NCBI GenBank assembly: GCA_009777315.1
Contig: WRMD01000002.1
Coordinates: forward strand, 10,401-74,400
Origin: Candidatus Saccharimonadota bacterium
GTDB taxonomy: Bacteria > Patescibacteriota > Saccharimonadia > Saccharimonadales > Saccharimonadaceae
Length of the DNA: 64,000 nt
Direction of reading: 5' to 3'
In this document: positions 1-64,000 of the stretch, in pieces
How the letters are laid out: each line of letters starts with the position of its first letter
Position numbering within the stretch: position 1 is the stretch's first letter
Notes under the pieces: generated by a model
What the model was told of the DNA's origin: nothing
The model's database searches: none
The model's input: only the letters and a program-made list of their open reading frames with translations
Translations under genes and position numbers: made by a program

Positions 1-120
1 ATCAGAGGCGGCAAAGGTCGGGCGGAACAAATCTAAGAAGGCGGCGGTGGCGAGGAGAAGCGCTACGGCTAGACTTACCGCTACAACAGTCCGTGATACC
101 CACGCCCTCCGATTATGCAT
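1..120 (-). CDS. 5' end of a secreted/membrane protein gene (partial, runs off window start)
   Basis: ATG at 118-120 (minus) followed by MHNRRAWVSRTVVAVSLAVALLLATAAFLDLF. This is a basic N-terminus plus a hydrophobic helix. Only 40 codons are visible. Confidence 0.35.
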   Translation of the reverse strand, partial: MHNRRAWVSRTVVAVSLAVALLLATAAFLDLFRPTFAASD

Positions 121-184
121 ATATCTATTATATCAAATCATGAGGGGATTTGGCCGAAGGATACTGAGTATAGCGAGGCGCTGA

Positions 185-2002
185 CTAGGCTTCGGCGTCA
201 TTGGCGAAGAAGGAGCCAGATTGGCGAGACCAGAGCTTGGCGTAGTGGCCGCCCTTTTTGAGGAGCTGGTCGTGGGAGCCGTCTTCGATGATTTTGCCGT
301 CCTCTAGGACGATGATGCGATCGAGGTCCATGACAGTGGAGAGACGGTGGGCGATGACGAGGGAGGTGCGACCCTGCATGAGGTTCTTGAGGGCGGCTTG
401 GATGGCGGCTTCGCTTTCGCTGTCGAGGGCGGAGGTAGCTTCGTCGAGGAGGAGGATGGGGGCGTCCTTAAGGATGGCGCGGGCGATGGCGATGCGTTGG
501 CGTTGGCCGCCGGAGAGTTTGACGCCGCGCTCACCGACTAAGGTTTCGTAGCCTTTAGGGAAGCTGTCGATGAAGTCGTCGGCGTGGGCGAGCTTGGCGG
601 CTTTGACTACTGCGCTATGGGGACCGCCGGGGTGGTGGTAGGAGATGTTGTCGGCGATGGAGCGGTGGAAGAGGGTGGATTCTTGGGGGACGTAGGCGAC
701 TTGTTCGCGGAGGGAGTTCTGGGTGACTTTGCGAATGTCTTGGCCGTCGATGGTGATGTCGCCGCTCGAGACGTCGGCGAAGCGGAGCATGAGCTTGGTG
801 AGGGTGGTCTTGCCGGAGCCGGAGACGCCGACGAGACCGACGCGTTGGCCGGCGGGAATCTTTAGGGTGAAATCTTGGAAGATGGGTGTAGACTGGCCGT
901 CGTGGGTGAAGGTGATGTTGTTGAAGGAGACGGTGCCTTTTTGGACTTGGAGGCGGACGTTGGAGTGGTCGAGGACTTCGGGGGTTTCGTCGAGGATGTT
1001 GGTCATGTCGACAGCGTCACCGAAGGCTTGGTTGATGTCTTTGATGCGGCCGTTGAGATCCCAAAGGCGGCCGAGTATGCTGTTGGTGTAGGTGTAGAGG
1101 AGGATGATGGTGCCGATGCTGATGCCGAACCACTGATTGCCGCCGACGGCGAAAATGATGATGACTGCCGCCATGATGACGGAAACGAGGCCGGCGACGG
1201 CGTGGCGGACGGTGGTGAATTTGAGAAGCGTGGTGCCGATGTCAAAGACTTTGTCGGTGGACTGCTTGAAGCGGGAACGTTCGGCGGCTTCGCGGGCGTA
1301 GCTTTTGACAGTGAGGACGTTGGTGATCATGTCGGCGAGGCGGCCGGATTTTTCGCTGTCGGCGCGGGATTCTTTTTGGCCGAGAAGGATGGAGCGGCGG
1401 TTGGCGATGACGATGAAGGTGGTGAAAACTGAGGCGACGATGGTGAGGATGAGGGCGTAGACCGGGACGAGGAAGGCGAGGACGCCGATAGAGACGATAG
1501 TCATGGTGAAGAGGGGGATGAAGTACCAGATAATGTTGTCGTGGAGGGTTTCGTAGGCGCGGACGAAGCGTTTGGTGTAGTTGACGATTTGGCCGCCGAA
1601 GCGGTTGTCGTGGAAGCGCATGGATTGCGCGGCGATGGCGTCAAAACAGAGGAGGTCGAGGTCGCGGAAGGCGTGGAGTTGCATTTTCCAGTGGATCCAA
1701 AGTTGGACACGGTAGATGATTTCGGTGGCAAGGAGGGCGCCGATGAAAAGGGCGATGAGCGGGGTGAAATCTTGCCAAAGGTGATCGGCTTGGTAGTCGC
1801 CGGTGGCGAGGCGGTCGATGATCTGCGAGAGGGCGAGCGGGCTCAAAATACTCTGAGCGAGGGTGGCAAGAATCGCGAGAATGGCGGTAGTGATCGTGGC
1901 GGCTTTGTGCCGCTTCAGAACTTGGAAAAAGTAATGAAGCGTCCGCCCGATGGGCATTTTGTCCTTGCGGCTTGAATCGCCGCCTGTGTTTTCGCTTGAC
2001 AT
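185..2002 (-). CDS. ABC exporter, fused permease/ATPase (MsbA-like type I exporter)
   Basis: 605 aa with an N-terminal 6-TM region. Walker A is GVSGSGKTT, the ABC signature is LSGGQRQR and Walker B is LLLDEATSALD. Confidence 0.9.
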   Translation of the reverse strand: MSSENTGGDSSRKDKMPIGRTLHYFFQVLKRHKAATITTAILAILATLAQSILSPLALSQIIDRLATGDYQADHLWQDFTPLIALFIGALLATEIIYRVQLWIHWKMQLHAFRDLDLLCFDAIAAQSMRFHDNRFGGQIVNYTKRFVRAYETLHDNIIWYFIPLFTMTIVSIGVLAFLVPVYALILTIVASVFTTFIVIANRRSILLGQKESRADSEKSGRLADMITNVLTVKSYAREAAERSRFKQSTDKVFDIGTTLLKFTTVRHAVAGLVSVIMAAVIIIFAVGGNQWFGISIGTIILLYTYTNSILGRLWDLNGRIKDINQAFGDAVDMTNILDETPEVLDHSNVRLQVQKGTVSFNNITFTHDGQSTPIFQDFTLKIPAGQRVGLVGVSGSGKTTLTKLMLRFADVSSGDITIDGQDIRKVTQNSLREQVAYVPQESTLFHRSIADNISYHHPGGPHSAVVKAAKLAHADDFIDSFPKGYETLVGERGVKLSGGQRQRIAIARAILKDAPILLLDEATSALDSESEAAIQAALKNLMQGRTSLVIAHRLSTVMDLDRIIVLEDGKIIEDGSHDQLLKKGGHYAKLWSRQSGSFFANDAEA

Positions 2003-2036
2003 AGCTATTTATTATATCATGTAAATGACTCGCTGA

Positions 2037-3164
2037 CTAGGCTTCGAGGCGGCGGGACATGGACTTCTTGTAGGCTTCGACGCCGGGCTGGTCGAAGGGG
2101 TTGACGCCTTGGAGGGTGGCGCTCGTGGCGCAGGCTTGCATAAAGAACATGATGAGTTCGCCGAGATGAAATGCGTCGAGACGTTCGAGGCGGAGGCGAG
2201 AGACGGGGACGCCGCCGGCAGAGTGGGCTTCGACAACGGCTTCCATGACGGCTTCTTGGGCGCGTTCGATTTCGGCGAGGGAGCGGTCGGAGAGGTCGGT
2301 GTAGAGTTCTTCGACTTCTAGCAGAGTTTCGATGACGGTGCGGCGGCCGTCTTGCATGTATTGGCCCATGGAGTGGAGGTCGGCGGAGTAGTTGAGGCCG
2401 ACCGGGAAGAGACCTTTATGGTCTTTGCCTTCGCTTTCGCCGAAGAGTTGTTGCCACCAGGCGATGAGGCCGAGGAGGCGGGGTTCAAAACCGGCGAGGG
2501 CTTCGATGGTGTGGGTATCGGCGAGGCCGGTGCGCCAGGCGGCGTAGTCGAGGGCGAGTTGGTGGTTGTCTTGTGCGGCGCCTTCGAGGAGGGCGGCAGT
2601 GTCGATGCCGGCGAGTTGGAGCGGGACGAGGCCGACGGGGGAGAGAACGCTGTAGCGGCCGCCGATGTTTTCGGGAAGGTCGTAGATTTGCCAATTTTTG
2701 GCGGTGGCGAGGTCGCGGAGAGTGCCTGTGCTACCGGTGGTGGCGATGACGCGCTTATTGGCTTCGGCTTCGCCGTATTTGTTGGTGAGGCGGTCGAGCC
2801 AGAAATCGAGGGCGAGGGCAGTTTCGCGGGTGGTGCCGGATTTGGAGATAACGTTGATGGCGAAGTCGCGGTCGCCGAGGGCTTGGACGGTATCGGCGAG
2901 TTCGCGGGTGCTGAAGCTGGTGCCGGAGAATAAAACTACCATGCCGTGGTCGGGTTTTAGCGCTTCGTAAATAGCGCGGGCGCCGAGATAGCTGCCGCCA
3001 ACGCCGATGACGATGAGAACTTGGGCGTTAAGCTGGGGTGGGGTGGTGAGTGGCGTGGGGTATAGCCAGCCGGTCATGTCGCGGTCGGGAAGCTCTTGCC
3101 AGATCTGCTCGGCCCGTTCGCGAAGGTCCTCGCGGATTTCGGTGCCGGGTGTGAACTTTATCAT
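2037..3164 (-). CDS. pgi: glucose-6-phosphate isomerase (short form)
   Basis: SKSGTTRET motif, GGRYSVLSPVGL (PGI signature 1) and NPFDQPGVEAYK (PGI signature 2). ATGA overlap with the upstream gene. Confidence 0.75.
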   Translation of the reverse strand: MIKFTPGTEIREDLRERAEQIWQELPDRDMTGWLYPTPLTTPPQLNAQVLIVIGVGGSYLGARAIYEALKPDHGMVVLFSGTSFSTRELADTVQALGDRDFAINVISKSGTTRETALALDFWLDRLTNKYGEAEANKRVIATTGSTGTLRDLATAKNWQIYDLPENIGGRYSVLSPVGLVPLQLAGIDTAALLEGAAQDNHQLALDYAAWRTGLADTHTIEALAGFEPRLLGLIAWWQQLFGESEGKDHKGLFPVGLNYSADLHSMGQYMQDGRRTVIETLLEVEELYTDLSDRSLAEIERAQEAVMEAVVEAHSAGGVPVSRLRLERLDAFHLGELIMFFMQACATSATLQGVNPFDQPGVEAYKKSMSRRLEA

Positions 3165-4450
3165 ACCTTCAATATATCATGGATTACTGACTGCATGATA
3201 TAGTTGGCGGAGAGGGCGCTAGTAGGGAGGTTGAGTTCTTGAATCGAGATGCCGGTGCGAGTGGCGAGAGCAATAGGTAGGAGAATCAGCTCGGCGTTCG
3301 GGGCGAGGAGGGTGGCGCCGAGGATTTGGTTTTTCTTGCCGGAGCCGCCTGTGGTGATGAGCTTTAATGAATCTCGCACGAAAACCTGGTAGCGCAGCTT
3401 GCGGCGCTTGCATTCTGATTCGGGGAGGCCGATCTGGGCGAGCTCCTCGTCGCCGAGGAGTAAGGTGTCGACTACGGAGTATTGCATGTAGGCTTTTTGC
3501 ATGCGGTTCATGATATTGATGACCGCGAGGCGAGCTTCTTGGAGTGAGCGAGCGGCTCCGGCGCGACCGCCGCGGCAGGAGCCGATAACGAAGACTTTTT
3601 TGTTGGTGGTGCGGAGGTTTTCGTCGACAGTAATTTGGCCGCGGACGACTTTGATGCCGGCGTTGTGGAGCTCGAGGTCGAGTTGAGGGGTGGCGCCCAT
3701 AGCGAGGATAATTTCGTCAGCGGCGTGCGTGCGGCCGTTCGAAAGGTGGACGACTTTGCGATCGCCTTGGCGTTGAAGGGCGACAGCCTGAGAGTTGGTA
3801 TGGGTGCGAACGCCGTAGCGCTTGCTGAGCTTAGTAGCGAACTGCTTGGCGATTTCGGTTTCGACGTCGGGCAGGATGCGGCTGGCTTTGTCGAGGAGGG
3901 TGACTTTGGAGCCGACGGCGGCGAAGAGGGAAGCGAGTTCGCAGCCGGCAGCGCCGGCACCAATGACGATGACTTCGCGTGGGGTGCGGCCGCGCTGGAG
4001 GGCGAGAGACGGGGTAAGCGTGTGGACACTCTCGATGTTAGCGAGGTCGAGCCGCGGAGCGGAACCAGTAGCGATGATGAAATGGCGAGCGGAGAGGCGG
4101 CGGTTGCCGACCGCAACGGAAGTCTTATCGATGAAATGAGCGGTGCCGTTGAAGATATTGATGCCGAGGTCGCGGAGCTTTTGAGGGGAGCGGCGTTCTT
4201 TGGTGACAGCTGCTTTGGCGCGACCGCGGAGAGTCATGAGGCTGGGGTGACGTCGGAGAGCGTTTTGCCCGCCGCTCTCGACGAGGGCTTCGTGCATGGC
4301 CGCCATTGGTACATCATAGTTAATATAGTTGCCGCCGAGCGACATCTTTTCGACTAGGGCGACTTTCATGCCTAGCTTCGCGGCTAGCTCCGCCGCGGTG
4401 ATGCCGGATAGTCCGCCACCGATTACGACTAAATCAAATTCACGTCCCAT
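3161..4450 (-). CDS. pyridine nucleotide-disulfide oxidoreductase family protein (dihydrolipoamide dehydrogenase-like, redox cysteines absent)
   Basis: N-terminal FAD fold DLVVIGGGLSGITAA and a second Rossmann motif VIVIGAGAAGCELA. The expected GGTCxNxGC motif reads GGNYINYDV. Confidence 0.7.
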   Translation of the reverse strand: MGREFDLVVIGGGLSGITAAELAAKLGMKVALVEKMSLGGNYINYDVPMAAMHEALVESGGQNALRRHPSLMTLRGRAKAAVTKERRSPQKLRDLGINIFNGTAHFIDKTSVAVGNRRLSARHFIIATGSAPRLDLANIESVHTLTPSLALQRGRTPREVIVIGAGAAGCELASLFAAVGSKVTLLDKASRILPDVETEIAKQFATKLSKRYGVRTHTNSQAVALQRQGDRKVVHLSNGRTHAADEIILAMGATPQLDLELHNAGIKVVRGQITVDENLRTTNKKVFVIGSCRGGRAGAARSLQEARLAVINIMNRMQKAYMQYSVVDTLLLGDEELAQIGLPESECKRRKLRYQVFVRDSLKLITTGGSGKKNQILGATLLAPNAELILLPIALATRTGISIQELNLPTSALSANYIMQSVIHDILKV

Positions 4451-4452
4451 AG

Positions 4453-4713
4453 TTATATTATTTTATCACGGTTACGGTAAAAATCGGCTAAATCGGGGTG
4501 AATCAGTTGGAGTTTGCTGGCGAGGAAGCGTTTGACATCGGTGTCGGTGGCGGAGCGATTCTTGGCGAGATAGGAGGCGAGGTGCCGAGAAACCTGCTCG
4601 GCAATTTGTTCGGCGTGGGCGGGGGCAATGCCGATAGAGAGAGCGTCGGTTTCGATGTCATTTTGGTAGTCGGCGGGGGTTTTGGGTGGTTTGGGTTTGA
4701 AGGGATTACGCAT
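4453..4713 (-). CDS. hypothetical small protein
   Basis: 86-aa ORF packed tightly between two same-strand genes (2-nt and 0-nt gaps). I recognise no motif. Confidence 0.45.
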   Translation of the reverse strand: MRNPFKPKPPKTPADYQNDIETDALSIGIAPAHAEQIAEQVSRHLASYLAKNRSATDTDVKRFLASKLQLIHPDLADFYRNRDKII

Positions 4714-5427
4714 CTAAATATACTCCAAGACTTTAAAGACGATGATGAAGCCGGCGAGGATGAGGTAGCCGCTGACGGCAGTGAGCTTGAGGAAGTTTTG
4801 GGATTTTTTGCGGAAGCGTTGGACGGTGGCGAGGTCGCCGCGGTCGCGGATGGTGAGGCGGAAGATAACGAGAGGGAGGATGACGATGACAGAGTAGGCG
4901 GCGAGGCCGAGGAGTTCGAGTTCGCGTGAGAGGGTAAGGATGGCGCTGCCGGCGAGGATGAGGAGAGGGAGGGCGAAGACGAGTTCGCCGAAGACGCTCA
5001 TGGTGCCGAGGAGGTAGGCTTCGGTGTTGTTGTTGGTTTTGTGGGCGCGGGAGTCGAGGAAGCGGGCGACGGGGCGGGGGAGCCAGAGTTCGGTGGATTT
5101 CGGGGAGCGGTAGTAGAAGCCGAAGGTGAAGAGGGCGAGCATGACGAGGACGGCGGCGAGAGTGGCGTAGGAGGCGGGGCCGAGGTCGCCGAGGTTGATG
5201 ATGAGATAGCAGATGGCGGCGAGGAGGACGAAGACGGCGAGGCCGACGCCGGAGATGAAGGAGCTGACGAGCATGTTGGTGCGGGCGGTGATGTGGCGCT
5301 TGTCGATGGAGCCGTGATAGAGAAGGATGGCGCAGCCGAGGCCGAGCTGGAGGGTGGCGTGGAGGAGGGCGGCAAGGCCGATGATTACTAGGCCTGGGAT
5401 TGTTGCCTCGGTCATCCAGTTTTCCAT
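4714..5427 (-). CDS. hypothetical polytopic membrane protein
   Basis: 237 aa with about 6 hydrophobic helices. TGcTATAAT lies 6 nt upstream of the ATG. Confidence 0.6.
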   Translation of the reverse strand: MENWMTEATIPGLVIIGLAALLHATLQLGLGCAILLYHGSIDKRHITARTNMLVSSFISGVGLAVFVLLAAICYLIINLGDLGPASYATLAAVLVMLALFTFGFYYRSPKSTELWLPRPVARFLDSRAHKTNNNTEAYLLGTMSVFGELVFALPLLILAGSAILTLSRELELLGLAAYSVIVILPLVIFRLTIRDRGDLATVQRFRKKSQNFLKLTAVSGYLILAGFIIVFKVLEYI

Positions 5428-5619
5428 AGATATATTATAGCATAAGGGAGATGCGTGCGCTTAGAGCACTCACAAAGCGTAAGCCCGCATGACACACTTC
5501 CTTCGCGCCCGTCGTTACGGGGCTCAGTCGTTTGCTGCTCCTCGTAGCGTCGCAGGAGTCATGCTCAGCTTACATCTTTGTACGTGCTCTAAGCCCCACA
5601 ATCAACATTACCTATAATA

Positions 5620-5824
5620 CCTCCCACCCCCTACGGGTAGACACAGCGGAGGGAATAACCCCAATGGTCACCATTAGCGAATGTGCCTGGTTGAGCAATA
5701 GTAAAAGTTACATCAGCACGAGCGGCAGTCAGTATGTTAGATGAACTCCACCAAAGCCCCCAGTCGGATTGACCAGCTAGACCATTATTCGGGGCAAAGT
5801 ATGCTGCCGCGACAGTGGCGAAGG
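5620..5824 (-). repeat. hypervariable cassette arm L1 (left arm of element 5620-6186)
   Basis: Outer boundary cctcccaccccctacgggtagacacagcggaggg at 5620-5653 and inner boundary gacagtggcgaagg at 5811-5824. Stop codon at 5631-5633 (minus). Open frame: FATVAAAYFAPNNGLAGQSDWGLWWSSSNILTAARADVTFTIAQPGTFANGDHWGYSLRCVYP*. Confidence 0.9.
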
Positions 5825-5960
5825 GAATGAGGATGACCCCTGTTGTAACAGGGGTGGGTGATTTTGGAGTATAATTCTTTCTATTGTACAGTATAGCACA
5901 CTCGATGTCAAAAGTCAAGAGATTATGCTTATCTTGGGTCAACTTGAAGCCTTCGAGATC

Positions 5961-6186
5961 CTCCTTCGCCACTGTCGGGGCGGGTGATTTCTTCGGCAGT
6001 AGTCTAGAAAACGGTTTTCGCAATCAATCCAGCCACCCGCATATTCATAACTCATCGCTCGACTCGGGCTTGGGACCTAGCATCGCCTACATGACCACTG
6101 TAGCAATTAGTCCAGGTACTCATGGTCCGACTGCAAAGTTTCGTGGCTTCTCCCTCCGCTGTGTCTACCCGTAGGGGGTGGGGAGG
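5961..6186 (+). repeat. hypervariable cassette arm R2 (right arm of element 5620-6186)
   Basis: Inner boundary ctccttcgccactgtc at 5961-5976 and outer boundary ending gtagggggtggggagg at 6186. TAG at 6172-6174. Open frame: FATVGAGDFFGSSLENGFRNQSSHPHIHNSSLDSGLGPSIAYMTTVAISPGTHGPTAKFRGFSLRCVYP*. Confidence 0.9.
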
Positions 6187-6221
6187 AGATTCTAGGGGTT
6201 CGGGTCTGATATACTGTCTGT

Positions 6222-7970
6222 ATGAGGTTTTTTCGGGCGGCTAAGAATTATGGGGTCGTGTATCGGTTTATGCTGTCTAGTTTTGGGCGGGAATGGCGGA
6301 TTTGGGTGGCGCTCATGGTGCGGACGATTTCTTGGGTGATTCGGACGACGGTGCAGCCGATTTTGCTGGCGATGGTTTTGGCTCAGCTGGCGCAGGGGGA
6401 CTTTGAGAGTTTGCCGAGGACGGTGCTATTTTTTGCTATTGTGTCTGTCGTGAGTGGGGTGATGTCGCCGATAGCGGCGGTGCTGGGGATCGCTGGAGAA
6501 AGTATTGCGTACAAGGGGGTGTCGCTTGGGTATTTTAAGAAGTTGGTGTCGCTTGATACGGGGTTTTTCGTGGATAATATGTCGGGGAAGCTGACGTCGT
6601 CGGCGAGGCAGTTTACGGATAATGTGATTGAGTTTAGCCGAGATTGGCGGGAAGATTATGTGCCGGTGCTGGCGGGGCTGATTCTGCCGATTGGGGTTAT
6701 CATGTGGAGCGATCCGCTGTTGGGAGTGTTGGTGATTGTTTTGACGGTGGTGATGTTTTGGCAGATTGCTACGATTTCGCATAAATATGAGCCGTACCGG
6801 GCTAGGGCCAGGAAAGTTTATCATCGAATATCTGGGTTTTTGAGTGACACTATAACTAACATCGTGGCGGTGAAAAGTTGTGCTCAGGAAGAGCATGCGA
6901 TGGCGGTCTTTGAAAAAGATGTGGATGAAGAAGTGAAAGTGTTCATTGATAAGGCCGTGGTAAAGCAGAAGTATTCTTTGCGGAAGGAGCTGGCGGCGGC
7001 GTTGTTTTTTGCGGCGCTCCTTGGGGCGACGGTTTTTAGGTATCAGCAAGGGAGTATCGATCTGACAATTGCGGTGCTGGTGGCGACGTATATGTTGACG
7101 ATTATGCAGAGTATTTATATGTTGCCGGGGCTGGTCGAGAGACATGACGATCGGGTGGAGATTTTGAGTGAGGGGTTGGCGGTCTTGGCGACGAAGAGTA
7201 AGTTGGAGGATCCTAGGAAACCGATTGTGTTGAAGAGGGCGAAGGGTGGGGTGAAGCTGGAGGATGTGAGGTTTGCCTATGGTAAACAGGAAGTTATAAA
7301 GGGGTTGAATTTGACTATTGCGGCTCGGCAAAAACTGGGGGTGGTGGGAGAAAGCGGGGCGGGGAAGAGTACGCTAGCGAATTTGATCTTGCGATTTGTT
7401 GATCCGATTAGCGGGGTGGTGACGTTGGATGGGCATGATCTAAGGGATTTTCGGCAGACTGATTTGCATCGAAATGTTGCTTATGTACCGCAGGAGCCAC
7501 TGCTATTGCATGATACGGTGCGGGCGAACTTGAAGCTGGCGGCGCCGAAAGCGGCGGAAGAGGATTTGTGGAAGGCGCTCAGGAAAGCGCATGCGGCGGA
7601 TTTTGTGAAAGAGTTGCCGGATGGGTTGGATTCGGTGGTGGGCGAACGGGGAGTGAAACTGTCCGGCGGGCAGAAGCAGCGGATTGTGATTGCTCGGTCG
7701 CTGTTGCAGGATGCGCCGGTGATGGTGCTGGACGAGGCGACCAGTGCGCTGGATAGTGAGAGTGAGCAGATTATTAAGGATTCGCTTAAGGATGTGCTTA
7801 GGGGGAAGACGGCGATTGTTATAGCGCATAGGTTGTCGACGCTGGCCGATATGGATAGGATTATTGTGATGAAGGATGGGAAAATTGTGGAGGATGGGAC
7901 GCACTTGTCGTTGCTGCGACGGGATGGAGTGTACGCGAAGATGTGGAAGCGGCAGATTCGGGAGTGTTAG
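6222..7970 (+). CDS. ABC exporter, fused permease/ATPase
   Basis: 582 aa. Walker A is GESGAGKST, signature is LSGGQKQR and Walker B is MVLDEATSALD. TGaTATACT lies 6 nt upstream of the ATG. Confidence 0.9.
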   Translation: MRFFRAAKNYGVVYRFMLSSFGREWRIWVALMVRTISWVIRTTVQPILLAMVLAQLAQGDFESLPRTVLFFAIVSVVSGVMSPIAAVLGIAGESIAYKGVSLGYFKKLVSLDTGFFVDNMSGKLTSSARQFTDNVIEFSRDWREDYVPVLAGLILPIGVIMWSDPLLGVLVIVLTVVMFWQIATISHKYEPYRARARKVYHRISGFLSDTITNIVAVKSCAQEEHAMAVFEKDVDEEVKVFIDKAVVKQKYSLRKELAAALFFAALLGATVFRYQQGSIDLTIAVLVATYMLTIMQSIYMLPGLVERHDDRVEILSEGLAVLATKSKLEDPRKPIVLKRAKGGVKLEDVRFAYGKQEVIKGLNLTIAARQKLGVVGESGAGKSTLANLILRFVDPISGVVTLDGHDLRDFRQTDLHRNVAYVPQEPLLLHDTVRANLKLAAPKAAEEDLWKALRKAHAADFVKELPDGLDSVVGERGVKLSGGQKQRIVIARSLLQDAPVMVLDEATSALDSESEQIIKDSLKDVLRGKTAIVIAHRLSTLADMDRIIVMKDGKIVEDGTHLSLLRRDGVYAKMWKRQIREC

Positions 7971-7977
7971 ATTATAT

Positions 7978-8054
7978 TGGTGGAGTTACAGGGACTCGAA
8001 CCCTGGACCTCTTCCATGCCATGGAAGCGCTCTAGCCAACTGAGCTACAACCCC
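7978..8054 (-). tRNA. tRNA-Ala (anticodon GGC)
   Basis: The reverse complement folds as a cloverleaf: GGGGTTG acceptor with G3:U70, anticodon loop AUGGCAU, T-loop GGTTCGAGTCC, encoded CCA. Confidence 0.9.
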
Positions 8055-8160
8055 ATGCGATGAATGATCCTCGAAGGGGCAATAAAAAAGACGCACTTGA
8101 TTCAATACAGTATCTTGCGCATCTTTTATGTGTCTATTATATCGTTTTAGTTATAGCATT

Positions 8161-8463
8161 TCAAGTATTTGACAAAGCCTTGGTCTGGTGCAGCTTCATG
8201 CGGCTAAAATCCATCGCTAGGTTCTTCGACTGCTTGCGGGCAGTGCGCATATTGTTCTCGATTGTTTTTTTGCCGTTGCCGAGCGGGCTCTTCAATTCCT
8301 ACTTTACGCCACCTATGTCTAGATCGGGAGTCTTATAGCTCTCGCGACGTAAAAACACGACATCGGACTTAAAGTATTTGTTCGCCAAAATTAATGCCGC
8401 ACGCATTTCGTGATCCTTAGGATGGTCAATTATATTGGTTTTTACGATGACTTTGTATTTCAT
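8161..8463 (-). pseudogene. small PD-(D/E)xK nuclease-like gene interrupted by one in-frame TAG
   Basis: Hand translation gives MKYKVIVKTNIIDHPKDHEMRAALILANKYFKSDVVFLRRESYKTPDLDIGGVK*ELKSPLGNGKKTIENNMRTARKQSKNLAMDFSRMKLHQTKALSNT*. The TAG is at 8299-8301. The motif PD..(x9)..ELK fits a restriction-endonuclease-like fold. The segment is AT-rich. Confidence 0.5.
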
Positions 8464-8536
8464 ATGCTTTAGGTAAAGCTTAACATGTTTCTCCTGGGGA
8501 GAAAGTGGTTGAGCTTTCTTTCCTTCGCCACTGTCC

Positions 8537-8625
8537 TGCTAAGAACACAGCGGTTTTCTTCCTTTCCTGAACTACGCTTAAAAAGTCAGGGAAACCCTGA
8601 ACTTTTAAGCACACTAATCTCTGCC
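8537..8625 (+). repeat. repeat module family C, copy 1 (preceded by an orphan arm inner boundary at 8520-8536)
   Basis: ctgctaagaacacagcggttttcttcctttcc...aaaaagtcagggaaaccctgaactttt aligns with 18627-18725. It contains the hairpin GTCAGG-gaaac-CCTGA. Confidence 0.6.
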
Positions 8626-8678
8626 GAGCAAATGGCCATTTGTGAGCGAGCCGGATAAGATGGGTGGGGAGGGATGGG

Positions 8679-9653
8679 TTAGTGTTCGCCTTCGGTGTGG
8701 AAGCGGTCGTGGATTTCTTTTAAGTGTTGGTCGGTGAGGTGGGTGTAGACTTGGGTGGTGGAGATGTCGGCGTGGCCGAGGAGGCCTTGGACGGAGCGGA
8801 GGTCGGCGCCATTCATGAGGAGGTCGGTGGCGAAGGAGTGGCGCATGGTGTGGGGGGTGACTTTTTTGGTGATGCCGGCGAGCTTGGAATACTTATCGAC
8901 GAGGCGCTGAACGGAGCGGGCGGTGAGGCGGGCTGAATTCTTGTCGTCTTTGTCGTCTTTTTCTTTGGGATTAGGGCTGGTGATCTTGTCGCGGTAGTTG
9001 ATGAAGAGGGCTTTGGATTGGTCGTTTCTGGTGGCGAGGTAGTCGGAGATGGTTTCGGCGGCGGAGGGGGAGAGGAAGACGGGGCGGTCTTTGTCGCCTT
9101 TGCCGCGGACGACGAATTCGCGGCGTTCGAGGTTGATTTGGCCGCGGTCGAGGGCGACGAGTTCGGAGACGCGGAGGCCGGAGGAAAAGAGGAGCTGGAG
9201 GATGGCTTGGTCGCGGAGGTTGTCGGGGGGGATTTCGTTTAGGATGCGTTCGACTTCGTCGATTTGGAGGAAGGAGACTTGGGGTCTGACGACTTTGGGG
9301 AGGTCGATTTTAGCGGCGTCGAGGGATTTGATGTCACGGCGAGCGAGGTATTTTAAGAATTGGCGGAGGGCGATGATGTAGTAGGTTTGGGTGCGGATGG
9401 AGAGGGTTTGGCCGCGGTCATCTTTGTAGCGGTTGAGGTAGAGGCGGTACTGGCGGATGAGGTCGGGGGTGATGTCGGAGGGTTTGGCGGAGGAATCTTG
9501 GTCGGGGTTTTTGGGGTCGGCGGGGCGGTGGTCGTCGGCGAATTGGGCGAAGCGTTCGAGGTAGAGGCGGTAGTTGGCGATGGTGCGGAGGGAGCGGCCG
9601 CGCTCGATTTCGAGAAATTCGAGGAAGTTGTCGATGAGGTCGGTGATGTACAT
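8679..9653 (-). CDS. tyrosine recombinase, XerC/XerD family
   Basis: 324 aa. Catalytic motifs are ARLTARSVQR, HTMRHSFAT and LLGHADISTTQVYTH (R-H-R-Y set). Confidence 0.85.
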   Translation of the reverse strand: MYITDLIDNFLEFLEIERGRSLRTIANYRLYLERFAQFADDHRPADPKNPDQDSSAKPSDITPDLIRQYRLYLNRYKDDRGQTLSIRTQTYYIIALRQFLKYLARRDIKSLDAAKIDLPKVVRPQVSFLQIDEVERILNEIPPDNLRDQAILQLLFSSGLRVSELVALDRGQINLERREFVVRGKGDKDRPVFLSPSAAETISDYLATRNDQSKALFINYRDKITSPNPKEKDDKDDKNSARLTARSVQRLVDKYSKLAGITKKVTPHTMRHSFATDLLMNGADLRSVQGLLGHADISTTQVYTHLTDQHLKEIHDRFHTEGEH

Positions 9654-9685
9654 GTATATATTATAGTATGTTCGCGGGGTTTTGG

Positions 9686-10311
9686 TTAAGCCTTTTTCCA
9701 GTCGCCGTGGGTGTGGCGGCCGCGGCCGTGGACGAACCAGTCGAGAGGGTCGCCGGTTTGGATGGCGTCGTAGAGGGTTTTAGCTGAATCGGTGAAGAGG
9801 CGGTCGCGGATAGTGGTGCGGATGTTCTTTTGGATTTTGCGGCCGAAGGTCTCGCCGCGGGCGGTGCTTTCTACGCACTCTAGCTCGCAGTCGAGATTGT
9901 CGGCGTCTTTGACGATTTGGCTGGCGAGAGTTTGGCGGGCTTCGTATTCGTGCCAGAGGGCGCGAAGCTCGGCGGAGAGAGTGATGTCGGTGGTTTGGTC
10001 GGTGATGGCGAGTTTTTCGTCGCGGGTGGTGTACATGCGGGACATGGATTGGACGTCGCCGGTGCGGGTTTCGGTGATGTCGTGCATGAGGGCGATTTTG
10101 ACGACGTGGCCAGTGTCGACGTTTTGGCTTGGGCGATGGTCCAGGCGAGGATGGCGACGCGGAAGGTGTGTTCGGCGTTGTTGGCGAGGGGCAGGCCGCC
10201 GATTTGGTTCCAGGTGCGGGCGACGTGGCGGAGGGTGCCTATTTCGAAGAGGAAATTGACGTCGTTATTGGCGGCGGGGGTTTTGCGCTTGACGGATTTG
10301 ATCTGTTTCAT
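9686..10311 (-). pseudogene. HD-domain phosphohydrolase (YfbR-like 5'-nucleotidase family) with an apparent 1-nt frameshift
   Basis: ORF 9880-10311 carries the N-terminal part (FLFEIGTLRHVARTW...NNAEHTFRVAILAWTIAQ). ORF 9686-10087 carries the rest (MHDITETRTGD...). The frames join at the TTTT run at 10122-10125. Confidence 0.6.
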
Positions 10312-10346
10312 GAGTTAAGTATAGCATAGGGGTGGTATCTGTTACG

Positions 10347-10355
10347 TGATATAAT
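10347..10355 (+). promoter_or_regulatory. extended -10 promoter (TGaTATAAT) for leaderless dnaG
   Basis: The -10 element ends 7 nt before the ATG at 10363 and there is no Shine-Dalgarno sequence between them. Confidence 0.5.
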
Positions 10356-10362
10356 ATATAGT

Positions 10363-12027
10363 ATGCAGGAGGCGAAAGAGGAGGTACGAGCCCGGTTGCC
10401 GGTGGAGGAGGTGGTCGGCTGGTATGTGGAGCTGAAGCGCGCGGGGAAGAACCTGAAGGCGCTGTCGCCCTTTACGAGTGAGAAGACGCCGTCGTTTATG
10501 GTGAGTCCGGATCGGGGGGTGTGGCATGATTATTCGAGTGGGAAGGGTGGGGATATTTTTAGCTTTGTGATGGAGATGGAAGGGCTGACTTTTGCCGAGG
10601 CGGTGAAGATGTTGGCGGACAAGTGCGGGGTGGTGTTGGCGCAGTATGACACGGGGGCGGATAGGGATTTGGCGACGAAGCGGAAGAGGTTGTATGCGGC
10701 GCTGGACCTCGCGGAAAAATACTATCAGTTTGCGCTCTCGAAAAATCCGGCGGTGATGGATTATGCGTTTTATAAGCGGAATATGAATCGGCAGACACTC
10801 AGGGATTTTCGGATTGGGTATGCGCCGGCGCAGGGGGACGCGCTGGTGAAGTTCCTCGCGAGCAAGGAGGTGACGAAGCAGGAGATGGAGGAGGCGGGGC
10901 TACTGAATCGGAAGGGGACGGATCTTTTTCGTGGACGGTTGATGATACCGCTGATGGATGCGGCGGGGAAGACGGTGGGGTTTACGGGGCGGATTTTGGA
11001 TGACAAGATTAAGAACGCGCCGAAATATCTGAATACGCCGGAGACGCTGCTGTATCATAAAAGTCGGCATATTTTTGGACTTTCGCAGGCGAAAAAGGCG
11101 TTGGTGCAGAGTGGGTTTGCGGTGCTGGTGGAGGGGAATATGGATGTGGTTTCCTCGCATCAGGCGGGGGTGGCGGAAGCGGTGGCGACGGCGGGGACGG
11201 CGATGACGCCGGAGCATTTGAAGGGGCTGGCGAGGTTTACGAAGGATATTCGGCTGGCGTATGATCGGGATGCGGCGGGGATAAGGGCGGCGGAGCGGGC
11301 GGTGGAGTTGGCGAGTAGTCTCGGGATCCGGCTAAGTGTGATTGCGGATTATCCGGCGAAGGATCCGGATGATTTGATACAGAAGGGGCCGGAGTTGTGG
11401 CAGGAGGCGGTGAGCAAGCCGAGGCCGGCGGTGGAGTGGTTGTTTGATGAGTATGCGAAGCGGTATGACTTAGGGACGGGGACGGGGAAGCGGGAATATG
11501 CGGAGGTGACGGCGGCGGTGATGCGGACTATAAAGGATGATATTGAGCGGGCGAGTTATGAGCAGTCGGTGGCGGAACGCTTGGCGGTGGATGCGGAACT
11601 AGTGAAGCAGAAAGTGTCGTCGAAAGCGGCGGGAGCTCCGAAGCGGCTACGGCGGGGGAGTCCGGAGCAGGTGGAAAAGCAGAGTTTGGTGGAGGAGACG
11701 TTGCTCGGGCTATTGCTATGGATGACTGAACGTGAAACTCCGATTGACTTGGCGGTGGCGGGCATAAGGGGAATGCTTGACAGGGCGGAGAAATTAGATT
11801 ACACTAGGAAACAGGAACTGATCCTGCGAGCCGAAGGGCGTTATGCCAGCTGGAGTCAAGAAGATTTCCAGGATGAGATAAAATCATTGCTCGCTCGTCA
11901 AGTAGATGAGGCGAAGCGTGCGGAAAAGCAAGAGTTGCTGAGTTTACTGGCCGAAGCGGAAGCGGAAGGCGATGATGTGGCGGTGATGGAACTGGTCAAA
12001 GCGTTAAACGAAATCAACAAAGGATAA
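10363..12027 (+). CDS. dnaG: DNA primase
   Basis: 554 aa. N-terminal primase zinc-binding-domain-like segment [13 protein letters not shown], and a TOPRIM core ([21 protein letters not shown]). Confidence 0.9.
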
Positions 12028-13226
12028 TGATGGATAATGAGTATTCGCCAAGTGAATTAGGGCTCGAGGAGAGGGCGGCGCCGGAAGATATTTTGAGTGA
12101 TATTGGCGAGCCGGATTTTACGGCGGAAGATATAGTGAGTGCGGCGGAGCTAGATATTGCGGCGAGTGGGATTGAGTTTTTTGCGGATGATTCGATTAAG
12201 ATTTATTTGAAGGAGATCGGGAATATTCCGATGCTGACGGCGGAGGAAGAGGATGTTTTGAGCAGGCAGATTTATGCGAATCGGGCGCGGCTGGCGGAGC
12301 TTTTGGCGAAGCAAAAAGGGATGCGGGCGACGGAGAAAGAAATCAAGCGAGTGGAGGATCGGTTGAGGCATCATCGGGCGATGAATCCGCCGCGGCAGGA
12401 TATAATTGTGCGGGGGGAGAAGCGGCTAGTGGAGCTAAGAAGAGAGCTGAAAAAGAAGTCGCTGAATATGACGGAGACGAAGGAGCTACGGAAATTGCAG
12501 AGGCCGAATCAGAGGATGGTGGAGGCGAACATGCGGCTGGTGGTGTCGATTGCAAAGCGGTATTTGAATCGGGGGTTGGAGCTTTTGGATTTGATACAGG
12601 AGGGGAATACGGGGTTGATTCGGGCGGTGGAGAAGTTTAACCCGGAGAAAGGGTTTAGGTTTTCGACGTATGCGACGTGGTGGGTGCGGCAGGCGATAAC
12701 GCGAGCGATTGCGGATCAGGCGCGGACGGTGCGAGTGCCGGTGCACATGGTGGAGACGATTAATAAGCTGGGGCGGATTCAGCGGCAGTTGTCGCAGGAA
12801 CTGAATCGTGACCCGACGATTGAAGAGTTGGCGAAAGAGATGGAAGTGGAGCCGGAGAAGGTGACGCAGATTTTGAAAGTGAAGCAGGATGCGGCGTCGC
12901 TTGATGCGTCGATTTCTCGGGATGATGACGAGGAGTCGTCGCTGTCGGATTTTATTGAGGATAAAAATCAGGACACACCGGAAGTTGCGACGACGAAGGT
13001 GATGCTGGTGGATCAGGTGGGGCAGGCGCTCGATTTGTTGACGGATCGTGAGCGGAAGATTATTCAGATGCGATTTGGTTTGGGTGGTAGTAGGGTGTAT
13101 ACGCTGGAGGAAGTGGGGGCGGAGTTTAGCGTGACGCGGGAGCGGATTAGGCAGATTGAGGGGAAGGCACTGGCGAAGTTGAAGAGGCATAAAGATAGTA
13201 AGAAGTTGATGGATTATTTGAAGTAA
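12027..13226 (+). CDS. rpoD: RNA polymerase sigma factor, primary sigma-70 type
   Basis: 399 aa. Region 2 is [17 protein letters not shown] and [27 protein letters not shown]. Region 4.2 is [19 protein letters not shown]. The start overlaps the dnaG stop by 1 nt. Confidence 0.9.
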
Positions 13227-13233
13227 GACCTAG

Positions 13234-13358
13234 CAAAAGAATTACATATACCCCCTCGCAAACAGAATAAATCCCGCCTGTCTTTACAGGGGGATTTTTC
13301 TTCCCCCTCGGCTAGCCGCCTGCGGGACGTTGCTCGAAAGTATATGTCAATTCTTTTG
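13234..13358 (+). repeat. repeat module family B, copy 1 (nested hairpins including an intrinsic terminator at 13271-13300)
   Basis: Outer stem caaaagaattacatatac / gtatatgtcaattcttttg. The core is caaacagaataa + hairpin + TTTTCTTCCCCCTC.GCT..CGCCT..CGGGACGTTG, shared with 18415-18544 and 31571-31722. It lies directly after rpoD. Confidence 0.65.
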
Positions 13359-13383
13359 CCCTAGCTTCTTTCTGCAAATCAAT

Positions 13384-13582
13384 CTCCTTCGCCGCTGTCT
13401 CATCGGGCTGGAATGCAGGAGAACAGTCAACTTCTTCATATTGGTGGCCCTCATCACTAGATTCAAGCACAAATCCTTCTAGCGGTGCCATACTAAGCTC
13501 GATTCTTTGGCCGAGTACCGCAAACAACCATAAGTCCTACGGCTTCTCCCTCCGCTGTGTCTACCCGTAGGGGGTGGGGAGG
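13384..13582 (+). repeat. hypervariable cassette arm R3 (solo)
   Basis: Inner boundary ctccttcgccgctgtc at 13384-13399 and TAG at 13568-13570. The outer boundary ends 3 nt before the stop of the next gene. Open frame: FAAVSSGWNAGEQSTSSYWWPSSLDSSTNPSSGAILSSILWPSTANNHKSYGFSLRCVYP*. Confidence 0.9.
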
Positions 13583-13585
13583 AGG

Positions 13586-13951
13586 CTAAAGAAATAGCAA
13601 GATGATTATAACTCCAAGTACGATTAAAAAGATATTAATCGCACGAGAGCTGCGCTCATTCGCTTTCTTGTAAGTTTCCTCTGAGGTTGCTCTGCTAACT
13701 GTTCTGCGAGTACGCAAAGATATGATTGCCATCACGGCAAAAACCACTACCATTATGGCGATGAGTGGTATCACCAAAACCATGAGAATCCCTAAATAGC
13801 CTGCGCCGTTCATAGCGGTAATCAGACCAAGAATCAGCAGTATCATTAGCGCCATAAGCACAAACCAGAGAATAGCAAATCTCGTCCATTTACGCACCAG
13901 CTTTTGCTGCTGGTAATGCCAAGGGAGTTCAGAAGATATCTCCAGACCCAT
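13586..13951 (-). CDS. hypothetical small membrane protein (AT-rich gene boxed between two arm termini)
   Basis: 121 aa with 3 hydrophobic helices. TGgTAGAAT lies 6 nt upstream of the ATG at 13951. Confidence 0.6.
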   Translation of the reverse strand: MGLEISSELPWHYQQQKLVRKWTRFAILWFVLMALMILLILGLITAMNGAGYLGILMVLVIPLIAIMVVVFAVMAIISLRTRRTVSRATSEETYKKANERSSRAINIFLIVLGVIIILLFL

Positions 13952-13974
13952 ACTCCCATTCTACCACACCACAT

Positions 13975-14189
13975 CCTCCCCACTCCCTACGGGTAGACAC
14001 AGCGGAGGGAAGTGCCATGATTCTTGTCCATCTGGTTGTCACCCGGGTGAGTAATAGTAGCAACTAAGTGAAAGAAGTTTGAACGCATACCGTTACTCTC
14101 GAATACGCCAGAAGTCCACCAGCGCGCCTCAGTACCCTGAAGCCATACTGAGGCGGGGCTGCTCACACCTCCCGTGACAGTGGCGAAGG
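13975..14189 (-). repeat. hypervariable cassette arm L4 (solo)
   Basis: Outer boundary cctccccactccctacgggtagacacagcggaggg at 13975-14009 and inner boundary at 14176-14189. Open frame: FATVTGGVSSPASVWLQGTEARWWTSGVFESNGMRSNFFHLVATITHPGDNQMDKNHGTSLRCVYP*. Confidence 0.9.
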
Positions 14190-14300
14190 AGGAACTTTAA
14201 GCATAATCCTATTGACTTTTCATCCCGCCTGTGCTCTACTCATGGTAGACTGGGGTGAATATACCTGACGGGTGGTATCGCAATATACTTTGTATGATAT

Positions 14301-14334
14301 AAAAACAGAAAAAGCCACGAGGGAATCTTCGTGG
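14301..14334 (-). terminator. hairpin terminator downstream of tRNA-Arg (usable on both strands)
   Basis: Stem ccacga/tcgtgg at 14315-14334 with T-runs on both sides. Confidence 0.5.
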
Positions 14335-14342
14335 ATTTTTCA

Positions 14343-14419
14343 TGGTGCACCCGGCGAGATTCGAACTTACGACCTTTGGCTCCGCAAGCCAACGCTCTAT
14401 CCAGCTGAGCTACGGGTGC
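14343..14419 (-). tRNA. tRNA-Arg (anticodon GCG)
   Basis: The reverse complement is GCACCCGTAGCTCAGCTGGATAGAGCGTTGGCTTGCGGAGCCAAAGGTCGTAAGTTCGAATCTCGCCGGGTGCACCA. The anticodon loop is UUGCGGA. There is one A-C mismatch in the T stem. Confidence 0.85.
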
Positions 14420-14546
14420 ATTTGTGGGAAGTAAACCCCACAAATTAGTAAAGTAAGGTGCGAGCCATATAGTATACGGCCCAAGCAAATTGTAGCACAA
14501 ATCAGGGAGATATGCTATACTAGCACCAGAAGAAAAAGGGGTTCCA

Positions 14547-15224
14547 ATGAAGCAAAGCAACAAAGGGGAGTGGCTCAATAAGTTTATCGCCTGGGTTTAT
14601 GGACGGCCGGGCAAAACATTGAAATTGGTGGCTGTAACTGGGGCGAACGCGAGTGAAGTTGTTGCTTTGTCGGCGGAGGTGCTAAAGGCAGACGGAAAGC
14701 CGACGGCGTATTTGGCGGCGCATGATTTTGAGATTTCGGGGCAGAAGCAGCATGATGAAAAACCGCTGAAGCCGAGCAGGGGACTTTATCAGCGGTTTCT
14801 GCAGGCGGCAAAGCGGGCGGGGGCAGAGTATGTAGTGATAGAATTGGCGCCAGAAGCGGTGGCGCGGAATTTCTTGGGCGATGAGCGATTCGCGGTGACG
14901 ATCGTGACGGACAATAGCAAAGTAGACAAGTTGCTGGAAGCGACGGCGGTGCCGGTGCTAAATAAGGATTTGGAATTGCCTGAGCGGCCGAACATGATAA
15001 GTTTCGGACGACATCGAAACGCGGATGCGCGGATTGATCGAGTGACACCATTCAAAAAAGGCACTGAGATTCAGGCGATGGCGCAGGGTAGGCGGACGGA
15101 GTTGGCTTCGTTTTTGACGACGGATTCGGCGCCGATGTCGATCGCGGCGGCGCTGGCGCTGGGGCTGGGGGTTGGGATTAACTTAGAAAAAATTGCGGAC
15201 GGGATTGCTAACTTAGACTCGTAG
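14547..15224 (+). CDS. Mur-ligase-like protein with degenerate P-loop (short)
   Basis: 225 aa. VAVTGANASEV sits where Mur ligases have TGTNGKTT, and VVIELAPEAV...AVTIVTDNS resembles the central domain. Confidence 0.4.
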   Translation: MKQSNKGEWLNKFIAWVYGRPGKTLKLVAVTGANASEVVALSAEVLKADGKPTAYLAAHDFEISGQKQHDEKPLKPSRGLYQRFLQAAKRAGAEYVVIELAPEAVARNFLGDERFAVTIVTDNSKVDKLLEATAVPVLNKDLELPERPNMISFGRHRNADARIDRVTPFKKGTEIQAMAQGRRTELASFLTTDSAPMSIAAALALGLGVGINLEKIADGIANLDS

Positions 15225-15244
15225 GCGGAAGAGAAGACATGCGA

Positions 15245-15268
15245 AAGGGCGCTGATTTACGCGCCCTT
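15245..15268. terminator. bidirectional hairpin terminator between convergent genes
   Basis: Stem aagggcgc-tgatttac-gcgccctt. Confidence 0.5.
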
Positions 15269-15296
15269 ATTCTGCTGTCCGTCGCTCAGCCTGGGA

Positions 15297-16352
15297 CTAG
15301 AGCGGGACAATGATGTTGCCGGTGGGTTGGTCAATTTCGAGGCGACGAATAGCCTCAGCGATGAGTGGCGCGGTAAGCGGGAGTCGCGTCGCGCGAGACT
15401 TTTTTTCGAACGCAGCCCAAACGAGCGGGTCTTTGGGTATCGAGTCGGTTGTGATGAGCTTGTTGACGTAGTGGTTGCGGAGATTGAACTCGGGCATGAG
15501 AAACTCTCCAGGCTCGTACGAAAGCTGCGCGTGAATAACTAGCGCGAATAGTCGCTCGGGACGACACTTCCACACTAGGTCGGAGTTTGCCATGAGCGTG
15601 GTGCAACGGTCGGCCTCGTCGTCGACGATTAAGACTGTCGCGCCCTCTAAGGCTTGTCGGTTGTGGTCGCTTAAGCTTAGCTTGACCGCGCCGGTATCAT
15701 CGGGGCGAACCTTGTCCATGATGATGAGCGGCGTGCCAGCAGCGGTAAATAGCTCCGCGCGGGCGGCACTGCTTTTGTCGGCTGCAACAATGACGTTATA
15801 CGGAATGTTGGCCTGGGCCCATTCGGATAGACTGGGTAAAGCTGACACCGTGTGGTAGTCGATGCCTTTGTCGGTGAAGTATTTGGTCGAGCCTACGTCG
15901 TGCAGGTCGAGCGAAATGACCGCACTTGCCCCGGCGTAGGCAAGGGAATTGGCGAACAGGTCTAGTCCGCACGAAACGCCGGGGGTGTTGGCGCTACTAC
16001 GAGAGTAGAGCACGTAAGGCATGACGACGGTGATTCGGAGAGTCGGGCTCAGTGAACGGAGGGCCGCCACCATGCACTCGACTTCCATCTTGCGGTCGTT
16101 GACCGGCGGGTTGGCTGCTTGCACGACGTAGACTTGGCTGAAGTCATGCGGCTCAACGCGCGCGAACGAACTAGTGTTCAAAAACCTGGTGTGCTTAGCC
16201 GTGGTCAAAATCGATGCAGGGAGCATCTCGCTAAGCTCTTTGGTTAGCTGGTCGGCACCGGGTGATGCCGAGATGAACGCGGACCTTTGCATTGCTGGTA
16301 TTTGGGGCACTGAACATCCCTCCACCCTTCTTAAGATTTGGTTTGTCGGCAA
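15297..16352 (-). CDS. phosphoribosyltransferase / PRPP synthetase-like protein
   Basis: 351 aa. It has a Prs-like layout with ITVVMPYVLYSRS and the PRTase loop VLIVDDEADRCTT. The start codon is uncertain (the track start is TTG). Confidence 0.55.
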   Translation of the reverse strand: MPTNQILRRVEGCSVPQIPAMQRSAFISASPGADQLTKELSEMLPASILTTAKHTRFLNTSSFARVEPHDFSQVYVVQAANPPVNDRKMEVECMVAALRSLSPTLRITVVMPYVLYSRSSANTPGVSCGLDLFANSLAYAGASAVISLDLHDVGSTKYFTDKGIDYHTVSALPSLSEWAQANIPYNVIVAADKSSAARAELFTAAGTPLIIMDKVRPDDTGAVKLSLSDHNRQALEGATVLIVDDEADRCTTLMANSDLVWKCRPERLFALVIHAQLSYEPGEFLMPEFNLRNHYVNKLITTDSIPKDPLVWAAFEKKSRATRLPLTAPLIAEAIRRLEIDQPTGNIIVPL

Positions 16353-16390
16353 CTTGTTAATGTGCCTCCACCCACCTCAAGTATACCACA

Positions 16391-16399
16391 TGATATAAT
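16391..16399 (+). promoter_or_regulatory. extended -10 promoter (TGaTATAAT), leaderless
   Basis: The -10 element ends 6 nt before the ATG at 16406. Confidence 0.5.
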
Positions 16400-16405
16400 A
16401 TAGAT

Positions 16406-16873
16406 ATGATAGGCCGTATGCTGGGTAGGATAGTGTTTGGCGTTTTGGTCGCGGTGGCGGCGGGGTTTTTGGCGTGGCGATTTTTGAATGAGCAGATTAA
16501 GGCGTGGACGGATGAGCACTTGCCGTGGCATTTGGTGGCGCGCTGGGTGTACGACTGTCGGGCGGTGGACGAGGCGATTGCGAAATATGACGACTGGGAT
16601 CAGCGGACGATGCGGGCGATTGCGCGGGCGGAAAGTAAGTGCGATGTGAACGCGCTGGGTGATACGGACTTGACGTTTGAGGAGGATGGGCGAATCTATG
16701 GGTATTCGGTGGGGGCAATGCAAGTGCGGATTTTGCCGGGGCGGGAGCATTGTGACACGTTTGACGTGGCGAAGAACGTGGAGTGCGCCAACTGGATTTA
16801 TGGTGAGCAGGGACTTGGGGCGTGGTCGGTGTGGCGGGATGGCCGCTACGAACGGTATTTAGAGCCGGAGTAG
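16406..16873 (+). CDS. lytic transglycosylase (SLT domain) with N-terminal anchor
   Basis: AIARAESKCDVNALGD...GYSVGAMQV, containing the catalytic Glu-Ser motif. Confidence 0.65.
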   Translation: MIGRMLGRIVFGVLVAVAAGFLAWRFLNEQIKAWTDEHLPWHLVARWVYDCRAVDEAIAKYDDWDQRTMRAIARAESKCDVNALGDTDLTFEEDGRIYGYSVGAMQVRILPGREHCDTFDVAKNVECANWIYGEQGLGAWSVWRDGRYERYLEPE

Positions 16874-16874
16874 G

Positions 16875-17714
16875 TCATTGGCCGGAAAGCGAGCCGACAC
16901 TAAAATGAATAAGCGCGATGCCGATGACGATTGCGAGAATAATGAAGATAGCTTCGATGACGCTGTGCTGTTCGGTGGTTTTGTTTAGGACCTTTTTGAG
17001 ATCGGGGCGAGGGATGCGCTCGGGTAGATGGCGGGGGAGAGTTTTTCCGATCCACTGCTTGATAGACGGGATGAACTCAGTGCGCATGGCGCGCATAGCG
17101 TAGGCTTTGTATTTGTTGATGTCGATTTCTTTGATGTTGGCGGTGCGTTTGACACGGTGGACGATATTCTGGAAGGTTTGGATGCGGACGTAGGTGGTGA
17201 CGGAATCGACAAGCATAATGATGAGGAGGATGGCGGCGAGCCAGATGCCGAAGCGGGCATAAATGTCGGCGGAAAGCTCGAGGAGCGGCGGGAGGAGGAA
17301 ATAGTAGAAAACGGTAATGCAGAGGCCCCAAAACAAAGAAGAGATGAGGGCGACACGGCCATGGAGGTCGAAGGGTTCTTCGGTGTAATCCCACCAGCGA
17401 ACGCCGAAGAGACGCTCGAGGACGACGCTGACTAGATACTCGACGACGGTGGCGGTGAGGGTGGCAATAATGAAGATGAAAAGAGGGGAGCCGGAGACAA
17501 GGCTGAGGACCGGGACGACAGCAACAACCGCGACGCCGTAGATTGGGCAGTAGGGACCGAGGAGGAAGCCGGCATTGACGATGCGGTGGCCGCGTTCGTG
17601 GTAGAGGGAGCGGAAGAAAACTTCCCAAATGTAGCCGGCGATGCTGACGACGATAAAGATGACTATGAGATCGTGGAGGCTGGGCACGTGTGCCGAATGG
17701 AGGAAGCTGAACAT
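16875..17714 (-). CDS. polytopic membrane protein (putative ABC-transporter type IV / CmpB-like family)
   Basis: 279 aa. The FLLGPYCPIYGV motif and the repeated helices resemble that family. The assignment is from memory. Confidence 0.5.
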   Translation of the reverse strand: MFSFLHSAHVPSLHDLIVIFIVVSIAGYIWEVFFRSLYHERGHRIVNAGFLLGPYCPIYGVAVVAVVPVLSLVSGSPLFIFIIATLTATVVEYLVSVVLERLFGVRWWDYTEEPFDLHGRVALISSLFWGLCITVFYYFLLPPLLELSADIYARFGIWLAAILLIIMLVDSVTTYVRIQTFQNIVHRVKRTANIKEIDINKYKAYAMRAMRTEFIPSIKQWIGKTLPRHLPERIPRPDLKKVLNKTTEQHSVIEAIFIILAIVIGIALIHFSVGSLSGQ

Positions 17715-17816
17715 CTAAACCTTTAGGGTCTTCATAATGGCTATATTCTAGCATAAGTATTCTGCGTGGTATAATAGTTGCATGTAGTTGATGGAGGAGA
17801 CAACGTGGAGAATGTG

Positions 17817-18392
17817 ATGAAAAGAGCGGCAACGAGGGTGTGGCAGTTGATAGTGTTGGGGGGAGCGGTGAGCATAGCGTTTGGGTTGTTTGCGGTTTTG
17901 TGGCCGGGGGCAACTTTGGCGACGCTGACTTCGGTGTTTGCGTTCTTTGTGATAGTGATGGGGGTAGTGTGGTTTGCGGACGCTTTCTATCGAGTCGGGA
18001 CGAGCCCGCTGTGGTGGATGCGGATGTTGCTGGCGCTGGTGGCGATTGTGGGCGGTGTGTACTTGCTGAGGAATCCGGATGCGGCGGCGGCGATGTTTGC
18101 GGTGCTTTTGGCGGTTTACATTTTGGTTCAGGCGCTATTTGACCTGGTGGTGGCGTCGTACGCGCAGAAGAAAAGCAATAAATACTTGCTGATAGCGGCG
18201 GGGCTTTTGGGCTTGGTGATGGGTGTGGTCGTGATGTGGCGGCCGCTGGAGGCGTCGGTGATATTCATGTGGATCTTCGGCGTGTATGCGCTGGTGCGAG
18301 GGATTTTGCTGGAAGTGTACGCGTTTCGAGTGAGGAAGAAGGTGAAGGAGTTGATAAAGCCGAGGGTGATAGAGGGGAAGGTGTCAAAATAA
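17817..18392 (+). CDS. HdeD/DUF308-like membrane protein
   Basis: The track ORF 17778-18392 opens with TTG. I prefer the ATG at 17817 (MKRAATRVW...), which has GGAG 7 nt upstream. The protein has repeated paired helices. Confidence 0.55.
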   Translation: MKRAATRVWQLIVLGGAVSIAFGLFAVLWPGATLATLTSVFAFFVIVMGVVWFADAFYRVGTSPLWWMRMLLALVAIVGGVYLLRNPDAAAAMFAVLLAVYILVQALFDLVVASYAQKKSNKYLLIAAGLLGLVMGVVVMWRPLEASVIFMWIFGVYALVRGILLEVYAFRVRKKVKELIKPRVIEGKVSK

Positions 18393-18414
18393 CCAGATAG
18401 CTTAAGCAAAAAGC

Positions 18415-18544
18415 TCATCAGGTACAGAATTTGCCCACAAACAGAATAAATCCATCCCATCGCCATGGGTGGATTTTTCTTCCCCCTCAGGCTGCCGCCT
18501 TCCGGGACGTTGTGAGGCAAATTGTACCTTGATACGGCTTTTGC
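18415..18544 (+). repeat. repeat module family B, copy 2 (terminator hairpin at 18450-18480)
   Basis: Outer stem ggtacagaatttgcc / ggcaaattgtacc plus aaaagc/gctttt. It has the same core as copies 1 and 3, and the inner hairpin has compensatory changes. Confidence 0.65.
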
Positions 18545-18597
18545 ATTACGATTACCAGACCTGGCCATCTTGATGCAAATCTTAACCTATCCTAACC

Positions 18598-18625
18598 CCT
18601 CCCCACCCCCTATGGGTAGACACAG
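18598..18625 (-). repeat. arm remnant L5 (outer boundary only, arm body deleted)
   Basis: cctccccaccccctatgggtagacacag is followed directly by family C module copy 2. Confidence 0.7.
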
Positions 18626-18626
18626 G

Positions 18627-18725
18627 GTCCAGCTAAGAGACACCTAGCGGTTTCTCTTCCTCTTCCCTTTTAGGTAAAGTCAAAAAGGCAGGAGTGAATC
18701 CTGACCTTTTTGACGAACTAAGAAG
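18627..18725 (+). repeat. repeat module family C, copy 2
   Basis: Aligns with 8537-8625 (gctaaga.acac..agcggttt.tcttcct...aaaaag.cagg...cctgac.tttt). Confidence 0.6.
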
Positions 18726-18792
18726 ACAAGGGTGAAGGGAACTTTATAAAGTTTCCTACCTCTGTTATAGAGTCGGCTTTATAAAGTTGCTC

Positions 18793-19001
18793 CTCCTTCG
18801 CCACTGTCCCGACTGGTCACTTCAACGGTAGCTTACGGGAGCAATCTATTGATTTGCGTTCGTGGGCTTCATCAGCTGGTCCGACAGCTTCTTCCCTTAC
18901 GGAGGTGCGGGGTACGTCTGTCATACCAGCTGATGTTACCGCTGGGTCTAGATATGCTGGTATCTCCCTCCGCTGTGTCTACCCGTAGGGGGGTGGGGAG
19001 G
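18793..19001 (+). repeat. hypervariable cassette arm R6
   Basis: Inner boundary at 18793-18808 and TAG at 18986-18988. There is one extra G in the G-run. Open frame: FATVPTGHFNGSLREQSIDLRSWASSAGPTASSLTEVRGTSVIPADVTAGSRYAGISLRCVYP*. Confidence 0.9.
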
Positions 19002-19003
19002 TG

Positions 19004-19012
19004 TGGTAAACT
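19004..19012 (+). promoter_or_regulatory. extended -10 promoter (TGgTAAACT) abutting the arm terminus, leaderless rnhA
   Basis: The context is ggggaggTGTGGTAAACTagttgcATG. The promoter ends 6 nt before the ATG at 19019. The same sequence context occurs at 32334-32342, 39519-39527 and 13958-13966 (minus). Confidence 0.5.
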
Positions 19013-19018
19013 AGTTGC

Positions 19019-19432
19019 ATGGATTATTATACGGACGGTAGCTGTGAGCCGAACCCGGGGCTGGGTGGCTGGGCGGTGGTGACGTTGGAGGGGCCGGTGG
19101 CGCTAGGTTGCGATGAAAACACGACGAATATACGGATGGAGGGGCTGGCGCTTTTGGCTGCTATTGAGCTGTGGGAAAAGGGTGACACTATTCATACGGA
19201 TAGTCAGTTTTGGTTGAATGTGTTGACGAAGTGGGCGCCGGTGTGGGAGGCGAAAGGTTGGGTGAAGAAGGGCGGGGCGATTGCTAACTTGGAGTTGGTG
19301 CAAAAACTTTATGCGGCGTTTCGAGAGAAGAATCCGGATATAATTTGGACGCGGGCGCATGTGGGGACGGCGGGTAATGAGTTGGCTGATGAATGGGCGA
19401 ATCGGGCGCGTGAAGGCGAGACGTTAGGCTAG
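19019..19432 (+). CDS. rnhA: ribonuclease HI
   Basis: 137 aa. Motifs are YTDGSC..NPG.GGW, MEGLALLAAIE, IHTDSQ and AHVGTAGNELADEWA. Confidence 0.85.
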   Translation: MDYYTDGSCEPNPGLGGWAVVTLEGPVALGCDENTTNIRMEGLALLAAIELWEKGDTIHTDSQFWLNVLTKWAPVWEAKGWVKKGGAIANLELVQKLYAAFREKNPDIIWTRAHVGTAGNELADEWANRAREGETLG

Positions 19433-19433
19433 T

Positions 19434-19663
19434 TCTCCCCACCCCCTACGGGTAGACACAGCGGAGGGACATGCCATAAAACCTAGCGTTACTGTTTACA
19501 CCGGGGACGATTCGAGGGGCATCTACAAGTGCGAAATGAACGTAGTCGTCAGAAGACAAGGATGCCGAATACCACTGCCCGTAATTAGACTGAAACGTCA
19601 GACCGTGGCCGAGGGCTGGGGCACCACCGGGAGCAAAGAAAGCCGTAGAGACAGTGGCGAAGG
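19434..19663 (-). repeat. hypervariable cassette arm L7 (left arm of element 19434-20011)
   Basis: The outer boundary starts 2 nt after the rnhA stop. The inner boundary is at 19650-19663. Open frame: FATVSTAFFAPGGAPALGHGLTFQSNYGQWYSASLSSDDYVHFALVDAPRIVPGVNSNARFYGMSLRCVYP*. Confidence 0.9.
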
Positions 19664-19791
19664 AAATGAAGACGACCTAAGCAGTTCAGCAAAGGTCGTC
19701 CTCAATACTACGATTATAGCAGTCTTATCTATAATTCCCATTTTCAAACCTTATCACGATATTCAACTCACATAAAGCATAACCCTTGTCC

Positions 19792-20011
19792 CTCCTTCGC
19801 CGCTGTCTCGGCAGATATCTTCAATCCTGGCGGCGGTCAATATGGTAGGCCAACAATCACACTTTGGTTTGCTTCGTCAGTTTTCTCGACCACTTGGGGG
19901 ACTCTCACGAACTTAAGCGACACGTCTATCTCCCCGGGCGCGAATAACCCGGGCAATTCTAAGTTCGCAGGCTTTACCCTCCGCTGTGTCTACCCGTAGG
20001 GGGTGGGGAGG
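19792..20011 (+). repeat. hypervariable cassette arm R8 (right arm of element 19434-20011)
   Basis: Inner boundary ctccttcgccgctgtc at 19792-19807 and TAG at 19997-19999. Open frame: FAAVSADIFNPGGGQYGRPTITLWFASSVFSTTWGTLTNLSDTSISPGANNPGNSKFAGFTLRCVYP*. Confidence 0.9.
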
Positions 20012-20022
20012 AAGTAGGGCGA

Positions 20023-21033
20023 TTAGTTTGGGGTGAGGGTGACGTCGTAGGGGTCGGCGGGCTTGGTGAATTCTGATTCGTAGTAGGCGCGGGCGGCGAC
20101 CATGGCGGCGTTGTCTGTGGAAAACTCGGGGGCGGGGAAGGTGGCGTTTGGGAAGGTCTGGTGGACGGCGGCGCGGAGGGCCTCAGATGACGCGACACCG
20201 CCGGCGACGATGATTTGTTTGGGGTGGTATTTTTCGGCGGCTTTGTGGAGTTTTTGGGCTAAAGTTTCGATGGCGGTGGCTTGGAAGCTGGCGGCGAGGT
20301 CGGTTTTTTGTTGTTCGGTGAGTTTGGCGGCGAGGTCGGCGGAAGGAGTGTCGAGGCCGACGCCTGCGAGCTTTTGGGCGGCGCGGAGAACGGCGGTTTT
20401 GAGGCCGGAGAAAGAAAAGTCGTAGGGGTTTTCGAGCTTCGCGATGGGGAGCGAAATGGTCGACTGCCCTGCCCTAGCCGCTTCGGCGACGGACGGGCCG
20501 CCGGGGTATGGAAGGCCGAGGATTTTGGCGACTTTGTCGAAGGCTTCGCCAACGGCGTCGTCGCGGGTTTGGCCAAGGACTTCGTAATTTTTGTGGGAGT
20601 GCATGAGGATGAGGCTAGTGTGGCCGCCAGAAACGACGAGAGCGAGGAGGGGGAACTCGTAGTCGTCTTGTTGGCCAAGTTGGGCGGCGTAGATGTGGGC
20701 GAGAATGTGGTCGATGGCGTAGAGAGTTCGATCGTGAGTGATGGCGAGGGTGCGGGCGGCGAGGGAGCCGACCATGAGGGAGCCGATGAGGCCGGGATGG
20801 GTGGTGACGGCGATAGCGTCAATGTCGGCCCAGCCGACGGGTTCGACGGCTTGGTTTACGACGGCATTGATGGCTTCGATGTGGGAGCGGGCGGCGACTT
20901 CGGGGATGACTCCGCCGGTGGCGGCGTGGATGTCGATTTGGGAGACGACGACGTTGGACAAGACTTCGCGGCCGTCTTTGACGATTGCGGCTGCGGTTTC
21001 GTCGCAGGAGGTTTCGATGCCGAGGATGTTCAT
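20023..21033 (-). CDS. tsaD: tRNA N6-adenosine threonylcarbamoyltransferase
   Basis: 336 aa. Motifs are GIETSCDETAAA, HIEAI and the Kae1/TsaD core. Confidence 0.9.
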   Translation of the reverse strand: MNILGIETSCDETAAAIVKDGREVLSNVVVSQIDIHAATGGVIPEVAARSHIEAINAVVNQAVEPVGWADIDAIAVTTHPGLIGSLMVGSLAARTLAITHDRTLYAIDHILAHIYAAQLGQQDDYEFPLLALVVSGGHTSLILMHSHKNYEVLGQTRDDAVGEAFDKVAKILGLPYPGGPSVAEAARAGQSTISLPIAKLENPYDFSFSGLKTAVLRAAQKLAGVGLDTPSADLAAKLTEQQKTDLAASFQATAIETLAQKLHKAAEKYHPKQIIVAGGVASSEALRAAVHQTFPNATFPAPEFSTDNAAMVAARAYYESEFTKPADPYDVTLTPN

Positions 21034-21701
21034 TAGGCGACTTCCCGTTCGATGACTTCGCCTTCGCTAACGATTTTGACATGGTCGCCGTCGATGCTGA
21101 TGGCGCCTTCGTCATCGCAGATGTATAATTTCTTGCCGTCGAGTTTTTGGAGGTTGCGGGCGGCGGTTTCTAGGTTTTTGGCGGTGACTTTGGGGAAGTA
21201 GGTATTGTTGAGATGGGGGATGAATTGGAAGTCGACCAGACCGAGGCCGTCGCTGGGGTAGCCGGGGAGATTTTCGTCGAAAAGGTCTTGGCAAGAGTTG
21301 GTGACGGTGGGGCTGAGGACGCAGGAGCCGGCGCTGGCGCCGGACCAGATTTTGGTTTCGAGGAGGCGGGGGAGTTCGGCTTCGAGGCCGGAATCTTTGA
21401 TGCATTTGCGGAGCCATTGCGTGTTGCCGCCTTCGAAATAGAACATGTCGGCCCATTCAAAACGGGGGAGGAAGTTTTCTTTGGTGATGCCGCTGATGTC
21501 GCAGACGTCGATTTCGAATCCTAGGTCTTTGAAGCGGATGATGTCTTCGACAAGCCAGTCGCTCATGTTGCCGCCTTCGTAGTTGCTGGCAGTGGTGCAG
21601 AAAAGGAGCTTGACGCCAGTGCGCTGGCCGCCGAGCAAGCGCCACATTTCGGCTTCGATAGTTTGGTTGCTGATGCCGCCAGATGTTAGTAGTGCTTTCA
21701 T
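21033..21701 (-). CDS. peptidase S51 (dipeptidase E-like)
   Basis: 222 aa. The nucleophile motif is WSGASAGS. The stop overlaps the tsaD start by 1 nt. Confidence 0.65.
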   Translation of the reverse strand: MKALLTSGGISNQTIEAEMWRLLGGQRTGVKLLFCTTASNYEGGNMSDWLVEDIIRFKDLGFEIDVCDISGITKENFLPRFEWADMFYFEGGNTQWLRKCIKDSGLEAELPRLLETKIWSGASAGSCVLSPTVTNSCQDLFDENLPGYPSDGLGLVDFQFIPHLNNTYFPKVTAKNLETAARNLQKLDGKKLYICDDEGAISIDGDHVKIVSEGEVIEREVA

Positions 21702-21781
21702 TTGATTATGCTCCGTTAGTTACTATATATTATATCATTGTTACGGGGTCTTTGCTGGATTTCTGCTCAGTTTCGGTGGGG

Positions 21782-21790
21782 TGATATAAT
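21782..21790 (+). promoter_or_regulatory. extended -10 promoter (TGaTATAAT), leaderless ung
   Basis: The -10 element ends 8 nt before the ATG at 21799. Confidence 0.45.
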
Positions 21791-21798
21791 GGTGGTAT

Positions 21799-22449
21799 AT
21801 GGCGATTGATAAATCTTGGGAAAAGCTGGTGAAGGCGGAGTGGGAGAAGCCGTATTTTTTAGCGCTGAGTGATTTTTTGAAGGAGGAGTATGCGGGGAAG
21901 AAGATTTATCCGCCGAAAGGGTTGGTGTTTAACGCGTTCACGAAGCCGCTGGACGAAGTAAAAGTGGTGATAATTGGGCAGGATCCGTATCATGGGCCGG
22001 GGCAGGCGCATGGCTTAAGTTTTTCGGTGAATGATGGGGTGGCGGTGCCGCCTTCGCTAAAGAATATGTATAAGGAAATTGAGGCGGATGTGGGGAATAA
22101 GCAGCCGGCGAGTGGGAATCTGGAGCGGTGGGCAAAGCAAGGGGTGCTGCTTTTGAATAATACGTTGACGGTGGAGGCAGGTAGGGCTGGGAGTCATCGC
22201 GGGAAGGGTTGGGAGGATTTTACGGCGGCGATGATTGGGGTGTTGAATGAGCGGGAGGGGTTGGTGTTTATGTTGTGGGGGCGGGACGCGCGGAATAAGA
22301 AAGTGATGCTGGACGCGTCGCGACATTTGATTTTGGAGGCGGCGCATCCGTCGCCACTCAGCGCGCATAACGGGTTTTTTGGGTGTAAGCATTTTAGCAA
22401 GGCGAACGCGTATTTGGAGGAACGGGGGAAGACGCCGATAGAGTGGTAG
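21799..22449 (+). CDS. ung: uracil-DNA glycosylase (family 1)
   Basis: Motifs GQDPYHGPGQAHGLSFSV and HPSPLSA. Confidence 0.9.
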   Translation: MAIDKSWEKLVKAEWEKPYFLALSDFLKEEYAGKKIYPPKGLVFNAFTKPLDEVKVVIIGQDPYHGPGQAHGLSFSVNDGVAVPPSLKNMYKEIEADVGNKQPASGNLERWAKQGVLLLNNTLTVEAGRAGSHRGKGWEDFTAAMIGVLNEREGLVFMLWGRDARNKKVMLDASRHLILEAAHPSPLSAHNGFFGCKHFSKANAYLEERGKTPIEW

Positions 22450-22635
22450 GCTTGTCTTGAAATAAACTAAGAAGTAGTATATAGTATAATCAGTTACTTT
22501 CAGGGTTACTGTTAATTTTTGTCGGTGGGGAGGATGGTTGATGAAAACACCGAAAGCGGTACCTTGAGAGATTGCTAGATTTTAAATCTTCTTGACGGAG
22601 TCGCCGTCAGCATAAAAATAATGGAGGGATTATTT

Positions 22636-23847
22636 ATGGCTAAAACAAGAAGCCGGCCGTTTAATACGGCCGAGGTGATAGGTATTGACGGATTATTCAA
22701 GAACCTACACCACAACACGGGCGCTGCGATTGATTTCAGAGTATTCAAGAACCTGCACGATGGGCTTATGGCGAAGAAAAAATGGTACGAGGCTTTCGGG
22801 CCTAACTGCGAGGTTGTTGTCGGGCCGTGGCACGATGACGACGCGGGTGTGTTGAAGATCACGCACGCGAACGGAGCCGTAACTTATGACGTGATTAAGA
22901 TGGAAAGCCACTGCTCACCGTCATCGGTTACGCCGTTTGATTCCGCCGCCACGGGAGTCGGTGGGGCTTGCCGCGACGTCATCGCGATGGGCGGGGTGCC
23001 GCTGTATATCACGGATTTCCTCGGGGTTATGCCTCTCGACAGAGAAATCATCGTAGGGCCTTGTGCTCTCAATCCGAAGGCCGTTGATGCGGACAGGAAT
23101 AAGGTTTGCGTTTGCGGAAAGTGTCGAGTGATGACCAGCGCGGCGAGAACTAACGAGATGGTGCGAGGGATGGAGGCAATGTGTAAAGCCTGGGACTTGA
23201 GCGTTGCGGCGGGCGGATTTTCGGCATCGTTTAAAGATGGTCTTGTGCCGGCGGTTGTTGTTACTGTCCGCGGAGAGCTGATTTCCGCTAAACCTTTGAT
23301 GAAGGCGGTGCAGAAACCTGGAAATAAAATTATCGTCATAGGCGCAACAGGCATGGATGGTAATGACACTGTCCATCGGACGCAAGGGATTGCCATGATT
23401 CCGGCGAAGGCTCTGTTTGAAGAAGAAATCATTTCGGCAAAAGGAGCAGTTGCCGCGGTTCGGTCGGGGTTTGTTGTATCGATGGCTGACTTCGGAGCGG
23501 CGGGGGTTGCAGCGGCAATCTCCGAGGGCGTTCGAAAGGGCGGTCTTGGAGCGGAAATTGATCTTGGTTTGTTGCCTATGATGAGCGGGGCCGACGAGAT
23601 TACGTCTCTCGGCAAACTTTATAACGAGACGCAAGCGCGGTATCGGATTGAGGTTGAGCCTCAGAATGTTGAGGAAGTTCTTGCGAGGATTGCCGACACG
23701 GGAGCTATTGCGAATGTTGTCGGCGAGATTACCGACGGCAGAGAAACAGTGTATAGAGACTGTGGCGAAGAGATTGCCGTTCTTCCGAACGAGCCTACCG
23801 ATGAAGACATGAGGGAAGTGGCTGAGGCCGTGGCCGCTATGACCTAA
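22636..23847 (+). CDS. AIR synthase-related (PurM/ThiL/HypE/PurL-like superfamily) protein
   Basis: Motifs HDDDAGVLKI and ATGVGGACRDVIAMGGVPL. An alternative start is at 22621, and GGAGGG at 22623-22628 favours 22636. The region is AT-richer than its neighbours. Confidence 0.55.
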   Translation: MAKTRSRPFNTAEVIGIDGLFKNLHHNTGAAIDFRVFKNLHDGLMAKKKWYEAFGPNCEVVVGPWHDDDAGVLKITHANGAVTYDVIKMESHCSPSSVTPFDSAATGVGGACRDVIAMGGVPLYITDFLGVMPLDREIIVGPCALNPKAVDADRNKVCVCGKCRVMTSAARTNEMVRGMEAMCKAWDLSVAAGGFSASFKDGLVPAVVVTVRGELISAKPLMKAVQKPGNKIIVIGATGMDGNDTVHRTQGIAMIPAKALFEEEIISAKGAVAAVRSGFVVSMADFGAAGVAAAISEGVRKGGLGAEIDLGLLPMMSGADEITSLGKLYNETQARYRIEVEPQNVEEVLARIADTGAIANVVGEITDGRETVYRDCGEEIAVLPNEPTDEDMREVAEAVAAMT

Positions 23848-23905
23848 AATCTACAATTTTGGTTGACAGAAGGGTTCTCTAACGAGGGCCCTTTTTCTGG
23901 CGCTC

Positions 23906-24128
23906 CTCCTTCGCCACTGTCTCGGCAGACTATTTTGCCCCAGCTAGAGGTTTAAGAGCTACATTCGTCGGATATTGGATGACGCCGTCTCTATGGTCCC
24001 AGGTATCTGCAAGTTTAGTCGTTGTGGTTGAAGACGCTATCCACCCGGCAATAGTTGCAAGCAACCTGACCGGACGCAAACTTGATGGCTGGACCCTTCG
24101 CTGTGTCTACCCGTAGGGGGTGGGGAGG
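23906..24128 (+). repeat. hypervariable cassette arm R9 (solo, next to tRNA-Ser)
   Basis: Inner boundary at 23906-23921 and TAG at 24114-24116. The Leu codon is ctt. Open frame: FATVSADYFAPARGLRATFVGYWMTPSLWSQVSASLVVVVEDAIHPAIVASNLTGRKLDGWTLRCVYP*. Confidence 0.9.
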
Positions 24129-24181
24129 AGTAGACTCGAGGCAGAGACAGATTAAGAGTTTTATGGTAAGATAATAGGGAC

Positions 24182-24271
24182 GGAGAGGTGTCCGAGTGGT
24201 TTAAGGAGCACGCTTGGAAAGCGTGTGTGCGGGCAACCGTACCTGGGGTTCGAATCCCCATCTCTCCGCCA
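24182..24271 (+). tRNA. tRNA-Ser (anticodon GGA)
   Basis: GGAGAGGTGTCCGAGTGG..., anticodon loop UUGGAAA, a long variable arm, T-loop GGTTCGAATCC and encoded CCA. Confidence 0.9.
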
Positions 24272-24277
24272 TTTGTG

Positions 24278-24886
24278 TTATTTCTTCTTAAACAACCAGA
24301 TCCCGCCAAAATTTTTGTCGCCGTGTTCTTGAATTGCTGCAAACATTTTTTCCGCTTTCACCCATCGCCACTGCGGACCACCCATAATCGGGTCCACCAC
24401 CTGAATCTCGTCACCTACCACCCTATCAAACACCACGCCATGCCCGTACTTATAATCGGTGTCATACGCCACTCCATAACGGAAGCATAGCAACGCATCA
24501 CCATCTGTTTGCTCGGTCTTTCGCAGTTGCACCAAAAGCTCTGTCACATCTTTTAGCTCACTTGCTAAAATTTGCTTATTTATGACTATTGGAATGCCTA
24601 ACTCTGTAAACGCCTTATCTGGGCTATATTGTGGACCATAGCCCCAACTCAATGGTTTCTCTCTCACTTCGGGATTATAGAACTTTGCCTCGTCTTCTGA
24701 CGGTACTACCAAGCCCATATAGTGACCCAGTTCTTCTTGAGGCTTCAGCGTCATACCATTCTTATTCATAATCATCGACATGCAAGCTGGTATACAGTGC
24801 CATGGTTGCTGAACTATTGGCACATAACGAGACTTCGGTATCACTGGTTTCTCCATATCCCTATTATAGCATAATTTATGGTACAA
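24278..24886 (-). CDS. papain-like cysteine peptidase (C39-like) candidate
   Basis: 202 aa. QQPWHCIPACMSMIM matches the Q-x5-C nucleophile context, and a later YGHGVVFD could supply the His. The gene is AT-rich. Confidence 0.4.
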   Translation of the reverse strand: MYHKLCYNRDMEKPVIPKSRYVPIVQQPWHCIPACMSMIMNKNGMTLKPQEELGHYMGLVVPSEDEAKFYNPEVREKPLSWGYGPQYSPDKAFTELGIPIVINKQILASELKDVTELLVQLRKTEQTDGDALLCFRYGVAYDTDYKYGHGVVFDRVVGDEIQVVDPIMGGPQWRWVKAEKMFAAIQEHGDKNFGGIWLFKKK

Positions 24887-24985
24887 TATCGGTAGAGGAC
24901 AGTAGTGGGCTGAGGTCGCTGGTCAGTATAATAGTTCGGACTTCGTTCAGACACTTCCGCCAAGCAGATAAATTACGAACGGGCC

Positions 24986-26368
24986 TCACATGGAGGCTTG
25001 TTTTGTATCTATCGAAAGGCTCAAATTTCGGTCTATAGTTAGGGTATTCACAAACACCTCATCGTGCGTAGCTACTAGAATTGCTCCCTTATATTCAGAC
25101 AATGCGCTTTCAATGTTCGCTCTCGCTCTGATGTCTAGGTGGTTGGTTAGCTCGTCAAGAATTAGCAAGTCTATCGGCGCCAAGATTATCTTTAATATAG
25201 CCAGCTTTGTAATCTGCCCTCGCGATAGCTTGCCAACAAGGATTGACATATCTGACGGCTCAAAATCCATAGTTGAAGCGGCTCGGAATATCTCACTTCT
25301 GTCGGCAGTGTCAATTTGGTCTATAAAACTCTCGTCAAGATTTAAGCCGAAAACATCTTGTGAGATATAGCCGAGCTTAAGGTTTGGGGCGAACTTTATC
25401 GTGCCACTATCTGCTTCAACTTCACCTAAAACGATCTTGAATAGAGTGCTTTTTCCTGTGCCGTTGCCTCCGACTACGCGGACTCGCTCGCCAGTTCTCA
25501 TCTCAAAGTCGAGATTGCTGAATAAGCACTTGCCACCATAGCTTTTGGCTAAATCTTCTACTTTTAGCAACTGTCGGTCGTGCGTGAAGTTAGCCGATAC
25601 CTGCGCAGAGTAGGCTTTGCGCTCTATCGGTTTTTGTATGTCATCTAGCTGTTCAAGTTTAGAGCTAACCGCTTTGATAATCTTGCCGGCGTGGCTCTCG
25701 GAGCTACTCTTGCCAGCACGAAACCTAGTCTTGCTTTCATCTCGTACCTTGTCAAAACTCCGATTGCCGACCTTGTTGGATTGGTTTTTTGCGACGGAGA
25801 TTTGCTTCAAGAGTTTTTGCTTTTCGCGGTTCGCTTTTTCGTAAGCGGAGCTTTGCTCGTTTTTGATTTGCTCCGTCCTTGTTAAAAAGTCCGAGTAGTT
25901 GCCGCTATATAGTTCGGTCTTCCCGTCTTTGATTTCTAGCACTTTGTCTGCCACTTGATCTGTGAAATTACGATCGTGGCTTACCAACAACACCAAACCA
26001 TCAAAATGTTGGAGTTCATTGTGGAGCCAAGCTTTCGCTTCTTGGTCTAGGTTATTCGTCGGCTCGTCTAGCAGTAAGACATTTGGTCGCTCATTGAAAA
26101 GAGCTTCTAGCTTCATTTTTGTTCGCTCTCCACCAGACTTGTCCGCCAAGTCCTCGTGGGTCTGTTTGAGATAGCCGACCTTGCCAATGGCTCGTACGTA
26201 GCCATCATCAGGCGTAAGTTCGCCAGCTATTAGTCGTAATAGCGTAGTTTTACCGGTTCCGTTGTCGCCAATGATAGCGATTTTCTCACTGCTTGACAGA
26301 TTGAGATTTAGACTATCAAAAAGAGTCTTGTTCGCGTGTGAAAATGTTAGATTTGAGATGTGTAGCAT
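24986..26368 (-). CDS. ABC-F type ATPase (two fused nucleotide-binding domains, no permease)
   Basis: 460 aa. The two Walker A motifs are GDNGTGKTT and GGNGTGKST, with signatures SGGERTK and LSRGQITK. The gene is AT-rich. Confidence 0.8.
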   Translation of the reverse strand: MLHISNLTFSHANKTLFDSLNLNLSSSEKIAIIGDNGTGKTTLLRLIAGELTPDDGYVRAIGKVGYLKQTHEDLADKSGGERTKMKLEALFNERPNVLLLDEPTNNLDQEAKAWLHNELQHFDGLVLLVSHDRNFTDQVADKVLEIKDGKTELYSGNYSDFLTRTEQIKNEQSSAYEKANREKQKLLKQISVAKNQSNKVGNRSFDKVRDESKTRFRAGKSSSESHAGKIIKAVSSKLEQLDDIQKPIERKAYSAQVSANFTHDRQLLKVEDLAKSYGGKCLFSNLDFEMRTGERVRVVGGNGTGKSTLFKIVLGEVEADSGTIKFAPNLKLGYISQDVFGLNLDESFIDQIDTADRSEIFRAASTMDFEPSDMSILVGKLSRGQITKLAILKIILAPIDLLILDELTNHLDIRARANIESALSEYKGAILVATHDEVFVNTLTIDRNLSLSIDTKQASM

Positions 26369-26475
26369 AAAATATCCTTCGTTTAGGTTGAGTTCTTCGG
26401 GCCAGGGATATTTAGCTATTCATAGTGTTATTATAGCACAAAGCTATAGTATAATCTAGTTGGAGTGAAAGTATT

Positions 26476-27165
26476 ATGAATACCCATAGTTTTACGGGCA
26501 AATCACAGGCCTACGCCATAGCACGTCCGAGCTATCCTGACGAGGCAATTAGATACATACGCTCACTTGTTCCAGTCGATGCGGTCTTTGCAGATATTGG
26601 TGCGGGTACAGGAAAGTTCTCAATTCTTATCGCTAAATGTGGGTATGAGGTGTTTGCTGTTGAGCCTAATGCGGACATGCGAGAGCAGCTTGTTACTACA
26701 CTTGCACCTTTCCCGAATGCACGAATTGTTGAGGGGGCAGCAGAGGCATCGACTCTTGCTGATAGCAGTATTGACGTCATTACTTGTGCGCAAGCACTCG
26801 GGTGGTTTAATCTGGATAAATTTAAGGCGGAATGCCGAAGAATTGGAAAACCGGGAGCTATTGTAATTTCTATACATAATGAAATGCCAGGTGACGATTT
26901 CGTGCCAAGCAATAATCGACTTACTAATAAACGAGCTGCTGAAGTGTTCTTTAAAGACCTAGTTTCCAAAAAATTTAGCAACCCGATTTCTTATACACGG
27001 GAGAAATGGCTTTCGTACAATGCGTCGATTTCGGATAACCCTCAGCCGCTTGACCAAGGATATGAGGTACATGTAACCGAGCTGAACGCAATTTTTGATA
27101 GCGAAAATGTTGCCGGTCTTCTTCGTCATAACTTGATTACTAGAGTGTGTAGCGGAATAATATAA
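26476..27165 (+). CDS. class I SAM-dependent methyltransferase
   Basis: Motif I is FADIGAGTGKFS. TATAAT lies about 20 nt upstream with a GGAG RBS. Confidence 0.7.
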   Translation: MNTHSFTGKSQAYAIARPSYPDEAIRYIRSLVPVDAVFADIGAGTGKFSILIAKCGYEVFAVEPNADMREQLVTTLAPFPNARIVEGAAEASTLADSSIDVITCAQALGWFNLDKFKAECRRIGKPGAIVISIHNEMPGDDFVPSNNRLTNKRAAEVFFKDLVSKKFSNPISYTREKWLSYNASISDNPQPLDQGYEVHVTELNAIFDSENVAGLLRHNLITRVCSGII

Positions 27166-27181
27166 TAACAAATGGTCAATT

Positions 27182-27946
27182 ATGAAAAATGCGGTTAGAA
27201 TCGGCGCCTGCCAGACACCAGAGATAATTGGTGATTCAGCTGCGGCGCTTGGTTGCATGTTGCAATTTGCAAAAGAGGCCGAGGGTAAAGAAGTAGACTT
27301 GCTGTTGTTCCCCGAGTGTTTTTTGACTGGGTATATATTGACCGAAGAGTACTTAGAGGAAAACGCGTTTGATTTTGCGTCCGAGGAGTTCGCGAAAATA
27401 CTTGAACGGCTGGCTGGCGTAAAACAGATAGTCGTTTTTGGCGCAATGGAGAAAGAGTCGGGAAAGTATTTTAACTCTGCTGTTGTGGTGGAAAAGGGTG
27501 AGATTGTTGGGGCTTATCGTAAGGTGCACCTTATAAACCCGAATGAAACAGCGTTGATCGCGGCGGGCGAAGATTTTCCAGCTTTCGAGGTCAAGGGGTT
27601 GAGGTATGGGATCAATATCTGCTACGATACGCAATTTGCGGAAGCGGCGGGAGTGGTGGCCGAGCAGGGCGCGCAGCTTTTGCTATCGCCGGCGCAAAAT
27701 ATGATACGGCGGGGGAATGCTGAGAAGTGGAAAGATAAGCACAGTGAGGTATGCGCGGAGAGAGTCAAAGAAACCGGCTTGTGGTTTGTCCGTTCGGACG
27801 TGACCGGCGTGCGTCCGGCAGATGAGAAGGGCGTGGAGCGCGTTGCGTATGGTCCGACGCTGGCGATGAATCCAAAAGCCGAAATTGTTGCGCGGGTGCC
27901 GCTTATGACTGAGGGTATGATTACGGTTGATATTCCTTTGGCGTAA
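27182..27946 (+). CDS. carbon-nitrogen hydrolase (nitrilase superfamily)
   Basis: The E-K-C triad context is LLFPECF, YRKVHL and GINICYD. Confidence 0.8.
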   Translation: MKNAVRIGACQTPEIIGDSAAALGCMLQFAKEAEGKEVDLLLFPECFLTGYILTEEYLEENAFDFASEEFAKILERLAGVKQIVVFGAMEKESGKYFNSAVVVEKGEIVGAYRKVHLINPNETALIAAGEDFPAFEVKGLRYGINICYDTQFAEAAGVVAEQGAQLLLSPAQNMIRRGNAEKWKDKHSEVCAERVKETGLWFVRSDVTGVRPADEKGVERVAYGPTLAMNPKAEIVARVPLMTEGMITVDIPLA

Positions 27947-27952
27947 ACTTAT

Positions 27953-28163
27953 CCTCCCCACCCCCTACGGGTAGACACAGCGGAGGGTAATGCCTATTTG
28001 TTTTGGCAGGGTATTTGTAGCCGGGCTGAACGAATTCTGTTGCATGTTAAGGCGCATAAAGTGCGTAGCCGAAGCCAAAGATGGTGTGTGCCAAGATGTA
28101 TGCGTAGATTGAGTCTGTAGGCCATTTGGAATATGAAGAGTATCTGCCGAGACAGTGGCGAAG
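27953..28163 (-). repeat. hypervariable cassette arm L10 (element 27953-28488)
   Basis: Outer boundary at 27953-27987 and inner boundary at 28151-28163. Open frame from track ORF 27965-28222: FATVSADTLHIPNGLQTQSTHTSWHTPSLASATHFMRLNMQQNSFSPATNTLPKQIGITLRCVYP*. Confidence 0.9.
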
Positions 28164-28184
28164 AGAAACTTTATAAAGTTTCTC
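28163..28184. repeat. 22-bp perfect palindrome gagaaactttataaagtttctc
   Basis: Self-complementary by inspection. A second core copy is at 28222-28237. Confidence 0.85.
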
Positions 28185-28265
28185 TCCCCACACTTACCCC
28201 TGCTAAATTGATCCAAATCCAAAACTTTATAAAGTTTCGACCTCTCCCCGGAGACTCCCGAAGCC

Positions 28266-28488
28266 CTCCTTCGCCACTGTCTCTACCGGGTTCTTTAGTC
28301 CTATAGCCTCTTATGCTGGTATGCGTAACCCGTCAGAGAATGCCACTTCGTGGACGGCGTCACTAGTCACGGTAATAAACTCTGCGGGTATGATGGTTAC
28401 TACAAATATCCGTCCGGGCGAAGGTTCTTTCGACACTAAAGCCTATGGCCTTTCCCTACGCTGTGTCTACCCGTAGGGGGTGGGGAGG
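28266..28488 (+). repeat. hypervariable cassette arm R11 (element 27953-28488)
   Basis: Inner boundary at 28266-28281 and TAG at 28474-28476. The Leu codon is cta. Open frame: FATVSTGFFSPIASYAGMRNPSENATSWTASLVTVINSAGMMVTTNIRPGEGSFDTKAYGLSLRCVYP*. Confidence 0.9.
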
Positions 28489-28532
28489 AGAAGAAGTTTA
28501 TGCTATGATATAGACAATGAGATGGAGGTAGG

Positions 28533-29258
28533 ATGGCGGTGATTGAGATTAAGAACTTGACGAAAAAGTTTGGGAAGTTTACGGCGCTACATAAAGTGAA
28601 TCTTTCGGTGAATGAGGGGGAGTGTTTTGGGTTTATTGGGCCGAACGGAGCGGGGAAATCGACGACGATACGAACGATTCTCGGGATTCTGAAGGCGACG
28701 GAAGGCAGCGTGCAAGTGTTTGGTAAGGACGCGTGGAAAGACGCGGTGGAGATACATAAGCGGATTGCGTATGTGCCGGGGGATGTGAATCTTTGGTCGA
28801 ATTTGACGGGCGGGGAAGTGATTGATTTGTTTGTGGCGCTCAGGGGGAAGCATAATCCGAAGCGGCGGGCGGAGTTGATAAAGAAGTTTCAACTGGATCC
28901 GACGAAAAAGTGTGGGACGTATAGTAAGGGGAACCGGCAGAAGGTGGCGTTGGTGGCGGCGCTGGCGAGTGATGTGGATTTATATATATTGGATGAGCCG
29001 ACGAGTGGGCTGGATCCGTTGATGGAGCAGGTGTTTCGGGGGGAGATTCAGCGGCTGAAGGAGGCGGGGAAGACGGTGTTTTTGAGTAGTCATATTTTGC
29101 AGGAAGTGGAGCTATTGTGTAGCCGAGTGGGGATTATTCGCGAGGGGCGGATCGTGGAAGTGGGGTTGCTGCATGAGATGAAGAAGCTGGCGGAAAAAGA
29201 ATCGAGCTTGGAAGAATTGTTTATGAAGCATTATGAAAAGGATGTGGAGGAGGGCTAG
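28533..29258 (+). CDS. ABC transporter ATP-binding protein
   Basis: Walker A is GPNGAGKST, signature is YSKGNRQK and Walker B is YILDEPTSGLD. Confidence 0.9.
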   Translation: MAVIEIKNLTKKFGKFTALHKVNLSVNEGECFGFIGPNGAGKSTTIRTILGILKATEGSVQVFGKDAWKDAVEIHKRIAYVPGDVNLWSNLTGGEVIDLFVALRGKHNPKRRAELIKKFQLDPTKKCGTYSKGNRQKVALVAALASDVDLYILDEPTSGLDPLMEQVFRGEIQRLKEAGKTVFLSSHILQEVELLCSRVGIIREGRIVEVGLLHEMKKLAEKESSLEELFMKHYEKDVEEG

Positions 29259-29261
29259 CCC

Positions 29262-30860
29262 ATGTTCGAGAAATTGGCGCGCGGGAGTGGACGGCTGAGC
29301 AGGTTTGTATTGAAGCGCGAGTGGCTCAGGATAGTGATATGGACCGTGTGTTTGGTCGGCATGAGCGTGGTGGTGGTGCTGGCGTTTACGCGGATGTTTG
29401 ACACGCCGGAGAGTCGACAGGAAATGGTGGTGGCGATGGAGAATCCGGCGATGGTGGCGATGGTGGGAAAGAGCGCAGGGTATGCGAACTATACGATTGG
29501 CGCGATGAACGCGCACATGATGATGGTGTTTATGGCGATTGCTATCGGCGTGATGAATATCTTTATGGTGGTGCGGCATACGCGGCGCGATGAGGAGCTG
29601 GGGCGGCAGGAGTTGATACGTAGTTTGCCGGTGGGGCATTTGGCGCCGCTGTCGGCGACGCTGATGGTGGCTGCGGCAGTAAACTTGGTGATTGGACTGG
29701 GTATTGGCTTGGCGATGGCGGGTCTGGGTGTGGCAAGCGTGGACTTTGCTGGATCGATCTTGTACGGGCTGGCGCTCGGAGCGGTGGGGCTGGTGTTTGC
29801 AGGGATCGCGGCGGTAACTGCGCAGTTGGCACAGACAGCGCGTGGGGCGACGAGTATCGCGATGGGGATATTGATAGTGAGTTATTTGGTGCGGGCGGTG
29901 GGGGATATGAATGCGGAATGGCTGTCGAGGCTGTCGCCGCTAGGGCTGGTGATGGAGACGGAAGCGGCGGTGAATAATATATGGTGGCCGGTGTGGGTGC
30001 TGATTGCGATAGCGGCAGTGCTGATGGTGGGGGCGTTATGGCTGAATGAAGTGCGGGATATGGATCAAGGATTCTTGCCGGCGCGGCCGGGGCGGGCGAA
30101 TGCGTCGAAATGGTTGCAGTCGCCGCTGGGGTTGTCGCTGCGGCTGATGCGTGGGTCGATAGTTGCGTGGGTGATAGTGATGCTACTGTTTGGTGCGTCG
30201 TATGGGTCGGTGCTGGGTGATACGGAAGCGTTTAGTGATACGATTGCGACGATGACGGGCGGGGTGGCGGCGGGTGAGGATTTAGCGGTGGCGTTCGTGA
30301 GTGTTTTGATGCTGATATTGTCGCTGTGCGCGTGTATACCGGGGCTGATAATGGCGCTGAAGTTGCGGGCTGAGGAAAGGCGCGGGCGGCTGGAGGCGAT
30401 ACTGGCGGGGTCGGTGGATAAAGGGAGGATTTTTTGGTCGTATGTGGGGCCGGCGCTGGATTTTAGTTTGGTGGCGATGGTGCTGGCGGTGGTCGGGCTG
30501 TGGAGTGCAGGGGTGGCGACGATGGAGACGCCGATTGCGTTTTGGGAGATGCTTAGGGCGGTGTTGGTGTTCTTGCCGGCGGTGTGGATGACGGTTGGGT
30601 TGGCGGCGTTTTTGATAGGGGTGGCGCCAAAGATTGCTTCGTGGGTGTGGGGGTTCTTTGTGGGGTCGTTTTTGGTGGTGTATGTCGGGAATATCGTTGG
30701 GCTGCCGGAGTGGGCAAAGAGGTTGACGCCGTTTGGCTGGGTATCTAATGCAATGGTAGAGGATATAAGCTGGGTGCCGTTGATCGTGACGACGGGGATC
30801 GCGGTGGCGCTGGTGCTAACTGGGGTATATGCGTATAGAAGACGGGAAATGGTGAGTTAA
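29262..30860 (+). CDS. ABC-2 type transporter permease
   Basis: 532 aa with about 12 hydrophobic helices. It lies 3 nt after the ATPase gene. Confidence 0.7.
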   Translation: MFEKLARGSGRLSRFVLKREWLRIVIWTVCLVGMSVVVVLAFTRMFDTPESRQEMVVAMENPAMVAMVGKSAGYANYTIGAMNAHMMMVFMAIAIGVMNIFMVVRHTRRDEELGRQELIRSLPVGHLAPLSATLMVAAAVNLVIGLGIGLAMAGLGVASVDFAGSILYGLALGAVGLVFAGIAAVTAQLAQTARGATSIAMGILIVSYLVRAVGDMNAEWLSRLSPLGLVMETEAAVNNIWWPVWVLIAIAAVLMVGALWLNEVRDMDQGFLPARPGRANASKWLQSPLGLSLRLMRGSIVAWVIVMLLFGASYGSVLGDTEAFSDTIATMTGGVAAGEDLAVAFVSVLMLILSLCACIPGLIMALKLRAEERRGRLEAILAGSVDKGRIFWSYVGPALDFSLVAMVLAVVGLWSAGVATMETPIAFWEMLRAVLVFLPAVWMTVGLAAFLIGVAPKIASWVWGFFVGSFLVVYVGNIVGLPEWAKRLTPFGWVSNAMVEDISWVPLIVTTGIAVALVLTGVYAYRRREMVS

Positions 30861-30863
30861 TTG

Positions 30864-30892
30864 TTGACAGTGGGAAAACGCTTATGTATACT
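30864..30892 (+). promoter_or_regulatory. sigma-70 type promoter TTGACA-N17-TATACT for the leaderless pilin gene
   Basis: The -35 element is at 30864-30869 and the -10 at 30887-30892. The -10 ends 6 nt before the ATG at 30899. Confidence 0.55.
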
Positions 30893-30898
30893 AATGTT

Positions 30899-31393
30899 AT
30901 GGACAAGAATGTAAAAAAGCGTGGGTTTACAATTATTGAAGTTGTGTTGGTGCTTGCGATTGCAGGCCTTATCTTCTTGATGGTGTTTATTGCGTTGCCA
31001 GCGCTGCAACGTAACCAACGAGATACGCAGCGAGAAAATGACTTAGGTCGGATGATGGCGGCGTTGACGCGGTTCCGTGCTAACAACAGGAACAGGCTTC
31101 CGGGTGAAGGGCAGCCGGGTGGTGTAACTGCGGTGAACCACTGGAATACCTTCCGGGATCGATATTTGATGGTGAACAACGATACGTTTGAGGATCCGCA
31201 GTCGGGTGTCGTGTACAACTTTACTGTTGTGAACGGTGCGGCTGGTGATCCGGGTGATGCCGGTAGCGGAAACCTGCGGGTACATATTGGCGCGCGATGT
31301 AATGGTGAAGCGGCTGAGGCTGTGGCTGGAAACCGAAACGTGGCGGTGCGAATGCGGCTTGAAGGTGGCGGTATTATTTGTCAGAGTAACTAG
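30899..31393 (+). CDS. type IV pilin-like protein (prepilin-type N-terminal cleavage/methylation motif)
   Basis: MDKNVKKRGFTIIEVVLVLAIAGLIFLMVF, i.e. G-F-T-x-x-E followed by a hydrophobic helix. The track ORF starts at 30884 and I prefer 30899. Confidence 0.7.
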   Translation: MDKNVKKRGFTIIEVVLVLAIAGLIFLMVFIALPALQRNQRDTQRENDLGRMMAALTRFRANNRNRLPGEGQPGGVTAVNHWNTFRDRYLMVNNDTFEDPQSGVVYNFTVVNGAAGDPGDAGSGNLRVHIGARCNGEAAEAVAGNRNVAVRMRLEGGGIICQSN

Positions 31394-31413
31394 TAGTTAG
31401 GTAGGAAGATTAG

Positions 31414-31438
31414 ACCCCGCTGTAAAGCGGGGTTTTCT
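31414..31438 (+). terminator. rho-independent terminator after the pilin gene
   Basis: Stem accccgc-tgtaaa-gcggggt followed by TTTCT. Confidence 0.7.
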
Positions 31439-31570
31439 AGTGCCTCAAATAAAGCTCTAGCAAAAGCCTCACCAAGGTACAGAATTACCGCCGCTCGACG
31501 GGTTCACTACCGTTCGGTGGACACTTCCAGATCCTCCACTTACTCGAGTATACGGGCTAGGCCGGAGTGC

Positions 31571-31722
31571 AAAGCTTTAAAACAAGCTGCCGGGTACAGA
31601 ATTTCTCCGCAAACAGAATAACTTCCGCCCATCGCCATGGGGGAAGTTTTCTTCCCCCTCAGGCTGCCGCCTTCCGGGACGTTGCCGGAGAAATTGTACC
31701 TCGGCGCGCTTGTTTTAAAGCT
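31571..31722 (+). repeat. repeat module family B, copy 3 (terminator hairpin at 31622-31651)
   Basis: Outer stems are aaagctttaaaacaagc / gcttgttttaaagct and ggtacagaatttctccg / cggagaaattgtacc. It has the same core as copies 1 and 2. Confidence 0.65.
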
Positions 31723-31733
31723 AGTGTCTTATA

Positions 31734-31948
31734 CCCCACCCCCTACGGGTAGACACAGCGGAGGGAATGGCCGTAATGCTTGTAGCGGCTTCCGGCTATA
31801 CCAGATTCTGTAGCGCTGATAGACACTCGCGTAAGAGCCGGGCGACTTGCTGCCACGTCAAGTGACGCGTTCATCCAGCGTTCTTGCTGAGATTGGCCAG
31901 TCACACCTTGTGACGACAGAAAGTAACTACTCGAGACAGTGGCGAAGG
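31734..31948 (-). repeat. hypervariable cassette arm L12 (element 31734-32331)
   Basis: The outer boundary starts ccccaccccctacggg, so the first 3 nt differ from consensus. The inner boundary is at 31935-31948. Open frame: FATVSSSYFLSSQGVTGQSQQERWMNASLDVAASRPALTRVSISATESGIAGSRYKHYGHSLRCVYP*. Confidence 0.9.
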
Positions 31949-32032
31949 AGGTCTAGCCCGCTAGCGCTCACGGGGGTAAGAAACTTTATAAAGCTTTGGA
32001 TTTAGGCTTATTTAACAGGGGTAAGTGTGAGG

Positions 32033-32056
32033 AGAGAAACTTTATAAAGTTTCTCT
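32033..32056. repeat. 24-bp perfect palindrome agagaaactttataaagtttctct
   Basis: Self-complementary by inspection. An imperfect copy is at 31980-31994. Confidence 0.85.
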
Positions 32057-32331
32057 TCGCCACTGTCTCGGAGGGGTTCTTTTGGTCGGGTACTGACATA
32101 CGGGAGCAGTCTGAGCTAACGCACTGGTGGTCTGGCTCGCTTTTCTCTAGCACAAGTCCTGCGCGTATCCGCTTAAGTGAAATAGCGATTGATCTGGCTA
32201 CTGGTACACACCAGAAAAACCATGGTAGATCCCTCCGCTGTGTCTACAGATACTCCTCCTACTCGCCTTGCAGGCTCGGACAGGACGCCCGAGGCAGGCA
32301 GAGCCTGACCTCGGGCTAGGGGGTGGGGAGG
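32053..32331 (+). repeat. hypervariable cassette arm R13 with an interrupted outer boundary
   Basis: The inner boundary ctcttcgccactgtc is at 32053-32067. The boundary is split after gtctac at 32247 by 69 nt and resumes with tagggggtggggagg at 32317. Frame from track ORF 31996-32319: FATVSEGFFWSGTDIREQSELTHWWSGSLFSSTSPARIRLSEIAIDLATGTHQKNHGRSLRCVY then RYSSYSPCRLGQDARGRQSLTSG*. Confidence 0.85.
32248..32316 (+). other. 69-nt insertion inside the arm outer boundary
   Basis: The sequence is agatactcctcctactcgccttgcaggctcggacaggacgcccgaggcaggcagagcctgacctcgggc. It contains the 8-bp hairpin gcccgagg...cctcgggc and replaces the ccg Pro codon. Confidence 0.8.
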
Positions 32332-32348
32332 TGTGGTAAAATAGGAGT

Positions 32349-32843
32349 ATGATAAAGGGTATGCGAGCTGGCTTGATAAGCGTGATGCTGGTGATGGCGA
32401 GCGGACAGGTGGTGGATGCCGCGACGATGGATCAGATCGTGAGAAATTGCGCGCGGGCGCAAGACCAGCTGACGGAAGTGGCGCTTAGTGACCAAGCGAT
32501 GGCGTTACAGCTGACACGAAACTATCACCACATCCTGGAGAATATGCTGATGCCGATGAATGAACGACTGATAAGAAACGGGCGGTTTGTAGAGCCGCTG
32601 GTGAGGACGTCGAGTGAAGTGGCGGCGACGATTGTGGAGTGGGAAGAAGATGTGACTTCATATATCAATAAACTACAGACGCTCAGAGCGGTGAACTGCG
32701 TGACGGAGCCGGAGATGTTTGCGGCGGGGTTAAGTGACACGCGGGCGGCGAGGGCGTGGCTGGTGTTGCAAAATCAGCAGATGTTGGATCTGCTGACGGA
32801 ATATCAAGCGGCGTTGCCGGCGATATGGGAGTCGGATATATGA
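32349..32843 (+). CDS. hypothetical secreted protein
   Basis: 164 aa with the signal-like N-terminus MIKGMRAGLISVMLVMASGQVVDA. TGgTAAAAT lies 6 nt upstream of the ATG. Confidence 0.5.
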   Translation: MIKGMRAGLISVMLVMASGQVVDAATMDQIVRNCARAQDQLTEVALSDQAMALQLTRNYHHILENMLMPMNERLIRNGRFVEPLVRTSSEVAATIVEWEEDVTSYINKLQTLRAVNCVTEPEMFAAGLSDTRAARAWLVLQNQQMLDLLTEYQAALPAIWESDI

Positions 32844-33178
32844 GTGAGTCGGGCGAGCCGGTAGCGGAAAAGAATACAGGATCGCGGAACTTATGGATGC
32901 TGTTTGGGCTGGCTGTGCTAGCGACCGGTGTGGTGGTAGCGGGGGGGCTAGCGTTGTATTATGGTTCGGGAACGTATTTGCTCGATCTGTCGCGACCGCG
33001 AGGGGAGTGGCTAGAGGTACTGCCGGAGGAGGATTGGAGCTTTAGGGCGGAAGGGGATCTCAACCAGCGGGATCTGTATGAGTTTATTGAGCAGTTTAGT
33101 GGGATGCGGGGAAGAATTAATGATAGCCGCGTGTTTGCCGGAGATGAGCTGACGGATGAGGGGCTGGGGTTACGATAA
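32840..33178 (+). CDS. hypothetical membrane-anchored protein
   Basis: ATGA overlap with the previous stop. The sequence begins MSESGEPVAEKNTGSRNLWMLFGLAVLATGVVVAGGLALYY. The track ORF starts at 32756 in the same frame. Confidence 0.45.
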   Translation: MSESGEPVAEKNTGSRNLWMLFGLAVLATGVVVAGGLALYYGSGTYLLDLSRPRGEWLEVLPEEDWSFRAEGDLNQRDLYEFIEQFSGMRGRINDSRVFAGDELTDEGLGLR

Positions 33179-33192
33179 TTTAAGGGGGAAGA

Positions 33193-34347
33193 ATGAAGAT
33201 ATATTTTATCGGGATAAAAGGGACGGGGCTGAAGCCGCTGGCTGAGTTCGCGAGGGAGGCGGGGATGGAAGTGGCCGGGTCGGATCGGGAGGAACGCGTG
33301 GGGGATTTTGCGGTGGCGGAGGCGGATTGGGTGGTGTATTCGAGCGCGATACCGGCGACGGATATTGAGCTGATGAAGGCGAAGGCGGCGGGGAAGCGGA
33401 TGAGCAAACGGCATGAGTTGATAAATGAGTTGATGGAGAAGCTGGGTCTAAAAATGCTGGCGGTGGCGGGGTCGCATGGGAAGACGACGACGGTGAGTAT
33501 GTTGGCGTGGGCGTGCCATAAGACGGGGCAAAAAGTGTCGTATTTGGTGGGAAGTGATTTGCCGTGGGAAGAGGGGAAGAGTGGGCATTATGAGGCGGGG
33601 TCGGAGTGGTTGATATATGAGGCGGATGAGTATGATAGGAACTTTTTAAACTTTCGGCCAGCGGTGGCGGGGATTACGACGGTGAGCTATGACCATCCGG
33701 ATATTTATGAGACGGAGGCGGATTATGTGGAGGCGTTTCGGCAGTTTCGGGAGCAGAGTGAGGTGGTGGTGGAGAATGTGCCAGTGGATGAGGGCTTAAC
33801 CTTGGCGGGGGAGCTTAGGCGATATGATGCGAGCTTGGCGATGGCGATGCTAAGGCTAGCGTATCCGGAAGTGACGCGAGATGCTTGGGTGGCGGCGCTG
33901 AATAGTTTTCCGTCGCCGGCGAGGAGGTTTGAGGAGATAGCGTCGTGCGTGGTGACGGATTACGCGCATCACCCAGAGGAGGTGGCGGCGACAATGAAGA
34001 TGGCTAAGGAAGTGGCGGCGGTGCGGGGCTTGCAGGGGGTGGTAGCGCTATATGAGCCACACCAAAACGCGCGGCAAGTGCAGATGATTGATGATTATGC
34101 GGAGGCGTTTAGTGGGGCGGCGCAGGTGCTCTGGCTGCCGACGTATTTGACGCGGGAGAAGGCGGGGCAGCGAGTGATACCGGCTGAGGAATTTGTAGAG
34201 AGGATAAAGGGTGTGCCGGCGGAAGCGGTAGAGATGGATGATAAGCTAGCGAGGCGGCTGTGGAAGATGCGACAGGATGGGTATTTGATTTTGTTGATGT
34301 CGGCAGGGCCGGCGGATGGGTGGTATAGGAAGGCGTGGAGGGTTTAG
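33193..34347 (+). CDS. Mur ligase family protein (MurC/Mpl-like)
   Basis: N-terminal IGIKGTGLKPLAEFA, P-loop AGSHGKTTT, and DEYDRNF. Confidence 0.7.
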   Translation: MKIYFIGIKGTGLKPLAEFAREAGMEVAGSDREERVGDFAVAEADWVVYSSAIPATDIELMKAKAAGKRMSKRHELINELMEKLGLKMLAVAGSHGKTTTVSMLAWACHKTGQKVSYLVGSDLPWEEGKSGHYEAGSEWLIYEADEYDRNFLNFRPAVAGITTVSYDHPDIYETEADYVEAFRQFREQSEVVVENVPVDEGLTLAGELRRYDASLAMAMLRLAYPEVTRDAWVAALNSFPSPARRFEEIASCVVTDYAHHPEEVAATMKMAKEVAAVRGLQGVVALYEPHQNARQVQMIDDYAEAFSGAAQVLWLPTYLTREKAGQRVIPAEEFVERIKGVPAEAVEMDDKLARRLWKMRQDGYLILLMSAGPADGWYRKAWRV

Positions 34348-35381
34348 TCTAGCAAGCCGGCGTCTTGAAGTATAACAACAAGGCCGTCGTATAGTAAATT
34401 AGGATTCTCGACTTGCCCGGTGGAGGATGGAGCGGCTCGAACGTTTAGGCTGACGCCGTTGATTTGAGCGGTGAGGAAGAGTAGGGTTTGCGCGCGAATG
34501 GTGTGGAAGTCGGAGGTCACGAGCACGATATTAGTGAACCCGCGGGAGGTAATTATCGGGAGGGAGAAGCGCATGTTCTCGATGGTGGTGCCGGAAGCTT
34601 GTTCGACGATGATTCGGCTTTCGGCGATGCCGTTGTCGATTAGCCACTGCTGCATTTGCTCGGCTTCGGTGGTGCCTCCCCTTGGCACACCGCCGGTGAC
34701 CAAGAAGGTTGGGTTGTCAAACTGGGCTGCGGTCGCGAGGGCTTTCTCGAGTCGACCGGTGAGGATGCTGGTCATTTGGCCATCGGGAGCTAGGGCGTGG
34801 CCGAGTATCATGATGAGAGGGCTACCGGAGGCGGGGCCAGGTGGAACGAGATGGTTTTGTTGTGATATATCGCTGAGGTAGGCGAGAGTGGCGGATACGG
34901 CGCTATACGTTTCGGGGCGAGCGTGACTTTGTAACGTGGCTAGTTTATCTTGGTAGGACGTGAGAAGCTGGCTGTCTTGGAGCATTTGGCGATGGAGGCG
35001 GAAAACGTCTTCGACTAAGTCAATGACTCTGGGCGGCTGGGGGCTGGGAGCGTTAGGGGCGGCGATGCTGGGTCGTGTGGCTGATGGTGCAGATATACGT
35101 CGAGTCTCCGCGTGAGTGGGCTCCTCGGGGATGTGCGGCAGGGTGTCGGGGTCCTGCCGCTGGACAGGATAGTCGTGTTGCAAGCGGCCGGAGAGTTCGT
35201 GCTGCTGGATGTCGTGCGGGGCTTCGGCGGAGGGTTGAGCCGCGTGGAGCCAAAAAGCGCCGCAGAGGAGGCCGGTGGCTGCTACAACCGCTGCTGTTAT
35301 TAAAGCCGGTCTACTAGTTGGTTTGTTTTTGGTTTTTAGCTTCTTGACTTTGACGGTTTTTGTGACTTTTTTAGGGTGCAT
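34344..35381 (-). CDS. DUF218 (YdcF/SanA-like) domain protein with N-terminal anchor and Pro-rich linker
   Basis: The core is LVTGGVPRGGTTEAEQMQQWL...IIVEQASGTTIENM. I prefer the ATG at 35381 (MHPKKV...) because TGcTACAAT ends 6 nt upstream. The track start is 35426. Confidence 0.6.
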   Translation of the reverse strand: MHPKKVTKTVKVKKLKTKNKPTSRPALITAAVVAATGLLCGAFWLHAAQPSAEAPHDIQQHELSGRLQHDYPVQRQDPDTLPHIPEEPTHAETRRISAPSATRPSIAAPNAPSPQPPRVIDLVEDVFRLHRQMLQDSQLLTSYQDKLATLQSHARPETYSAVSATLAYLSDISQQNHLVPPGPASGSPLIMILGHALAPDGQMTSILTGRLEKALATAAQFDNPTFLVTGGVPRGGTTEAEQMQQWLIDNGIAESRIIVEQASGTTIENMRFSLPIITSRGFTNIVLVTSDFHTIRAQTLLFLTAQINGVSLNVRAAPSSTGQVENPNLLYDGLVVILQDAGLLD

Positions 35382-35387
35382 GGGTTT

Positions 35388-35396
35388 ATTGTAGCA
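35388..35396 (-). promoter_or_regulatory. extended -10 promoter (TGcTACAAT), leaderless
   Basis: The reverse complement reads tgctacaat-aaaccc-ATG. Confidence 0.45.
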
Positions 35397-35449
35397 CAGA
35401 TTGTCGGTACGAGACGTAGGCGCCATAACCGTTTATGGTATACTTAGGT

Positions 35450-36394
35450 ATGAATAAGGTGGTAGTTATAGGCACAGGCAATGTGGGCATGAGTTATGCT
35501 TATGCGTTGCTGAACCAGAAGACCTCAGTAGATGAGCTTTTTTTGGTGGATATTAATCGGAAGGACGCGGAGGGCGAGGCGCTGGATTTGCACGACGCGC
35601 TGGGGTTTAGTCCGAGCACGTTTAAGATTAGGGCGGGGTCGTATGCGGACTGTAAAGACGCAAAGATGGTAGTGATCACGGCAGGGGCTCGGCAAGCGGA
35701 AGGTGAGACGCGGATGGATCTTTTGGTGAAAAATACGGCGATGGTCAAGGACATGGTGTCGCAGATTATGCGTGCCGGGTTTAATGGGATTTTTTTGGTG
35801 GTGACGAACCCGATGGATGTGATGACATATTTGGTGTGGCAGTATTCAGGACTACCGCATAGCCAGGTGATTGGTAGTGGAACGGTGCTGGATAGTAGCC
35901 GACTGATGTATGCGGTGGCGCATAAGATCAAGGTGAGTCCGCGGGATATTCACGCGTATGTGGTGGGCGAGCATGGAGATAGTGAGTTCGTGCCGTGGAG
36001 CGTAGGGACCGTGGGCTTAGAGAGTATCAGTATGTTCCTGGGGACGGATACGATGCGAGATATTGAGCATCGGGTGCGAAATCAGGCGTATGAGATTATT
36101 AAGCGGAAGGGTGCGACGCATTACGGAATCGGTGTGTGCATGGCGCGGATTACGCGGGCGATTTTGAATAACGAACGGGCGATTCTGCCGGTGTCGAACT
36201 ATGATCCGTATAGTAGGATTTATTTCGGCTGGCCGGCGATTGTCGAGCGGAATGGGGTGAAACGGCGAGTAGCGCTACGACTAATGGCGGGCGAGCAGAA
36301 GAAGCTGGAGAAGTCGGTGGCGACAATCAAGGAAGCGATTAAAGAGGCGCGAGCGGCGGAGAAATCTACCGGCGGGACGAGTGGAAAAGCTTGA
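35450..36394 (+). CDS. ldh: L-lactate dehydrogenase
   Basis: Motifs VVVIGTGNVGMSYAY, ITAGARQ and GEHGDSEF. TGgTATACT ends 5 nt before the ATG at 35450. The track start is 35435. Confidence 0.85.
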   Translation: MNKVVVIGTGNVGMSYAYALLNQKTSVDELFLVDINRKDAEGEALDLHDALGFSPSTFKIRAGSYADCKDAKMVVITAGARQAEGETRMDLLVKNTAMVKDMVSQIMRAGFNGIFLVVTNPMDVMTYLVWQYSGLPHSQVIGSGTVLDSSRLMYAVAHKIKVSPRDIHAYVVGEHGDSEFVPWSVGTVGLESISMFLGTDTMRDIEHRVRNQAYEIIKRKGATHYGIGVCMARITRAILNNERAILPVSNYDPYSRIYFGWPAIVERNGVKRRVALRLMAGEQKKLEKSVATIKEAIKEARAAEKSTGGTSGKA

Positions 36395-36677
36395 CGAACA
36401 AATACCGGGGCTAGGAGAGCGACCGGAAGTTCCGGAGGCGTTGACCGGCGCGGTGCCGGAAAAAGAGAAGCCGATAATCCCGCTGACGCCGACAACTGAA
36501 GTGAAAGTAGGTGATGTGGTGCTGGGGCCGGATGGGCTGCCGATTGAGGTGGTGTCGACTGAGGAAGCGGCGGAATATAATAAAGTGAAGCCGCGGAGCA
36601 AGGTGGGGTTTTTGCTCGGGGCGATAGTGGTGTTTGCAGTGGTGGCGTTTGTGATGATGAGGATGCTCGGTAGCTAG
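36381..36677 (+). CDS. hypothetical protein with C-terminal membrane helix
   Basis: 98-aa ORF with a GTG start that overlaps the ldh end. The C-terminus is FLLGAIVVFAVVAFVMM. Support is weak. Confidence 0.3.
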   Translation: MEKLDEQIPGLGERPEVPEALTGAVPEKEKPIIPLTPTTEVKVGDVVLGPDGLPIEVVSTEEAAEYNKVKPRSKVGFLLGAIVVFAVVAFVMMRMLGS

Positions 36678-36716
36678 AAAATTATTGCGTGTATTGCGGC
36701 CGGAAGGTCGCGTTGC

Positions 36717-37502
36717 TTAGAAGGTGAAGAAAAGCAGGTAGAAGGCGAGGCCGTTTTTGACGGCGTGGAGGAGGATGGGGGCATAGATAGTGCCGGTGAT
36801 TTCGCGGAGGCCGCAGGCGACGAGGGCGAGGGCAAAGGTGGCGACGGCGACGTTGAGTTGGCCGTGAGCGATGGCGAAGAGGAGGCTGGAGATAATGACG
36901 GCGGCTACGGTGGGAAGACCGCTCTTGAGCTTAGAGTAGAGGACACCGCGGAAGATGGCTTCTTCGAGGATAGGAACGACGACGACGAGGGCGAGAAAGG
37001 CAATGAAGAAATCGGCGCCGGAGCGGAGGAAACTGAAACCGCCGATATACTGATCTTGCTCCCAGTTGGCGCCGGGGAGGAGGCGTTGGAAGCCCCAAAG
37101 TAGACCGGCGGAAAGGAGAATGTAGGGGATCATGCCGGCGACGCCGAGGAAAATATCAGCCCAGGTGGGCCAGCCGGTGAGGCCGATTTCCTTGCGGGTG
37201 GTTTTGATTTTCTTGATGAGGTAGGGGGGGCCGATGGTGAAGAAGAGGACGAGGGCGTTGACGATGGTGGTGACGATGGCGGTGCCAAAAGGAGTGCTCA
37301 GGCGATGGGTGACTTCGTCGGGGAGAGCCCAGATGAAGGGGACGACGACGAGGTTGGCAAGGGCAAAGGAGGCGATGATCCAGAGGGTCCAATATAACCA
37401 GGCTAGCTTGGGTTGACGTTGGCTCGTTCTCCTAGACACAGAATCAGAATGACCCTCGCCTGTCGTCACGGGGAGGGTGACCTTATTAAAGTTGCGGCTC
37501 AT
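36717..37502 (-). CDS. CPBP family intramembrane glutamic endopeptidase (CAAX protease-like)
   Basis: Motifs EEAIFRGVLY and FAIAHG. Confidence 0.75.
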   Translation of the reverse strand: MSRNFNKVTLPVTTGEGHSDSVSRRTSQRQPKLAWLYWTLWIIASFALANLVVVPFIWALPDEVTHRLSTPFGTAIVTTIVNALVLFFTIGPPYLIKKIKTTRKEIGLTGWPTWADIFLGVAGMIPYILLSAGLLWGFQRLLPGANWEQDQYIGGFSFLRSGADFFIAFLALVVVVPILEEAIFRGVLYSKLKSGLPTVAAVIISSLLFAIAHGQLNVAVATFALALVACGLREITGTIYAPILLHAVKNGLAFYLLFFTF

Positions 37503-38779
37503 TAGAAGAGCCTTACTACGTCAAGAATGATGATGAGGCCGCCAAGGGCGAGGACGGCGACGAAGGAATAGGTGATGAGTTTTTGTTCGCGCTCTTCGGA
37601 GAGGGGCTTGCCGCGGAGTTTGGCGACGAGAAGCATGAGCCAGCGGCCGCCGTCGAGGGCGGGGATGGGGAGGAGGTTCATGACGGCGAGGGAGAGGGAG
37701 ATAATGGCGACGAGGAGGAGGATCATACTGGGGCCGGCGGCGGTGGCGTTCGGGAAGATGATGCCGATGATGCCGACGGGGCCAGTGACGCCGTCGCTCG
37801 CGGCGGAGATTTCGGCGCGGCCGGCTTCGCGGGTGTCGGAGGCAGGGTGGAACTGGCGGACGAGACCGGAACCGAGATTAGAAAAGATGGTGCCGACGCC
37901 GCGGATGGTTTCGCCGGTGAGCTGGGCGGTGAGGGCGATGCCGACGAGAGGGGCGCTCCAGGTGGCGTAGATGCGTTCGCTGGATTCGGCGGAGAGGCCG
38001 AGGTAGCCGCGGCCATCTTGGCCGTCGTTAAGGGTGACCGTTTTAGTAAACTCATAGGTATGCTGCGTACCGCATACGGCGGCGCCGTTAAAGGGTGGCA
38101 TGTCGGGGTCTTGGCAAGTGGTGCCGGTACGGCGGGCGATAACTTCGACGGTTTCGCCGGCGTGGGCGGCAGTGATGTTGGGGAGGACGGCGGCGCTAGG
38201 GACGGGCGTGCCGGCAACGCTGATGATTTCGTCGCCGAGACTGAAGCCGGCTTCGGCGGCGGGGGAGCCTTCGAGGAGGCGAGAGACGGTGACAGAGCTG
38301 GAGACGATGCGGGTGTCGGCGGGGATGTGGACTTGGTTGGCGAGGAGGCGAGGCATGCCGGTCCACATAAGGGTGGTGAAGATGAGGGCGGCGGTGAGGA
38401 GGTTCATGAGGACGCCACCGAAGAGGATGAGGGTTTTGGCTTTGAAGGTGGCGGCACCGAAAGAGCCTTTGGAGATGTCTTGGCTGGATTCGCCTTTCAT
38501 GCGGCAGAAGCCGCCGATGGGGAGCCAGTTGAGCGAGAAGATGAAGGGGCGAAGGCGGGGTTGGCCTTTTTTGGGTTTGGGGTCTTTGATTTTGTCGGAC
38601 TTTTTAAAGAGGTCGCGGAAGCGGCGGGTTTTCTTTTGCCAAGCCTTGGGTGGCATGCCGATGCCGAACTCTTCGACATAGACGCCGCCACGACGAGCCG
38701 CCCAAAAATGGCCGAGCTCGTGGAGAGTGACGATAAGGGTGAGGGCGATGAGCCCGATGATGATTCCGAGGAATAGCAT
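37502..38779 (-). CDS. rseP: site-2 protease, M50 family (RseP-like) with PDZ domain
   Basis: Motifs HELGHFWAARRGG and NLLPIPALDGG. I prefer the ATG at 38779 (MLFLGIII...) because TGTATAAT ends 6 nt upstream. The track start is 38830. Confidence 0.8.
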   Translation of the reverse strand: MLFLGIIIGLIALTLIVTLHELGHFWAARRGGVYVEEFGIGMPPKAWQKKTRRFRDLFKKSDKIKDPKPKKGQPRLRPFIFSLNWLPIGGFCRMKGESSQDISKGSFGAATFKAKTLILFGGVLMNLLTAALIFTTLMWTGMPRLLANQVHIPADTRIVSSSVTVSRLLEGSPAAEAGFSLGDEIISVAGTPVPSAAVLPNITAAHAGETVEVIARRTGTTCQDPDMPPFNGAAVCGTQHTYEFTKTVTLNDGQDGRGYLGLSAESSERIYATWSAPLVGIALTAQLTGETIRGVGTIFSNLGSGLVRQFHPASDTREAGRAEISAASDGVTGPVGIIGIIFPNATAAGPSMILLLVAIISLSLAVMNLLPIPALDGGRWLMLLVAKLRGKPLSEEREQKLITYSFVAVLALGGLIIILDVVRLF

Positions 38780-38785
38780 GTAATT

Positions 38786-38793
38786 ATTATACA
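38786..38793 (-). promoter_or_regulatory. -10 promoter (TGTATAAT), leaderless rseP
   Basis: The reverse complement reads ctgtataat-aattac-ATG. Confidence 0.45.
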
Positions 38794-38821
38794 GTACGAA
38801 TGGATCTTTGTCTCGCATCCT

Positions 38822-39032
38822 TCTCCCCACCCCCTACGGGTAGACACAGCGGAGGGATGCAGCCCAAGATTTAGAGTGTGTGTAGGTGGCAGTTGATATG
38901 CGAGAAGCTACAATGTCGCCTCTATTTGCCTGGTCGTCAGAGAAGAGGGAAGGGTGCCAAAAGTTAGCAGCGCCTGATTGAATGGTCACACCATTGGGCG
39001 CAAGGAAGTCGTTAGACGAGACAGTGGCGAAG
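38822..39032 (-). repeat. hypervariable cassette arm L14 (element 38822-39158)
   Basis: Outer boundary at 38822-38856 and inner boundary at 39020-39032. Open frame: FATVSSNDFLAPNGVTIQSGAANFWHPSLFSDDQANRGDIVASRISTATYTHSKSWAASLRCVYP*. Confidence 0.9.
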
Positions 39033-39058
39033 TTGGTCTAGCTCGCTAAAACTCACGG

Positions 39059-39158
39059 GAGTCGGTGTCGCAAATATCCACTCCGGTATGCATACGGGCA
39101 GCTTAGGCAAAGCTTTTGGCCATTCCCTTCGCTGTGTCTACCCGTAGGGGGTGGGGAG
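39059..39158 (+). repeat. truncated cassette arm R15 (C-terminal ~30 codons only)
   Basis: There is no inner boundary. The frame is ...GVGVANIHSGMHTGSLGKAFGHSLRCVYP* with TAG at 39145-39147. The Leu codon is ctt. Confidence 0.75.
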
Positions 39159-39172
39159 ATTTTGGCAAATTC

Positions 39173-39249
39173 TGGTGAGTCGGGTGGGACTCGAACCCAC
39201 GACACCCAGATTAAGAGTCTAGTGCTCTAACCAGCTGAGCTACCGACCC
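39173..39249 (-). tRNA. tRNA-Lys (anticodon CUU)
   Basis: The reverse complement is GGGTCGGTAGCTCAGCTGGTTAGAGCACTAGACTCTTAATCTGGGTGTCGTGGGTTCGAGTCCCACCCGACTCACCA. Confidence 0.9.
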
Positions 39250-39307
39250 ACAAGAATGTGGCAAAATCTGGGTAGATTATATCATATTCAGTTGATGAAG
39301 ACAATGG

Positions 39308-39517
39308 TCCCTTCGCCACTGTCACGGATAGCCAGTTTGTTGTGCAACAGGGTTTAGTTGGGCCGGGGACACGCGCTTTCTTTTGGACTTCATCTTTGAT
39401 TTCAAGTTCTAACCCAACTTACATATGGATTATGCCAACAGCAGTTGATATGTCGCGTTCTGATCGAGCCAAAGACCCTGGCTTCTCTCTCCGCTGTGTC
39501 TACCCGTAGGGGGTGGT
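39308..39517 (+). repeat. hypervariable cassette arm R16 (solo)
   Basis: Inner boundary tcccttcgccactgtc at 39308-39323 and TAG at 39507-39509. The G-tail is degenerate (gggggtggtgtg). Open frame: FATVTDSQFVVQQGLVGPGTRAFFWTSSLISSSNPTYIWIMPTAVDMSRSDRAKDPGFSLRCVYP*. Confidence 0.9.
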
Positions 39518-39534
39518 GTGTTAAAATATGGCAT

Positions 39535-39882
39535 ATGAGGAAGTCTTTTTTAATTATCCTTCACCTTGCGCTGACCATCGCTACATACACTTCTTGGCTC
39601 TGGCTGGGATGGGGTTTTGTTGCATTGATCGGCCTTGTGCATATCGCCTACCTAGAAGTTTACCAGGGGTGCCATCTGTCGAGGAAACAGTTCGGCAACT
39701 CGGAGGACAAATTTTACGAATGGTGGATGAGTAAGCTCGGCATCAAGGTCAAAGACCGCCAAAAGACGCGAATTTTCATGACTTACGTAGTGCCGCTTAT
39801 CGTCGCGGTCATTGCGCTTGTGTGGCAAGTTGTTTTGGGCTTCGCGCCGTTGCTGCAGATCCTCCCCACCCCCTATGGGTAG
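39535..39882 (+). CDS. hypothetical small membrane protein
   Basis: MRKSFLIILHLALTIATYTSWLWLGWGFVALIGLV... TGtTAAAAT ends 7 nt before the ATG. The last 7 codons and the stop (ILPTPYG*) lie inside arm terminus L17. Confidence 0.55.
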   Translation: MRKSFLIILHLALTIATYTSWLWLGWGFVALIGLVHIAYLEVYQGCHLSRKQFGNSEDKFYEWWMSKLGIKVKDRQKTRIFMTYVVPLIVAVIALVWQVVLGFAPLLQILPTPYG

Positions 39883-40072
39883 ACACAGCGGAGGGAGAAG
39901 CCGGTAGACTTGCCGCCAGTGCTACCGAGCATGTTAATTGAAGAAATATTTATAATTGGGTAGGCTGGAGGATTCGCTCCTGTCATAGACGCTGCCCACC
40001 ATGATGTGCGATCGGACATTTGAAAGACACCATTAGAAGCACTCATATAGCCACCCGAGACAGTGGCGAAGG
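39861..40072 (-). repeat. hypervariable cassette arm L17 (element 39861-40335)
   Basis: Outer boundary at 39861-39895 with the Pro codon cca (synonymous). Inner boundary at 40059-40072. Open frame: FATVSGGYMSASNGVFQMSDRTSWWAASMTGANPPAYPIINISSINMLGSTGGKSTGFSLRCVYP*. Confidence 0.9.
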
Positions 40073-40075
40073 AAA

Positions 40076-40101
40076 GTACGAAACTTTATAAAGTTTCGTA
40101 C
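40076..40101. repeat. 26-bp perfect palindrome gtacgaaactttataaagtttcgtac
   Basis: Self-complementary by inspection. Confidence 0.85.
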
Positions 40102-40125
40102 CCTCTCCCTGGAAACTCTCGAAGC

Positions 40126-40335
40126 CTCCTTCGCCACTGTCTCACAGGATATCCTGCTTGTTGCTACTGGCCTACTTAGTCAATCCGCTAGAGCAACATG
40201 GTGGTCAGCTGGTAATAATACCGGTACTACGTCATCAACTATTTCTATGGGAGTGGCTGATATAACTATGGCAGAATCCGGAGCCCTAAGATCTGACGGC
40301 AGATCCCTCCGCTGTGTCTATCCGTAGGGGGTGGG
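40126..40335 (+). repeat. hypervariable cassette arm R18 (element 39861-40335)
   Basis: Inner boundary at 40126-40141 and TAG at 40324-40326. The Tyr codon is tat (synonymous). Open frame: FATVSQDILLVATGLLSQSARATWWSAGNNTGTTSSTISMGVADITMAESGALRSDGRSLRCVYP*. Confidence 0.9.
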
Positions 40336-40338
40336 ACG

Positions 40339-40725
40339 TTACGGCCAGTCGTGAGGGGGTTCGTAGCAAACTTCAAAAGTGACTCCGGCGAGTGAGACTT
40401 TGTAGAGGTGGTAGGTGTAGGTGAGGAAGGGGGAGAGGTCTTCGATGGCGGTGGTTTCGAGGTCGGGGTATGTGGATTTGACGCGGGCGTGGCTGTTCTC
40501 GAATTCGTCTTGGCTGGCAAACTTGACGTGGATGGCGCCGGTGAGGGAGGTTTCGCCGTCCCAGTCGTCGGGTTGCCAGAGCCAAAGGTAAGATTCGTCC
40601 GGGAAGGCTACGACGGTCGCCGCGCCGTCGAGATCGCTGCGGATGGCGACGTCGGGGCGGATAATTTTAAGGAGTTGAATGAGCTTTTCGGTGGTGTCAG
40701 GTCGGCTTTTGAGAAATATATCCAT
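40339..40725 (-). CDS. hypothetical protein
   Basis: The track ORF 40339-40779 opens with a GTG inside an arm remnant. I prefer the ATG at 40725 (MDIFLKSRPDTTEKLIQLLK...). I recognise no motif. Confidence 0.45.
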   Translation of the reverse strand: MDIFLKSRPDTTEKLIQLLKIIRPDVAIRSDLDGAATVVAFPDESYLWLWQPDDWDGETSLTGAIHVKFASQDEFENSHARVKSTYPDLETTAIEDLSPFLTYTYHLYKVSLAGVTFEVCYEPPHDWP

Positions 40726-40773
40726 AATTATTGATAGCTTATCGTAATAGTTGGGCGACGTCAAGCGAGTACG

Positions 40774-40788
40774 CTCCACCCCCTACGG
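40774..40788 (-). repeat. arm remnant L19 (15 nt of outer boundary)
   Basis: The sequence is ctccaccccctacgg. Confidence 0.5.
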
Positions 40789-40823
40789 ATGACAATTGCT
40801 GTCAAAACTGCTGTCAAACTAGA

Positions 40824-40859
40824 GAATAAAATAATTTCACAAAAATACAAGTGTGAAAT
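40824..40859 (-). terminator. hairpin terminator downstream of tRNA-Ala(UGC)
   Basis: Stem atttcaca/tgtgaaat at 40834-40859, followed on the minus strand by TATTTTATT. Confidence 0.5.
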
Positions 40860-40874
40860 AACAGAAGTAAATTG

Positions 40875-40951
40875 TGGTGGAGCAACAGGGACTCGAACCC
40901 TGGACCCCCTGCTTGCAAAGCAGGTGCTCTAGCCAACTGAGCTATTGCCCC
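40875..40951 (-). tRNA. tRNA-Ala (anticodon UGC)
   Basis: The reverse complement is GGGGCAATAGCTCAGTTGGCTAGAGCACCTGCTTTGCAAGCAGGGGGTCCAGGGTTCGAGTCCCTGTTGCTCCACCA. It has the G3:U70 pair. Confidence 0.9.
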
Positions 40952-40993
40952 ACTGAGACAGATTATATCACGATGTTTGCGAAATGCAAAGGG

Positions 40994-41272
40994 CTATTCG
41001 ATGATGTCGCCGGTGTGGGTGCTGACGCGAACTTCATGGATGAAGCCGTTTTGGAAGACTTCGACGGACCAGACGCGACGCCAATTTGCGAGCTTGATTT
41101 CGGGCGGGTTGGCGCGGTCGCCACCGATGTGTTCTATGGCGATTTGACGGGCTTCGTCGGCGGATATTTTGGCGGCTAAGGGATAGAAGAAAGCCGTGGC
41201 AGCGCAGATGATAGCAATAACGGCGAGGGCAAGGCTGAGTAGGGCAAGGATAAGCTTGTTTTTGCTGGGCAT
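40994..41272 (-). CDS. PepSY domain protein with N-terminal anchor
   Basis: ISADEARQIAIEHIGG...VWSVEV...HEVRVSTHTGDII. Confidence 0.6.
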   Translation of the reverse strand: MPSKNKLILALLSLALAVIAIICAATAFFYPLAAKISADEARQIAIEHIGGDRANPPEIKLANWRRVWSVEVFQNGFIHEVRVSTHTGDIIE

Positions 41273-41274
41273 GG

Positions 41275-41829
41275 CTAGACTTTCATGATTTCGGCGGATT
41301 TTTCGGAGAAAATGCCGTCAATTTTGGCGGTGAACTCGTGGGTAGCGTCGTCGATTTGCTTCTCGTAGCGTTTGAGCTCGTCCTCGCCGGCGGTTTTGGC
41401 TTCTTTGAGGGATTTGATGGCTTTCCTGGCATCTTCGCGGACGTTCCTTAGGGCAACTTTGGCGGCTTCGACCTTTTCGTTAGCGGTTTTGACGATTTCT
41501 TTGCGGCGTTCTTCGGTGAGGGGCGGGACAGGGACGCGAATAATGCGGCCGTCATCGGAAGGGTTGAGGCCGAGGGTGGGGTCGTTCCTGATAGCGCTTG
41601 TGATAGCTTCGATTTGTGAGGGGTCGAACGGGGTGATAACGAGCATAGTGGCATCGCTGACGGTGACATTAGCGGCGTGGGCGAGGGGGGTCGGGTTGCC
41701 ATACATGAGGACTTTGACCTCAGCTAGCATGTCGGGATGGGCGCGCCCGGTGCGGATTTTTTTCATTTCGCCGGTGAAGTGGGTCTCCACGTCCTGCATT
41801 TTGGTTTTCCATTGATCTAGATTGAACAT
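41275..41829 (-). CDS. frr: ribosome recycling factor
   Basis: 184 aa from the internal ATG (MFNLDQWKTKMQDVETHFTGEMKKIRTGRAHPDML...). The track ORF extends to 42093 across the rplY promoter, which is implausible. Confidence 0.9.
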   Translation of the reverse strand: MFNLDQWKTKMQDVETHFTGEMKKIRTGRAHPDMLAEVKVLMYGNPTPLAHAANVTVSDATMLVITPFDPSQIEAITSAIRNDPTLGLNPSDDGRIIRVPVPPLTEERRKEIVKTANEKVEAAKVALRNVREDARKAIKSLKEAKTAGEDELKRYEKQIDDATHEFTAKIDGIFSEKSAEIMKV

Positions 41830-41893
41830 ATCTTCTGCACACTCCTTTACATCTATTGTATCATATGCTATAATTGGCACAAATAGGAGAAAT

Positions 41894-42601
41894 ATGAGCG
41901 AGAAACTAGTGGCGGTCACCCGCACCGCAGCAGGTAAGCAAGCCAAAAAACTCCGGGCTAAAGGTCTGGTGATTGGGGTAATTTCAGGGAAAGGCGTGGA
42001 GCCGATGCTCTGGCAGGCGGAATATCTGCCGGCTGAGCGGGCGCTTGTGGGTGCCGGATACGCGACGCCGCTGGATGTGTCGATTGATGGCAAGGATTTT
42101 TTGTCGATGGTGAAGAACGTGGAGTTGCAGCCGGCGACGGGGAAGATCTTGAATGTTGAGTTGCAGGCGATTTCGAAGGATTCGATCGTTTGGGCTGAGA
42201 CGCCGATTGAGTTGATCGGCCTAGGTCAGAGCGAGGCCGAGAAGATGAAGTTGAATATCTTGCAGGTGCTTGAGACGCTGGAAGTGAAGGCGAAACCGGC
42301 CGACCTACCAGAGGCGATCGAGGTTGACGTGACCAAGCTCGCGACTGTGGATGACCGAATTACGTTGGCGGATGTGGTGTTGCCGAAGGGTGTGGAACTA
42401 GCGGATAAAGAGCTGTCGATGGATACGGTGATTGCGAATGTTTACGACGCGGCGGCTGAGGCGGCGGCGGAAGAAGCGCGAGAGGCGCAAGCTAAGGCAG
42501 AGGCTGAGGCGGCGGCTACGGTTGAAGGTGGTGCGACAACTGAGGGGGGTGGTGCGCCGGCGGCTGAAGGCGCAGAAGCGGCTCCGGCGGCTGAAAAATA
42601 G
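41894..42601 (+). CDS. rplY: ribosomal protein L25/Ctc family
   Basis: The sequence begins MSEKLVAVTRTAAGKQAKKLRAKGLVIGVISGKG and has an Ala/Glu-rich tail. AGGAGA lies 4-9 nt upstream, and TGcTATAAT is upstream of that. Confidence 0.85.
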   Translation: MSEKLVAVTRTAAGKQAKKLRAKGLVIGVISGKGVEPMLWQAEYLPAERALVGAGYATPLDVSIDGKDFLSMVKNVELQPATGKILNVELQAISKDSIVWAETPIELIGLGQSEAEKMKLNILQVLETLEVKAKPADLPEAIEVDVTKLATVDDRITLADVVLPKGVELADKELSMDTVIANVYDAAAEAAAEEAREAQAKAEAEAAATVEGGATTEGGGAPAAEGAEAAPAAEK

Positions 42602-42619
42602 CCTAGCGTAGAGTTTCAG

Positions 42620-42646
42620 AACCCCCTTGGTTTGCGAGGGGGTTTT
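42620..42646 (+). terminator. rho-independent terminator after rplY
   Basis: Stem aaccccct-tggtttgcg-agggggtt followed by TT. Confidence 0.7.
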
Positions 42647-42793
42647 GGCTGGTTTCGCCTTCGTGTGTTTTACGTGATTTCTCGTGGGCGAAAATTGTAT
42701 AATGCTGATGCTTGACTGGGGGCGGGGAGTGCGATAGTATAGAGGTAGCTGCTACAAAGCTATTTGTGTAGCAGGCAGTGAACCTTTCGGTTT

Positions 42794-43009
42794 CTAGGTT
42801 GATAATTTTCTCGGGCAAACGAGAGAGGCCGGTACTAGAGTTTCTAGTGCCCTTTCTGGGAGACTGCGAAGTCGCTTACCAGAATGTTCATGGATGCTGA
42901 TTTTATGCGTCCTGTGGTCTATGCTCCTTGGAGCTACACGTTGCCAGAGTTTATATATATCAAGTCTCTCCCCCAGCCCCCGCATGATTGTGACAAGTTT
43001 CTTGTTCAT
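42794..43009 (-). CDS. hypothetical small basic protein (71 aa)
   Basis: The ATG at 43009 is preceded by GGAGG with a 7-nt spacer. The sequence is MNKKLVTIMRGLGERLDIYKLWQRVAPRSIDHRTHKISIHEHSGKRLRSLPERALETLVPASLVCPRKLST. The N-terminal extension in the track ORF is not supported. Confidence 0.35.
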   Translation of the reverse strand: MNKKLVTIMRGLGERLDIYKLWQRVAPRSIDHRTHKISIHEHSGKRLRSLPERALETLVPASLVCPRKLST

Positions 43010-43207
43010 TGAAACGCCTCCTTTCTGAATATGAGTATAAGTACATGACACCATGGTCGGTATCGGTATCGGGGAATACGGTAAAAGTAAGTAACCCGCG
43101 GGGGCGGGAGAGATGTCACAAGACAGAGGGTCATGATCGCTCACGAACGATCAGAGCGGTCATGACTCGACCGTAAACTTTGGCTTCCTAAAGCCTTGAA
43201 ACCATAG

Positions 43208-43227
43208 ATGCATGTTGCAACATGCAT
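43208..43227. repeat. 20-bp perfect palindrome atgcatgttgcaacatgcat
   Basis: Self-complementary by inspection. It could be an operator or a hairpin. Confidence 0.8.
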
Positions 43228-43229
43228 GA

Positions 43230-43258
43230 GCGCCCTGCTGCAGAGGGCGCTTTTCTTT
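43230..43258 (+). terminator. rho-independent terminator
   Basis: Stem gcgccct-gctgcag-agggcgc followed by TTTTCTTT. Confidence 0.65.
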
Positions 43259-43277
43259 CCCTAAGAAACCAAGGTTT

Positions 43278-43485
43278 CCTCCCCACCCCCTACGGGTAGA
43301 CACAGCGGAGGGAGAGACCTATCCATGAATTGTTAGCGTATGTACCCGGGTAGATAATTGGAGGGCCCACCCATGTATAGATTGCGGTTGCTAAAGAAGA
43401 TAATGATGATAACCACCAGTGTTCGTTTTCGGTTCGTAAGCCAGACATACCGGTCTGAAGCCAACCCGTAGTGACAGTGGCGAAG
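43278..43485 (-). repeat. hypervariable cassette arm L20 (element 43278-43818)
   Basis: Outer boundary at 43278-43312 and inner boundary at 43473-43485. Open frame: FATVTTGWLQTGMSGLRTENEHWWLSSLSSLATAIYTWVGPPIIYPGTYANNSWIGLSLRCVYP*. Confidence 0.9.
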
Positions 43486-43602
43486 TTGGTCTAGCTCGCT
43501 AAAGCTCGCGATAAAGCAGACAAAATGTCATTTTGATCTGCTTTATGCCTACCGGCGTTCGCTAGCGCTCACGGGGGTAAGAAACTTTATAAAGTTCCGA
43601 CT

Positions 43603-43818
43603 CTCCTTCGCCACTGTCACTACGGACTATTTCACCGGCGGATCAGGACTTGTATTCAGAGACCCTGCGTATGCATATTGGTGGGGCTCATCGCTAACTT
43701 CGACTACCGGTATAGGCAATACCCATATCGGCGGACCTACTCTACGCCCAGGTACAGAAGGCGTAGGTAGATACTTCGGCTTCTCCCTCCGCTGTGTCTA
43801 CCCGTAGGGGGTGGGGAG
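43603..43818 (+). repeat. hypervariable cassette arm R21 (element 43278-43818)
   Basis: Inner boundary at 43603-43618 and TAG at 43805-43807. Open frame: FATVTTDYFTGGSGLVFRDPAYAYWWGSSLTSTTGIGNTHIGGPTLRPGTEGVGRYFGFSLRCVYP*. Confidence 0.9.
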
Positions 43819-43833
43819 ATCCAGTAAAGTGGG

Positions 43834-44964
43834 TTAGTGGATATACCAGTAGGGCTGGCCAGGGCCTTGGACGGCATCGAGCTGGAAGGTGAAGAAGCTG
43901 ACGCGGTTGAAGCCACCGAGGCGGCCGTCGACGGTTAGGCCGCGGCGAGCGTTCATTTCGGAGATGGTGAGGGTGTTGTTGACGATGTCGATGGATTCGA
44001 CGACGGCGACGTGGCCAAGGCCACCACCGACACCACCAACGTTTTGCATGATGGAGCCGACGGTCGGATAGCGGTTGACGGTGAAGCCATCGGCAGTAGC
44101 GCGAACTGCCCAAGTGGCGGCGTTGCCCCAGTGAGGACGGACGTCGAGGCCGAGTTCGCGGCGGCGGGCGTAAGAATACCAGGTGCAGTTACCCCAGGCG
44201 TAGGGGTTGTTGCCGCGGAGGGAGAGGGTTGGCTGGCGGATGGGAGCGACAAACTCCGGGCGTTCGTTGGGCGGGAGGATGCCGTTTGGGATGAGGATGC
44301 GTTCGCCGGGGATGAGGCGGACGATGCCTTCGACGCGGAGGTTGTTGTGGAGGACGATTTGCTCGGTAACGCCTTGGTAGCGTTCGGCGATGCGGGGGAG
44401 CTCGTCGTTTTGGCGGACAGTATAGATGACGCCGTCCATGACCGGAACAAAAATGTCGACACCGTCGGTGAGAGTATTGATGGAGATGGGGATGCTATTG
44501 GCCCAACGGAGGGTTTGAGCGGTGATGCTGTGGCGGGCAGCGACGGTGGGAACGTCGTCGCCGGGGAGAACGCGATAGGAGCGGCCGAGATGGGTGGCGA
44601 AGCCGCCGGGAGGGACGACCGGGCGCTCGATGGCGCCGCTTCCTAGAACAGTATCGCGAAGGATCATGAGCGAGGTGGCGGTGAGGGCGGCGTTGGCGCG
44701 TACGGGGAGGTTGGCGGTGGAAGCAAGCTCGGCGACGATGGTGGTCTCGATGATATTGCTGTGGCTAGCTTCGTAGGTGAGGCGGTCGTTGCTAGAGAAG
44801 AAAGCGTCCATGTTGGTGGCGGTCATGTTGCGCTCGGAGCAAAAAACCAGGCCGACAACGATGACGACGAAGGCAATACTATGCCCGATCAAACGACGAA
44901 GTGCGCGGCCGCGCTTGGTGCGAGGGCTGCGGACTCCTTTGAAAAACTGCAAAATTGATTGCAT
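43834..44964 (-). CDS. peptidoglycan hydrolase with two LysM domains and a C-terminal CHAP domain
   Basis: LysM-like YRVLPGDDVPTVAARHSI and YTVRQNDELPRIAERY. The CHAP domain is GNCTWYSYARR...GHVAVVES. TGgTATAAT ends 7 nt before the ATG. Confidence 0.8.
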   Translation of the reverse strand: MQSILQFFKGVRSPRTKRGRALRRLIGHSIAFVVIVVGLVFCSERNMTATNMDAFFSSNDRLTYEASHSNIIETTIVAELASTANLPVRANAALTATSLMILRDTVLGSGAIERPVVPPGGFATHLGRSYRVLPGDDVPTVAARHSITAQTLRWANSIPISINTLTDGVDIFVPVMDGVIYTVRQNDELPRIAERYQGVTEQIVLHNNLRVEGIVRLIPGERILIPNGILPPNERPEFVAPIRQPTLSLRGNNPYAWGNCTWYSYARRRELGLDVRPHWGNAATWAVRATADGFTVNRYPTVGSIMQNVGGVGGGLGHVAVVESIDIVNNTLTISEMNARRGLTVDGRLGGFNRVSFFTFQLDAVQGPGQPYWYIH

Positions 44965-45002
44965 ACTCTATATTATACCATTTTTAATGGGCTATGACTA
45001 GC

Positions 45003-45884
45003 TTAACCGGCTCCGCAGCGAACTTTGCAATAATTACGGATGTTGGCTTGGTGCTCGGCGAGGGTGCGGGCGAAGCGGGTCTGACCGTCGTCGTCCGAAA
45101 TGAAGAAGCAGTAACTATTCTCGCTTGGGTTGGCGGTGGCGAGAAGGGTGGCGCCGGAGGGGTTGCTGATGGGGCCAGGTGGGAGGCCGACGTGTAGGCG
45201 GGTGTTGTAGGGCGAGTTGAAGTTGAGAGCGGTGGCGACTTCGGCGGTGGTGGTGGGTCGGGGGTTGCCGGCGAGCATCCAGCCATAGATGAAGGTGGGG
45301 TCGGCGCCGAGGCGGGGGTTGCCGATTTGGGACTGGCAGCGGCCTTGGAGGCGATTGAGGAGGAGACCGGCGACCATCTCGCGGTCGGAGGCGGCGGTGA
45401 CTTCGCGCTCGACGATGGAGGCGAGGATGATGCCTTCGTAGAGGGTGAGGTTTTGACGCTCAAAAGCGGCGGTGAGCTGGTGGCGAGTTGTGAAGGTCTG
45501 GAGCTCGCGCATGGCGCGCTGGATGACGTCGGCAGGAGTGGCGGTCTCAAAAAACTCGTAGGTCTCGGGAAAAATGAGGCCTTCGGCGGTGTTGCCCTCG
45601 GGTCGGCCGAAGAAGCCATCGAGGGGGGTGGGTTCGCGCATGGCGGTTTGCCACTCGGAGCTGCCGAAACGAGCGTCAAAAGCGACGGCGAGAGAGAACA
45701 TGTCACTGCCGGGGACAATCATGGCGCGGAAGGTAGCGGCCTTTTCGTTTTCGATTTGCTCTTGTTCGAGGCGGCGTTGCTCGCGCTCGTTGAGCTGGCG
45801 CTGGATGAAGAGCGCCATGAGGGCACCGGTGAGAATAATCATAATGATGAGAATAACTGTGAGGAGGCGGAGGGTTCTATGCAT
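45003..45884 (-). CDS. mltG: endolytic murein transglycosylase (YceG/MltG family)
   Basis: N-terminal anchor, LASIVEREV, and YCFFISDDDGQTRFARTLAEH. Confidence 0.8.
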   Translation of the reverse strand: MHRTLRLLTVILIIMIILTGALMALFIQRQLNEREQRRLEQEQIENEKAATFRAMIVPGSDMFSLAVAFDARFGSSEWQTAMREPTPLDGFFGRPEGNTAEGLIFPETYEFFETATPADVIQRAMRELQTFTTRHQLTAAFERQNLTLYEGIILASIVEREVTAASDREMVAGLLLNRLQGRCQSQIGNPRLGADPTFIYGWMLAGNPRPTTTAEVATALNFNSPYNTRLHVGLPPGPISNPSGATLLATANPSENSYCFFISDDDGQTRFARTLAEHQANIRNYCKVRCGAG

Positions 45885-46248
45885 GGTGATTCCTTTCTAG
45901 CCAATCTTGGAGGATAATCCGAGCGGCTTCTTTGTCTATGTCCATTTTATCATATGGACGACCGGTTGTGTCAAGATTCTCGCGAGCGAGGACAGAGGTG
46001 AGAGATTCGTCTTGAAAAACTACCTCATAGGGGAGCCCGCTGGCTACGGCGCGGACGGTGGCGGTTTGCTTGGTTTCTTCGCCGGAAGAGTTGCGAGGGA
46101 GGCCGACGACAATGAGGTCGGGGGCTGCTTCTTCGAGCGTGGCGAGGAGGTCGTCAGGGGAAACAGTCGCGAGCGGGATGGCGATTTTGCCGGAGGCCTT
46201 GGCTATACCCACCCGCTTTTCGCCGATGTCGAGCGCGACGATGTTCAT
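45877..46248 (-). CDS. ruvX: Holliday junction resolvase-like protein YqgF/RuvX
   Basis: Motifs IVALDIGEKRVGIA and GLPRNSSGEE. Confidence 0.85.
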   Translation of the reverse strand: MNIVALDIGEKRVGIAKASGKIAIPLATVSPDDLLATLEEAAPDLIVVGLPRNSSGEETKQTATVRAVASGLPYEVVFQDESLTSVLARENLDTTGRPYDKMDIDKEAARIILQDWLERNHHA

Positions 46249-46249
46249 A

Positions 46250-47854
46250 CTAATCGCCCATTCTGATCTCGACCGTGATGTGATCGAACTGGGTAGGGAC
46301 GCGATTGACCCAGAAGAAGTTGAAGCGAACGGTAGCGTTTGTGATGTCGCGGCTTTGGATGGCGCGATTGGCGTCGCTGGCGCTCCGACCGGCGACGGCT
46401 TCCTTGACGGAATCTTCGGAGATGTCGGGGCCGACGACGGTGGTGGTTTGGAGGCGGGAGGTCATTTGATTGTTAGCTTCGGAGAAATTGCCGAAGAACA
46501 TGCGGTCAAAGCCGAGGTCGAAGATTTTGGTGCTGTCTTCGCCAGCGACGCGCTCTTCTTCACGGATGCGGATGAAGGTTTCGAGGTCGGCGCGATTGAC
46601 GCCGTAACCGGTGAAGGTGGTGGTTTGGCGGATAGTAATGCGTTGGTCGGACCCGACTTCGGCGTCGACGGCGGCAGAACTGGTCGGATCGCTAGTAGAG
46701 GAGGTGAAGGCGGCGCGCGGCAGGGCGATAAGATCGGCGGCGAAGTTGTTGGCGAGCTCGGTTTCGGCGGCTTGGCGGTTGACAACAGGGAGGGCGGCAA
46801 GGGCGGAGTCGTAGTCGCTTTGAGAGACGATAGTGATAGTGCGTTTACTGCCGCCGGTGATGCTCATGGCAGTGGCGGTAAAGTTGTGGGGAGTGCCGGC
46901 CAAGGTAATGGAAAAGGCGCCGCCACTGGTGCGATTGAATTCGTCGCCGAGGGCGGTGGCACGGACGTTCAGTGTTACCTGACCAGAGTTGGCTGTGGTG
47001 GCTTCAGTGGTGCGATAAGTGTGGCTGCCGATGGTGATGGCGGTGTTGGAAGGGATGTTGGCAGGGAGCCCGGCGTAAGTGAAGGTGATCTGACCGCTGG
47101 CGTACTCGCCGATTTCACGACTACCTGTAGCAGTGAACTCGTATTCGCTGACTTTTTCGAGGGTCTCGGAGTGAAGAAGGAAGACGCCGGCTTCTGGGTT
47201 GGCCTCGCCAGCGTTACGAGTGAAGGAAATGGGTTCGTTGAAATTGTGGCGGCTGGTGCGGGCAGTAATCTCGATGGTAGCGCGGGCGGGAACAAAAACG
47301 ATGACGCTAATGATGGCAAGAATGATAACACCGATGGGGATGAGAACGAAGCGGGCGTATTTTTTAAACCAGTCCTTGAAGGATTTGACCTCTTGAGTTT
47401 CGGTGGACTTTTTGGTGTCGGCGAGCTTAACCTTGGGGACGAGGTTGCCGTCGCTGAGCGGATCAGTAGCAGCGACATCGGCAGCAGCTTCGTCTTCGAG
47501 GTCGGTGAATCCGATGGGGGGGGCGGGGTCGTCTGGCTCGTCGATGGTGCTCCCGTGACTGTCAGCTTGGTCGGGTTTAGGCGGTAGGACGGGCTTGTCA
47601 CGAAGGGACTTGGCGACGGGCAGGCCGACTTGGCCGGCTAAAGGCAAAATCTCGGGGTTGTTGCTGACGAGGACGATGGATTTTTTGCCGCGGGTGGCAA
47701 CACGAGAGAGGAGGCGGATGTTGACGATGTTGCGTAGGGCGCCGAGAGACTTCGGTAGAACTAAAACGACTAATTGAGATTTAGCGCGGGTGACTTTGGC
47801 GGAAATGGTGGTAATATCATCAGCCAAATCTAGGTAGATGGTTTCTTTAGTCAT
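46250..47854 (-). CDS. hypothetical membrane-anchored protein (between ruvX and ftsA)
   Basis: 534 aa with one TM helix (FVLIPIGVIILAIISVIVFV) and an extracytoplasmic Thr/Ser-rich region. The 509-aa plus-strand ORF is a low-complexity shadow. Confidence 0.6.
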   Translation of the reverse strand: MTKETIYLDLADDITTISAKVTRAKSQLVVLVLPKSLGALRNIVNIRLLSRVATRGKKSIVLVSNNPEILPLAGQVGLPVAKSLRDKPVLPPKPDQADSHGSTIDEPDDPAPPIGFTDLEDEAAADVAATDPLSDGNLVPKVKLADTKKSTETQEVKSFKDWFKKYARFVLIPIGVIILAIISVIVFVPARATIEITARTSRHNFNEPISFTRNAGEANPEAGVFLLHSETLEKVSEYEFTATGSREIGEYASGQITFTYAGLPANIPSNTAITIGSHTYRTTEATTANSGQVTLNVRATALGDEFNRTSGGAFSITLAGTPHNFTATAMSITGGSKRTITIVSQSDYDSALAALPVVNRQAAETELANNFAADLIALPRAAFTSSTSDPTSSAAVDAEVGSDQRITIRQTTTFTGYGVNRADLETFIRIREEERVAGEDSTKIFDLGFDRMFFGNFSEANNQMTSRLQTTTVVGPDISEDSVKEAVAGRSASDANRAIQSRDITNATVRFNFFWVNRVPTQFDHITVEIRMGD

Positions 47855-47863
47855 AAGTATATT

Positions 47864-49075
47864 CTAACTTGACAGAGAGTCCTTTGCAACCCACAGCAAG
47901 CCGATGGCAGTGATGAAGGAATGGTCGATTTCTTCGATGCCGCGGTTCTTGATACCAGGGAGAGCGGAGGGGTCGATGAGCTTGACTTCGGGGGTTTTGG
48001 CGAAAGGGAGATCTTCGAGGAAAGAGTCCGACTTCAGGACTTCGGTGATTTGGTCGAGGCTGGCACCGCCGCCACAGAGGAGGATCTTGCTAGGGAGGTG
48101 GTCGAGGCCACCGAACTCTTCGAGAGACATGCCGACGCCGGCTTGCCAGATGGTGAGGCTAGGCTGGACTGCGGCTAGGATCCTTTCGCGGGTGGCGTCG
48201 CTGAGGGCGTCGCTGCCGAGGGCGAGTTTGCACTTTTCGGCCGCGGCCATGTCGAGGTCCATGGAGTCGGCGATTTGACGGGTGAAGGAGCGGCCGCCGA
48301 TGGCGAAGGATTTGGTGCCTTCGACGCCGCCGTTAGAAACGACCGCGACGTCGGTGGTGCCGCCGCCGATGTCGAGAATGATAGTGGTGATATTGGAGGC
48401 GGTTTGGTCGCCGACGACAGCGCGGAAAACGGCGAAGGGCTCGGTGGCGATGGCGAGGAGGTCGAGGTCAAGTTCGCGGCAGACGGCTTCCATGGGGCCG
48501 ATGTGGACGAGGGGGGCGAAGGCGGTGTAGATTTGGACGGCGATTTCTTTGCCGGGGAAACCGATGGGGTTGGTGACTTTGTAGCCGTCGATGTCCATAC
48601 CGACAAGGGCGGAGTTGATGAGGCGGATTTTGGTGTCGCGGTTGGTCTCGCGGTTGATTTGTTTTTCGGTGTTTTCGAGGGCGCGATTTTCGACCTTTTG
48701 GAGGATTGAATGCATTTCGTCTTCGGCGATGGGGGTTTCGTGGTTTTTGCGGCGGTAGGTAATGGTGGTGGCGGAGGCTTTGACGAGTTCGCCGGCGACA
48801 CCAACGACGGTTTTTCTGAGGGGTTGGCCGATTTGGCGTTCGAGTTCGGAGATGGCTTTTTCGCAGGCTACGGTAACAGCACGAATGTCGGCGATAGCGC
48901 CGTCGTGCATGGCGCCGGCCTCCTGGCGGACTTTGTTAGCACCGAGGATTTCGATGCGGTCGTCGAGCTTGGCGGCGAGGACTTTAACGAATTCGGTGCC
49001 GATGTCGAGCGCGAGGACGGCTTCGCCCTTAGTGGGCTTGAGCTTGGATAGCCTCTCTACAATCTTGTTCCGCAT
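47864..49075 (-). CDS. ftsA: cell division protein FtsA (actin-like ATPase)
   Basis: Motifs LALDIGTEFVKV, ILDIGGGTTDVAVV and LCGGGASL. I prefer the ATG at 49075 because TGaTACAAT ends 8 nt upstream. The track start is 49276. Confidence 0.8.
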   Translation of the reverse strand: MRNKIVERLSKLKPTKGEAVLALDIGTEFVKVLAAKLDDRIEILGANKVRQEAGAMHDGAIADIRAVTVACEKAISELERQIGQPLRKTVVGVAGELVKASATTITYRRKNHETPIAEDEMHSILQKVENRALENTEKQINRETNRDTKIRLINSALVGMDIDGYKVTNPIGFPGKEIAVQIYTAFAPLVHIGPMEAVCRELDLDLLAIATEPFAVFRAVVGDQTASNITTIILDIGGGTTDVAVVSNGGVEGTKSFAIGGRSFTRQIADSMDLDMAAAEKCKLALGSDALSDATRERILAAVQPSLTIWQAGVGMSLEEFGGLDHLPSKILLCGGGASLDQITEVLKSDSFLEDLPFAKTPEVKLIDPSALPGIKNRGIEEIDHSFITAIGLLWVAKDSLSS

Positions 49076-49321
49076 GTGGTTATATTGTATCACATTATGC
49101 TCCTGCCCGCCATTAATCGCAACATGGGTGACTCTCTGGGCTCGGTCGCTGGCTCGGTTTCTCGGACACAGCATCATTTTAATCCGTCGCCACGGACTAA
49201 AATGTGCTTTTACCTCGTGCTGCCGCACTCCGGGACATTCCTCAAAATCCGACCAGCATCCCGAGCCCGAGGTCATCCCGTTGCTAATCCTGCGGGCTAG
49301 AAGATAAGTTTGCTACATCTA

Positions 49322-49539
49322 CCCCGCCACCCCCTACAGGTAGACACAGCGGAGGGGGTGGCCACGGAACTTATGGCTGCCCGAACGGACTCCCGGGTCA
49401 ATAACAGTGGCGCTAACACCTGTGTAGCTCGGTGTTGTTGCGGAGAAAAGTGAAGAGGAACGCGGAACGAACCATGTGGATTGACCAATTAGGCCGCCAC
49501 TAGCAGGATTAAAGGCGTCTGATGAGGCAGTGGCGAAGG
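49322..49539 (-). repeat. hypervariable cassette arm L22 (element 49322-49769)
   Basis: This is the most diverged boundary (ccccgccaccccctacagg, giving RCVYL*). The inner boundary is ggcagtggcgaagg. Frame from track ORF 49334-49558: FATASSDAFNPASGGLIGQSTWFVPRSSSLFSATTPSYTGVSATVIDPGVRSGSHKFRGHPLRCVYL*. Confidence 0.85.
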
Positions 49540-49546
49540 CTCGCTC

Positions 49547-49769
49547 CTCCTTCGCCACTGTCGCGAATGGATTCTTTTACATTATTGCTCCTCTAGGGCC
49601 CGGGTTGAATAACCAGTCTGATCATGTATATTGGTGGAACTCTTCACTGGCTTCATCATCAAACATAGCTAACTCCGGTATGACCGTAGCACATCTGCAT
49701 GCGGGGGCGAACAGTAGCGTCAAGTTTATTGGCTTCTCCCTCCGCTGTGTCTACCCGTAGGGGGTGGGG
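49547..49769 (+). repeat. hypervariable cassette arm R23 (element 49322-49769, only 7 nt of spacer)
   Basis: Inner boundary at 49547-49562 and TAG at 49758-49760. Open frame: FATVANGFFYIIAPLGPGLNNQSDHVYWWNSSLASSSNIANSGMTVAHLHAGANSSVKFIGFSLRCVYP*. Confidence 0.9.
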
Positions 49770-49803
49770 CAAACTCGGGCTGGGGGTGTGATAAGATAAA
49801 CAT

Positions 49804-50301
49804 ATGCGTGATAGTTTGAGTGAGCTTTATAAAGCGAATCGGTGGATTGTGGGGAGTGTCCTAGGGATACTATTAATTGCGCTAGTGGTGGTGTGGCCGG
49901 TACTGGTGAGACCGAATATCATTATAACGCAGGTGGGACATACGACGCAGCAGTTTGTAGCGCCGTGCCGGCAGCCGGTGCTGACAATTAATTCGCGGAG
50001 TGGGTTGTACGCGACGCGCGAGATAAATACTTGCGTGGGGCATGAGCGGCTAGATGGGACGGTGAGCAGGCGGGGGATGTTGTCGATAGCGAGGCGGGCG
50101 GATGTGGCGAATATGCTCAGGGAAATTGAGCGGGATCCGGCGCCGAGAATGGTGATGCCGAGATGTAGGGTGGGGATGTGCGAGCCGTCGCGGATATACG
50201 GAGTAGAGACGCCGGTGGGGAACGCGGCGATGTACTATTTTGTGGATGAGGACTTTATGAGTGACGTGATGCGGTTGTTGCGCGAGATGTCGCATAATTA
50301 A
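49804..50301 (+). CDS. hypothetical membrane-anchored protein
   Basis: 165 aa with an N-terminal helix WIVGSVLGILLIALVVVWPVLV. TGaTAAGAT ends 6 nt before the ATG. Confidence 0.5.
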   Translation: MRDSLSELYKANRWIVGSVLGILLIALVVVWPVLVRPNIIITQVGHTTQQFVAPCRQPVLTINSRSGLYATREINTCVGHERLDGTVSRRGMLSIARRADVANMLREIERDPAPRMVMPRCRVGMCEPSRIYGVETPVGNAAMYYFVDEDFMSDVMRLLREMSHN

Positions 50302-50313
50302 ATCGCAAATAAA

Positions 50314-50709
50314 CTAAGTAGAGGGTGGAGTTTTGGTGAGATGGCAGGCGGCGGTTTTGCTGAAGGCGCCGGCGCGCTTCATGAACTTGGCGAACCAGAA
50401 AATGGAGAAGGCGATGATGAGGAAGTTGATGACGTTTTGGAGGAAGACGCCGTAGGTGACGACAGCTTCGCCGACGGTGAACTCGAGGCCGGAGATGTCG
50501 CGGCCGCCGAGGAGAACACCGACGAGCGGCATGATGATGTTGTTGACTAGAGAGTTGACGATTTGGCCGAAAGCGGCGCCGATGACAACGGCGACAGCGA
50601 GATCGACGACGTTGCGCTGCTCGATGAAGGCGATGAACTCAGAGACCCAGCCTTGTTTTGGCGGCGGGGTTGGTGCTTTGGGGGTTTTGCCAGCTTGGGA
50701 TTTGCTCAT
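50314..50709 (-). CDS. mscL: large-conductance mechanosensitive channel
   Basis: FIEQRNVVDLAVAVVIGAAFGQIVNSLVNNIIMPLVG. Confidence 0.85.
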   Translation of the reverse strand: MSKSQAGKTPKAPTPPPKQGWVSEFIAFIEQRNVVDLAVAVVIGAAFGQIVNSLVNNIIMPLVGVLLGGRDISGLEFTVGEAVVTYGVFLQNVINFLIIAFSIFWFAKFMKRAGAFSKTAACHLTKTPPST

Positions 50710-50743
50710 AAAATAATACTCCTTAATACTATATAATTATAGC

Positions 50744-52936
50744 ATGACGGAGGTGGAGGTGAGAAGATGGTTTGCCGAGAGTGTACGGGAGGACGGCGAG
50801 GCGTTTTTGTTGGATGCGGAGCAGGCGCGGGCGGTGGCGAACGGAAATAAAAATCTGCTGGTGATGGCGCGGGCGGGAGCGGGGAAGACAAGGACGCTGG
50901 TGGCGAAAATGGTGTACTTAATCGCGCAGTGCGAGGTGCCGGCGGATGAGATTGTGGCGTTTGTGTTTAACAGCGACGCGAGGGATGAGATAAATCGACG
51001 GATGCGGCGGATGACAGTGGACGGGCGGAAGTTGGCGGGCGCGACGAGGGCGACTACGTTTCACGCGTACGCGAATAACTTGGTGCAGACGAGGGCGGGG
51101 GAGAATCGGGGGGAGATTTTGGCGGATAGCAAGGCGCGGGGCGGGCCGATGCGGATGCAGTTTATCCAGGAGATTGTGAATGGGTTGGATCAGCGGAAGA
51201 TTTATCGGCATTTTCGGGATGAGTCGTGGCGGGTGAATCGGGGGAGGTATTTTAGTGAGGCGGATTATTATGAGGCGCTTAGGAGTACGTCGTATGAGAC
51301 GCTGGACGGGAAAATGATGAAGAGTAATGACGAAAAAGTGATCGCGGATTTTTTGTTTGAGCATGACGTGAAGTATGTGTATGAAAAAACGTTTTATACG
51401 AAAGTGCGGGGGCGAGACGTGGTAAGGCCGGATTTTTATTTGCCGGATTATGGAATTGTTTGGGAGCATTGGGCGGTGACAGGGCGAGAAAGCCCAGGTG
51501 AAGTTGAGAAAATAAACGCAAGTGGAGTGGTGGGGAAATATCGGGAGTATTGCGAGAATAAAGCGTGGAAGCGGGGGTGGTATGGAAGCGCGGCGGCGAA
51601 AGAAATGGGGTGCCGGGAGGTGATCGAAACAGTGGCGGGGTGGGCGGCGCGGGAGGAGATGGAGGAGCGGCTGAGGCGAGTGCTTTTGGAACGTGGGGTG
51701 CGAGTGGAGAAGCTGCCGGAAGAGGAGAGGCTGAGGCGAGCGCGGGAACGGCAGGTGAAGAAGTTTACGAAAATGATTACGCAGTTTATCGACCGGGCGG
51801 AGCAGGAATACTTGGGGGATGAGGCGGGGCTAAAGAGTCGGGTGGCGGGAGTGGCGGAGACGCGGGTGAAGGCGTTTTTGGAGATTGGTTACGCGGCGTT
51901 TAGTGAATATGTGAAGCGGCTGGAAGGGGACGCGCGGTGGGGGATGGACTTCGCGATGCTAATGAAACGGGCAGCGGAAGTACTGGACGAAGAGAAGGTG
52001 GAATGCGAGAAAACGCGGTGGATTTTGATTGATGAGTACCAGGATTTTTCGCCGCTGATGATGGGGTTAGTGAACGCGATGCGAGCAAAGAATCCGGAAT
52101 GTAACGTGATGGCGGTGGGGGATGATTGGCAGGCGGTGAATCGGTTTGCGGGGGCGGATGGGAGGTATTATCGGAACTTTGAGGAGTATTTTAGCGAGGA
52201 TGCGGAGCGGCTGGAGGTGACGACGAATTATCGGTGCGCGAAAGATATCGTGGCGAACGCGAAGAGGTTTGTGACGAAATCGATGGGGGAGAGCGGGCGG
52301 ATAAAGTCGGGAATGGAGGCCGATGGGGAGTTGTTTTTGTGTGACTGCGCGGGGGTGTTTTTGGAAAATCGAGCAGGTGAGGACCGGGCGGCGGAACGGG
52401 CTCGGGATGACATATATGCTAAGGCGATGAAGGTGAGCAACGAAAGAAGCCCGGACAGGCGGGCGGTGCAGATGCTGAAAATGGTGGCGGGAATTGTAGC
52501 AGAGAATCGAGGAAAGCAAGTGCTTCTGCTACATAGAAATAACGAGACATCGTTTTGGTTTGTGAGTTTGCGCGAGTTTGAGCGGCGACTTAGAGAGGTG
52601 TTGGTGAGGCAGGGCGTGATGAGTGCGCCGGAGTTTAAAGAAACAGTGAGAACGATGACGATGCATCGAGCCAAAGGGCTAGAGGCGGAGGTGGTGATAC
52701 TGCTAGAAGTAGACGCGGGGGTGATACCGATGTATCATCCGGATGTCGCGCTAATGGGAATCTTCGGCGAAAGTGAGGCGACAGCGCTGGAAGATCAGCA
52801 AAAGCTATACTACGTGGCGCTAACGAGAGCGCGTGAAAAGCTGTACGTGTGCTATCGGAAACCGAGAACAGGAGATAGCCTCGCCGTGTCTAGCTTCATA
52901 GAAAACATGGCAGGTTATTTGATGGCAAAAAGATAG
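50744..52936 (+). CDS. UvrD/Rep/PcrA-type SF1 helicase with an internal nuclease-like insert
   Basis: Walker A ARAGAGKTRT, DEYQDFSP, TMHRAKGLEAEVV and YVALTRAREKLY. The insert around VRPDFYLPDYGIVWEHW looks like a Vsr/PD-(D/E)xK module. Confidence 0.8.
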   Translation: MTEVEVRRWFAESVREDGEAFLLDAEQARAVANGNKNLLVMARAGAGKTRTLVAKMVYLIAQCEVPADEIVAFVFNSDARDEINRRMRRMTVDGRKLAGATRATTFHAYANNLVQTRAGENRGEILADSKARGGPMRMQFIQEIVNGLDQRKIYRHFRDESWRVNRGRYFSEADYYEALRSTSYETLDGKMMKSNDEKVIADFLFEHDVKYVYEKTFYTKVRGRDVVRPDFYLPDYGIVWEHWAVTGRESPGEVEKINASGVVGKYREYCENKAWKRGWYGSAAAKEMGCREVIETVAGWAAREEMEERLRRVLLERGVRVEKLPEEERLRRARERQVKKFTKMITQFIDRAEQEYLGDEAGLKSRVAGVAETRVKAFLEIGYAAFSEYVKRLEGDARWGMDFAMLMKRAAEVLDEEKVECEKTRWILIDEYQDFSPLMMGLVNAMRAKNPECNVMAVGDDWQAVNRFAGADGRYYRNFEEYFSEDAERLEVTTNYRCAKDIVANAKRFVTKSMGESGRIKSGMEADGELFLCDCAGVFLENRAGEDRAAERARDDIYAKAMKVSNERSPDRRAVQMLKMVAGIVAENRGKQVLLLHRNNETSFWFVSLREFERRLREVLVRQGVMSAPEFKETVRTMTMHRAKGLEAEVVILLEVDAGVIPMYHPDVALMGIFGESEATALEDQQKLYYVALTRAREKLYVCYRKPRTGDSLAVSSFIENMAGYLMAKR

Positions 52937-53062
52937 CTAGAGACCGAGGATACGGGCTTCGAGCAACTTGATGCGTTCGTGCAATAACTCAATGTGGTCC
53001 TTTAGCATGTCGATATCGCCCATAACCTCGACAACCTTATCGGCCAAATCTTTGTTGGTCAT
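52937..53062 (-). CDS. hypothetical 41-aa coiled-coil peptide
   Basis: MTNKDLADKVVEVMGDIDMLKDHIELLHERIKLLEARILGL*. AAGGA lies 7 nt upstream. It is below the track size cutoff and was found by hand. Confidence 0.3.
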   Translation of the reverse strand: MTNKDLADKVVEVMGDIDMLKDHIELLHERIKLLEARILGL

Positions 53063-53247
53063 ACGTCGTCCTTAATGTGCCTTATATTTATATTGCGGTG
53101 TTGCCGGCAACAAAAAACGACACCGCAAGGTGTTCTAACCCTATTGCAAACCAACTTTCGCCAAATTTGCTTATGCGGTGTCGTTTTAGATGGCGAGTCG
53201 CGGCTCTATTTCTTGAGTGCAGTTTAGTTTGACCGTAGTGTTAGAAC
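53063..53247 (-). ncRNA. candidate structured leader / attenuator RNA upstream of the 41-aa ORF
   Basis: On the minus strand a 14-bp stem AAAACGACACCGCA/UGCGGUGUCGUUUU is followed by UUGUUG. A competing ACACCGCAA copy lies downstream. There is a 10-bp long-range helix GUGUUCUAAC/GUUAGAACAC, and an inner hairpin with G-U pairs that work only on this strand. Confidence 0.3.
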
Positions 53248-53253
53248 ACTTTC

Positions 53254-53282
53254 ATTCTATCAGTATTAGAAAAGGTAGTCAA
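53254..53282 (-). promoter_or_regulatory. sigma-70 type promoter TTGACT-N17-TAGAAT (minus strand)
   Basis: The reverse complement of 53254-53282 reads ttgact accttttctaatactga tagaat. Confidence 0.5.
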
Positions 53283-53330
53283 TAGTTATACCATAATTAA
53301 GCATAAGCGTTTGGCAGACCTCGAGCGAGA

Positions 53331-53339
53331 TGATATAAT
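53331..53339 (+). promoter_or_regulatory. extended -10 promoter (TGaTATAAT), leaderless obg
   Basis: The -10 element ends 6 nt before the ATG at 53346. Confidence 0.5.
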
Positions 53340-53345
53340 TTATAT

Positions 53346-54644
53346 ATGTTTATAGATACAGCGACGGTTATGGCTCAGGCAGGTAAGGGTGGGGACGGAG
53401 CGGTAAGTTTCCGCAAGGAAATCTATGTAGATAAGGGGGGGCCGGACGGTGGTAATGGGGGACGAGGCGGAGATGTGGTGTTTGAGGCGAGCAAAGATGA
53501 GAATACTTTGCTGGATTTTCGGTATCAGCCGGAGCTAAAAGCGAAGGATGGGGCTCGGGGAGCGAAACGACAGGCGGCTGGGAGGAGCGGGGAAGATTTG
53601 GTGGTTAAGGTTCCAGTGGGGACGATGGTGCGAGATGGCGAAGAGGTGATTGCGGATTTGGTGGAGGACGGGCAGAGGGCAGTGGTGGCAAAAGGCGGGG
53701 CGGGGGGATTTGGCAACGCGCATTTTAAGAGTTCGGTGCGGCAGGCACCGCGGACGGCAGAGCTGGGTGAACCGGGGGAAGATCGGACTTTGCAGTTGGA
53801 ACTGAAGTTGCTCGCGGATGTGGGGATCGTTGGGTTTCCGAACGCGGGGAAGTCGACATTTCTTAGTGTAGTGTCGAATGCGAAGCCGGAAATCGCGGAC
53901 TACGCGTTTACGACATTGGTGCCGAACTTGGGGGTGGCGACGATAGATAATTATGATATTTTGTTCGCGGATATCCCGGGGTTGATTGAGGGAGCGAGTG
54001 AGGGTAAGGGCTTAGGCGACGCGTTTCTCCGGCATGTAGAAAGGACGCGAGTGCTGCTGCATTTGGTCGACGTGTATAGTGAGGATGTCGGGGCGAGTTA
54101 TAAGACGATTCGGGAGGAACTAGCGAAGTATAGCGTGGAGCTAACTGACGTGCCGGAGGTAGTGGCGCTGACGAAATGCGAGGGGATGGATGAGGAGATT
54201 TTGGAAGCGCAGAAGGCGGCTTTGCGTGAAGTGACGGCGGCGCCGGTTATGGCGATTTCGGCGCAGGCGCATCAGGGGTTGAAAGAACTGCTGCGTGAAG
54301 TGCGGAAATTGCTGGAGAAGTCGCTAGCCGAGAAGCCGGTGGTGAAAAAAGAAGAGCCGGATGTAGAGATGATTACTTTGCCGGAGGAGAAAAAAGACGA
54401 CGCGTGGCAAGTGCGGCGGGAGGGTGAAGGAGAGAGCGCGGTGTTTGTGGTGACAGGGAAGCGGGTCGAGAAGTTTGCAGTGATGGCGGATCCGGATAAT
54501 TATGACTCGATGAATCGGTTGAGGGATATTTTGAAGAAATGGGGGATACGGGCAGAGCTCGGGCGACTGGGAGCGACGGGAGAGTCGATAGTGAGGATTG
54601 GCGTGCGGGAGTTGCCACTGGTGGAGCCGGAACGTGAATACTAA
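53346..54644 (+). CDS. obg: GTPase Obg/CgtA
   Basis: N-terminal Gly-rich Obg fold (GKGGDGAVSFRKE, GGNGGRGGDV), G1 motif GFPNAGKST and DIPGLIEGA. Confidence 0.9.
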   Translation: MFIDTATVMAQAGKGGDGAVSFRKEIYVDKGGPDGGNGGRGGDVVFEASKDENTLLDFRYQPELKAKDGARGAKRQAAGRSGEDLVVKVPVGTMVRDGEEVIADLVEDGQRAVVAKGGAGGFGNAHFKSSVRQAPRTAELGEPGEDRTLQLELKLLADVGIVGFPNAGKSTFLSVVSNAKPEIADYAFTTLVPNLGVATIDNYDILFADIPGLIEGASEGKGLGDAFLRHVERTRVLLHLVDVYSEDVGASYKTIREELAKYSVELTDVPEVVALTKCEGMDEEILEAQKAALREVTAAPVMAISAQAHQGLKELLREVRKLLEKSLAEKPVVKKEEPDVEMITLPEEKKDDAWQVRREGEGESAVFVVTGKRVEKFAVMADPDNYDSMNRLRDILKKWGIRAELGRLGATGESIVRIGVRELPLVEPEREY

Positions 54645-56613
54645 TGAGGGGGAGAAGGTGGGCATAGAGGTAGAAGTGCGGCCTGTGGAGGTGCAGCAGC
54701 CGCGAAAAAATAAAATACGGGCGTTAATGATAGGGCTGTGGGTGGCGGTGGGCGTGATGGTGCTACTCATCGCGGGGATAGCTGGCATGATGTGGGCGCA
54801 GAGACAGCGGGCTGAGCAGGCCGGCGTGATGGTTGATGAGGAAGAGGAGCCGGTGGAGACGGTTTGGGATAAGCTAGTGCCGGTGGTAGGATGGGATGAT
54901 GCGAGGGTTGGGTTGACCGGCGCGGAGGTGGCGGAGTTCAGGGCGGGGGAGTCAGATTTTGAGATGGTACCGCTACGGGAAGTAGACCGGACGCGGAGAT
55001 TATTGATGGTGGATGGGGTGTTTGCGCTGGATGAGGTGCCACAAGAGGAGGTGCTGACGATAAATCAAACGGGGACGACGGCGCTAGCGCGGGGGATGCA
55101 ACGAGTGCTGGAACAGGTGGGCGATCCGCTACATTTTACACAGCATATTGGGGAGTTTTTGGCGCGGGCGGACTATACGCATACGAGTAACGAAGTGAGT
55201 TTTTTGGCGGGGTGCCAGCCGTCTGGGATGTCGTTTTGTGCGCCGATGGCGATGCTGGAAGTATTAAAGGATAGCGGGATGAATATAATATCGCTGACGG
55301 GAAATCATGGCGTGGATCGGGGGGCGGCGGCGATGATAAATACACTGGATATTTATGAAGAGTTGGGTTGGCATATTGTGGGAGGCGGGAGGAACTTGGA
55401 GGAGGCAAGGCAGCCGCTGATAATTGATGCTAAGGGCGTGGATATTGCATGGTTGGGGTATAACAATGTGAACTTAGCGGGCGACGTGCAAGCGGCGGCG
55501 GCGAATCGGCCGGGGGCGAATCCGTTTTCTTGGGCACAGGCAGAGGCAGATATAGCGGCGGCGAAGGAGGCGGGGAAATTTGTGATTGTGGACATACAGT
55601 ATTTGGAGTGTTGGTCGTACCCGCAGGGGTACGTGGAGTATACGCAGTGCGACCCGCCGATGCCGGGGCAGACGACGATGTTTAGGCGGCTGGCGGATTT
55701 GGGGGCGGATTTGGTGGTGGGGGTGAGCGCACATCAGCCGCAGACTTTTGAGTTGTATGATGGGAGGTTGCTGTTTTATGGGCTGGGGAATCTGTTTTTT
55801 GACCAGCATAACTGGCCGGGGACGGAACGAGGTTTGATATTGACGCATTATTTCGTGGAGGGGCGACATGTGCAGACGCGGGTGACGCCAACGCGGTTTG
55901 ATAGGATGATGGCGCCATGGAAGCTAGACCAGGAGACGGCTGAGTGGTTCTTGGCGAGGTTGATACGGGCGAGACCGACGCCGGCGGTGGCGGCCGGAAC
56001 ACCGATAGAGCGAGCAGTGAGCTCTTGGGCGGGGACGCAAGACGTGAGTGTGGCGATCTATGATTTGGTGGAGGGGAAGTGGCTGGTACGGCATCGGAGT
56101 GATGTATCACGGGATGGGGCGAGCTTGTATAAGCTTGGGGTGGCTATACGTGGGTATCAAGCGGTGGATCAGGGAGAGCGACGGCTGGCTGATAACCTGA
56201 TGCCGGGACGGACGTGGGGGGATTGTTTGGTGGCGGCAGTGGCGACGAGTAATAGCCCGTGTGCGGAGGCTTTGCATGCGCGGCTAATTGGCGGGGCGGT
56301 GCAATTAGCGACGACGGCTGAGCAGACGACTGAGGTGCTGAGGCAGATATGGCGAGGGGAGGATTTGTCGACGGAAAGTAGGAAGATGTTGATGGATTCG
56401 ATGCGGGGGAGGCCGGAGCTATATGAGCGGGGCTTGCCGAGTAGCCTTCAGGGGACGGTGTATGGTGCGGTGGGGTGGAGTCCGACGGCTTGGAATGACG
56501 CGGTAATTGTGACGGATGGTGATAAGGCGTATGCGATTACGGTCCTTTCCGCGGGAATGGGCTTCTCGAACGTGCGGACACTAGGGCAACAGTTGAACGG
56601 ATTGCTGTTTTAG
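54598..56613 (+). CDS. CapA-like metallophosphatase domain fused to a serine beta-lactamase/transpeptidase-like domain, N-terminal anchor
   Basis: The PGA_cap-like part is SLTGNHGVDRG...VGVSAHQPQ. The C-terminal part has SLYK (SxxK) and SNS motifs. The start is uncertain because the track ORF overlaps obg by 47 nt; GTG candidates are at about 54633 and 54657. Confidence 0.6.
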   Translation: MACGSCHWWSRNVNTNEGEKVGIEVEVRPVEVQQPRKNKIRALMIGLWVAVGVMVLLIAGIAGMMWAQRQRAEQAGVMVDEEEEPVETVWDKLVPVVGWDDARVGLTGAEVAEFRAGESDFEMVPLREVDRTRRLLMVDGVFALDEVPQEEVLTINQTGTTALARGMQRVLEQVGDPLHFTQHIGEFLARADYTHTSNEVSFLAGCQPSGMSFCAPMAMLEVLKDSGMNIISLTGNHGVDRGAAAMINTLDIYEELGWHIVGGGRNLEEARQPLIIDAKGVDIAWLGYNNVNLAGDVQAAAANRPGANPFSWAQAEADIAAAKEAGKFVIVDIQYLECWSYPQGYVEYTQCDPPMPGQTTMFRRLADLGADLVVGVSAHQPQTFELYDGRLLFYGLGNLFFDQHNWPGTERGLILTHYFVEGRHVQTRVTPTRFDRMMAPWKLDQETAEWFLARLIRARPTPAVAAGTPIERAVSSWAGTQDVSVAIYDLVEGKWLVRHRSDVSRDGASLYKLGVAIRGYQAVDQGERRLADNLMPGRTWGDCLVAAVATSNSPCAEALHARLIGGAVQLATTAEQTTEVLRQIWRGEDLSTESRKMLMDSMRGRPELYERGLPSSLQGTVYGAVGWSPTAWNDAVIVTDGDKAYAITVLSAGMGFSNVRTLGQQLNGLLF

Positions 56614-57360
56614 TTATTTTACTTTTTTGAGCTGGTAGTAGACGGAGGGGCCGAAGCGGAAGGGGGCGAGGGCGCGTTGGGAGAACTTCTCGATGCTCAT
56701 GAGGAATTTGGTGGAGAAAGTGCGTTTGAGGCGGTTACTACGAAGATTGCTGACGGAGAGGATTTTTTGGACCTTGAGACCGTGGGCGGCAAAGAGGGCT
56801 TCGGCGTATTTGGGGTGGTAGTTATAGAAGCCTTTGCCGGTGATGTCGATGGAGTCGTGGGAGAATGGGTTGACTTTGGAGCGGCCGAACCAGTAGCGGA
56901 AGACGCGAGGAAGAGTGCGTTTGTTGGCGAGCTCGATGACAGCGATGCCGCCGGGTTTAAGGATGCGGGAAATCTCGGAAACGACCTGGTCGAAGTCGCT
57001 GAAGTGGTGGGTGGCGCGGACCATCATGAGAGCGTCGCAGGAGGCGTCTTGGAAGGGCATTTGGTAGGCGTCGCCTTGCTGGGTGTGGAGCTTGGCGCCG
57101 TAGTGTTTCTTGGCTTGATTTAAGAGATCTTTAGAGTAGTCGAAAAGGGTGACTTTGCCGTAGCCGCGGTTTAGATACTCGTCAGCGAGACGACCATAAC
57201 CGCCGGCAACGTCGATGAAGTTGGCGGCCTTTTTAGGGAGGAGGCGCTGGATGGCGAGGCGGTCGGCTTGGTCTTCGTATTCGCGTTTGCCGTTGCCCCA
57301 GAAGTCGTCGGCATAGTCGTAACCGTCGTAATCGATAACTTTTGCTTTTGCTTTAGACAT
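56614..57360 (-). CDS. class I SAM-dependent methyltransferase
   Basis: Motif I is FIDVAGGYGRLADEY. Confidence 0.75.
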   Translation of the reverse strand: MSKAKAKVIDYDGYDYADDFWGNGKREYEDQADRLAIQRLLPKKAANFIDVAGGYGRLADEYLNRGYGKVTLFDYSKDLLNQAKKHYGAKLHTQQGDAYQMPFQDASCDALMMVRATHHFSDFDQVVSEISRILKPGGIAVIELANKRTLPRVFRYWFGRSKVNPFSHDSIDITGKGFYNYHPKYAEALFAAHGLKVQKILSVSNLRSNRLKRTFSTKFLMSIEKFSQRALAPFRFGPSVYYQLKKVK

Positions 57361-57395
57361 ATATGTTAGATTATACGCTATTTAGAGTCGGATGG

Positions 57396-58112
57396 CTAAT
57401 TTGAGAGGCTGCCGGGAGCGTTGAGGGCGGCGGTGACACGGATGGTACTGGTGTAAGTACCAACCGACGTCGCAGCGGTAGTGTGGACACCAAAGCGGAT
57501 AGGGGTGTTGCGCTGGACAGCGGTAGTGGGAATGGTGTTGACGTTTTTGATTTCGGTAGCAGTGAGCGGGATGGCGGCGTAAGTAAGAGAAGACCCGGAA
57601 CCCTCGCCGGAGCCACAGGCGGTGAAACCGTTAGCCACGCCTTGCATATATGTAGCGCCGGGGATACAGAAGCCCCAGGTGTCACCGGCCGGCATGCTAG
57701 GCGTCTGGATGGTGGCGGTTGTAGACGGGATAACATTAGCCGGAATAGTAGTGTGGATTAGATTGTTGGTGGCATTAGTGGTCTGCATGGTGAGGTTGTA
57801 GCCGGTGGGGTTGTCGGTATCGACGGTGGCGTTAATACAGGCATAGTAAAGCTGGTCGCCTGGCGTGGGGCTGATGGGGACGACGCCGCTAGCTTTGGCT
57901 GGGCAGTCGCTATAAGCGTCGCCTAGGGTGAGCGTGATACTATAATCGAGGACTACGCGCATGCCGACGGCACCCGAAACGGGAGCTGCATGAGAAGGCT
58001 GAAAATGTCCGATCAATGTGGCGGAAAGGGCAAGAAAAACGCCCAAACCTGCCATGCTAAATAATATAAAATCCCACGGACCCCGAAAGAATCCCTTATT
58101 AACCTCTATCAT
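57396..58112 (-). CDS. hypothetical secreted protein (beta-rich)
   Basis: Signal/anchor ILFSMAGLGVFLALSATLIG and a C-terminal VGTYTSTIRVTA-type strand motif. TGtTACAAT ends 8 nt before the ATG. Confidence 0.5.
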   Translation of the reverse strand: MIEVNKGFFRGPWDFILFSMAGLGVFLALSATLIGHFQPSHAAPVSGAVGMRVVLDYSITLTLGDAYSDCPAKASGVVPISPTPGDQLYYACINATVDTDNPTGYNLTMQTTNATNNLIHTTIPANVIPSTTATIQTPSMPAGDTWGFCIPGATYMQGVANGFTACGSGEGSGSSLTYAAIPLTATEIKNVNTIPTTAVQRNTPIRFGVHTTAATSVGTYTSTIRVTAALNAPGSLSN

Positions 58113-58201
58113 TGTCTACTATTGTAACATTAACCATTAGCTGAATACAAGGCCTTACGCCAATGAATGTCGTAGAGTTGTCCACACCTTGAAAATAATT
58201 C

Positions 58202-58277
58202 TGGTGCCCAGGGAGCGAGTCGAACGCACAACCTTCTCCTTAGGACGGAGCTGCTCTATCCATTGAGCTACCCGGGC
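58202..58277 (-). tRNA. tRNA-Arg (anticodon CCU)
   Basis: The reverse complement is GCCCGGGTAGCTCAATGGATAGAGCAGCTCCGTCCTAAGGAGAAGGTTGTGCGTTCGACTCGCTCCCTGGGCACCA. Confidence 0.85.
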
Positions 58278-58294
58278 GTGTATATACTATAGCA

Positions 58295-58843
58295 TCATCG
58301 AGTGAACTTGTCGAGGGGCATTTGGTAGTCCATGAGCTCGTGAGCGCCGAACCAGTGGTCGATTTCTTTTTCGGCTTCTTCGACTGAGCCGGAGGCGTGG
58401 ATGAGGTTGGGGATGCCTTTTTGTTTTTTGTCGGCGTAGCCGAAAGAAATGTGGGAATAGTCGCCGCGGATGGTACCCATGTCGGCGGCTTTAGGCTCGG
58501 TGGTGCCGACGATTTTGCGGATGATGGCGACGGCTTCGACGCCCTCAAAAACGAAGGCGATGACGGGGCCGGAGACCATGTACTGAAGGGTGACGTCGAA
58601 TTTGTCTTGGCCGCGGCGGGTGATCATTTGGCCGATGTCTTCGTAGTGCTTGTAGTAATGGTCGCGGTCGGGGTTGACCATCTTGGTGGCGATGATTTTG
58701 AGGCCGACACGCTCGAAGCGCGAGAGGATCTCGCCGACGATGCCGCGCTGAACGGCGTCTGGCTTGAACACTACCAGGCTCTGCTCCACCAACTCGTCGC
58801 GGGTTGGTTTGACTGCTGTTTTGGCGCTATCTTTGTCGCTCAT
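58295..58843 (-). CDS. ndk: nucleoside diphosphate kinase
   Basis: Motifs LVVFKPDAVQRGIVGEILSRFE and NLIHASGS. The second ATG is preferred because of the AGGAGAG RBS. The track start is 58849. Confidence 0.85.
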   Translation of the reverse strand: MSDKDSAKTAVKPTRDELVEQSLVVFKPDAVQRGIVGEILSRFERVGLKIIATKMVNPDRDHYYKHYEDIGQMITRRGQDKFDVTLQYMVSGPVIAFVFEGVEAVAIIRKIVGTTEPKAADMGTIRGDYSHISFGYADKKQKGIPNLIHASGSVEEAEKEIDHWFGAHELMDYQMPLDKFTR

Positions 58844-58892
58844 AATCATCTCTCCTTTTACTAAAGAGATTATAGCACAACAGGGGAGGGGA

Positions 58893-61800
58893 TTAGAAGC
58901 GGGGGGCGACTTCGCGAGAAAAGGTCATGAAGGCCTGGGAGTAGTTTTGACTTTGAGCGGCGGCCCAGAGGTAGGTGTCGGAGCGGAGGTTGAAGATTTC
59001 GCTGGGCGGGTAGTTGGTGGCGGAATTGTCGAAGTGGGAGCGGTAGAGGCGGACTTGGTTGGCGATATGGGGGCCGTTGAGACGGAGCTGGCCGGTACAG
59101 ACATCACCGCTGAGCATGCTGATGTTCATCGGGGTGCCGTTGTGTTCGGAGCAGGTATTGATGGTGCCGGAGTTAGATGGAGGAACCATACCGGGGCCGC
59201 GATTGAGGCCGGCCAGCAGCCAGGAATCGACGCGGGAGACGGTGTCAATGATGTTTATGTTGTGGGCGAAAGTGAGAAGCTGGGGGATTTGGTGGATGCT
59301 GGTGTGAGGGCCGTTGTGGTAGACAACGTCTGAGCGGAAGGTAACGATGCCGGTGCTGTCGAGGATGATAGTGCGGCCTTGCGGGATGACCCAGCCTGAG
59401 TTAGTGGTGATGTTCATGTTGCCGCCGCGGATATATATAGTGCTGGCGGCGGTCGCGCCGACGACGCTGGATAGGTTGATGTCGCCGCTCATACTAAAGC
59501 CTTGCCAGCCCTCTGGGAGATCGGCCATGTCGCGGTTGGAGTAGCGGATGGAGATGTTTTCGGCGAGACTGGAGCCGACGTTGGCGCTGCCGAGAGCTGC
59601 CATGGTGCCGACGGTACAGTTGGTGTTGGCGAGAGTTTGCATGGAGAAGCGACAGGCATTGGTGATGACGCCAAAGCCGGAACCGGCGGGGGTGACGATG
59701 CTGGGGTTGCCGCCGGCAAAGGCGGCACCGCTGCCGAGGGCGGAAATGGTGCCCTGGCCGCCTTGACCGAGCGCGGCGTATTCGACCCATGAGCCCCAAG
59801 CGCTGACGGGATTATTGCGGACTTGGATGCCGGCGCGAACCGGGCCGGCGCTGAAGAAGTTGGCAGCCCAGACTTGGGTGGATGGCTTCTCGCCGATAGC
59901 TACACAAGTTGGGGTGCTGTGCCAGGCCATGTCGACATTGGTATCGTTCCAGCCTTGGTCGCCGTAGAGACTGCCACTTCCGGCAGAGCGGTTACCAACG
60001 TTGAAGCGGCGGATGGACATAGCGACACAGAACTTGGTGCCGATGGGGTGGTCGGACAATGGCGGAGTGACGCCGGGGAAGAACGAAACGACCGGGACAT
60101 TGTTTTGGGATACGGCGGTGTTACTGTTACTGACGTTGAATGGGCCGGTGCCTTCGGAGCCGGGAGCGGCTAGAGAACAGCCGAAGATGTTGCCGGGAGT
60201 ATAGCTGCCCCAAACGGCTTGACAATGGTCGTTGGCTGACGAGCCCCACCGGTTGTTTTGCTCTGGTGCGTTGTTGAAGGGGAAGGAAGGGACGTTGTAA
60301 TTGACATACCAAGAGACGATGCGCCAAGCGGAGTCGGGGCGGGTTTGGGTGGCGTAGGCGGAGCCGCCGACATCGCCGTTGACTTCGGGGCGGATGGTAA
60401 CACTGGCGTTAAACTCGATCGGGGTACCGGCGAGGACGATGGGGGCCGGAGCATCAAGGTAAAGATTGCCGGAGAGGCTGTAGTTGTAGGGGATGCCGAA
60501 GGAAGCGGTGGACTGGATGGGGCCGGGATTGGATCGCTTGACCCAGGAGTAGCGGTTTTCGAAGTAGGAGGCGGAAAGGGTGCCGGAGGAAGTACAGGTA
60601 CCGGTGTTGGATGTGTTGCCAGAAGAGCAGATGGTGGCGTTGGATGGGGTCTGGGTGCCGTAGTAGTTACAACCGCGGGTTTCGGTGGATTGGCAGCAGC
60701 TGGAGCACCAACCGCTGGGGTTTGAGAGGGTGGGAGTGGCGCAGTAACCGGAGGTCCAAATGGGGCAGGAGGCGGTGGCGGCAGAGTTGGGTGAGGTGGC
60801 AGTAGCCGGGGTGTTGTTGCGGGGGCGGAAGGTGTAATTATATTGGTGTTGGTTTTGGCGGCAGACGATGTTGCTGCCACCTGGGACACCGGGACCGCCG
60901 ACAAAATCGTTGGTGCCGGCGCCATCGCTACAGTTTTGGAAGCGCTTGCTGACGGCGTCTTGGACGGAAATAGTGTGTTGGATGTCGCGACGACCGAGAA
61001 GAGCGTTGGAGACGGTGTGGCCGGAGCCGCGCGGGTTCTGGGTGCCGGAATTGATGACGTTTTGGCCTGGTGAGGTAGGCTCCATGCCGGATTGGCCGTT
61101 TTGATTAGTGATGGTCCAAGCGTTGCGAAGGTCGGGGCTGGGGCCGGGATGGATGGTGTTAAGTTGGAGCTGAGTGCCGGGTGGGTTGGAGGCGACGCAA
61201 TTGTTGGCTAGGTTGGATTCGCCGGTAGCGCCACAGCGGGTGTGGGTGATATTAAATGAAGGGAAGTTGGAGCGGTTGGACGGGGTGGTGCGGGTGTGAA
61301 GGGCGACGAGCTGGCCAGTCCAGCCGAAAGCGATGGTGTTGCCGGGGCGGGCGTAGGCGCGCTCGGCGCTGGTATTGGTGCTGGCGCAACCGAGCTGGCC
61401 AGTGAGCCAAGAGCCGGTGGTCTGACCGGCGAGACCGGCGTGACAAGCGACATCGGCCTGGCGAGCGACCGAACCGTTAATAATAGCCTGGGCACGGATG
61501 TGACTGGAGAAGACTTCTGCGGACGGAGTAGCAGTGGGTGGGTCGCCGGGGTCGCCACCGGGGATTTCGGGCGGGTCGGCGCCACGGGTGATGGTGACTT
61601 CGGCAAAGGAGGTGGGGTTGAGAGTTTGAGTCTGCCGGATGGTGCAGGAGGTAGTGCCGCCGGGGCTGGGAGCGGCGATGTTGACGGTGACGGGAGTGGT
61701 GGTGCTGGTGCGTTCTTCGGCGCCACCAACCAAAGTGACCGTATCACTGGCTGGCGTTGCTGGAATAATACTACAGCTGCCAGAAGAGGTAGCGGAAACT

Positions 61801-63659
61801 GTCCACTCGATGTCTGCCGGTTCAGTACCGTCGTCAATGCGCTGAGCATCATGATGAAAGCCGACGCTACAGGCGACGTTACCCTCGACGTTATTTGGAA
61901 TGGTGATGGAGCTTTGGGCGGAACTGTTCCACCCTGAAACGTTGGGGCTAGAAGGCTGGGTGTTGGTGCCGGGGCAGGAGGCGGTGACGGCGGAGCGAGT
62001 CTGAAAGACCGGGTCGATAACTTCAGGGTAAATAAATATCATACTGACGTTTTGCTGCTGGTTGAGAGCTGGAGTCCAAGGCAAAGGGCCGGGAGTACGC
62101 ACGGCCGCGTTGGCAATACTGTGGACGATGGCGGCTTGAGTAGCCGTAGGCTCGGCGGCGTGTAGTAGCGCCGGAGGAAAGTTACTATAAGGCCCCTCTG
62201 GGTGCGAGATCATGGTGTCAGGAAAGAAATCACCTGTGCCTGGCTTTGGACCCTGGCAGTTGTGCATAATACTAATATAAGTGTCTGAACCAATACTGTA
62301 AGTGCCGGACGCGTTAGCACAGTTGCCGAATGAAAGCTGAGGGGCGTATGACCAGCCTTTAAGGTCGAGACCAGACGCCGTGCGGGCGGCGAAGTTGAGC
62401 CGGAGAGGGTGAGCGTCACAAATGGCCTGCGTATAGCCACCGCCGGGAGGAGAACGACGGAGGTTGTGCTCTTGACGAGAGGCGTGAACGTCCGCAGATA
62501 GCAGCCCGACGCGGCTGGCGGTGTCGGTGACGAGGGCGTAGGCGGTATGACCGATGCTATGGAGAAGGACGGAAATTCGGGTGTAAGCATAGCGATTCAT
62601 CATGGTGTCTAGGAACTGCTCCCAGCTGAGATAATCGCCACCGGAGAGGCTCTCCAGGCGAATAATGTTAATCATGCCGGCGGTGGAGGTAAAGATGTCA
62701 GTAAACTCGCCGACCTCGGTGAGCTCGGAAGCTTTATCCCAGATGCGGATTGTTGGGCCAGGGTTTGCGGCAAGGCTGTCGATTGGGATATCTCTGAGAC
62801 AACCGTCTTCGCTCTCTAGGCAGGCAACACTACCGGCTACAATGGCCGGTTCTTGTTCAAGCAGCATCCATGCCTCGCTGTTATCTACGCCGTCATTGAT
62901 AAAGTCGATGTCAGCGTGACGAGCGATTTCGCTGGCAGATAAACCTTGCTCAAGCATAGGCACAAACTCGTCGCGCAACCGCTGGCGGACAGCATCGAAG
63001 GCGGCTAGAGTGCCCTCTTCGTCTTGGTTCATGAAGTAGGGGGTGACAACTTGGGCACCGATATAGATGATGTCGCGCTGGCTGATGATGCAGGTGTCCA
63101 TTTTGTCCTGGAGAACGATGTTTTCCATGCGGACGCGGAGGAAGTAGCCGGGGCCGCCGAGCATGCTGTCGATTTGTTCGTCGGCTTCGGACTCGCTAAG
63201 ATTACGACCGAAAGCACGCATGATGTCTTGCGGGGTCATTTCGACGTGGCAGGTGTCGCTATTGTAAAGTTTGAGGGAGGCGTTTAAAACGAGGTCTTCG
63301 AGAGCTTGGCGCTCGACATCCTGCTCGAGGACAATGTTGGGGTTTAACGTGAGGTGGTGGCGGAAATCTTCGGCATTACGCTCGATTTGCTCCTGAGTGA
63401 TGGTGATGTCGCCGATGACGATGTCAGCAAGGCGAACTTGGCGGTCAGGCAGGAGGAAGGCGAGAGCGAGAACCACGAGAAGGATGACGCCAAGGCCGCC
63501 GCCAACCCAAGGGGCGAACTTTTTGAATAATGATAGTGCTTTTTGCTTTTTCTGATCGCCAAAGACGTCGCTGTTTGTGTTATTTGGCGCGGACGCCATC
63601 GGGGTAGGACCACTCGGCGCTGCCGATGGAGTTGCCCCTGTACCATTTACCTCATCCAT
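58893..63659 (-). CDS. giant (1588 aa) membrane-anchored extracellular protein
   Basis: N-terminal TM helix GGGLGVILLVVLALAFLL, a SurA_N-like segment, and long Ser/Thr/Asn/Gly/Cys-rich regions. The C-terminal repeats suggest a beta-helix. TGcTATAAT ends 7 nt before the ATG. Confidence 0.75.
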   Translation of the reverse strand: MDEVNGTGATPSAAPSGPTPMASAPNNTNSDVFGDQKKQKALSLFKKFAPWVGGGLGVILLVVLALAFLLPDRQVRLADIVIGDITITQEQIERNAEDFRHHLTLNPNIVLEQDVERQALEDLVLNASLKLYNSDTCHVEMTPQDIMRAFGRNLSESEADEQIDSMLGGPGYFLRVRMENIVLQDKMDTCIISQRDIIYIGAQVVTPYFMNQDEEGTLAAFDAVRQRLRDEFVPMLEQGLSASEIARHADIDFINDGVDNSEAWMLLEQEPAIVAGSVACLESEDGCLRDIPIDSLAANPGPTIRIWDKASELTEVGEFTDIFTSTAGMINIIRLESLSGGDYLSWEQFLDTMMNRYAYTRISVLLHSIGHTAYALVTDTASRVGLLSADVHASRQEHNLRRSPPGGGYTQAICDAHPLRLNFAARTASGLDLKGWSYAPQLSFGNCANASGTYSIGSDTYISIMHNCQGPKPGTGDFFPDTMISHPEGPYSNFPPALLHAAEPTATQAAIVHSIANAAVRTPGPLPWTPALNQQQNVSMIFIYPEVIDPVFQTRSAVTASCPGTNTQPSSPNVSGWNSSAQSSITIPNNVEGNVACSVGFHHDAQRIDDGTEPADIEWTVSATSSGSCSIIPATPASDTVTLVGGAEERTSTTTPVTVNIAAPSPGGTTSCTIRQTQTLNPTSFAEVTITRGADPPEIPGGDPGDPPTATPSAEVFSSHIRAQAIINGSVARQADVACHAGLAGQTTGSWLTGQLGCASTNTSAERAYARPGNTIAFGWTGQLVALHTRTTPSNRSNFPSFNITHTRCGATGESNLANNCVASNPPGTQLQLNTIHPGPSPDLRNAWTITNQNGQSGMEPTSPGQNVINSGTQNPRGSGHTVSNALLGRRDIQHTISVQDAVSKRFQNCSDGAGTNDFVGGPGVPGGSNIVCRQNQHQYNYTFRPRNNTPATATSPNSAATASCPIWTSGYCATPTLSNPSGWCSSCCQSTETRGCNYYGTQTPSNATICSSGNTSNTGTCTSSGTLSASYFENRYSWVKRSNPGPIQSTASFGIPYNYSLSGNLYLDAPAPIVLAGTPIEFNASVTIRPEVNGDVGGSAYATQTRPDSAWRIVSWYVNYNVPSFPFNNAPEQNNRWGSSANDHCQAVWGSYTPGNIFGCSLAAPGSEGTGPFNVSNSNTAVSQNNVPVVSFFPGVTPPLSDHPIGTKFCVAMSIRRFNVGNRSAGSGSLYGDQGWNDTNVDMAWHSTPTCVAIGEKPSTQVWAANFFSAGPVRAGIQVRNNPVSAWGSWVEYAALGQGGQGTISALGSGAAFAGGNPSIVTPAGSGFGVITNACRFSMQTLANTNCTVGTMAALGSANVGSSLAENISIRYSNRDMADLPEGWQGFSMSGDINLSSVVGATAASTIYIRGGNMNITTNSGWVIPQGRTIILDSTGIVTFRSDVVYHNGPHTSIHQIPQLLTFAHNINIIDTVSRVDSWLLAGLNRGPGMVPPSNSGTINTCSEHNGTPMNISMLSGDVCTGQLRLNGPHIANQVRLYRSHFDNSATNYPPSEIFNLRSDTYLWAAAQSQNYSQAFMTFSREVAPRF

Positions 63660-63666
63660 ATAGATT

Positions 63667-63675
63667 ATTATAGCA
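63667..63675 (-). promoter_or_regulatory. extended -10 promoter (TGcTATAAT), leaderless giant gene
   Basis: The reverse complement reads tgctataat-aatctat-ATG. Confidence 0.45.
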
Positions 63676-63701
63676 TAGACGCTTTAAGGGTAAAAAGTAT
63701 T

Positions 63702-63725
63702 AGGGCTCCCGAAAATGGGAGCCCT
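63702..63725 (-). terminator. hairpin terminator after the upstream minus-strand gene
   Basis: Stem agggctccc-gaaaat-gggagccct. The minus strand continues AATACTTTTT. Confidence 0.55.
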
Positions 63726-63735
63726 TTCATAGTGT

Positions 63736-64000
63736 TTAGGTGACACCAACAATGGTAACAGCCTGAGCATTGCCATCCCAGCTAGCAGCAGCGCCGAGTG
63801 CTTGAGCGACATAAGCTAAGGGAACGAAGGTACGGTCACCAACAAGGGCTGGAGTGCCCATATCGCCCGGTAAAGGAACGCCGACGACGAGGGAGAGGCT
63901 GACATTACCTTTAGCGATGGTGACAGTCTGGGTAGCTCCGTCCCAACTGACCTCGGCTCCGAGAGCCTCGGCAATGAGGCGAAGGGGAACCATGGTGCGG
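63736..64000 (-). CDS. 3' end of a protein with copper-amine-oxidase N-terminal-like (stalk) repeats, partial
   Basis: Repeated motif AEALGAEVSWDGATQTVTI / AQALGAAASWDGNAQAVTI. The gene continues beyond the window end. Confidence 0.5.
   Translation of the reverse strand, partial: RTMVPLRLIAEALGAEVSWDGATQTVTIAKGNVSLSLVVGVPLPGDMGTPALVGDRTFVPLAYVAQALGAAASWDGNAQAVTIVGVT

Follow-up and report, generated by a model that had tools for sequence, protein, structure and literature searches.

The window analyzed here is a 64,000-nt stretch of a Saccharibacteria genome from a termite gut, and at its positions 43278-43818 lie two open reading frames, hereafter called arms, that diverge from a 122-nt center. 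Both arms read FATV...SLRCVYP-stop, and the 44 codons that are open upstream of the right arm contain no in-frame ATG, GTG, or TTG. The center includes an A/T-rich hairpin, a module beginning GGTCTAGCTCGCTAAAGC, and the palindrome AACTTTATAAAGTT at 43583-43596.

Arms of this kind recur throughout the window, which holds 20 full-length copies together with one truncated arm and one remnant (Table 1). The 27-nt tail CGCTGTGTCTACCCGTAGGGGGTGGGG matched 21 times in the window at three or fewer mismatches, compared with an expectation of 0. In one arm (32056-32319; listed as 32056..32330 in Table 1), the tail is split by a 69-nt in-frame insertion (32248-32316), and despite the insertion the frame stays open up to the canonical TAG, which is followed by GGGGTGGGGAG. 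Arms make up 6% of the window and one third of its intergenic DNA, occupying almost every second intergenic gap. About 35 arms were counted in 111 kb of the genome, and by extrapolation a genome of ~1 Mb probably carries a few hundred. With related contigs included, 53 to 64 distinct arms were examined, the size of the set differing by analysis. Scans of contig collections with the tail pattern found 1 contig in genome_contigs, 22 in metagenome_contigs, and none in viral_contigs. Rfam at gathering thresholds returned six tRNAs only and no match on the arms, and a literature search found no description of such elements. The sole integrase in the window (8679-9653), which we take to be Xer-like, combines a phage-integrase catalytic domain with SAM-like N-terminal domains.

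Table 1. Coordinates and strands of arms and associated features in the window.
Feature	Position	Strand
Full arm, left of head-to-head pair	5622..5822	-
Full arm, right of pair; identical to GEM protein P0002	5965..6183	+
Full arm, single; FAAV head	13388..13579	+
Full arm, single	13978..14187	-
Degenerate arm remnant, tail only	18601..18669	-
Full arm, 22 nt upstream of RNase H gene	18797..18997	+
Full arm, left of pair	19437..19661	-
Full arm, right of pair	19796..20008	+
Full arm, single; upstream frame FWRSS, as in full-length gene P0050	23910..24125	+
Full arm, left of pair	27956..28162	-
Full arm, right of pair	28270..28485	+
Full arm, left of pair	31734..31946	-
Full arm, right of pair	32056..32330	+
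Full arm, tail abutting start of downstream gene	38825..39031	-
5'-truncated arm without head; profile positions 25-65 matched	39034..39156	+
Full arm, single	39312..39518	+
Full arm, left of pair; Pro codon CCA	39864..40070	-
Full arm, right of pair; Tyr codon TAT	40130..40336	+
Left-arm tail: last 7 codons, TAG stop (43290-43292), 12 conserved nt past stop	43278..43313	-
Left arm: start-less ORF, 64 codons plus stop, FATVTTGWLQ...GLSLRCVYP*	43290..43484	-
Center between two heads: mosaic spacer	43485..43606	.
Right arm: start-less ORF, 66 codons plus stop, FATVTTDYFT...GFSLRCVYP*	43607..43807	+
Right-arm tail TCCCTCCGCTGTGTCTACCCGTAGGGGGTGGGGAG	43781..43818	+
Full arm, left of pair; paralogue of L027:4529+ in same genome	49325..49537	-
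Full arm, right of pair; center only 13 nt	49551..49769	+

An earlier, sequence-only reading of this DNA had claimed that all 20 full-length arms keep one open frame, that their lengths differ by whole codons, and that they are under protein-level selection, and all three claims held. Every full-length arm in the window is open, and 19 of them were among the 53 distinct arms, drawn from the window and 23 other contigs, on which a frame control was run. Frame 0 lacked a stop in 51 of these 53, while the other five frames averaged 2.5 to 3.8 stops, with only 0 to 5 arms open in each. The distance from head to stop (183 to 225 nt) was divisible by three in all arms but one (52/53).

It is the interiors of the arms, not the tail, that provide strong evidence of peptide-level selection. 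In a codon-aware alignment of ~60 distinct arms, the conserved interior residues (G, L, Q, S, S, S, L, P, G, K, and G) had pairwise identities of 0.6 to 1.0 at codon positions 1 and 2 and 0.26 to 0.31, the random level, at position 3; the conserved serines use both TCN and AGY codons. Interiors of nonorthologous arms are all ~50% identical in nucleotides, a saturated divergence. The only moderately diverged pair, the window arm ending at 49537 on the minus strand and L027:4529+, are paralogues in one genome that are 86.5% identical. They differ by 20 synonymous and 4 nonsynonymous changes, mostly C/T and A/G exchanges at third positions (dS 0.53, dN 0.027, dN/dS 0.05, p = 8e-9). Amino-acid-level purifying selection acts on arm interiors, and the check that the earlier reading had suggested, a codon-aware alignment with dN/dS and indel-phase statistics, supports its view of peptide selection. 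Its examples, taken from the tail, fared less well. The Leu (ctc, ctt, cta), Pro (ccg, cca), and Tyr (tac, tat) codon variants are real, but two Leu codons had been placed one position off (they lie at 24096-24098 and 28456-28458), and the tail is ill suited to revealing synonymous drift, since its third positions are 94 to 100% conserved.

Both ends of the arm are constrained as nucleotides. The head TTCGCCACTGTC, which encodes FATV, is fixed at synonymous sites and takes the nucleotide form (TCC)TTCGCCACTGTC, with a length of 12 to 16 nt. The nucleotide tail TCCCTCCGCTGTGTCTACCCGTAGGGGGTGGGGAGG spans ~36 nt, made up of the last codons (SLRCVYP), the TAG stop, and then GGGGTGGGGAGG, and is fixed at third positions and past the stop codon as well. 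This conservation at third positions was found although the pattern used to search metagenomes left them free, and the ends are identical in nucleotides across genomes of 44 to 57% GC. The proposal that a DNA- or RNA-level constraint is added past the stop is borne out by this conservation of head and tail at third positions and beyond the TAG. In the paralogous pair described above, homology begins exactly at CCTTCGCCACTG and stops at GGGGGTGG, with unrelated flanks on either side; because the match starts and stops exactly at head and tail, the arm is a discrete unit of transfer or duplication. Structural roles for the tail were considered and rejected: a hairpin or terminator, given a fold z of -0.8, and an intramolecular G-quadruplex, the core tail having only two long G runs.

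Arms are not ordinary genes, since in 36 of 61 the interval from the upstream stop to the head contains no in-frame ATG, GTG, or TTG and all are intergenic, with a total overlap of only 25 nt with the long ORFs chosen. An ATG is missing from that interval in 55 of the 61. The open stretch upstream of the head has a median of ~14 codons, and in some arms a stop lies just 2 to 5 codons upstream; in L027:4529+, a copy under selection, it lies 3 codons upstream. No sigma-70-type promoter was predicted in the centers. Arms are not translatable where they are located. Their GC3 of 0.44 is close to the GC of nonarm intergenic DNA (0.47) and unlike the GC3 of host genes (0.68), which fits DNA that is seldom translated. 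Between strains the arms are stable, with fewer changes than flanking genes, as would be expected of archival donors; hypervariation between strains was rejected on the same observation.

Such strong purifying selection could be taken to mean that the arms are expressed in place by a noncanonical route, be it non-AUG or leaderless initiation, trans-splicing, or some other joining to a separate N-terminal part. Pairs with a minimal center also speak for it: in P0008 and P0017, for example, an in-frame GTG or ATG comes from the partner's head read as its reverse complement, yielding (M/V)AKEE..FATV. We nevertheless regard in-place expression as very improbable, because most arms have no candidate start and some are closed off by stops a few codons upstream, L027:4529+ among them. 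Centers of 11 to 143 nt are also too short and heterogeneous to be parts of introns, GC3 resembles that of noncoding DNA, and a 66-residue C-terminal third of a lectin domain would be unlikely to fold alone.

That third was recognized by homology. Arms are homologous to the C-terminal 66 residues of the lectin-like domains of FISUMP proteins (Fib_succ_major/TIGR02145, PF09603). A hidden Markov model (HMM) from 12 Saccharibacteria FISUMP proteins matched every arm, only at model positions ~315 to 385 of 385 and mostly with E-values of 1e-8 to 1e-16, and the motifs WW.SS and G.S(L/V)RCV are shared between arms and FISUMP C termini. An exhaustive representative search with the arm profile retrieved long Saccharibacteria FISUMP proteins, aligned at their C termini; a word-indexed protein search with the arm profile returned 19 spurious small ORFs only. 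Single arms are too short to pass the Pfam threshold (best match, 14.8 bits, E = 0.034, profile positions 143 to 186 of 187), and had no match in NCBIfam. Sequence and profile searches of the PDB were negative. The full-length relative P0037 passes, with 40 bits in Pfam and 50.3 bits for TIGR02145, and a gene fragment on L016 scores 33.4 bits against a cutoff of 33.9.

The genome contains several FISUMP paralogues (P0037, P0152, and P0050), and arms might be seen as functionless relics of others that decayed, left over from genome reduction. Such relics would not be expected to share the same sharp 5' and 3' boundaries in every copy, to be intact in 51 of 53 cases despite saturated divergence, to show evident selection on amino acids, or to keep nucleotide-identical ends across genomes of such different GC. 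The frame control, the interior codon pattern, and the dN/dS effectively refute this reading, to which we attach almost no probability.

At least one of these paralogues links the arms to a complete gene. P0050 (MCL2095134.1), a full-length surface protein of 877 aa, has a canonical arm as its C terminus (...FWRSSFATVTTG...RGHSLRCVYP), which runs SSFATV...HSLRCVYP. Residues 517 to 877 can be aligned to P0037, a bona fide FISUMP protein, with E = 3e-54; the arm, the last 66 residues, matches P0037 residues 245 to 310. Compared as protein only, its WRSSFATV and SLRCVYP are identical to those of the arms; its constant region runs ...NTFWRSS. P0050 and the window most likely come from the same MAG, because the NCBI accessions of the window, L025, L026, L027, and P0050 lie within one contiguous run (MCL2094603 to MCL2095188) and the locus tag, where given, is FWH13. 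A word-indexed protein search with P0050 returned only P0050 itself, and an AlphaFold model from a shallow alignment was poor (mean pLDDT, 41), reaching 66 to 82 in the arm only.

From these sequence relationships we propose that the arms may be silent C-terminal cassettes that are copied into the P0050 expression gene by recombination at head and tail, a model that in our judgment has an even chance of being correct. Each arm would be a silent cassette, lacking promoter and start, that stores a variant form of the final ~66 residues in a large surface protein's FISUMP (C-type-lectin-like) domain, and the genome would serve as a large dispersed archive of such cassettes. The invariant head and tail would serve as boundaries for recombination or recognition, nonreciprocal gene conversion would put a copied silent arm in place of the one resident in the expression gene, and the replacement would alter the putative ligand-binding end of the episymbiont's lectin domain. 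We infer the copying into the expression gene, its enzymology (RecA-type or a dedicated enzyme), and its benefit (host or ligand switching, or evasion); a stored library for swapping an adhesin tip is proposed because fragments without a start are conserved as protein.

Several observations agree with the silent-cassette model. Multiple partial copies without promoter or start have an intact frame, a full-length gene, inferred to be in the same MAG, carries one cassette-type segment, and RecA is encoded in the same genome. Others weigh against it: a 5' homology of 12 to 16 nt is short for RecA-type recombination, and the arm of P0050 is no copy of any of the ~35 arms from that genome, with a best match of ~46% identity. 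A dN/dS of 0.05 is also very strong purifying selection for sequences expressed only occasionally. Arm interiors shared no k-mers above a shuffled control and bore no trace of recent segmental exchange among silent copies. Site-specific inversion of the shufflon type (Rci/sfx, Gin, hsdS) was considered separately and rejected, as arms of both orientations lie scattered among housekeeping genes and reciprocal recombination between dispersed arms would be expected to invert or delete essential DNA.

The arm segment is the segment mutated by diversity-generating retroelements (DGRs) in other bacteria, whose variable regions overlap Fib_succ_major, DUF1566, and DUF823 motifs (Wu et al. 2017, PMC5758913). 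Within the domain, the arms correspond to the C-terminal segment where DGR variable regions lie, and DGRs of the candidate phyla radiation (CPR) are described in the same study (PMC5758913). Transfer might be of the retroelement type: the arms would form a library of template repeats, and their transcripts, once reverse-transcribed, would home into the FISUMP gene at its variable end. The 3' tail would then correspond to the DGR IMH, the element recognized on the 3' side during homing, and the head would be the 5' homology, giving the same function by other enzymology. The G-rich conserved tail does run past the stop, and homology is asymmetric, ~36 nt on the 3' side against 12 to 16 nt on the 5' side, which is what DGR retrohoming requires; CPR bacteria, the group to which Saccharibacteria belong, are rich in DGRs. 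We still consider this route improbable. In ~111 kb of this genome neither a reverse transcriptase nor an Avd gene was seen, and no RVT-type Pfam match was found on the scanned window ORFs or annotated L001 and L025 to L027, which together amount to ~111 kb. Nor is there an adenine-specific pattern, since arms differ by whole-codon indels and at all base types; DGR template and variable repeats (TR-VR pairs) differ only at template adenines, whereas pairs here are ~50% identical with indels. We know of no DGR with many different templates.

Most arms occur as head-to-head inverted pairs with mosaic, heterogeneous centers and small nested modules. The two arms of one pair are no more alike than random arms, and the whole element folds into a long hairpin (z = -11). 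One 65-nt center module is 100% identical in L004 and L009, where it lies beside unrelated arms. The possibility that these two represent an orthologous locus with a swapped arm was rejected: what they share is the center module, head, and tail, and their flanks past the tail differ.

This architecture invites comparison with selfish palindromic repeats of the MITE or REPIN type, in which case the arms would be long terminal inverted repeats of an element that derived from the 3' end of a FISUMP gene and then spread across intergenic DNA. Intergenic, abundant, inverted-paired copies with mosaic centers and nested modules would suit such elements, as would the module shared by L004 and L009 and the long hairpin. 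A repeat spreading in this way, however, should not lack young near-identical copies, and here nonorthologous interiors are only ~50% identical and pair members show no special likeness. An open frame, indels in codon phase, and a dN/dS of 0.05 are not expected of a noncoding repeat. Inspection of the flanks revealed no target-site duplications, 111 kb yielded neither a transposase nor a RAYT (the REPIN-mobilizing transposase), and the tail by itself forms no stable hairpin. A selfish origin is, in our estimation, of low probability.

The silent-cassette model does not account for head-to-head pairing with mosaic centers or for hundreds of dispersed cassettes, features that to our knowledge occur in no known cassette system. 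One idea that would make the palindromic architecture part of the mechanism is a prokaryotic germline repertoire, in which a CPR genome of ~1 Mb would store hundreds of start-less, individually conserved C-terminal lectin segments for joining to one constant gene. The joining would be done by a dedicated, undescribed mechanism, which could be a retroelement with a template library or a recombination machine specific for head and tail. We think this unlikely, but if true, the C-type-lectin scaffold would have a third route to diversity in addition to DGR mutagenesis and ordinary paralogy.

In Saccharibacteria, obligate episymbionts whose genomes are tiny, the subject bears on how host cells are recognized and switched. 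Conserved alternative tips for a lectin-like surface protein take up ~6% of this genome's DNA and one third of its intergenic space. Should the silent-cassette model be true, host or ligand recognition in the lineage would be programmable from a stored library, by the first cassette-type variation system in the CPR and an independent solution, free of reverse transcriptase, to the problem that DGRs solve on the same fold. The model would also be directly testable at a single locus by read-level metagenomics. Annotators should be aware that abundant "intergenic repeats" can hold coding information subject to strong selection.

Compared on sequence alone, the closest known systems are those with silent cassettes: Neisseria pilE/pilS, Borrelia vlsE, Anaplasma msp2 pseudogenes, and the Mycoplasma genitalium MgPa repeats, the last especially alike in being dispersed through a small genome. 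Like these, the arms are partial copies without promoter or start whose frame is open and whose donor copies are stable, and they have a variable core between conserved flanks held in common with one full-length surface-protein gene, flanks that are matched here as protein. The conserved 3' sequence past the stop codon has a parallel in the pil loci, where the Sma/Cla repeat is such a sequence. Unlike all four systems, the arms are about ten times more numerous, do not lie in arrays or a few loci, are mostly in head-to-head inverted pairs with mosaic centers, would replace only the C-terminal third of a lectin-like domain, and belong to a CPR episymbiont rather than a vertebrate pathogen. Divergence also differs: arms are ~50% identical to one another in nucleotides, at saturation, whereas vls silent cassettes are given in PMC11499132 as ~90% identical to the cassette region within their cognate vlsE.

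Likenesses to other systems are more partial. DGRs that act on CLec2-type variable regions (Fib_succ_major, DUF1566, and DUF823; for example, Legionella LdtA) use the same scaffold at its C-terminal end and have a conserved 3' boundary element that runs past the coding end. The arms differ from them in having no nearby reverse transcriptase and no adenine-specific substitutions, in the unequal lengths of their variants, and in a diversity that is stored in the genome instead of generated afresh. REPINs, BIMEs, MITEs, and Rickettsia palindromic elements are likewise abundant inverted-repeat units, intergenic and able to form hairpins, although the Rickettsia elements lie inside genes, as arms do not; arms are set apart from all of these by selection on amino acids, a fixed frame, dissimilar interiors, and the lack of any transposase or target-site duplication found. 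Orphan modules of polymorphic toxins (cdiA-CT and rhs-CT) resemble the arms as start-less 3' gene fragments that begin at a conserved junction motif, here WRSS-FATV, which in the toxins permits swapping onto the full-length gene. Those orphans cluster downstream of the main gene, are accompanied by immunity genes, and have unrelated C termini, whereas the arms are scattered, lack a partner gene, and end in a C terminus conserved among them.

The pair at 43278-43818 consists of two arms, as we call these start-less reading frames, which diverge from a 122-nt centre and share the 27-nt tail CGCTGTGTCTACCCGTAGGGGGTGGGG as their outer boundary. With up to three mismatches allowed, the window has 21 copies of this tail (expected, 0), and translation upstream of every occurrence (frame ...CGC TGT GTC TAC CCG TAG) yields FATV...(W/F/Y)W.SS...G.SLRCVYP-stop. 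Twenty arms are full length, 19 of them with the standard head and tail, and one 5'-truncated arm and one remnant are also present. Arms take up 6.3% of the window, or about one-third of its intergenic DNA, and about 35 lie in 111 kb of this genome (the window and contigs L001 and L025 to L027). When a tail pattern with free third codon positions was scanned over two public collections, one of genome contigs and one of metagenome contigs, 1 and 22 contigs were returned, respectively (GC, 44-57%), all carrying the same type of arm. The sequence-only reading held that the window's 20 full-length arms keep one reading frame, and all are indeed open, including one with an insertion in its tail. 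That insertion, stop-free and rich in inverted repeats, sits between GTCTAC and TAG in place of CCG, and the frame remains open as far as the canonical TAG, which precedes GGGGTGGGG / GGGGTGGGGAG.

Positions of arms and other features in the window
Feature	Position	Detail
Arm with split tail	32056-32319	69-nt in-frame insertion at 32248-32316 in its tail
Arm with close paralogue (window:49537-)	49325..49537 (-)	
Arm upstream of 442-aa ORF	38825-39031 (-)	tail end to ORF start, 38818-38830
tRNA-Lys	39173-39249	
tRNA-Ser	24182-24271	near arm 23910-24125
Palindrome AACTTTATAAAGTT copies	18740, 28167, 28223, 31982, 32038, 40082, 43583	14 nt each
Separate inverted repeat	31573-31614 / 31681-31722	42 nt, 74% complementary, 66-nt loop
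Pilin-like gene	30884-31393	N_methyl motif
1588-aa ORF	58893-63659 (-)	
532-aa ORF	29262-30860	
534-aa ORF	46250-47854	

Across 53 distinct arms, frame 0 was free of stops in 51, while the five control frames of the same arms averaged 2.5-3.8 stops, with 0-5 arms open per frame; the distance from head to stop was a multiple of three in 52 (range, 183-225 nt). Two conservation regimes emerged when about 60 distinct arms were aligned by codon. At conserved interior residues (G and L of GL..QS, the Q and S after them, SS and L after the tryptophans, P-G, K, and the final G), pairwise identity was 0.6-1.0 at codon positions 1 and 2 and 0.26-0.31, the random level, at position 3. Conserved interior serines use both TCN and AGY codons, and the conserved Lys/Arg codon is AAA about as often as AAG. 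Head (FATV) and tail (SLRCVYP, TAG, and the next 9-12 nt) follow the other regime, with third and post-stop positions 84-100% conserved, which bears out the suspected nucleotide-level conservation beyond the stop codon. The synonymous variants reported from the tail are real, but the drift they represent is slight, and the decisive evidence for peptide-level selection lies in the arm interiors, not in the tail.

Interiors of non-orthologous arms are about 50% identical throughout, with the single exception of window:49537- and its closest paralogue, L027:4529+ (86.5%). Similarity between these two begins exactly at CCTTCGCCACTG and stops at GGGGGTGG, with unrelated flanks, and the changes between them are 20 synonymous and 4 nonsynonymous (dS, 0.53; dN, 0.027; dN/dS, 0.05; p = 8e-9). 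They are most likely paralogues within one genome, because proteins of the window and of contigs L025, L026, and L027 fall in one NCBI accession series (MCL2094603 to MCL2095188) in which all entries are named Candidatus Saccharibacteria bacterium and the sole entry with a locus tag bears the prefix FWH13. Neither many broken arms nor substitutions spread evenly over codon positions were found; the original observation is real, and its interpretation as protein-level selection is supported by the open frame, the random third positions of the interiors, and the low dN/dS. A purely selfish repeat resembling a MITE or REPIN conflicts with this coding signal and with the saturated interiors. Decay relics are excluded by the uniform boundaries and intact frames.

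Arms do not qualify as ordinary genes. In 36 of 61 arms, the stretch from the upstream stop to the head contains no in-frame ATG, GTG, or TTG, an in-frame ATG is absent upstream in 55, and the upstream open stretch has a median of about 14 codons. Their overlap with chosen long ORFs totals 25 nt, and they are flanked by housekeeping genes (primase, sigma-70, RNase H, TsaD, FtsA, YceG, ribosomal proteins, and others). Third-position GC is 0.44 in arms and 0.68 in genes of this genome, and non-arm intergenic DNA has a GC of 0.47; on most contigs arm third-position GC is about 0.40-0.50, while contig GC spans 0.44-0.57. Expression of the arms in place is at odds with the lack of start codons and with the stops close upstream. 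The tail of one arm ends 6 nt before the in-frame ATG of a downstream 442-aa ORF, and because of this short distance its G-rich sequence (GGGGAGAAGG) may act as the ribosome-binding site of that ORF; six further arms end 22-49 nt 5' of a same-strand gene start. The truncated arm's tail is 17 nt away from a tRNA-Lys, and that of another arm is 57 nt away from a tRNA-Ser, proximities that may be coincidental, since tRNAs and arms are both intergenic.

A single arm matches Pfam weakly, at the C-terminal end of Fib_succ_major (FISUMP), and the full-length FISUMP HMM matches every arm only at about positions 315-385 of 385. Contig L016 carries the 3'-terminal part of a genuine gene (...CPTGWRVP...NEW...FGAVSAGS...WWTSSL...GFSVRCVFP*; 33.4 bits on Fib_succ_major), whose last 66 residues fit the arm profile but whose head and tail nucleotides differ from those of arms. 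An exhaustive search of 1.84 billion representative proteins with the arm profile gave 338 matches. The long ones, which appear to be Saccharibacteria-type surface proteins, contain one to several FISUMP domains and each end in ...WRSSFGTVSSG.F..GL..QS...WWSSSL....PG...K..GF.VRCV... Among the 338, only one long protein, the 877-aa MCL2095134.1 (annotated as IPT/TIG domain-containing), ends in a canonical arm, ...TFWRSSFATVTTGHLDPRSPGLTGQSTGHANWWATSLLSGEGGISVYLTSTDIGPGTAPVWVKFRGHSLRCVYP. Its residues 517-877 align (E = 3e-54) to P0037, a bona fide FISUMP protein of the same accession series (40 bits, PF09603; 50.3 bits, TIGR02145), and the arm is the counterpart of the last 66 residues of P0037. 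Several arms retain an in-frame WRSS or RSS 5' of FATV, as MCL2095134.1 does, and its own arm is a copy of none among about 35 compared from that genome. Two further contigs (JGI 3300010167 and ENA ERZ27257344) encode FISUMP proteins with noncanonical C termini (...MAVRCVL and ...LAVRCAL) and carry no silent arms, so that the arm system appears restricted to a sub-lineage. The species-representative genome collection yielded a single match, a Defluviitaleaceae-binned contig of 3.2 kb (WRAN01000031.1), on which an arm pair of the usual type has a centre of 11 nt; this contig and the FISUMP protein P0151, likewise assigned to a Defluviitaleaceae MAG, are probably mis-binned Saccharibacteria.

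The most fitting description of the element is a library of silent cassettes, dispersed through the genome, for the C terminus of a FISUMP lectin-like adhesin of termite-gut Saccharibacteria. The best-supported reading, which we consider about evenly poised between right and wrong, is an archive feeding one expression gene. A single gene ending in an arm would be expressed, many start-less alternatives would be archived elsewhere and kept intact by peptide-level selection, and the head and tail would be invariant because they are the boundaries where an archived copy replaces the resident arm. Nonreciprocal gene conversion would be favoured for this copying, as dispersed copies lying in both orientations should invert or delete essential DNA if they exchanged reciprocally. 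Such an archive explains the frame, the two conservation regimes, the noncoding third-position GC, and the discrete head-to-tail unit of homology; head-to-head pairing, copy number, and dispersal are outside what it explains, and the short 5' homology and very low dN/dS sit uncomfortably with it. A version mediated by reverse transcription is less likely: across the 111 kb of genome examined its defining features are missing, with neither a reverse transcriptase nor an adenine-specific pattern seen. Variable regions of diversity-generating retroelements that overlap Fib_succ_major, DUF1566, and DUF823 motifs are assigned to the CLec2 class by Wu et al. 2017 (PMC5758913), and arms therefore cover the portion of the scaffold on which retroelements act in other systems. 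The cassette archive would be a new variant of recombinational cassette variation, on a scaffold those retroelements use; we found no description of these elements in the searchable literature.

Arms are not hypervariable in place, since strains 97.6-99.6% identical have fewer differences in arms than in neighbouring genes and identical arms recur in independent samples. K-mer sharing among arm interiors showed no excess over codon-shuffled controls. Pair centres are mosaic and 11-143 nt long. The palindrome AACTTTATAAAGTT (extended, GAAACTTTATAAAGTTTC) has seven copies in the window against 0 expected, all in centres of arm pairs, two of which hold two copies each spaced exactly 56 nt; no sigma-70-like promoter was predicted at these sites, and the palindrome may serve as a binding site for a protein or represent a nested mini-element. 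L004:1-65 and L009:2514-2578, on contigs from different samples, share at 100% identity a 65-nt centre module that contains a small hairpin (GCGATTTTCGC), while the adjoining arms are unrelated and the flanks past the tails differ; centre modules therefore follow a dynamic of their own.

A separate inverted repeat in the window sits between a pilin-like gene and an arm tail. ORFs of 1588, 532, and 534 aa had no Pfam match and may encode lineage-specific surface proteins. Elsewhere in the same genome, a defence island (L025:599-9754) adjoins an arm pair and contains a type I restriction-modification system with two hsdS-like genes, Mrr, and DUF6119, with KwaB and HNH further along.

Follow-up and report, generated by a model that had tools for sequence, protein, structure and literature searches.

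Arms in the window

The locus considered here lies at positions 43281-43816 of the window, i.e. of the whole 64,000-nucleotide stretch of DNA that was analyzed, and consists of two short coding segments, termed arms. The right arm, A17, reads SFATVTTDYF...GFSLRCVYP, is closed by a TAG stop codon at 43805-43807 and is then followed by GGGGGTGGGGAG, and the frame of the left arm, A16, meets a stop two codons upstream of the arm. The spacer that separates the two 5' boundaries contains a hairpin at approximately 43511-43547 and a palindrome with the core ACTTTATAAAGT at 43584-43595, while neither a start codon in the arm frame nor a promoter-like site directed toward either arm was found in it. 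The open upstream frame of A17 contains no in-frame ATG, GTG or TTG.

Using nhmmer, we found 20 complete arms in the window, together with one 5'-truncated arm and two remnants (Table 1), spanning 5.6-49.8 kb at a density of about one arm per 3 kb. Each complete arm follows the plan of a 16-nt 5' boundary (encoding SFATV), about 150 variable nt and a 3' boundary of about 38 nt, the latter holding the SLRCVYP codons, then the stop codon and then a G-rich tail. The 5'-boundary 16-mer occurs 20 times in the window, as compared to 0.06 occurrences expected by chance. The encoded product of each arm corresponds to the final ~66 amino acids of a lectin-type surface protein domain. Arm pairs are intergenic and are arranged head to head, with the 5' boundaries facing each other and the inverted 38-nt 3' boundaries forming the ends. 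The pairs fold into long hairpins; six arms are single. The same pair architecture was found in contigs with a GC content ranging from 0.43 to 0.57. Arms of both orientations are interspersed with housekeeping genes across no less than 44 kb, with neither a paired small ORF nor a main gene beside them in the window. The arms take up entire intergenic regions.

Table 1 Positions of the arms, their boundaries and related features in the window.
Feature	Position	Strand	Remarks
Arm A01	5622..5826	-	partner A02
Arm A02	5961..6183	+	partner A01
Weak remnant	8520..8603	+	5' boundary, then unrelated sequence; G-rich tail near 8660-8675
Arm A03	13384..13579	+	single
Arm A04	13978..14191	-	single
Remnant of 3' boundary of A05 partner	18601-18627	-	
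Arm A05	18793..18997	+	
Arm A06	19437..19665	-	partner A07
Arm A07	19792..20008	+	partner A06
Arm A08	23906..24125	+	single
Arm A09	27956..28166	-	partner A10
Arm A10	28266..28485	+	partner A09; R11 of the preliminary description
Arm A11	31734..31950	-	partner A20
Arm A20	32052..32334	+	partner A11; 3' boundary split by ~68-nt insertion (32250-32317)
Arm A12	38825..39035	-	
5'-truncated arm, partner of A12	39045..39156	+	model positions 106-211
Arm A13	39308..39518	+	single
Arm A14	39864..40074	-	partner A15
Arm A15	40126..40336	+	partner A14
Arm A16, left of focal pair	43281..43488	-	NFATVTTGWL...GLSLRCVYP, stop; 3' boundary at left end, 5' boundary (reverse complement) at 43473-43488
TAG-TGA closing A17 frame, in frame	43469..43474	+	43 codons upstream of SFATV
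Spacer of the focal pair	43489..43602		114 nt
16-nt 5' boundary of A17	43603..43618	+	CTCCTTCGCCACTGTC; codons S-F-A-T-V
Arm A17, right of focal pair	43603..43816	+	SFATVTTDYFTGGSGLVFRDPAYAYWWGSSLTSTTGIGNTHIGGPTLRPGTEGVGRYFGFSLRCVYP
3' boundary of A17	43779..43818	+	TCCCTCCGCTGTGTCTACCCGTAGGGGGTGGGGAG; ~38-40 nt
Arm A18	49325..49541	-	partner A19; 5-nt spacer to A19
Arm A19	49547..49769	+	partner A18

The interiors are highly divergent, with an amino acid identity between arms of 23-27%. Partners are not significantly closer to each other than are non-partners (27% vs 23.5%, p = 0.08). A01 has a strong sigma70-like promoter and a hairpin 56-63 nt upstream, and the G-rich tail of A12, GGGGAGAAGG, lies directly upstream of the ATG (38818) of an M50 peptidase gene. 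An Rfam scan returned only tRNAs and no known RNA family for the arms, the 3' boundary hairpin was not significant (z = -0.7), no match to the 22-mer was found in viral contigs and no synteny was found between the window and other arm-bearing contigs. The arm-bearing source is a small-genome termite-gut Saccharibacterium.

Coding signal and expression signals

To describe the coding signal, we considered 55 unique arms, comprising those of the window and of related contigs. The length is a multiple of three in 54 of these, and the coding frame is likewise free of stops in 54 of the 55, while the other five frames are open in only 2.5% (binomial P ~1e-85). At the same time, no arm contains a start codon, promoter-like sites were found upstream of only two of the 20 window arms, which is the background rate, and a search with a whole-domain profile showed the N-terminal part of the domain to be absent from all frames of the window.

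These results agree in most respects with the preliminary description of this DNA, which had considered the arms to be promoterless, 5'-truncated and frame-intact copies with conserved flanks that extend past the stop codon, as in a donor-cassette layout; the frame, promoter and boundary counts all bear this out, and the whole-domain profile search confirms that the window holds no expression site. The claimed lack of start codons also holds, with the upstream frames of both A17 and A10 reaching a stop before any start, although some details should be corrected. For A17, the closing stop had been given as a TGA about 25 codons before FATV, while it is in fact the TAG-TGA listed in Table 1, with the distance counted to the S of SFATV. 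For A10, there is indeed a TAA upstream with no start in between, but it is found at approximately 28204-28206, 20 codons upstream, rather than at 28207-28209. Finally, the statement that no Shine-Dalgarno sequence precedes any arm is too strong, as the boundary of the partner, in reverse complement, supplies AAGGAG a few nt upstream when a pair is tight, thereby explaining why such a motif is sometimes present; even there, a start codon is absent.

Parent domain and candidate recipient gene

When aligned to full-length FISUMP domains, the arms cover the last 66 columns, corresponding to profile positions ~250-317 of 317 and to Pfam positions 125-186 of 187, in a domain of ~300-370 amino acids. 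Only the last four to five beta-strands of a domain of ~300 residues are thus encoded by the 66-residue arm. As the arms cover only these final ~66 residues, the missing portion is considerably larger than the first half that had originally been proposed; some four fifths of the domain, all N-terminal, are missing, and what could be replaced is between the final fifth and the final third rather than the C-terminal half. Assignment of single arms to Pfam PF09603/TIGR02145 (Fib_succ_major) is sub-threshold, with one of five scored at an E-value of 0.02-0.03. Over positions 5-186 of 187, the full-length relatives P0026 and P0154 score 40-41 bits (cut-off 33.9), while P0025 has no Pfam match. A fold search of the PDB gave no significant match (best 4eps, E 0.22) and no sequence relative was found there; the best viral matches by Foldseek were FISUMP and DUF1566 proteins (phage models).

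Among the 150 matches listed from a search of 1.84 billion representative proteins, the only long protein with both FATV and SLRCVYP-stop is P0025 (MCL2095134.1), an 877-residue protein from Candidatus Saccharibacteria that carries both boundaries at the amino acid level and ends in ...WRSSFATVTTG...GHSLRCVYP after an N-terminal FISUMP part. Of the 37 short matches among those 150, about 30 are arm-only clusters. One entry, MCL2095115.1, is an arm mis-called as an ORF, and its accession adjoins that of P0025. Because the accession numbers are adjacent, the two likely derive from one MAG, and P0025, a candidate recipient, would then share its MAG with an arm. The ordinary full-length paralogues (L014) are without arm boundaries at the DNA level, although such paralogues do exceed the Fib_succ_major threshold of Pfam across the entire domain. 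Neither the window nor L026 yielded a full-length boundary-bearing gene, and none was found beside any of the ~40 arms of the 21 metagenome contigs. At the amino acid level, P0025 fits the prediction that a full-length gene with the boundaries should exist; none was found in the window's own contigs.

Selection, stability and composition

Synonymous differences between arm interiors are saturated (pS 0.75), as compared to a pN of 0.555, and pS exceeds pN in all 171 of 171 pairs. Synonymous variation is present also in the conserved G, S, W, P and K columns. The interiors are under amino acid-level purifying selection. The boundaries present a different picture, with a pS of 0.058 in the boundary codons and with the 3' boundary being conserved at all codon positions and for about 13 nt beyond the stop before ending abruptly after GGGGAG. 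The boundaries are, accordingly, constrained at the nucleotide level. The modules that flank the arms show a mosaic structure whose breakpoints coincide with the boundaries.

Between strains, a single difference was found in 1449 arm nt, as compared to 128 in 8631 flanking nt, the flanks of orthologous arms differing by 1-2.7%. The arms are thus stable between strains, which speaks against DGR-type hypermutation; indeed, hypermutation of the arms was ruled out by the near-unchanged orthologous arms in different samples. The same comparison indicates that the would-be donors remain unchanged over short time scales. Among the 55 arms, no interior word longer than 14 nt is shared by non-orthologous arms, such that no trace of recent copy-paste between arms is left, and recent duplication or conversion between arms, which we considered as well, found no evidence. 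Comparison of the two independent assemblies available for this genome showed them to be colinear, with 99.99% identity, and no recombinant or chimeric sequence was seen. RecA and DprA genes are present on another arm-bearing contig of the same sample.

The composition of the arms differs from that of their surroundings. Genes have a plus-strand GC skew of 0.33 and the remaining intergenic DNA one of 0.19, whereas the value for the arms is 0.03, and while the host GC3 skew of approximately +/-0.7 follows the gene strand, the skew at the third codon position of the arms is about -0.1 in both orientations. The sign of the GC skew is equal across all 2-kb windows, except at 24-26 kb (-0.06). As the arms are without the host strand bias, their diversity was not built up at their present sites. 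The arm composition is not equilibrated with the host mutation bias, which implies relocation, overwriting or import of cassettes. Inversion of pairs was considered as the reason for the missing skew and was ruled out, since single arms are also without skew. Composition that is decoupled from an extremely strand-biased genome would offer a sequence-only means to detect cassette turnover.

Proposed dispersed silent cassettes and alternative explanations

The explanation that we favor, with a confidence somewhat better than even, is that the arms are silent cassettes at dispersed sites that enter an adhesin gene by recombination and cover the very segment that DGRs diversify in this domain family. 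The arms would then form a genome-wide archive of C-terminal 'functional pseudogenes' for a Saccharibacterial Fib_succ_major (FISUMP)/DUF1566 surface protein. Each arm, silent in place, would be a stored copy of the terminal ~66 residues of the domain, with the conserved 16-nt and ~38-nt boundaries possibly serving as homology or recognition sites. Recombination, either non-reciprocal or by double crossover, could copy or swap a cassette into a full-length expression gene of the P0025 type, of which there would be one or a few and which has a signal peptide, Ig/IPT repeats and the lectin-type domain. The outcome would be an altered binding tip of the adhesin of an epibiotic bacterium. In this scheme we infer the recombination, its direction, its enzyme and its biological role. 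The earlier reading of the arms as a donor library is thereby retained as far as layout, purifying selection, strain stability and P0025 are concerned, while its 'C-terminal half' and its lack of precedent are not. Some points should be counted against the cassettes. No recombinant or chimeric sequence was seen, non-orthologous arms share no word above 14 nt, P0025 is matched to the boundaries at the amino acid level, and the window, L026 and the surroundings of the ~40 arms on 21 metagenome contigs yielded no gene of this type. For exchange by RecA, a boundary of 16 nt is short, gene conversion does not account for the spacer palindrome or for the strictly head-to-head pairs, and one arm per ~3 kb would make a library far larger than any known bacterial one.

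The arms could instead be selfish, with each pair (~450-550 bp) being a MITE-like, non-autonomous transposon that arose from the 3' end of a FISUMP gene, has the 38-nt 3' boundaries as TIRs and plays no role in protein variation. The intergenic position of the pairs, the inverted 38-nt repeats found at their ends (as expected of TIRs), their long hairpins, a pair architecture common to contigs with a GC content of 0.43-0.57 and an arm composition foreign to the host genome are all in line with this. However, no target-site duplications were found, no transposase was found in ~80 kb, and near-identical copies are missing, the longest common interior stretch among the 55 arms being at most 14 nt. 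Six arms are single and, moreover, the open frame and amino acid constraint are unexpected for a non-coding element, such that we consider a MITE unlikely. Function in place, either through unconventional translation (non-AUG initiation or coupling) or as DNA or RNA elements (insulators, terminators or suppliers of promoters or RBSs) whose coding appearance is inherited, should also be considered. Here, A01 and an L012 arm share a strong conserved upstream promoter and hairpin, the G-rich tail of A12 is found at the ribosome-binding-site position of the next gene, extended -10 boxes often follow the 3' boundary and whole intergenic regions are occupied by arms. Nonetheless, this option is quite improbable, as start codons and promoter enrichment are both lacking, as the 66-residue piece holds only the last strands of its domain, as amino acid constraint with saturated synonymous sites is unexpected for an RNA or DNA element and as Rfam recognized only tRNAs.

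Two other alternatives rely on known diversification machineries. DGRs are common in CPR bacteria, and the arms might be remote variable regions or template repeats of a reverse transcriptase encoded elsewhere. The arm is indeed the segment diversified in DUF1566/Fib_succ_major targets, and the constant residues at both ends and the GC-rich element after the stop resemble those of variable regions (PMC5758913). The variation is, however, not adenine-specific but affects all bases and codon positions and includes in-frame indels, no template/variable pair was found, with none sharing more than 14 nt, and the arms are nearly unchanged between strains whose flanks differ by 1-2.7%. As neither the window nor L026 contains a reverse transcriptase, as the 3' boundary forms no significant hairpin and as the arms come without the rest of the target protein, we regard a DGR as very improbable. 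In a shufflon-type system, a tyrosine recombinase would act on the inverted 16-nt boundaries and fuse arms to the constant 5' part of a gene. The boundaries are located exactly at the constant/variable junction, inverted and facing each other like sfx sites, and the window includes a XerC/D-type recombinase gene (8679-9653), whose own RHSFAT motif accounts for a boundary-like match at 8823. Yet the sole recombinase resembles a housekeeping Xer, and the arms are scattered among housekeeping genes over at least 44 kb rather than clustered at an expression gene. Furthermore, inversions would flip essential regions, while the skew sign is uniform (except at 24-26 kb), the GC3 skew of genes follows their strand and the two assemblies show colinearity. 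This makes inversion the least probable of the explanations considered.

Returning to the dispersed silent cassettes, a broader version seems rather less likely than not. The arms may be the germline counterpart of a DGR, with hundreds of silent cassettes, each corresponding to one DGR variable region and together amounting to ~7% of an episymbiont genome of ~1 Mb, that are swapped into a lectin-type adhesin via the 16-/38-nt boundaries and circulate among orientations, loci and co-resident Saccharibacteria as a community-shared receptor-binding library. Circulation is suggested because species that differ in GC content have identical boundaries and because the cassettes have neither the strand bias nor the GC content of the host; transformation with RecA and DprA would be one possible route.

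Like other members of the CPR, Saccharibacteria are attached to host bacteria, and to our knowledge, host recognition and switching in CPR bacteria are largely not understood. If the cassette explanation is true, a large stored library of binding tips would provide a concrete and testable means by which host range could be varied or recognition evaded. As no cassette-type variation system in the CPR radiation was found in the literature searched, this would also be the first such system in that radiation and by far the densest one known from bacteria.

Comparison with known systems

Although the arrangement had been thought to have no precedent, dispersed truncated donors are known from Anaplasma msp2/msp3 (PMC6341658) and from the MgPar sequences of Mycoplasma genitalium (PMC3004944), both likewise bacteria with small genomes. 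In Anaplasma, the msp2/msp3 functional pseudogenes are truncated copies that are not expressible in place (PMC6341658), and the arms, truncated and silent in place, resemble those of A. marginale and A. ovis in this respect. There are, however, only 7-8 donors per gene in Anaplasma, these being truncated at both ends, with long conserved flanks, and encoding an outer-membrane porin-like antigen. The arms occur at about one per 3 kb, are truncated only at the 5' end, retain their own stop codon, have 16-/38-nt boundaries, are arranged in strict head-to-head pairs and encode part of a lectin-type domain, and their recombination is proposed by us. In M. genitalium, several percent of the DNA consists of dispersed partial copies of adhesin genes (mgpB/mgpC) that recombine with the expression operon (PMC3004944, PMC2169797). 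The small genome and the dispersed partial adhesin copies are shared features, but the nine MgPars are 1-2 kb in length, are highly similar to the expressed genes and have no sharp short boundaries, whereas the arms are ~215 nt in length, have 23-27% interior amino acid identity and end at exact short boundaries.

The vls system of Borrelia burgdorferi consists of vlsE and 15 silent promoter-less cassettes, with 17-bp direct repeats that are also found in the expression site, and its donors remain unchanged (PMC2632889). Promoter-less cassettes with short conserved flanks and stable donors are thus common to both. The vls cassettes, however, form one contiguous array, adjoining vlsE on a linear plasmid, and match it with 90-96% identity, unlike the arms, which are dispersed and very divergent and which include the C-terminus and stop codon. 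As in the R64 shufflon and invertible tail-fibre segments, alternative C-termini begin at a short repeat at the constant/variable junction and lie head to head; shufflon segments are, however, contiguous with the expressed gene and have a dedicated recombinase alongside, while the arms are separated by housekeeping genes and the strand-bias data contradict inversion. Orphan C-terminal modules of Rhs/CdiA follow immediately after the main gene, share its orientation and each have an immunity gene; the arms differ in being scattered, in running in either orientation and in having neither a main gene nor a paired small ORF.

In terms of the protein, the arms resemble CLec2-type DGR variable regions, found in DUF1566/DUF823/Fib_succ_major targets such as Legionella LdtA (PMC5758913, PMC4159848). 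Both concern the same domain family and its C-terminal segment of ~45-66 residues, in which the ends are constant while the middle, which makes up the binding surface, varies, and the arms are located at exactly this C-terminal segment of a CLec2-type (DUF1566/Fib_succ_major) domain. In a DGR, however, adenine-specific reverse transcription of a single template generates diversity de novo, whereas the arms, with no adenine bias and no reverse transcriptase found in the window or L026, are stored germline copies. If the cassette explanation is true, stored cassettes and mutagenic reverse transcription would represent two unrelated routes that converge on one protein scaffold.

Anatomy and arrangement of the arms

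Each arm consists of a 16-nt 5' boundary (CTCCTTCGCCACTGTC, translated S-F-A-T-V), a variable stretch of about 150 nt and a 3' boundary of about 38 nt (TCCCTCCGCTGTGTCTACCCGTAGGGGGTGGGGAG), which reads S-L-R-C-V-Y-P-stop followed by about 13 G-rich nt. The window contains 20 copies of the boundary 16-mer, as compared to 0.06 expected by chance. The nhmmer arm model detected 20 complete arms (A01-A20) and, besides these, a 5'-truncated arm and two remnants; every one of them is intergenic and lies within 5.6-49.8 kb. Head-to-head pairs are found at nine sites, at one of which the partner is truncated and at another reduced to a remnant, with spacers of 5-135 nt, and the remaining arms are single. 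The palindrome NNN-GAAACTTTATAAAGTTTC-NNN, with a covarying outer stem, is present in 8 copies in the window, confined to spacers or to positions directly upstream of arms. Coordinates of the focal pair and of other features are listed in the table.

Coordinates of features in the window and, where an L-number is given, in related contigs
Feature	Coordinates	Strand	Remarks
Focal element, arms A16 and A17	43281-43816	-/+	Head to head, 114-nt spacer
Insertion in A20 3' boundary	32250-32317		~68 nt, between GTCTAC and TAGGGGG; own GC-rich hairpin (GCCCGAGGCAGGCAGAGCCTGACCTCGGGC); may be a second small repeat targeting that site
Repeat module by arm ends	13257-13326; 18421-18529; 31593-31701; also L004, L007, L012		Terminator-like hairpin, then TTCTTCCCCCTC..GCCGCC..; separate module, in several species; breakpoint between the two ENA contigs of the window genome falls at such a module
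Sigma70-type promoter and hairpin upstream of arm	5827-5960; L012 10850-10943		Strong, TTGACT-17-TGCTATACT; hairpin CCCCTGTTACAACAGGGG; conserved across two species despite differing arm interiors; at 5827-5960, possible promoter of the next gene (4714-5427), acting through the arm
Extended -10 boxes (TGnTAnAAT), examples	13950-13977; 18998-19018; 32335-32348; 49774-49803		Frequent after the G-rich tail outside 3' boundaries, directed outward to the neighbouring gene
A12 tail (GGGGAGAAGG)	38818-38834		Just 5' of M50 peptidase ATG, at Shine-Dalgarno position
RNase HI gene	19019-19432		Fits exactly between A05 (end 18997) and A06 (start 19437)
tRNA genes near arms	7978-8054; 14343-14419; 24182-24271; 39173-39249; 40875-40951		Five of the six in the window, ~60-540 nt from an arm or arm remnant
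XerC/D-type tyrosine recombinase	8679-9653	-	Absent from ENA gene calls for the contig
Boundary-like match (14/16)	8823-8838		Chance match, from recombinase catalytic box RHSFATD (SFAT)
1588-aa ORF	58893-63659	-	No Pfam match
534-aa ORF	46250-47854	-	Weak Baseplate_J match; adjoins FtsA-like gene
Inverted duplicate genes on either side of an arm pair	L008 2090-2972		Nearly 100% identical (promoter, start, first ~100 nt up to 3' boundary)

Coding frame

Frame statistics were based on 55 unique arms from the window and related contigs. In 54 of these the length is divisible by three, and in 54 the arm frame is free of stops, while the other five frames are open in only 2.5%. Upstream of SFATV, the frame is closed by a stop within 2-43 codons, with no in-frame ATG, GTG or TTG found between this stop and the arm. 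Promoter-like sites face 2 of the 20 window arms, which equals the background rate, and in none of the frames of the window did a complete-domain profile match the domain part that precedes the boundary. These frame, start, promoter and profile checks show the preliminary description of the arms as start-less, 5'-truncated and frame-intact to be correct, with some details adjusted. The stop upstream of the focal right arm, placed there at about 25 codons, is a TAG-TGA at 43469-43474, 43 codons before the arm. The absence of any Shine-Dalgarno sequence does not hold for tight pairs, where the partner's boundary supplies AAGGAG just upstream of the arm, although a start codon is still absent.

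Encoded domain and a candidate expression gene

One arm weakly matched the Fib_succ_major (FISUMP) domain, at profile positions 125-186 of 187. A profile built from 19 window arms and searched against 1.84 billion representative proteins yielded 325 matches. Among the matches listed, about 30 short ORFs are arms that were called accidentally, and a second group comprises long Saccharibacterial surface proteins with a signal or anchor, Ig/IPT repeats and at least one FISUMP-type domain, which closes with an arm-like segment; in two of these proteins, the entire domain scores above the Pfam threshold. In the AlphaFold model of one long protein (mean pLDDT 75.6), the arm-equivalent residues are predicted to form the last four to five beta-strands. 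A structure search with this model returned a phage FISUMP protein as the sole significant match, then, weakly, a DUF1566 protein, and no significant match in the PDB. The domain is truncated as had been described, but by more than its first half, as an arm covers only the last ~66 of ~300-370 residues.

Among long proteins in the matches listed, only P0025 (NCBI MCL2095134.1, 877 aa, annotated as an IPT/TIG domain-containing protein of Candidatus Saccharibacteria) combines both boundaries at the amino-acid level. Its C-terminus reads ...TFWRSSFATVTTGHLDPRSPGLTGQSTGHANWWATSLLSGEGGISVYLTSTDIGPGTAPVWVKFRGHSLRCVYP, preceded by the N-terminal FISUMP part, and its cassette shares 38-47% identity with known arms, which equals the divergence among the arms themselves. 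Ordinary paralogues terminate in FG(T/A)VS...(S/T)VRCV(F/Y)P, and at the DNA level the arm boundaries are missing from them (L014, a related contig). MCL2095115.1 (FWH13_03270), which is an arm wrongly called as an ORF, precedes P0025 by 19 accession numbers, the full-length FISUMP paralogue P0026 (MCL2094709.1) falls within the same accession range, and two further paralogues also carry FWH13 locus tags. From accession proximity, we take P0025, MCL2095115.1 and P0026 to derive from one MAG. The full-length boundary gene that had been postulated has a candidate counterpart in P0025, a possible expression site by its amino-acid match; the window's own genome, of which ~80 kb were covered, yielded no such gene.

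Selection, composition and turnover

Arm interiors are near saturation at all three codon positions, and conserved Gly, Ser, Trp, Pro and Lys columns retain the residue via synonymous codons. As interior pS (0.75) exceeds pN (0.555) in 171 of 171 pairs, the interiors must have been under selection as protein. Boundary codons show a pS of 0.058 and conservation drops sharply after GGGGAG, so that the boundaries are under constraint, or undergo homogenisation, as DNA. The longest stretch common to any two non-orthologous arms is at most 14 nt, and partners of a pair are no more similar than other arms.

The arms are not hypermutating; orthologous arms across samples differ at 1 of 1449 nt, compared to 128 of 8631 in flanks (p = 8e-8). 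Replication-strand bias is extreme throughout the window (1-64000) and also in L026, with a plus-strand GC skew of ~0.3 and a sense-strand GC3 skew that reaches +0.70 in genes on the plus strand and -0.68 in those on the minus strand, which greatly exceeds what is usual in bacteria. On the plus strand, GC skew amounts to 0.33 within genes, 0.19 in the remaining intergenic DNA and 0.03 in arm interiors, which are without strand bias in both orientations, whether paired or single. Arm GC is ~0.50 irrespective of that of the host contig (0.43-0.57). As arms thus carry neither the strand bias nor the GC of their hosts, the saturating divergence between them was not accumulated at their present sites. 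We infer that cassette turnover, by relocation, overwriting or import, would outpace the equilibration of composition but be slower than the divergence of strains. The flanking modules are mosaic, with breakpoints that coincide with the boundaries: an L012 arm is preceded by the module found upstream of A01 and followed by the one found downstream of A11, with an unrelated interior, and in L008 the two outer flanks match almost perfectly as far as the 3' boundary, with unrelated interiors.

Source genome and distribution

Two contigs from ENA assembly ERZ27257348 align colinearly to the window with 99.99% identity, and the gene content of the window is typical of Saccharibacteria/CPR (Obg, UvrD, FtsA, RuvX, YceG, RRF, L25, DnaG). 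Another contig from the same sample carries seven additional arms, plus recA and dprA, which together with the window counts gives about one arm per 2.5-3 kb. Outside the window, the boundary 22-mer was found only in termite-gut metagenome contigs and one termite-gut MAG contig. WRAN01000031.1, from a 'Defluviitaleaceae' (Firmicutes) MAG that also has a partial FISUMP protein (P0152), bears one arm pair in 43-45% GC surroundings, recovered in three independent assemblies (L001/L010/L020); the contig probably belongs to Saccharibacteria and was mis-binned. Truncated ORFs that resemble arms but have variants of the boundaries (SLRCLFP, SLRCIFP or GTVASG...TVRCVFP) are present in other metagenomes (P0017, P0018, P0020, P0022, P0029, P0032, P0038, P0048, P0059, P0089, P0090 and P0098), and related cassette families using different boundary sequences may therefore exist.

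Interpretation and comparison with known systems

We give a slightly better than even chance to the arms being a dispersed library of silent C-terminal cassettes. Of the mechanism, we infer that boundary-mediated recombination would move cassettes into adhesin genes of the P0025 type, one or a few in number, the route left over being copy-paste conversion or double-crossover cassette exchange. Less probably, the arms might be MITE-like elements, a DGR component or a shufflon, or act in place, and each of these four readings is contradicted by one or more of the features tested. Among DGR targets, DUF1566/DUF823/Fib_succ_major domains make up the CLec2 class, with the same C-terminal stretch as variable region and constant residues at both ends (PMC5758913). 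DGR mutagenesis of the arms is ruled out, as they are strain-stable, vary without adenine specificity and contain in-frame indels. The strand-bias data and the colinear assemblies make it unlikely that dispersed copies undergo reciprocal site-specific inversion or deletion, since this would rearrange housekeeping regions. The cassette-library reading itself does not account for the strict head-to-head pairing, the palindrome and the very high copy number.

Neisseria pilS follows the same logic as the arms. This logic is also matched by the Anaplasma msp2/msp3 functional pseudogenes (PMC6341658), the M. genitalium MgPar repeats (PMC3004944, PMC2169797) and Borrelia vls, with its 17-bp repeats (PMC2632889). 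Scattered donors, considered to be without precedent in the preliminary description, are thus known from Anaplasma and M. genitalium. Our literature search found no paper that reports a cassette system of this kind from Saccharibacteria or Patescibacteria. What is new, relative to the known systems, is the lineage (CPR/Saccharibacteria), the protein family, with a cassette equivalent to a DGR variable region, the short exact boundaries that take in the stop codon, the inverted pairing and density of the cassettes, and the evidence from composition for a turnover.
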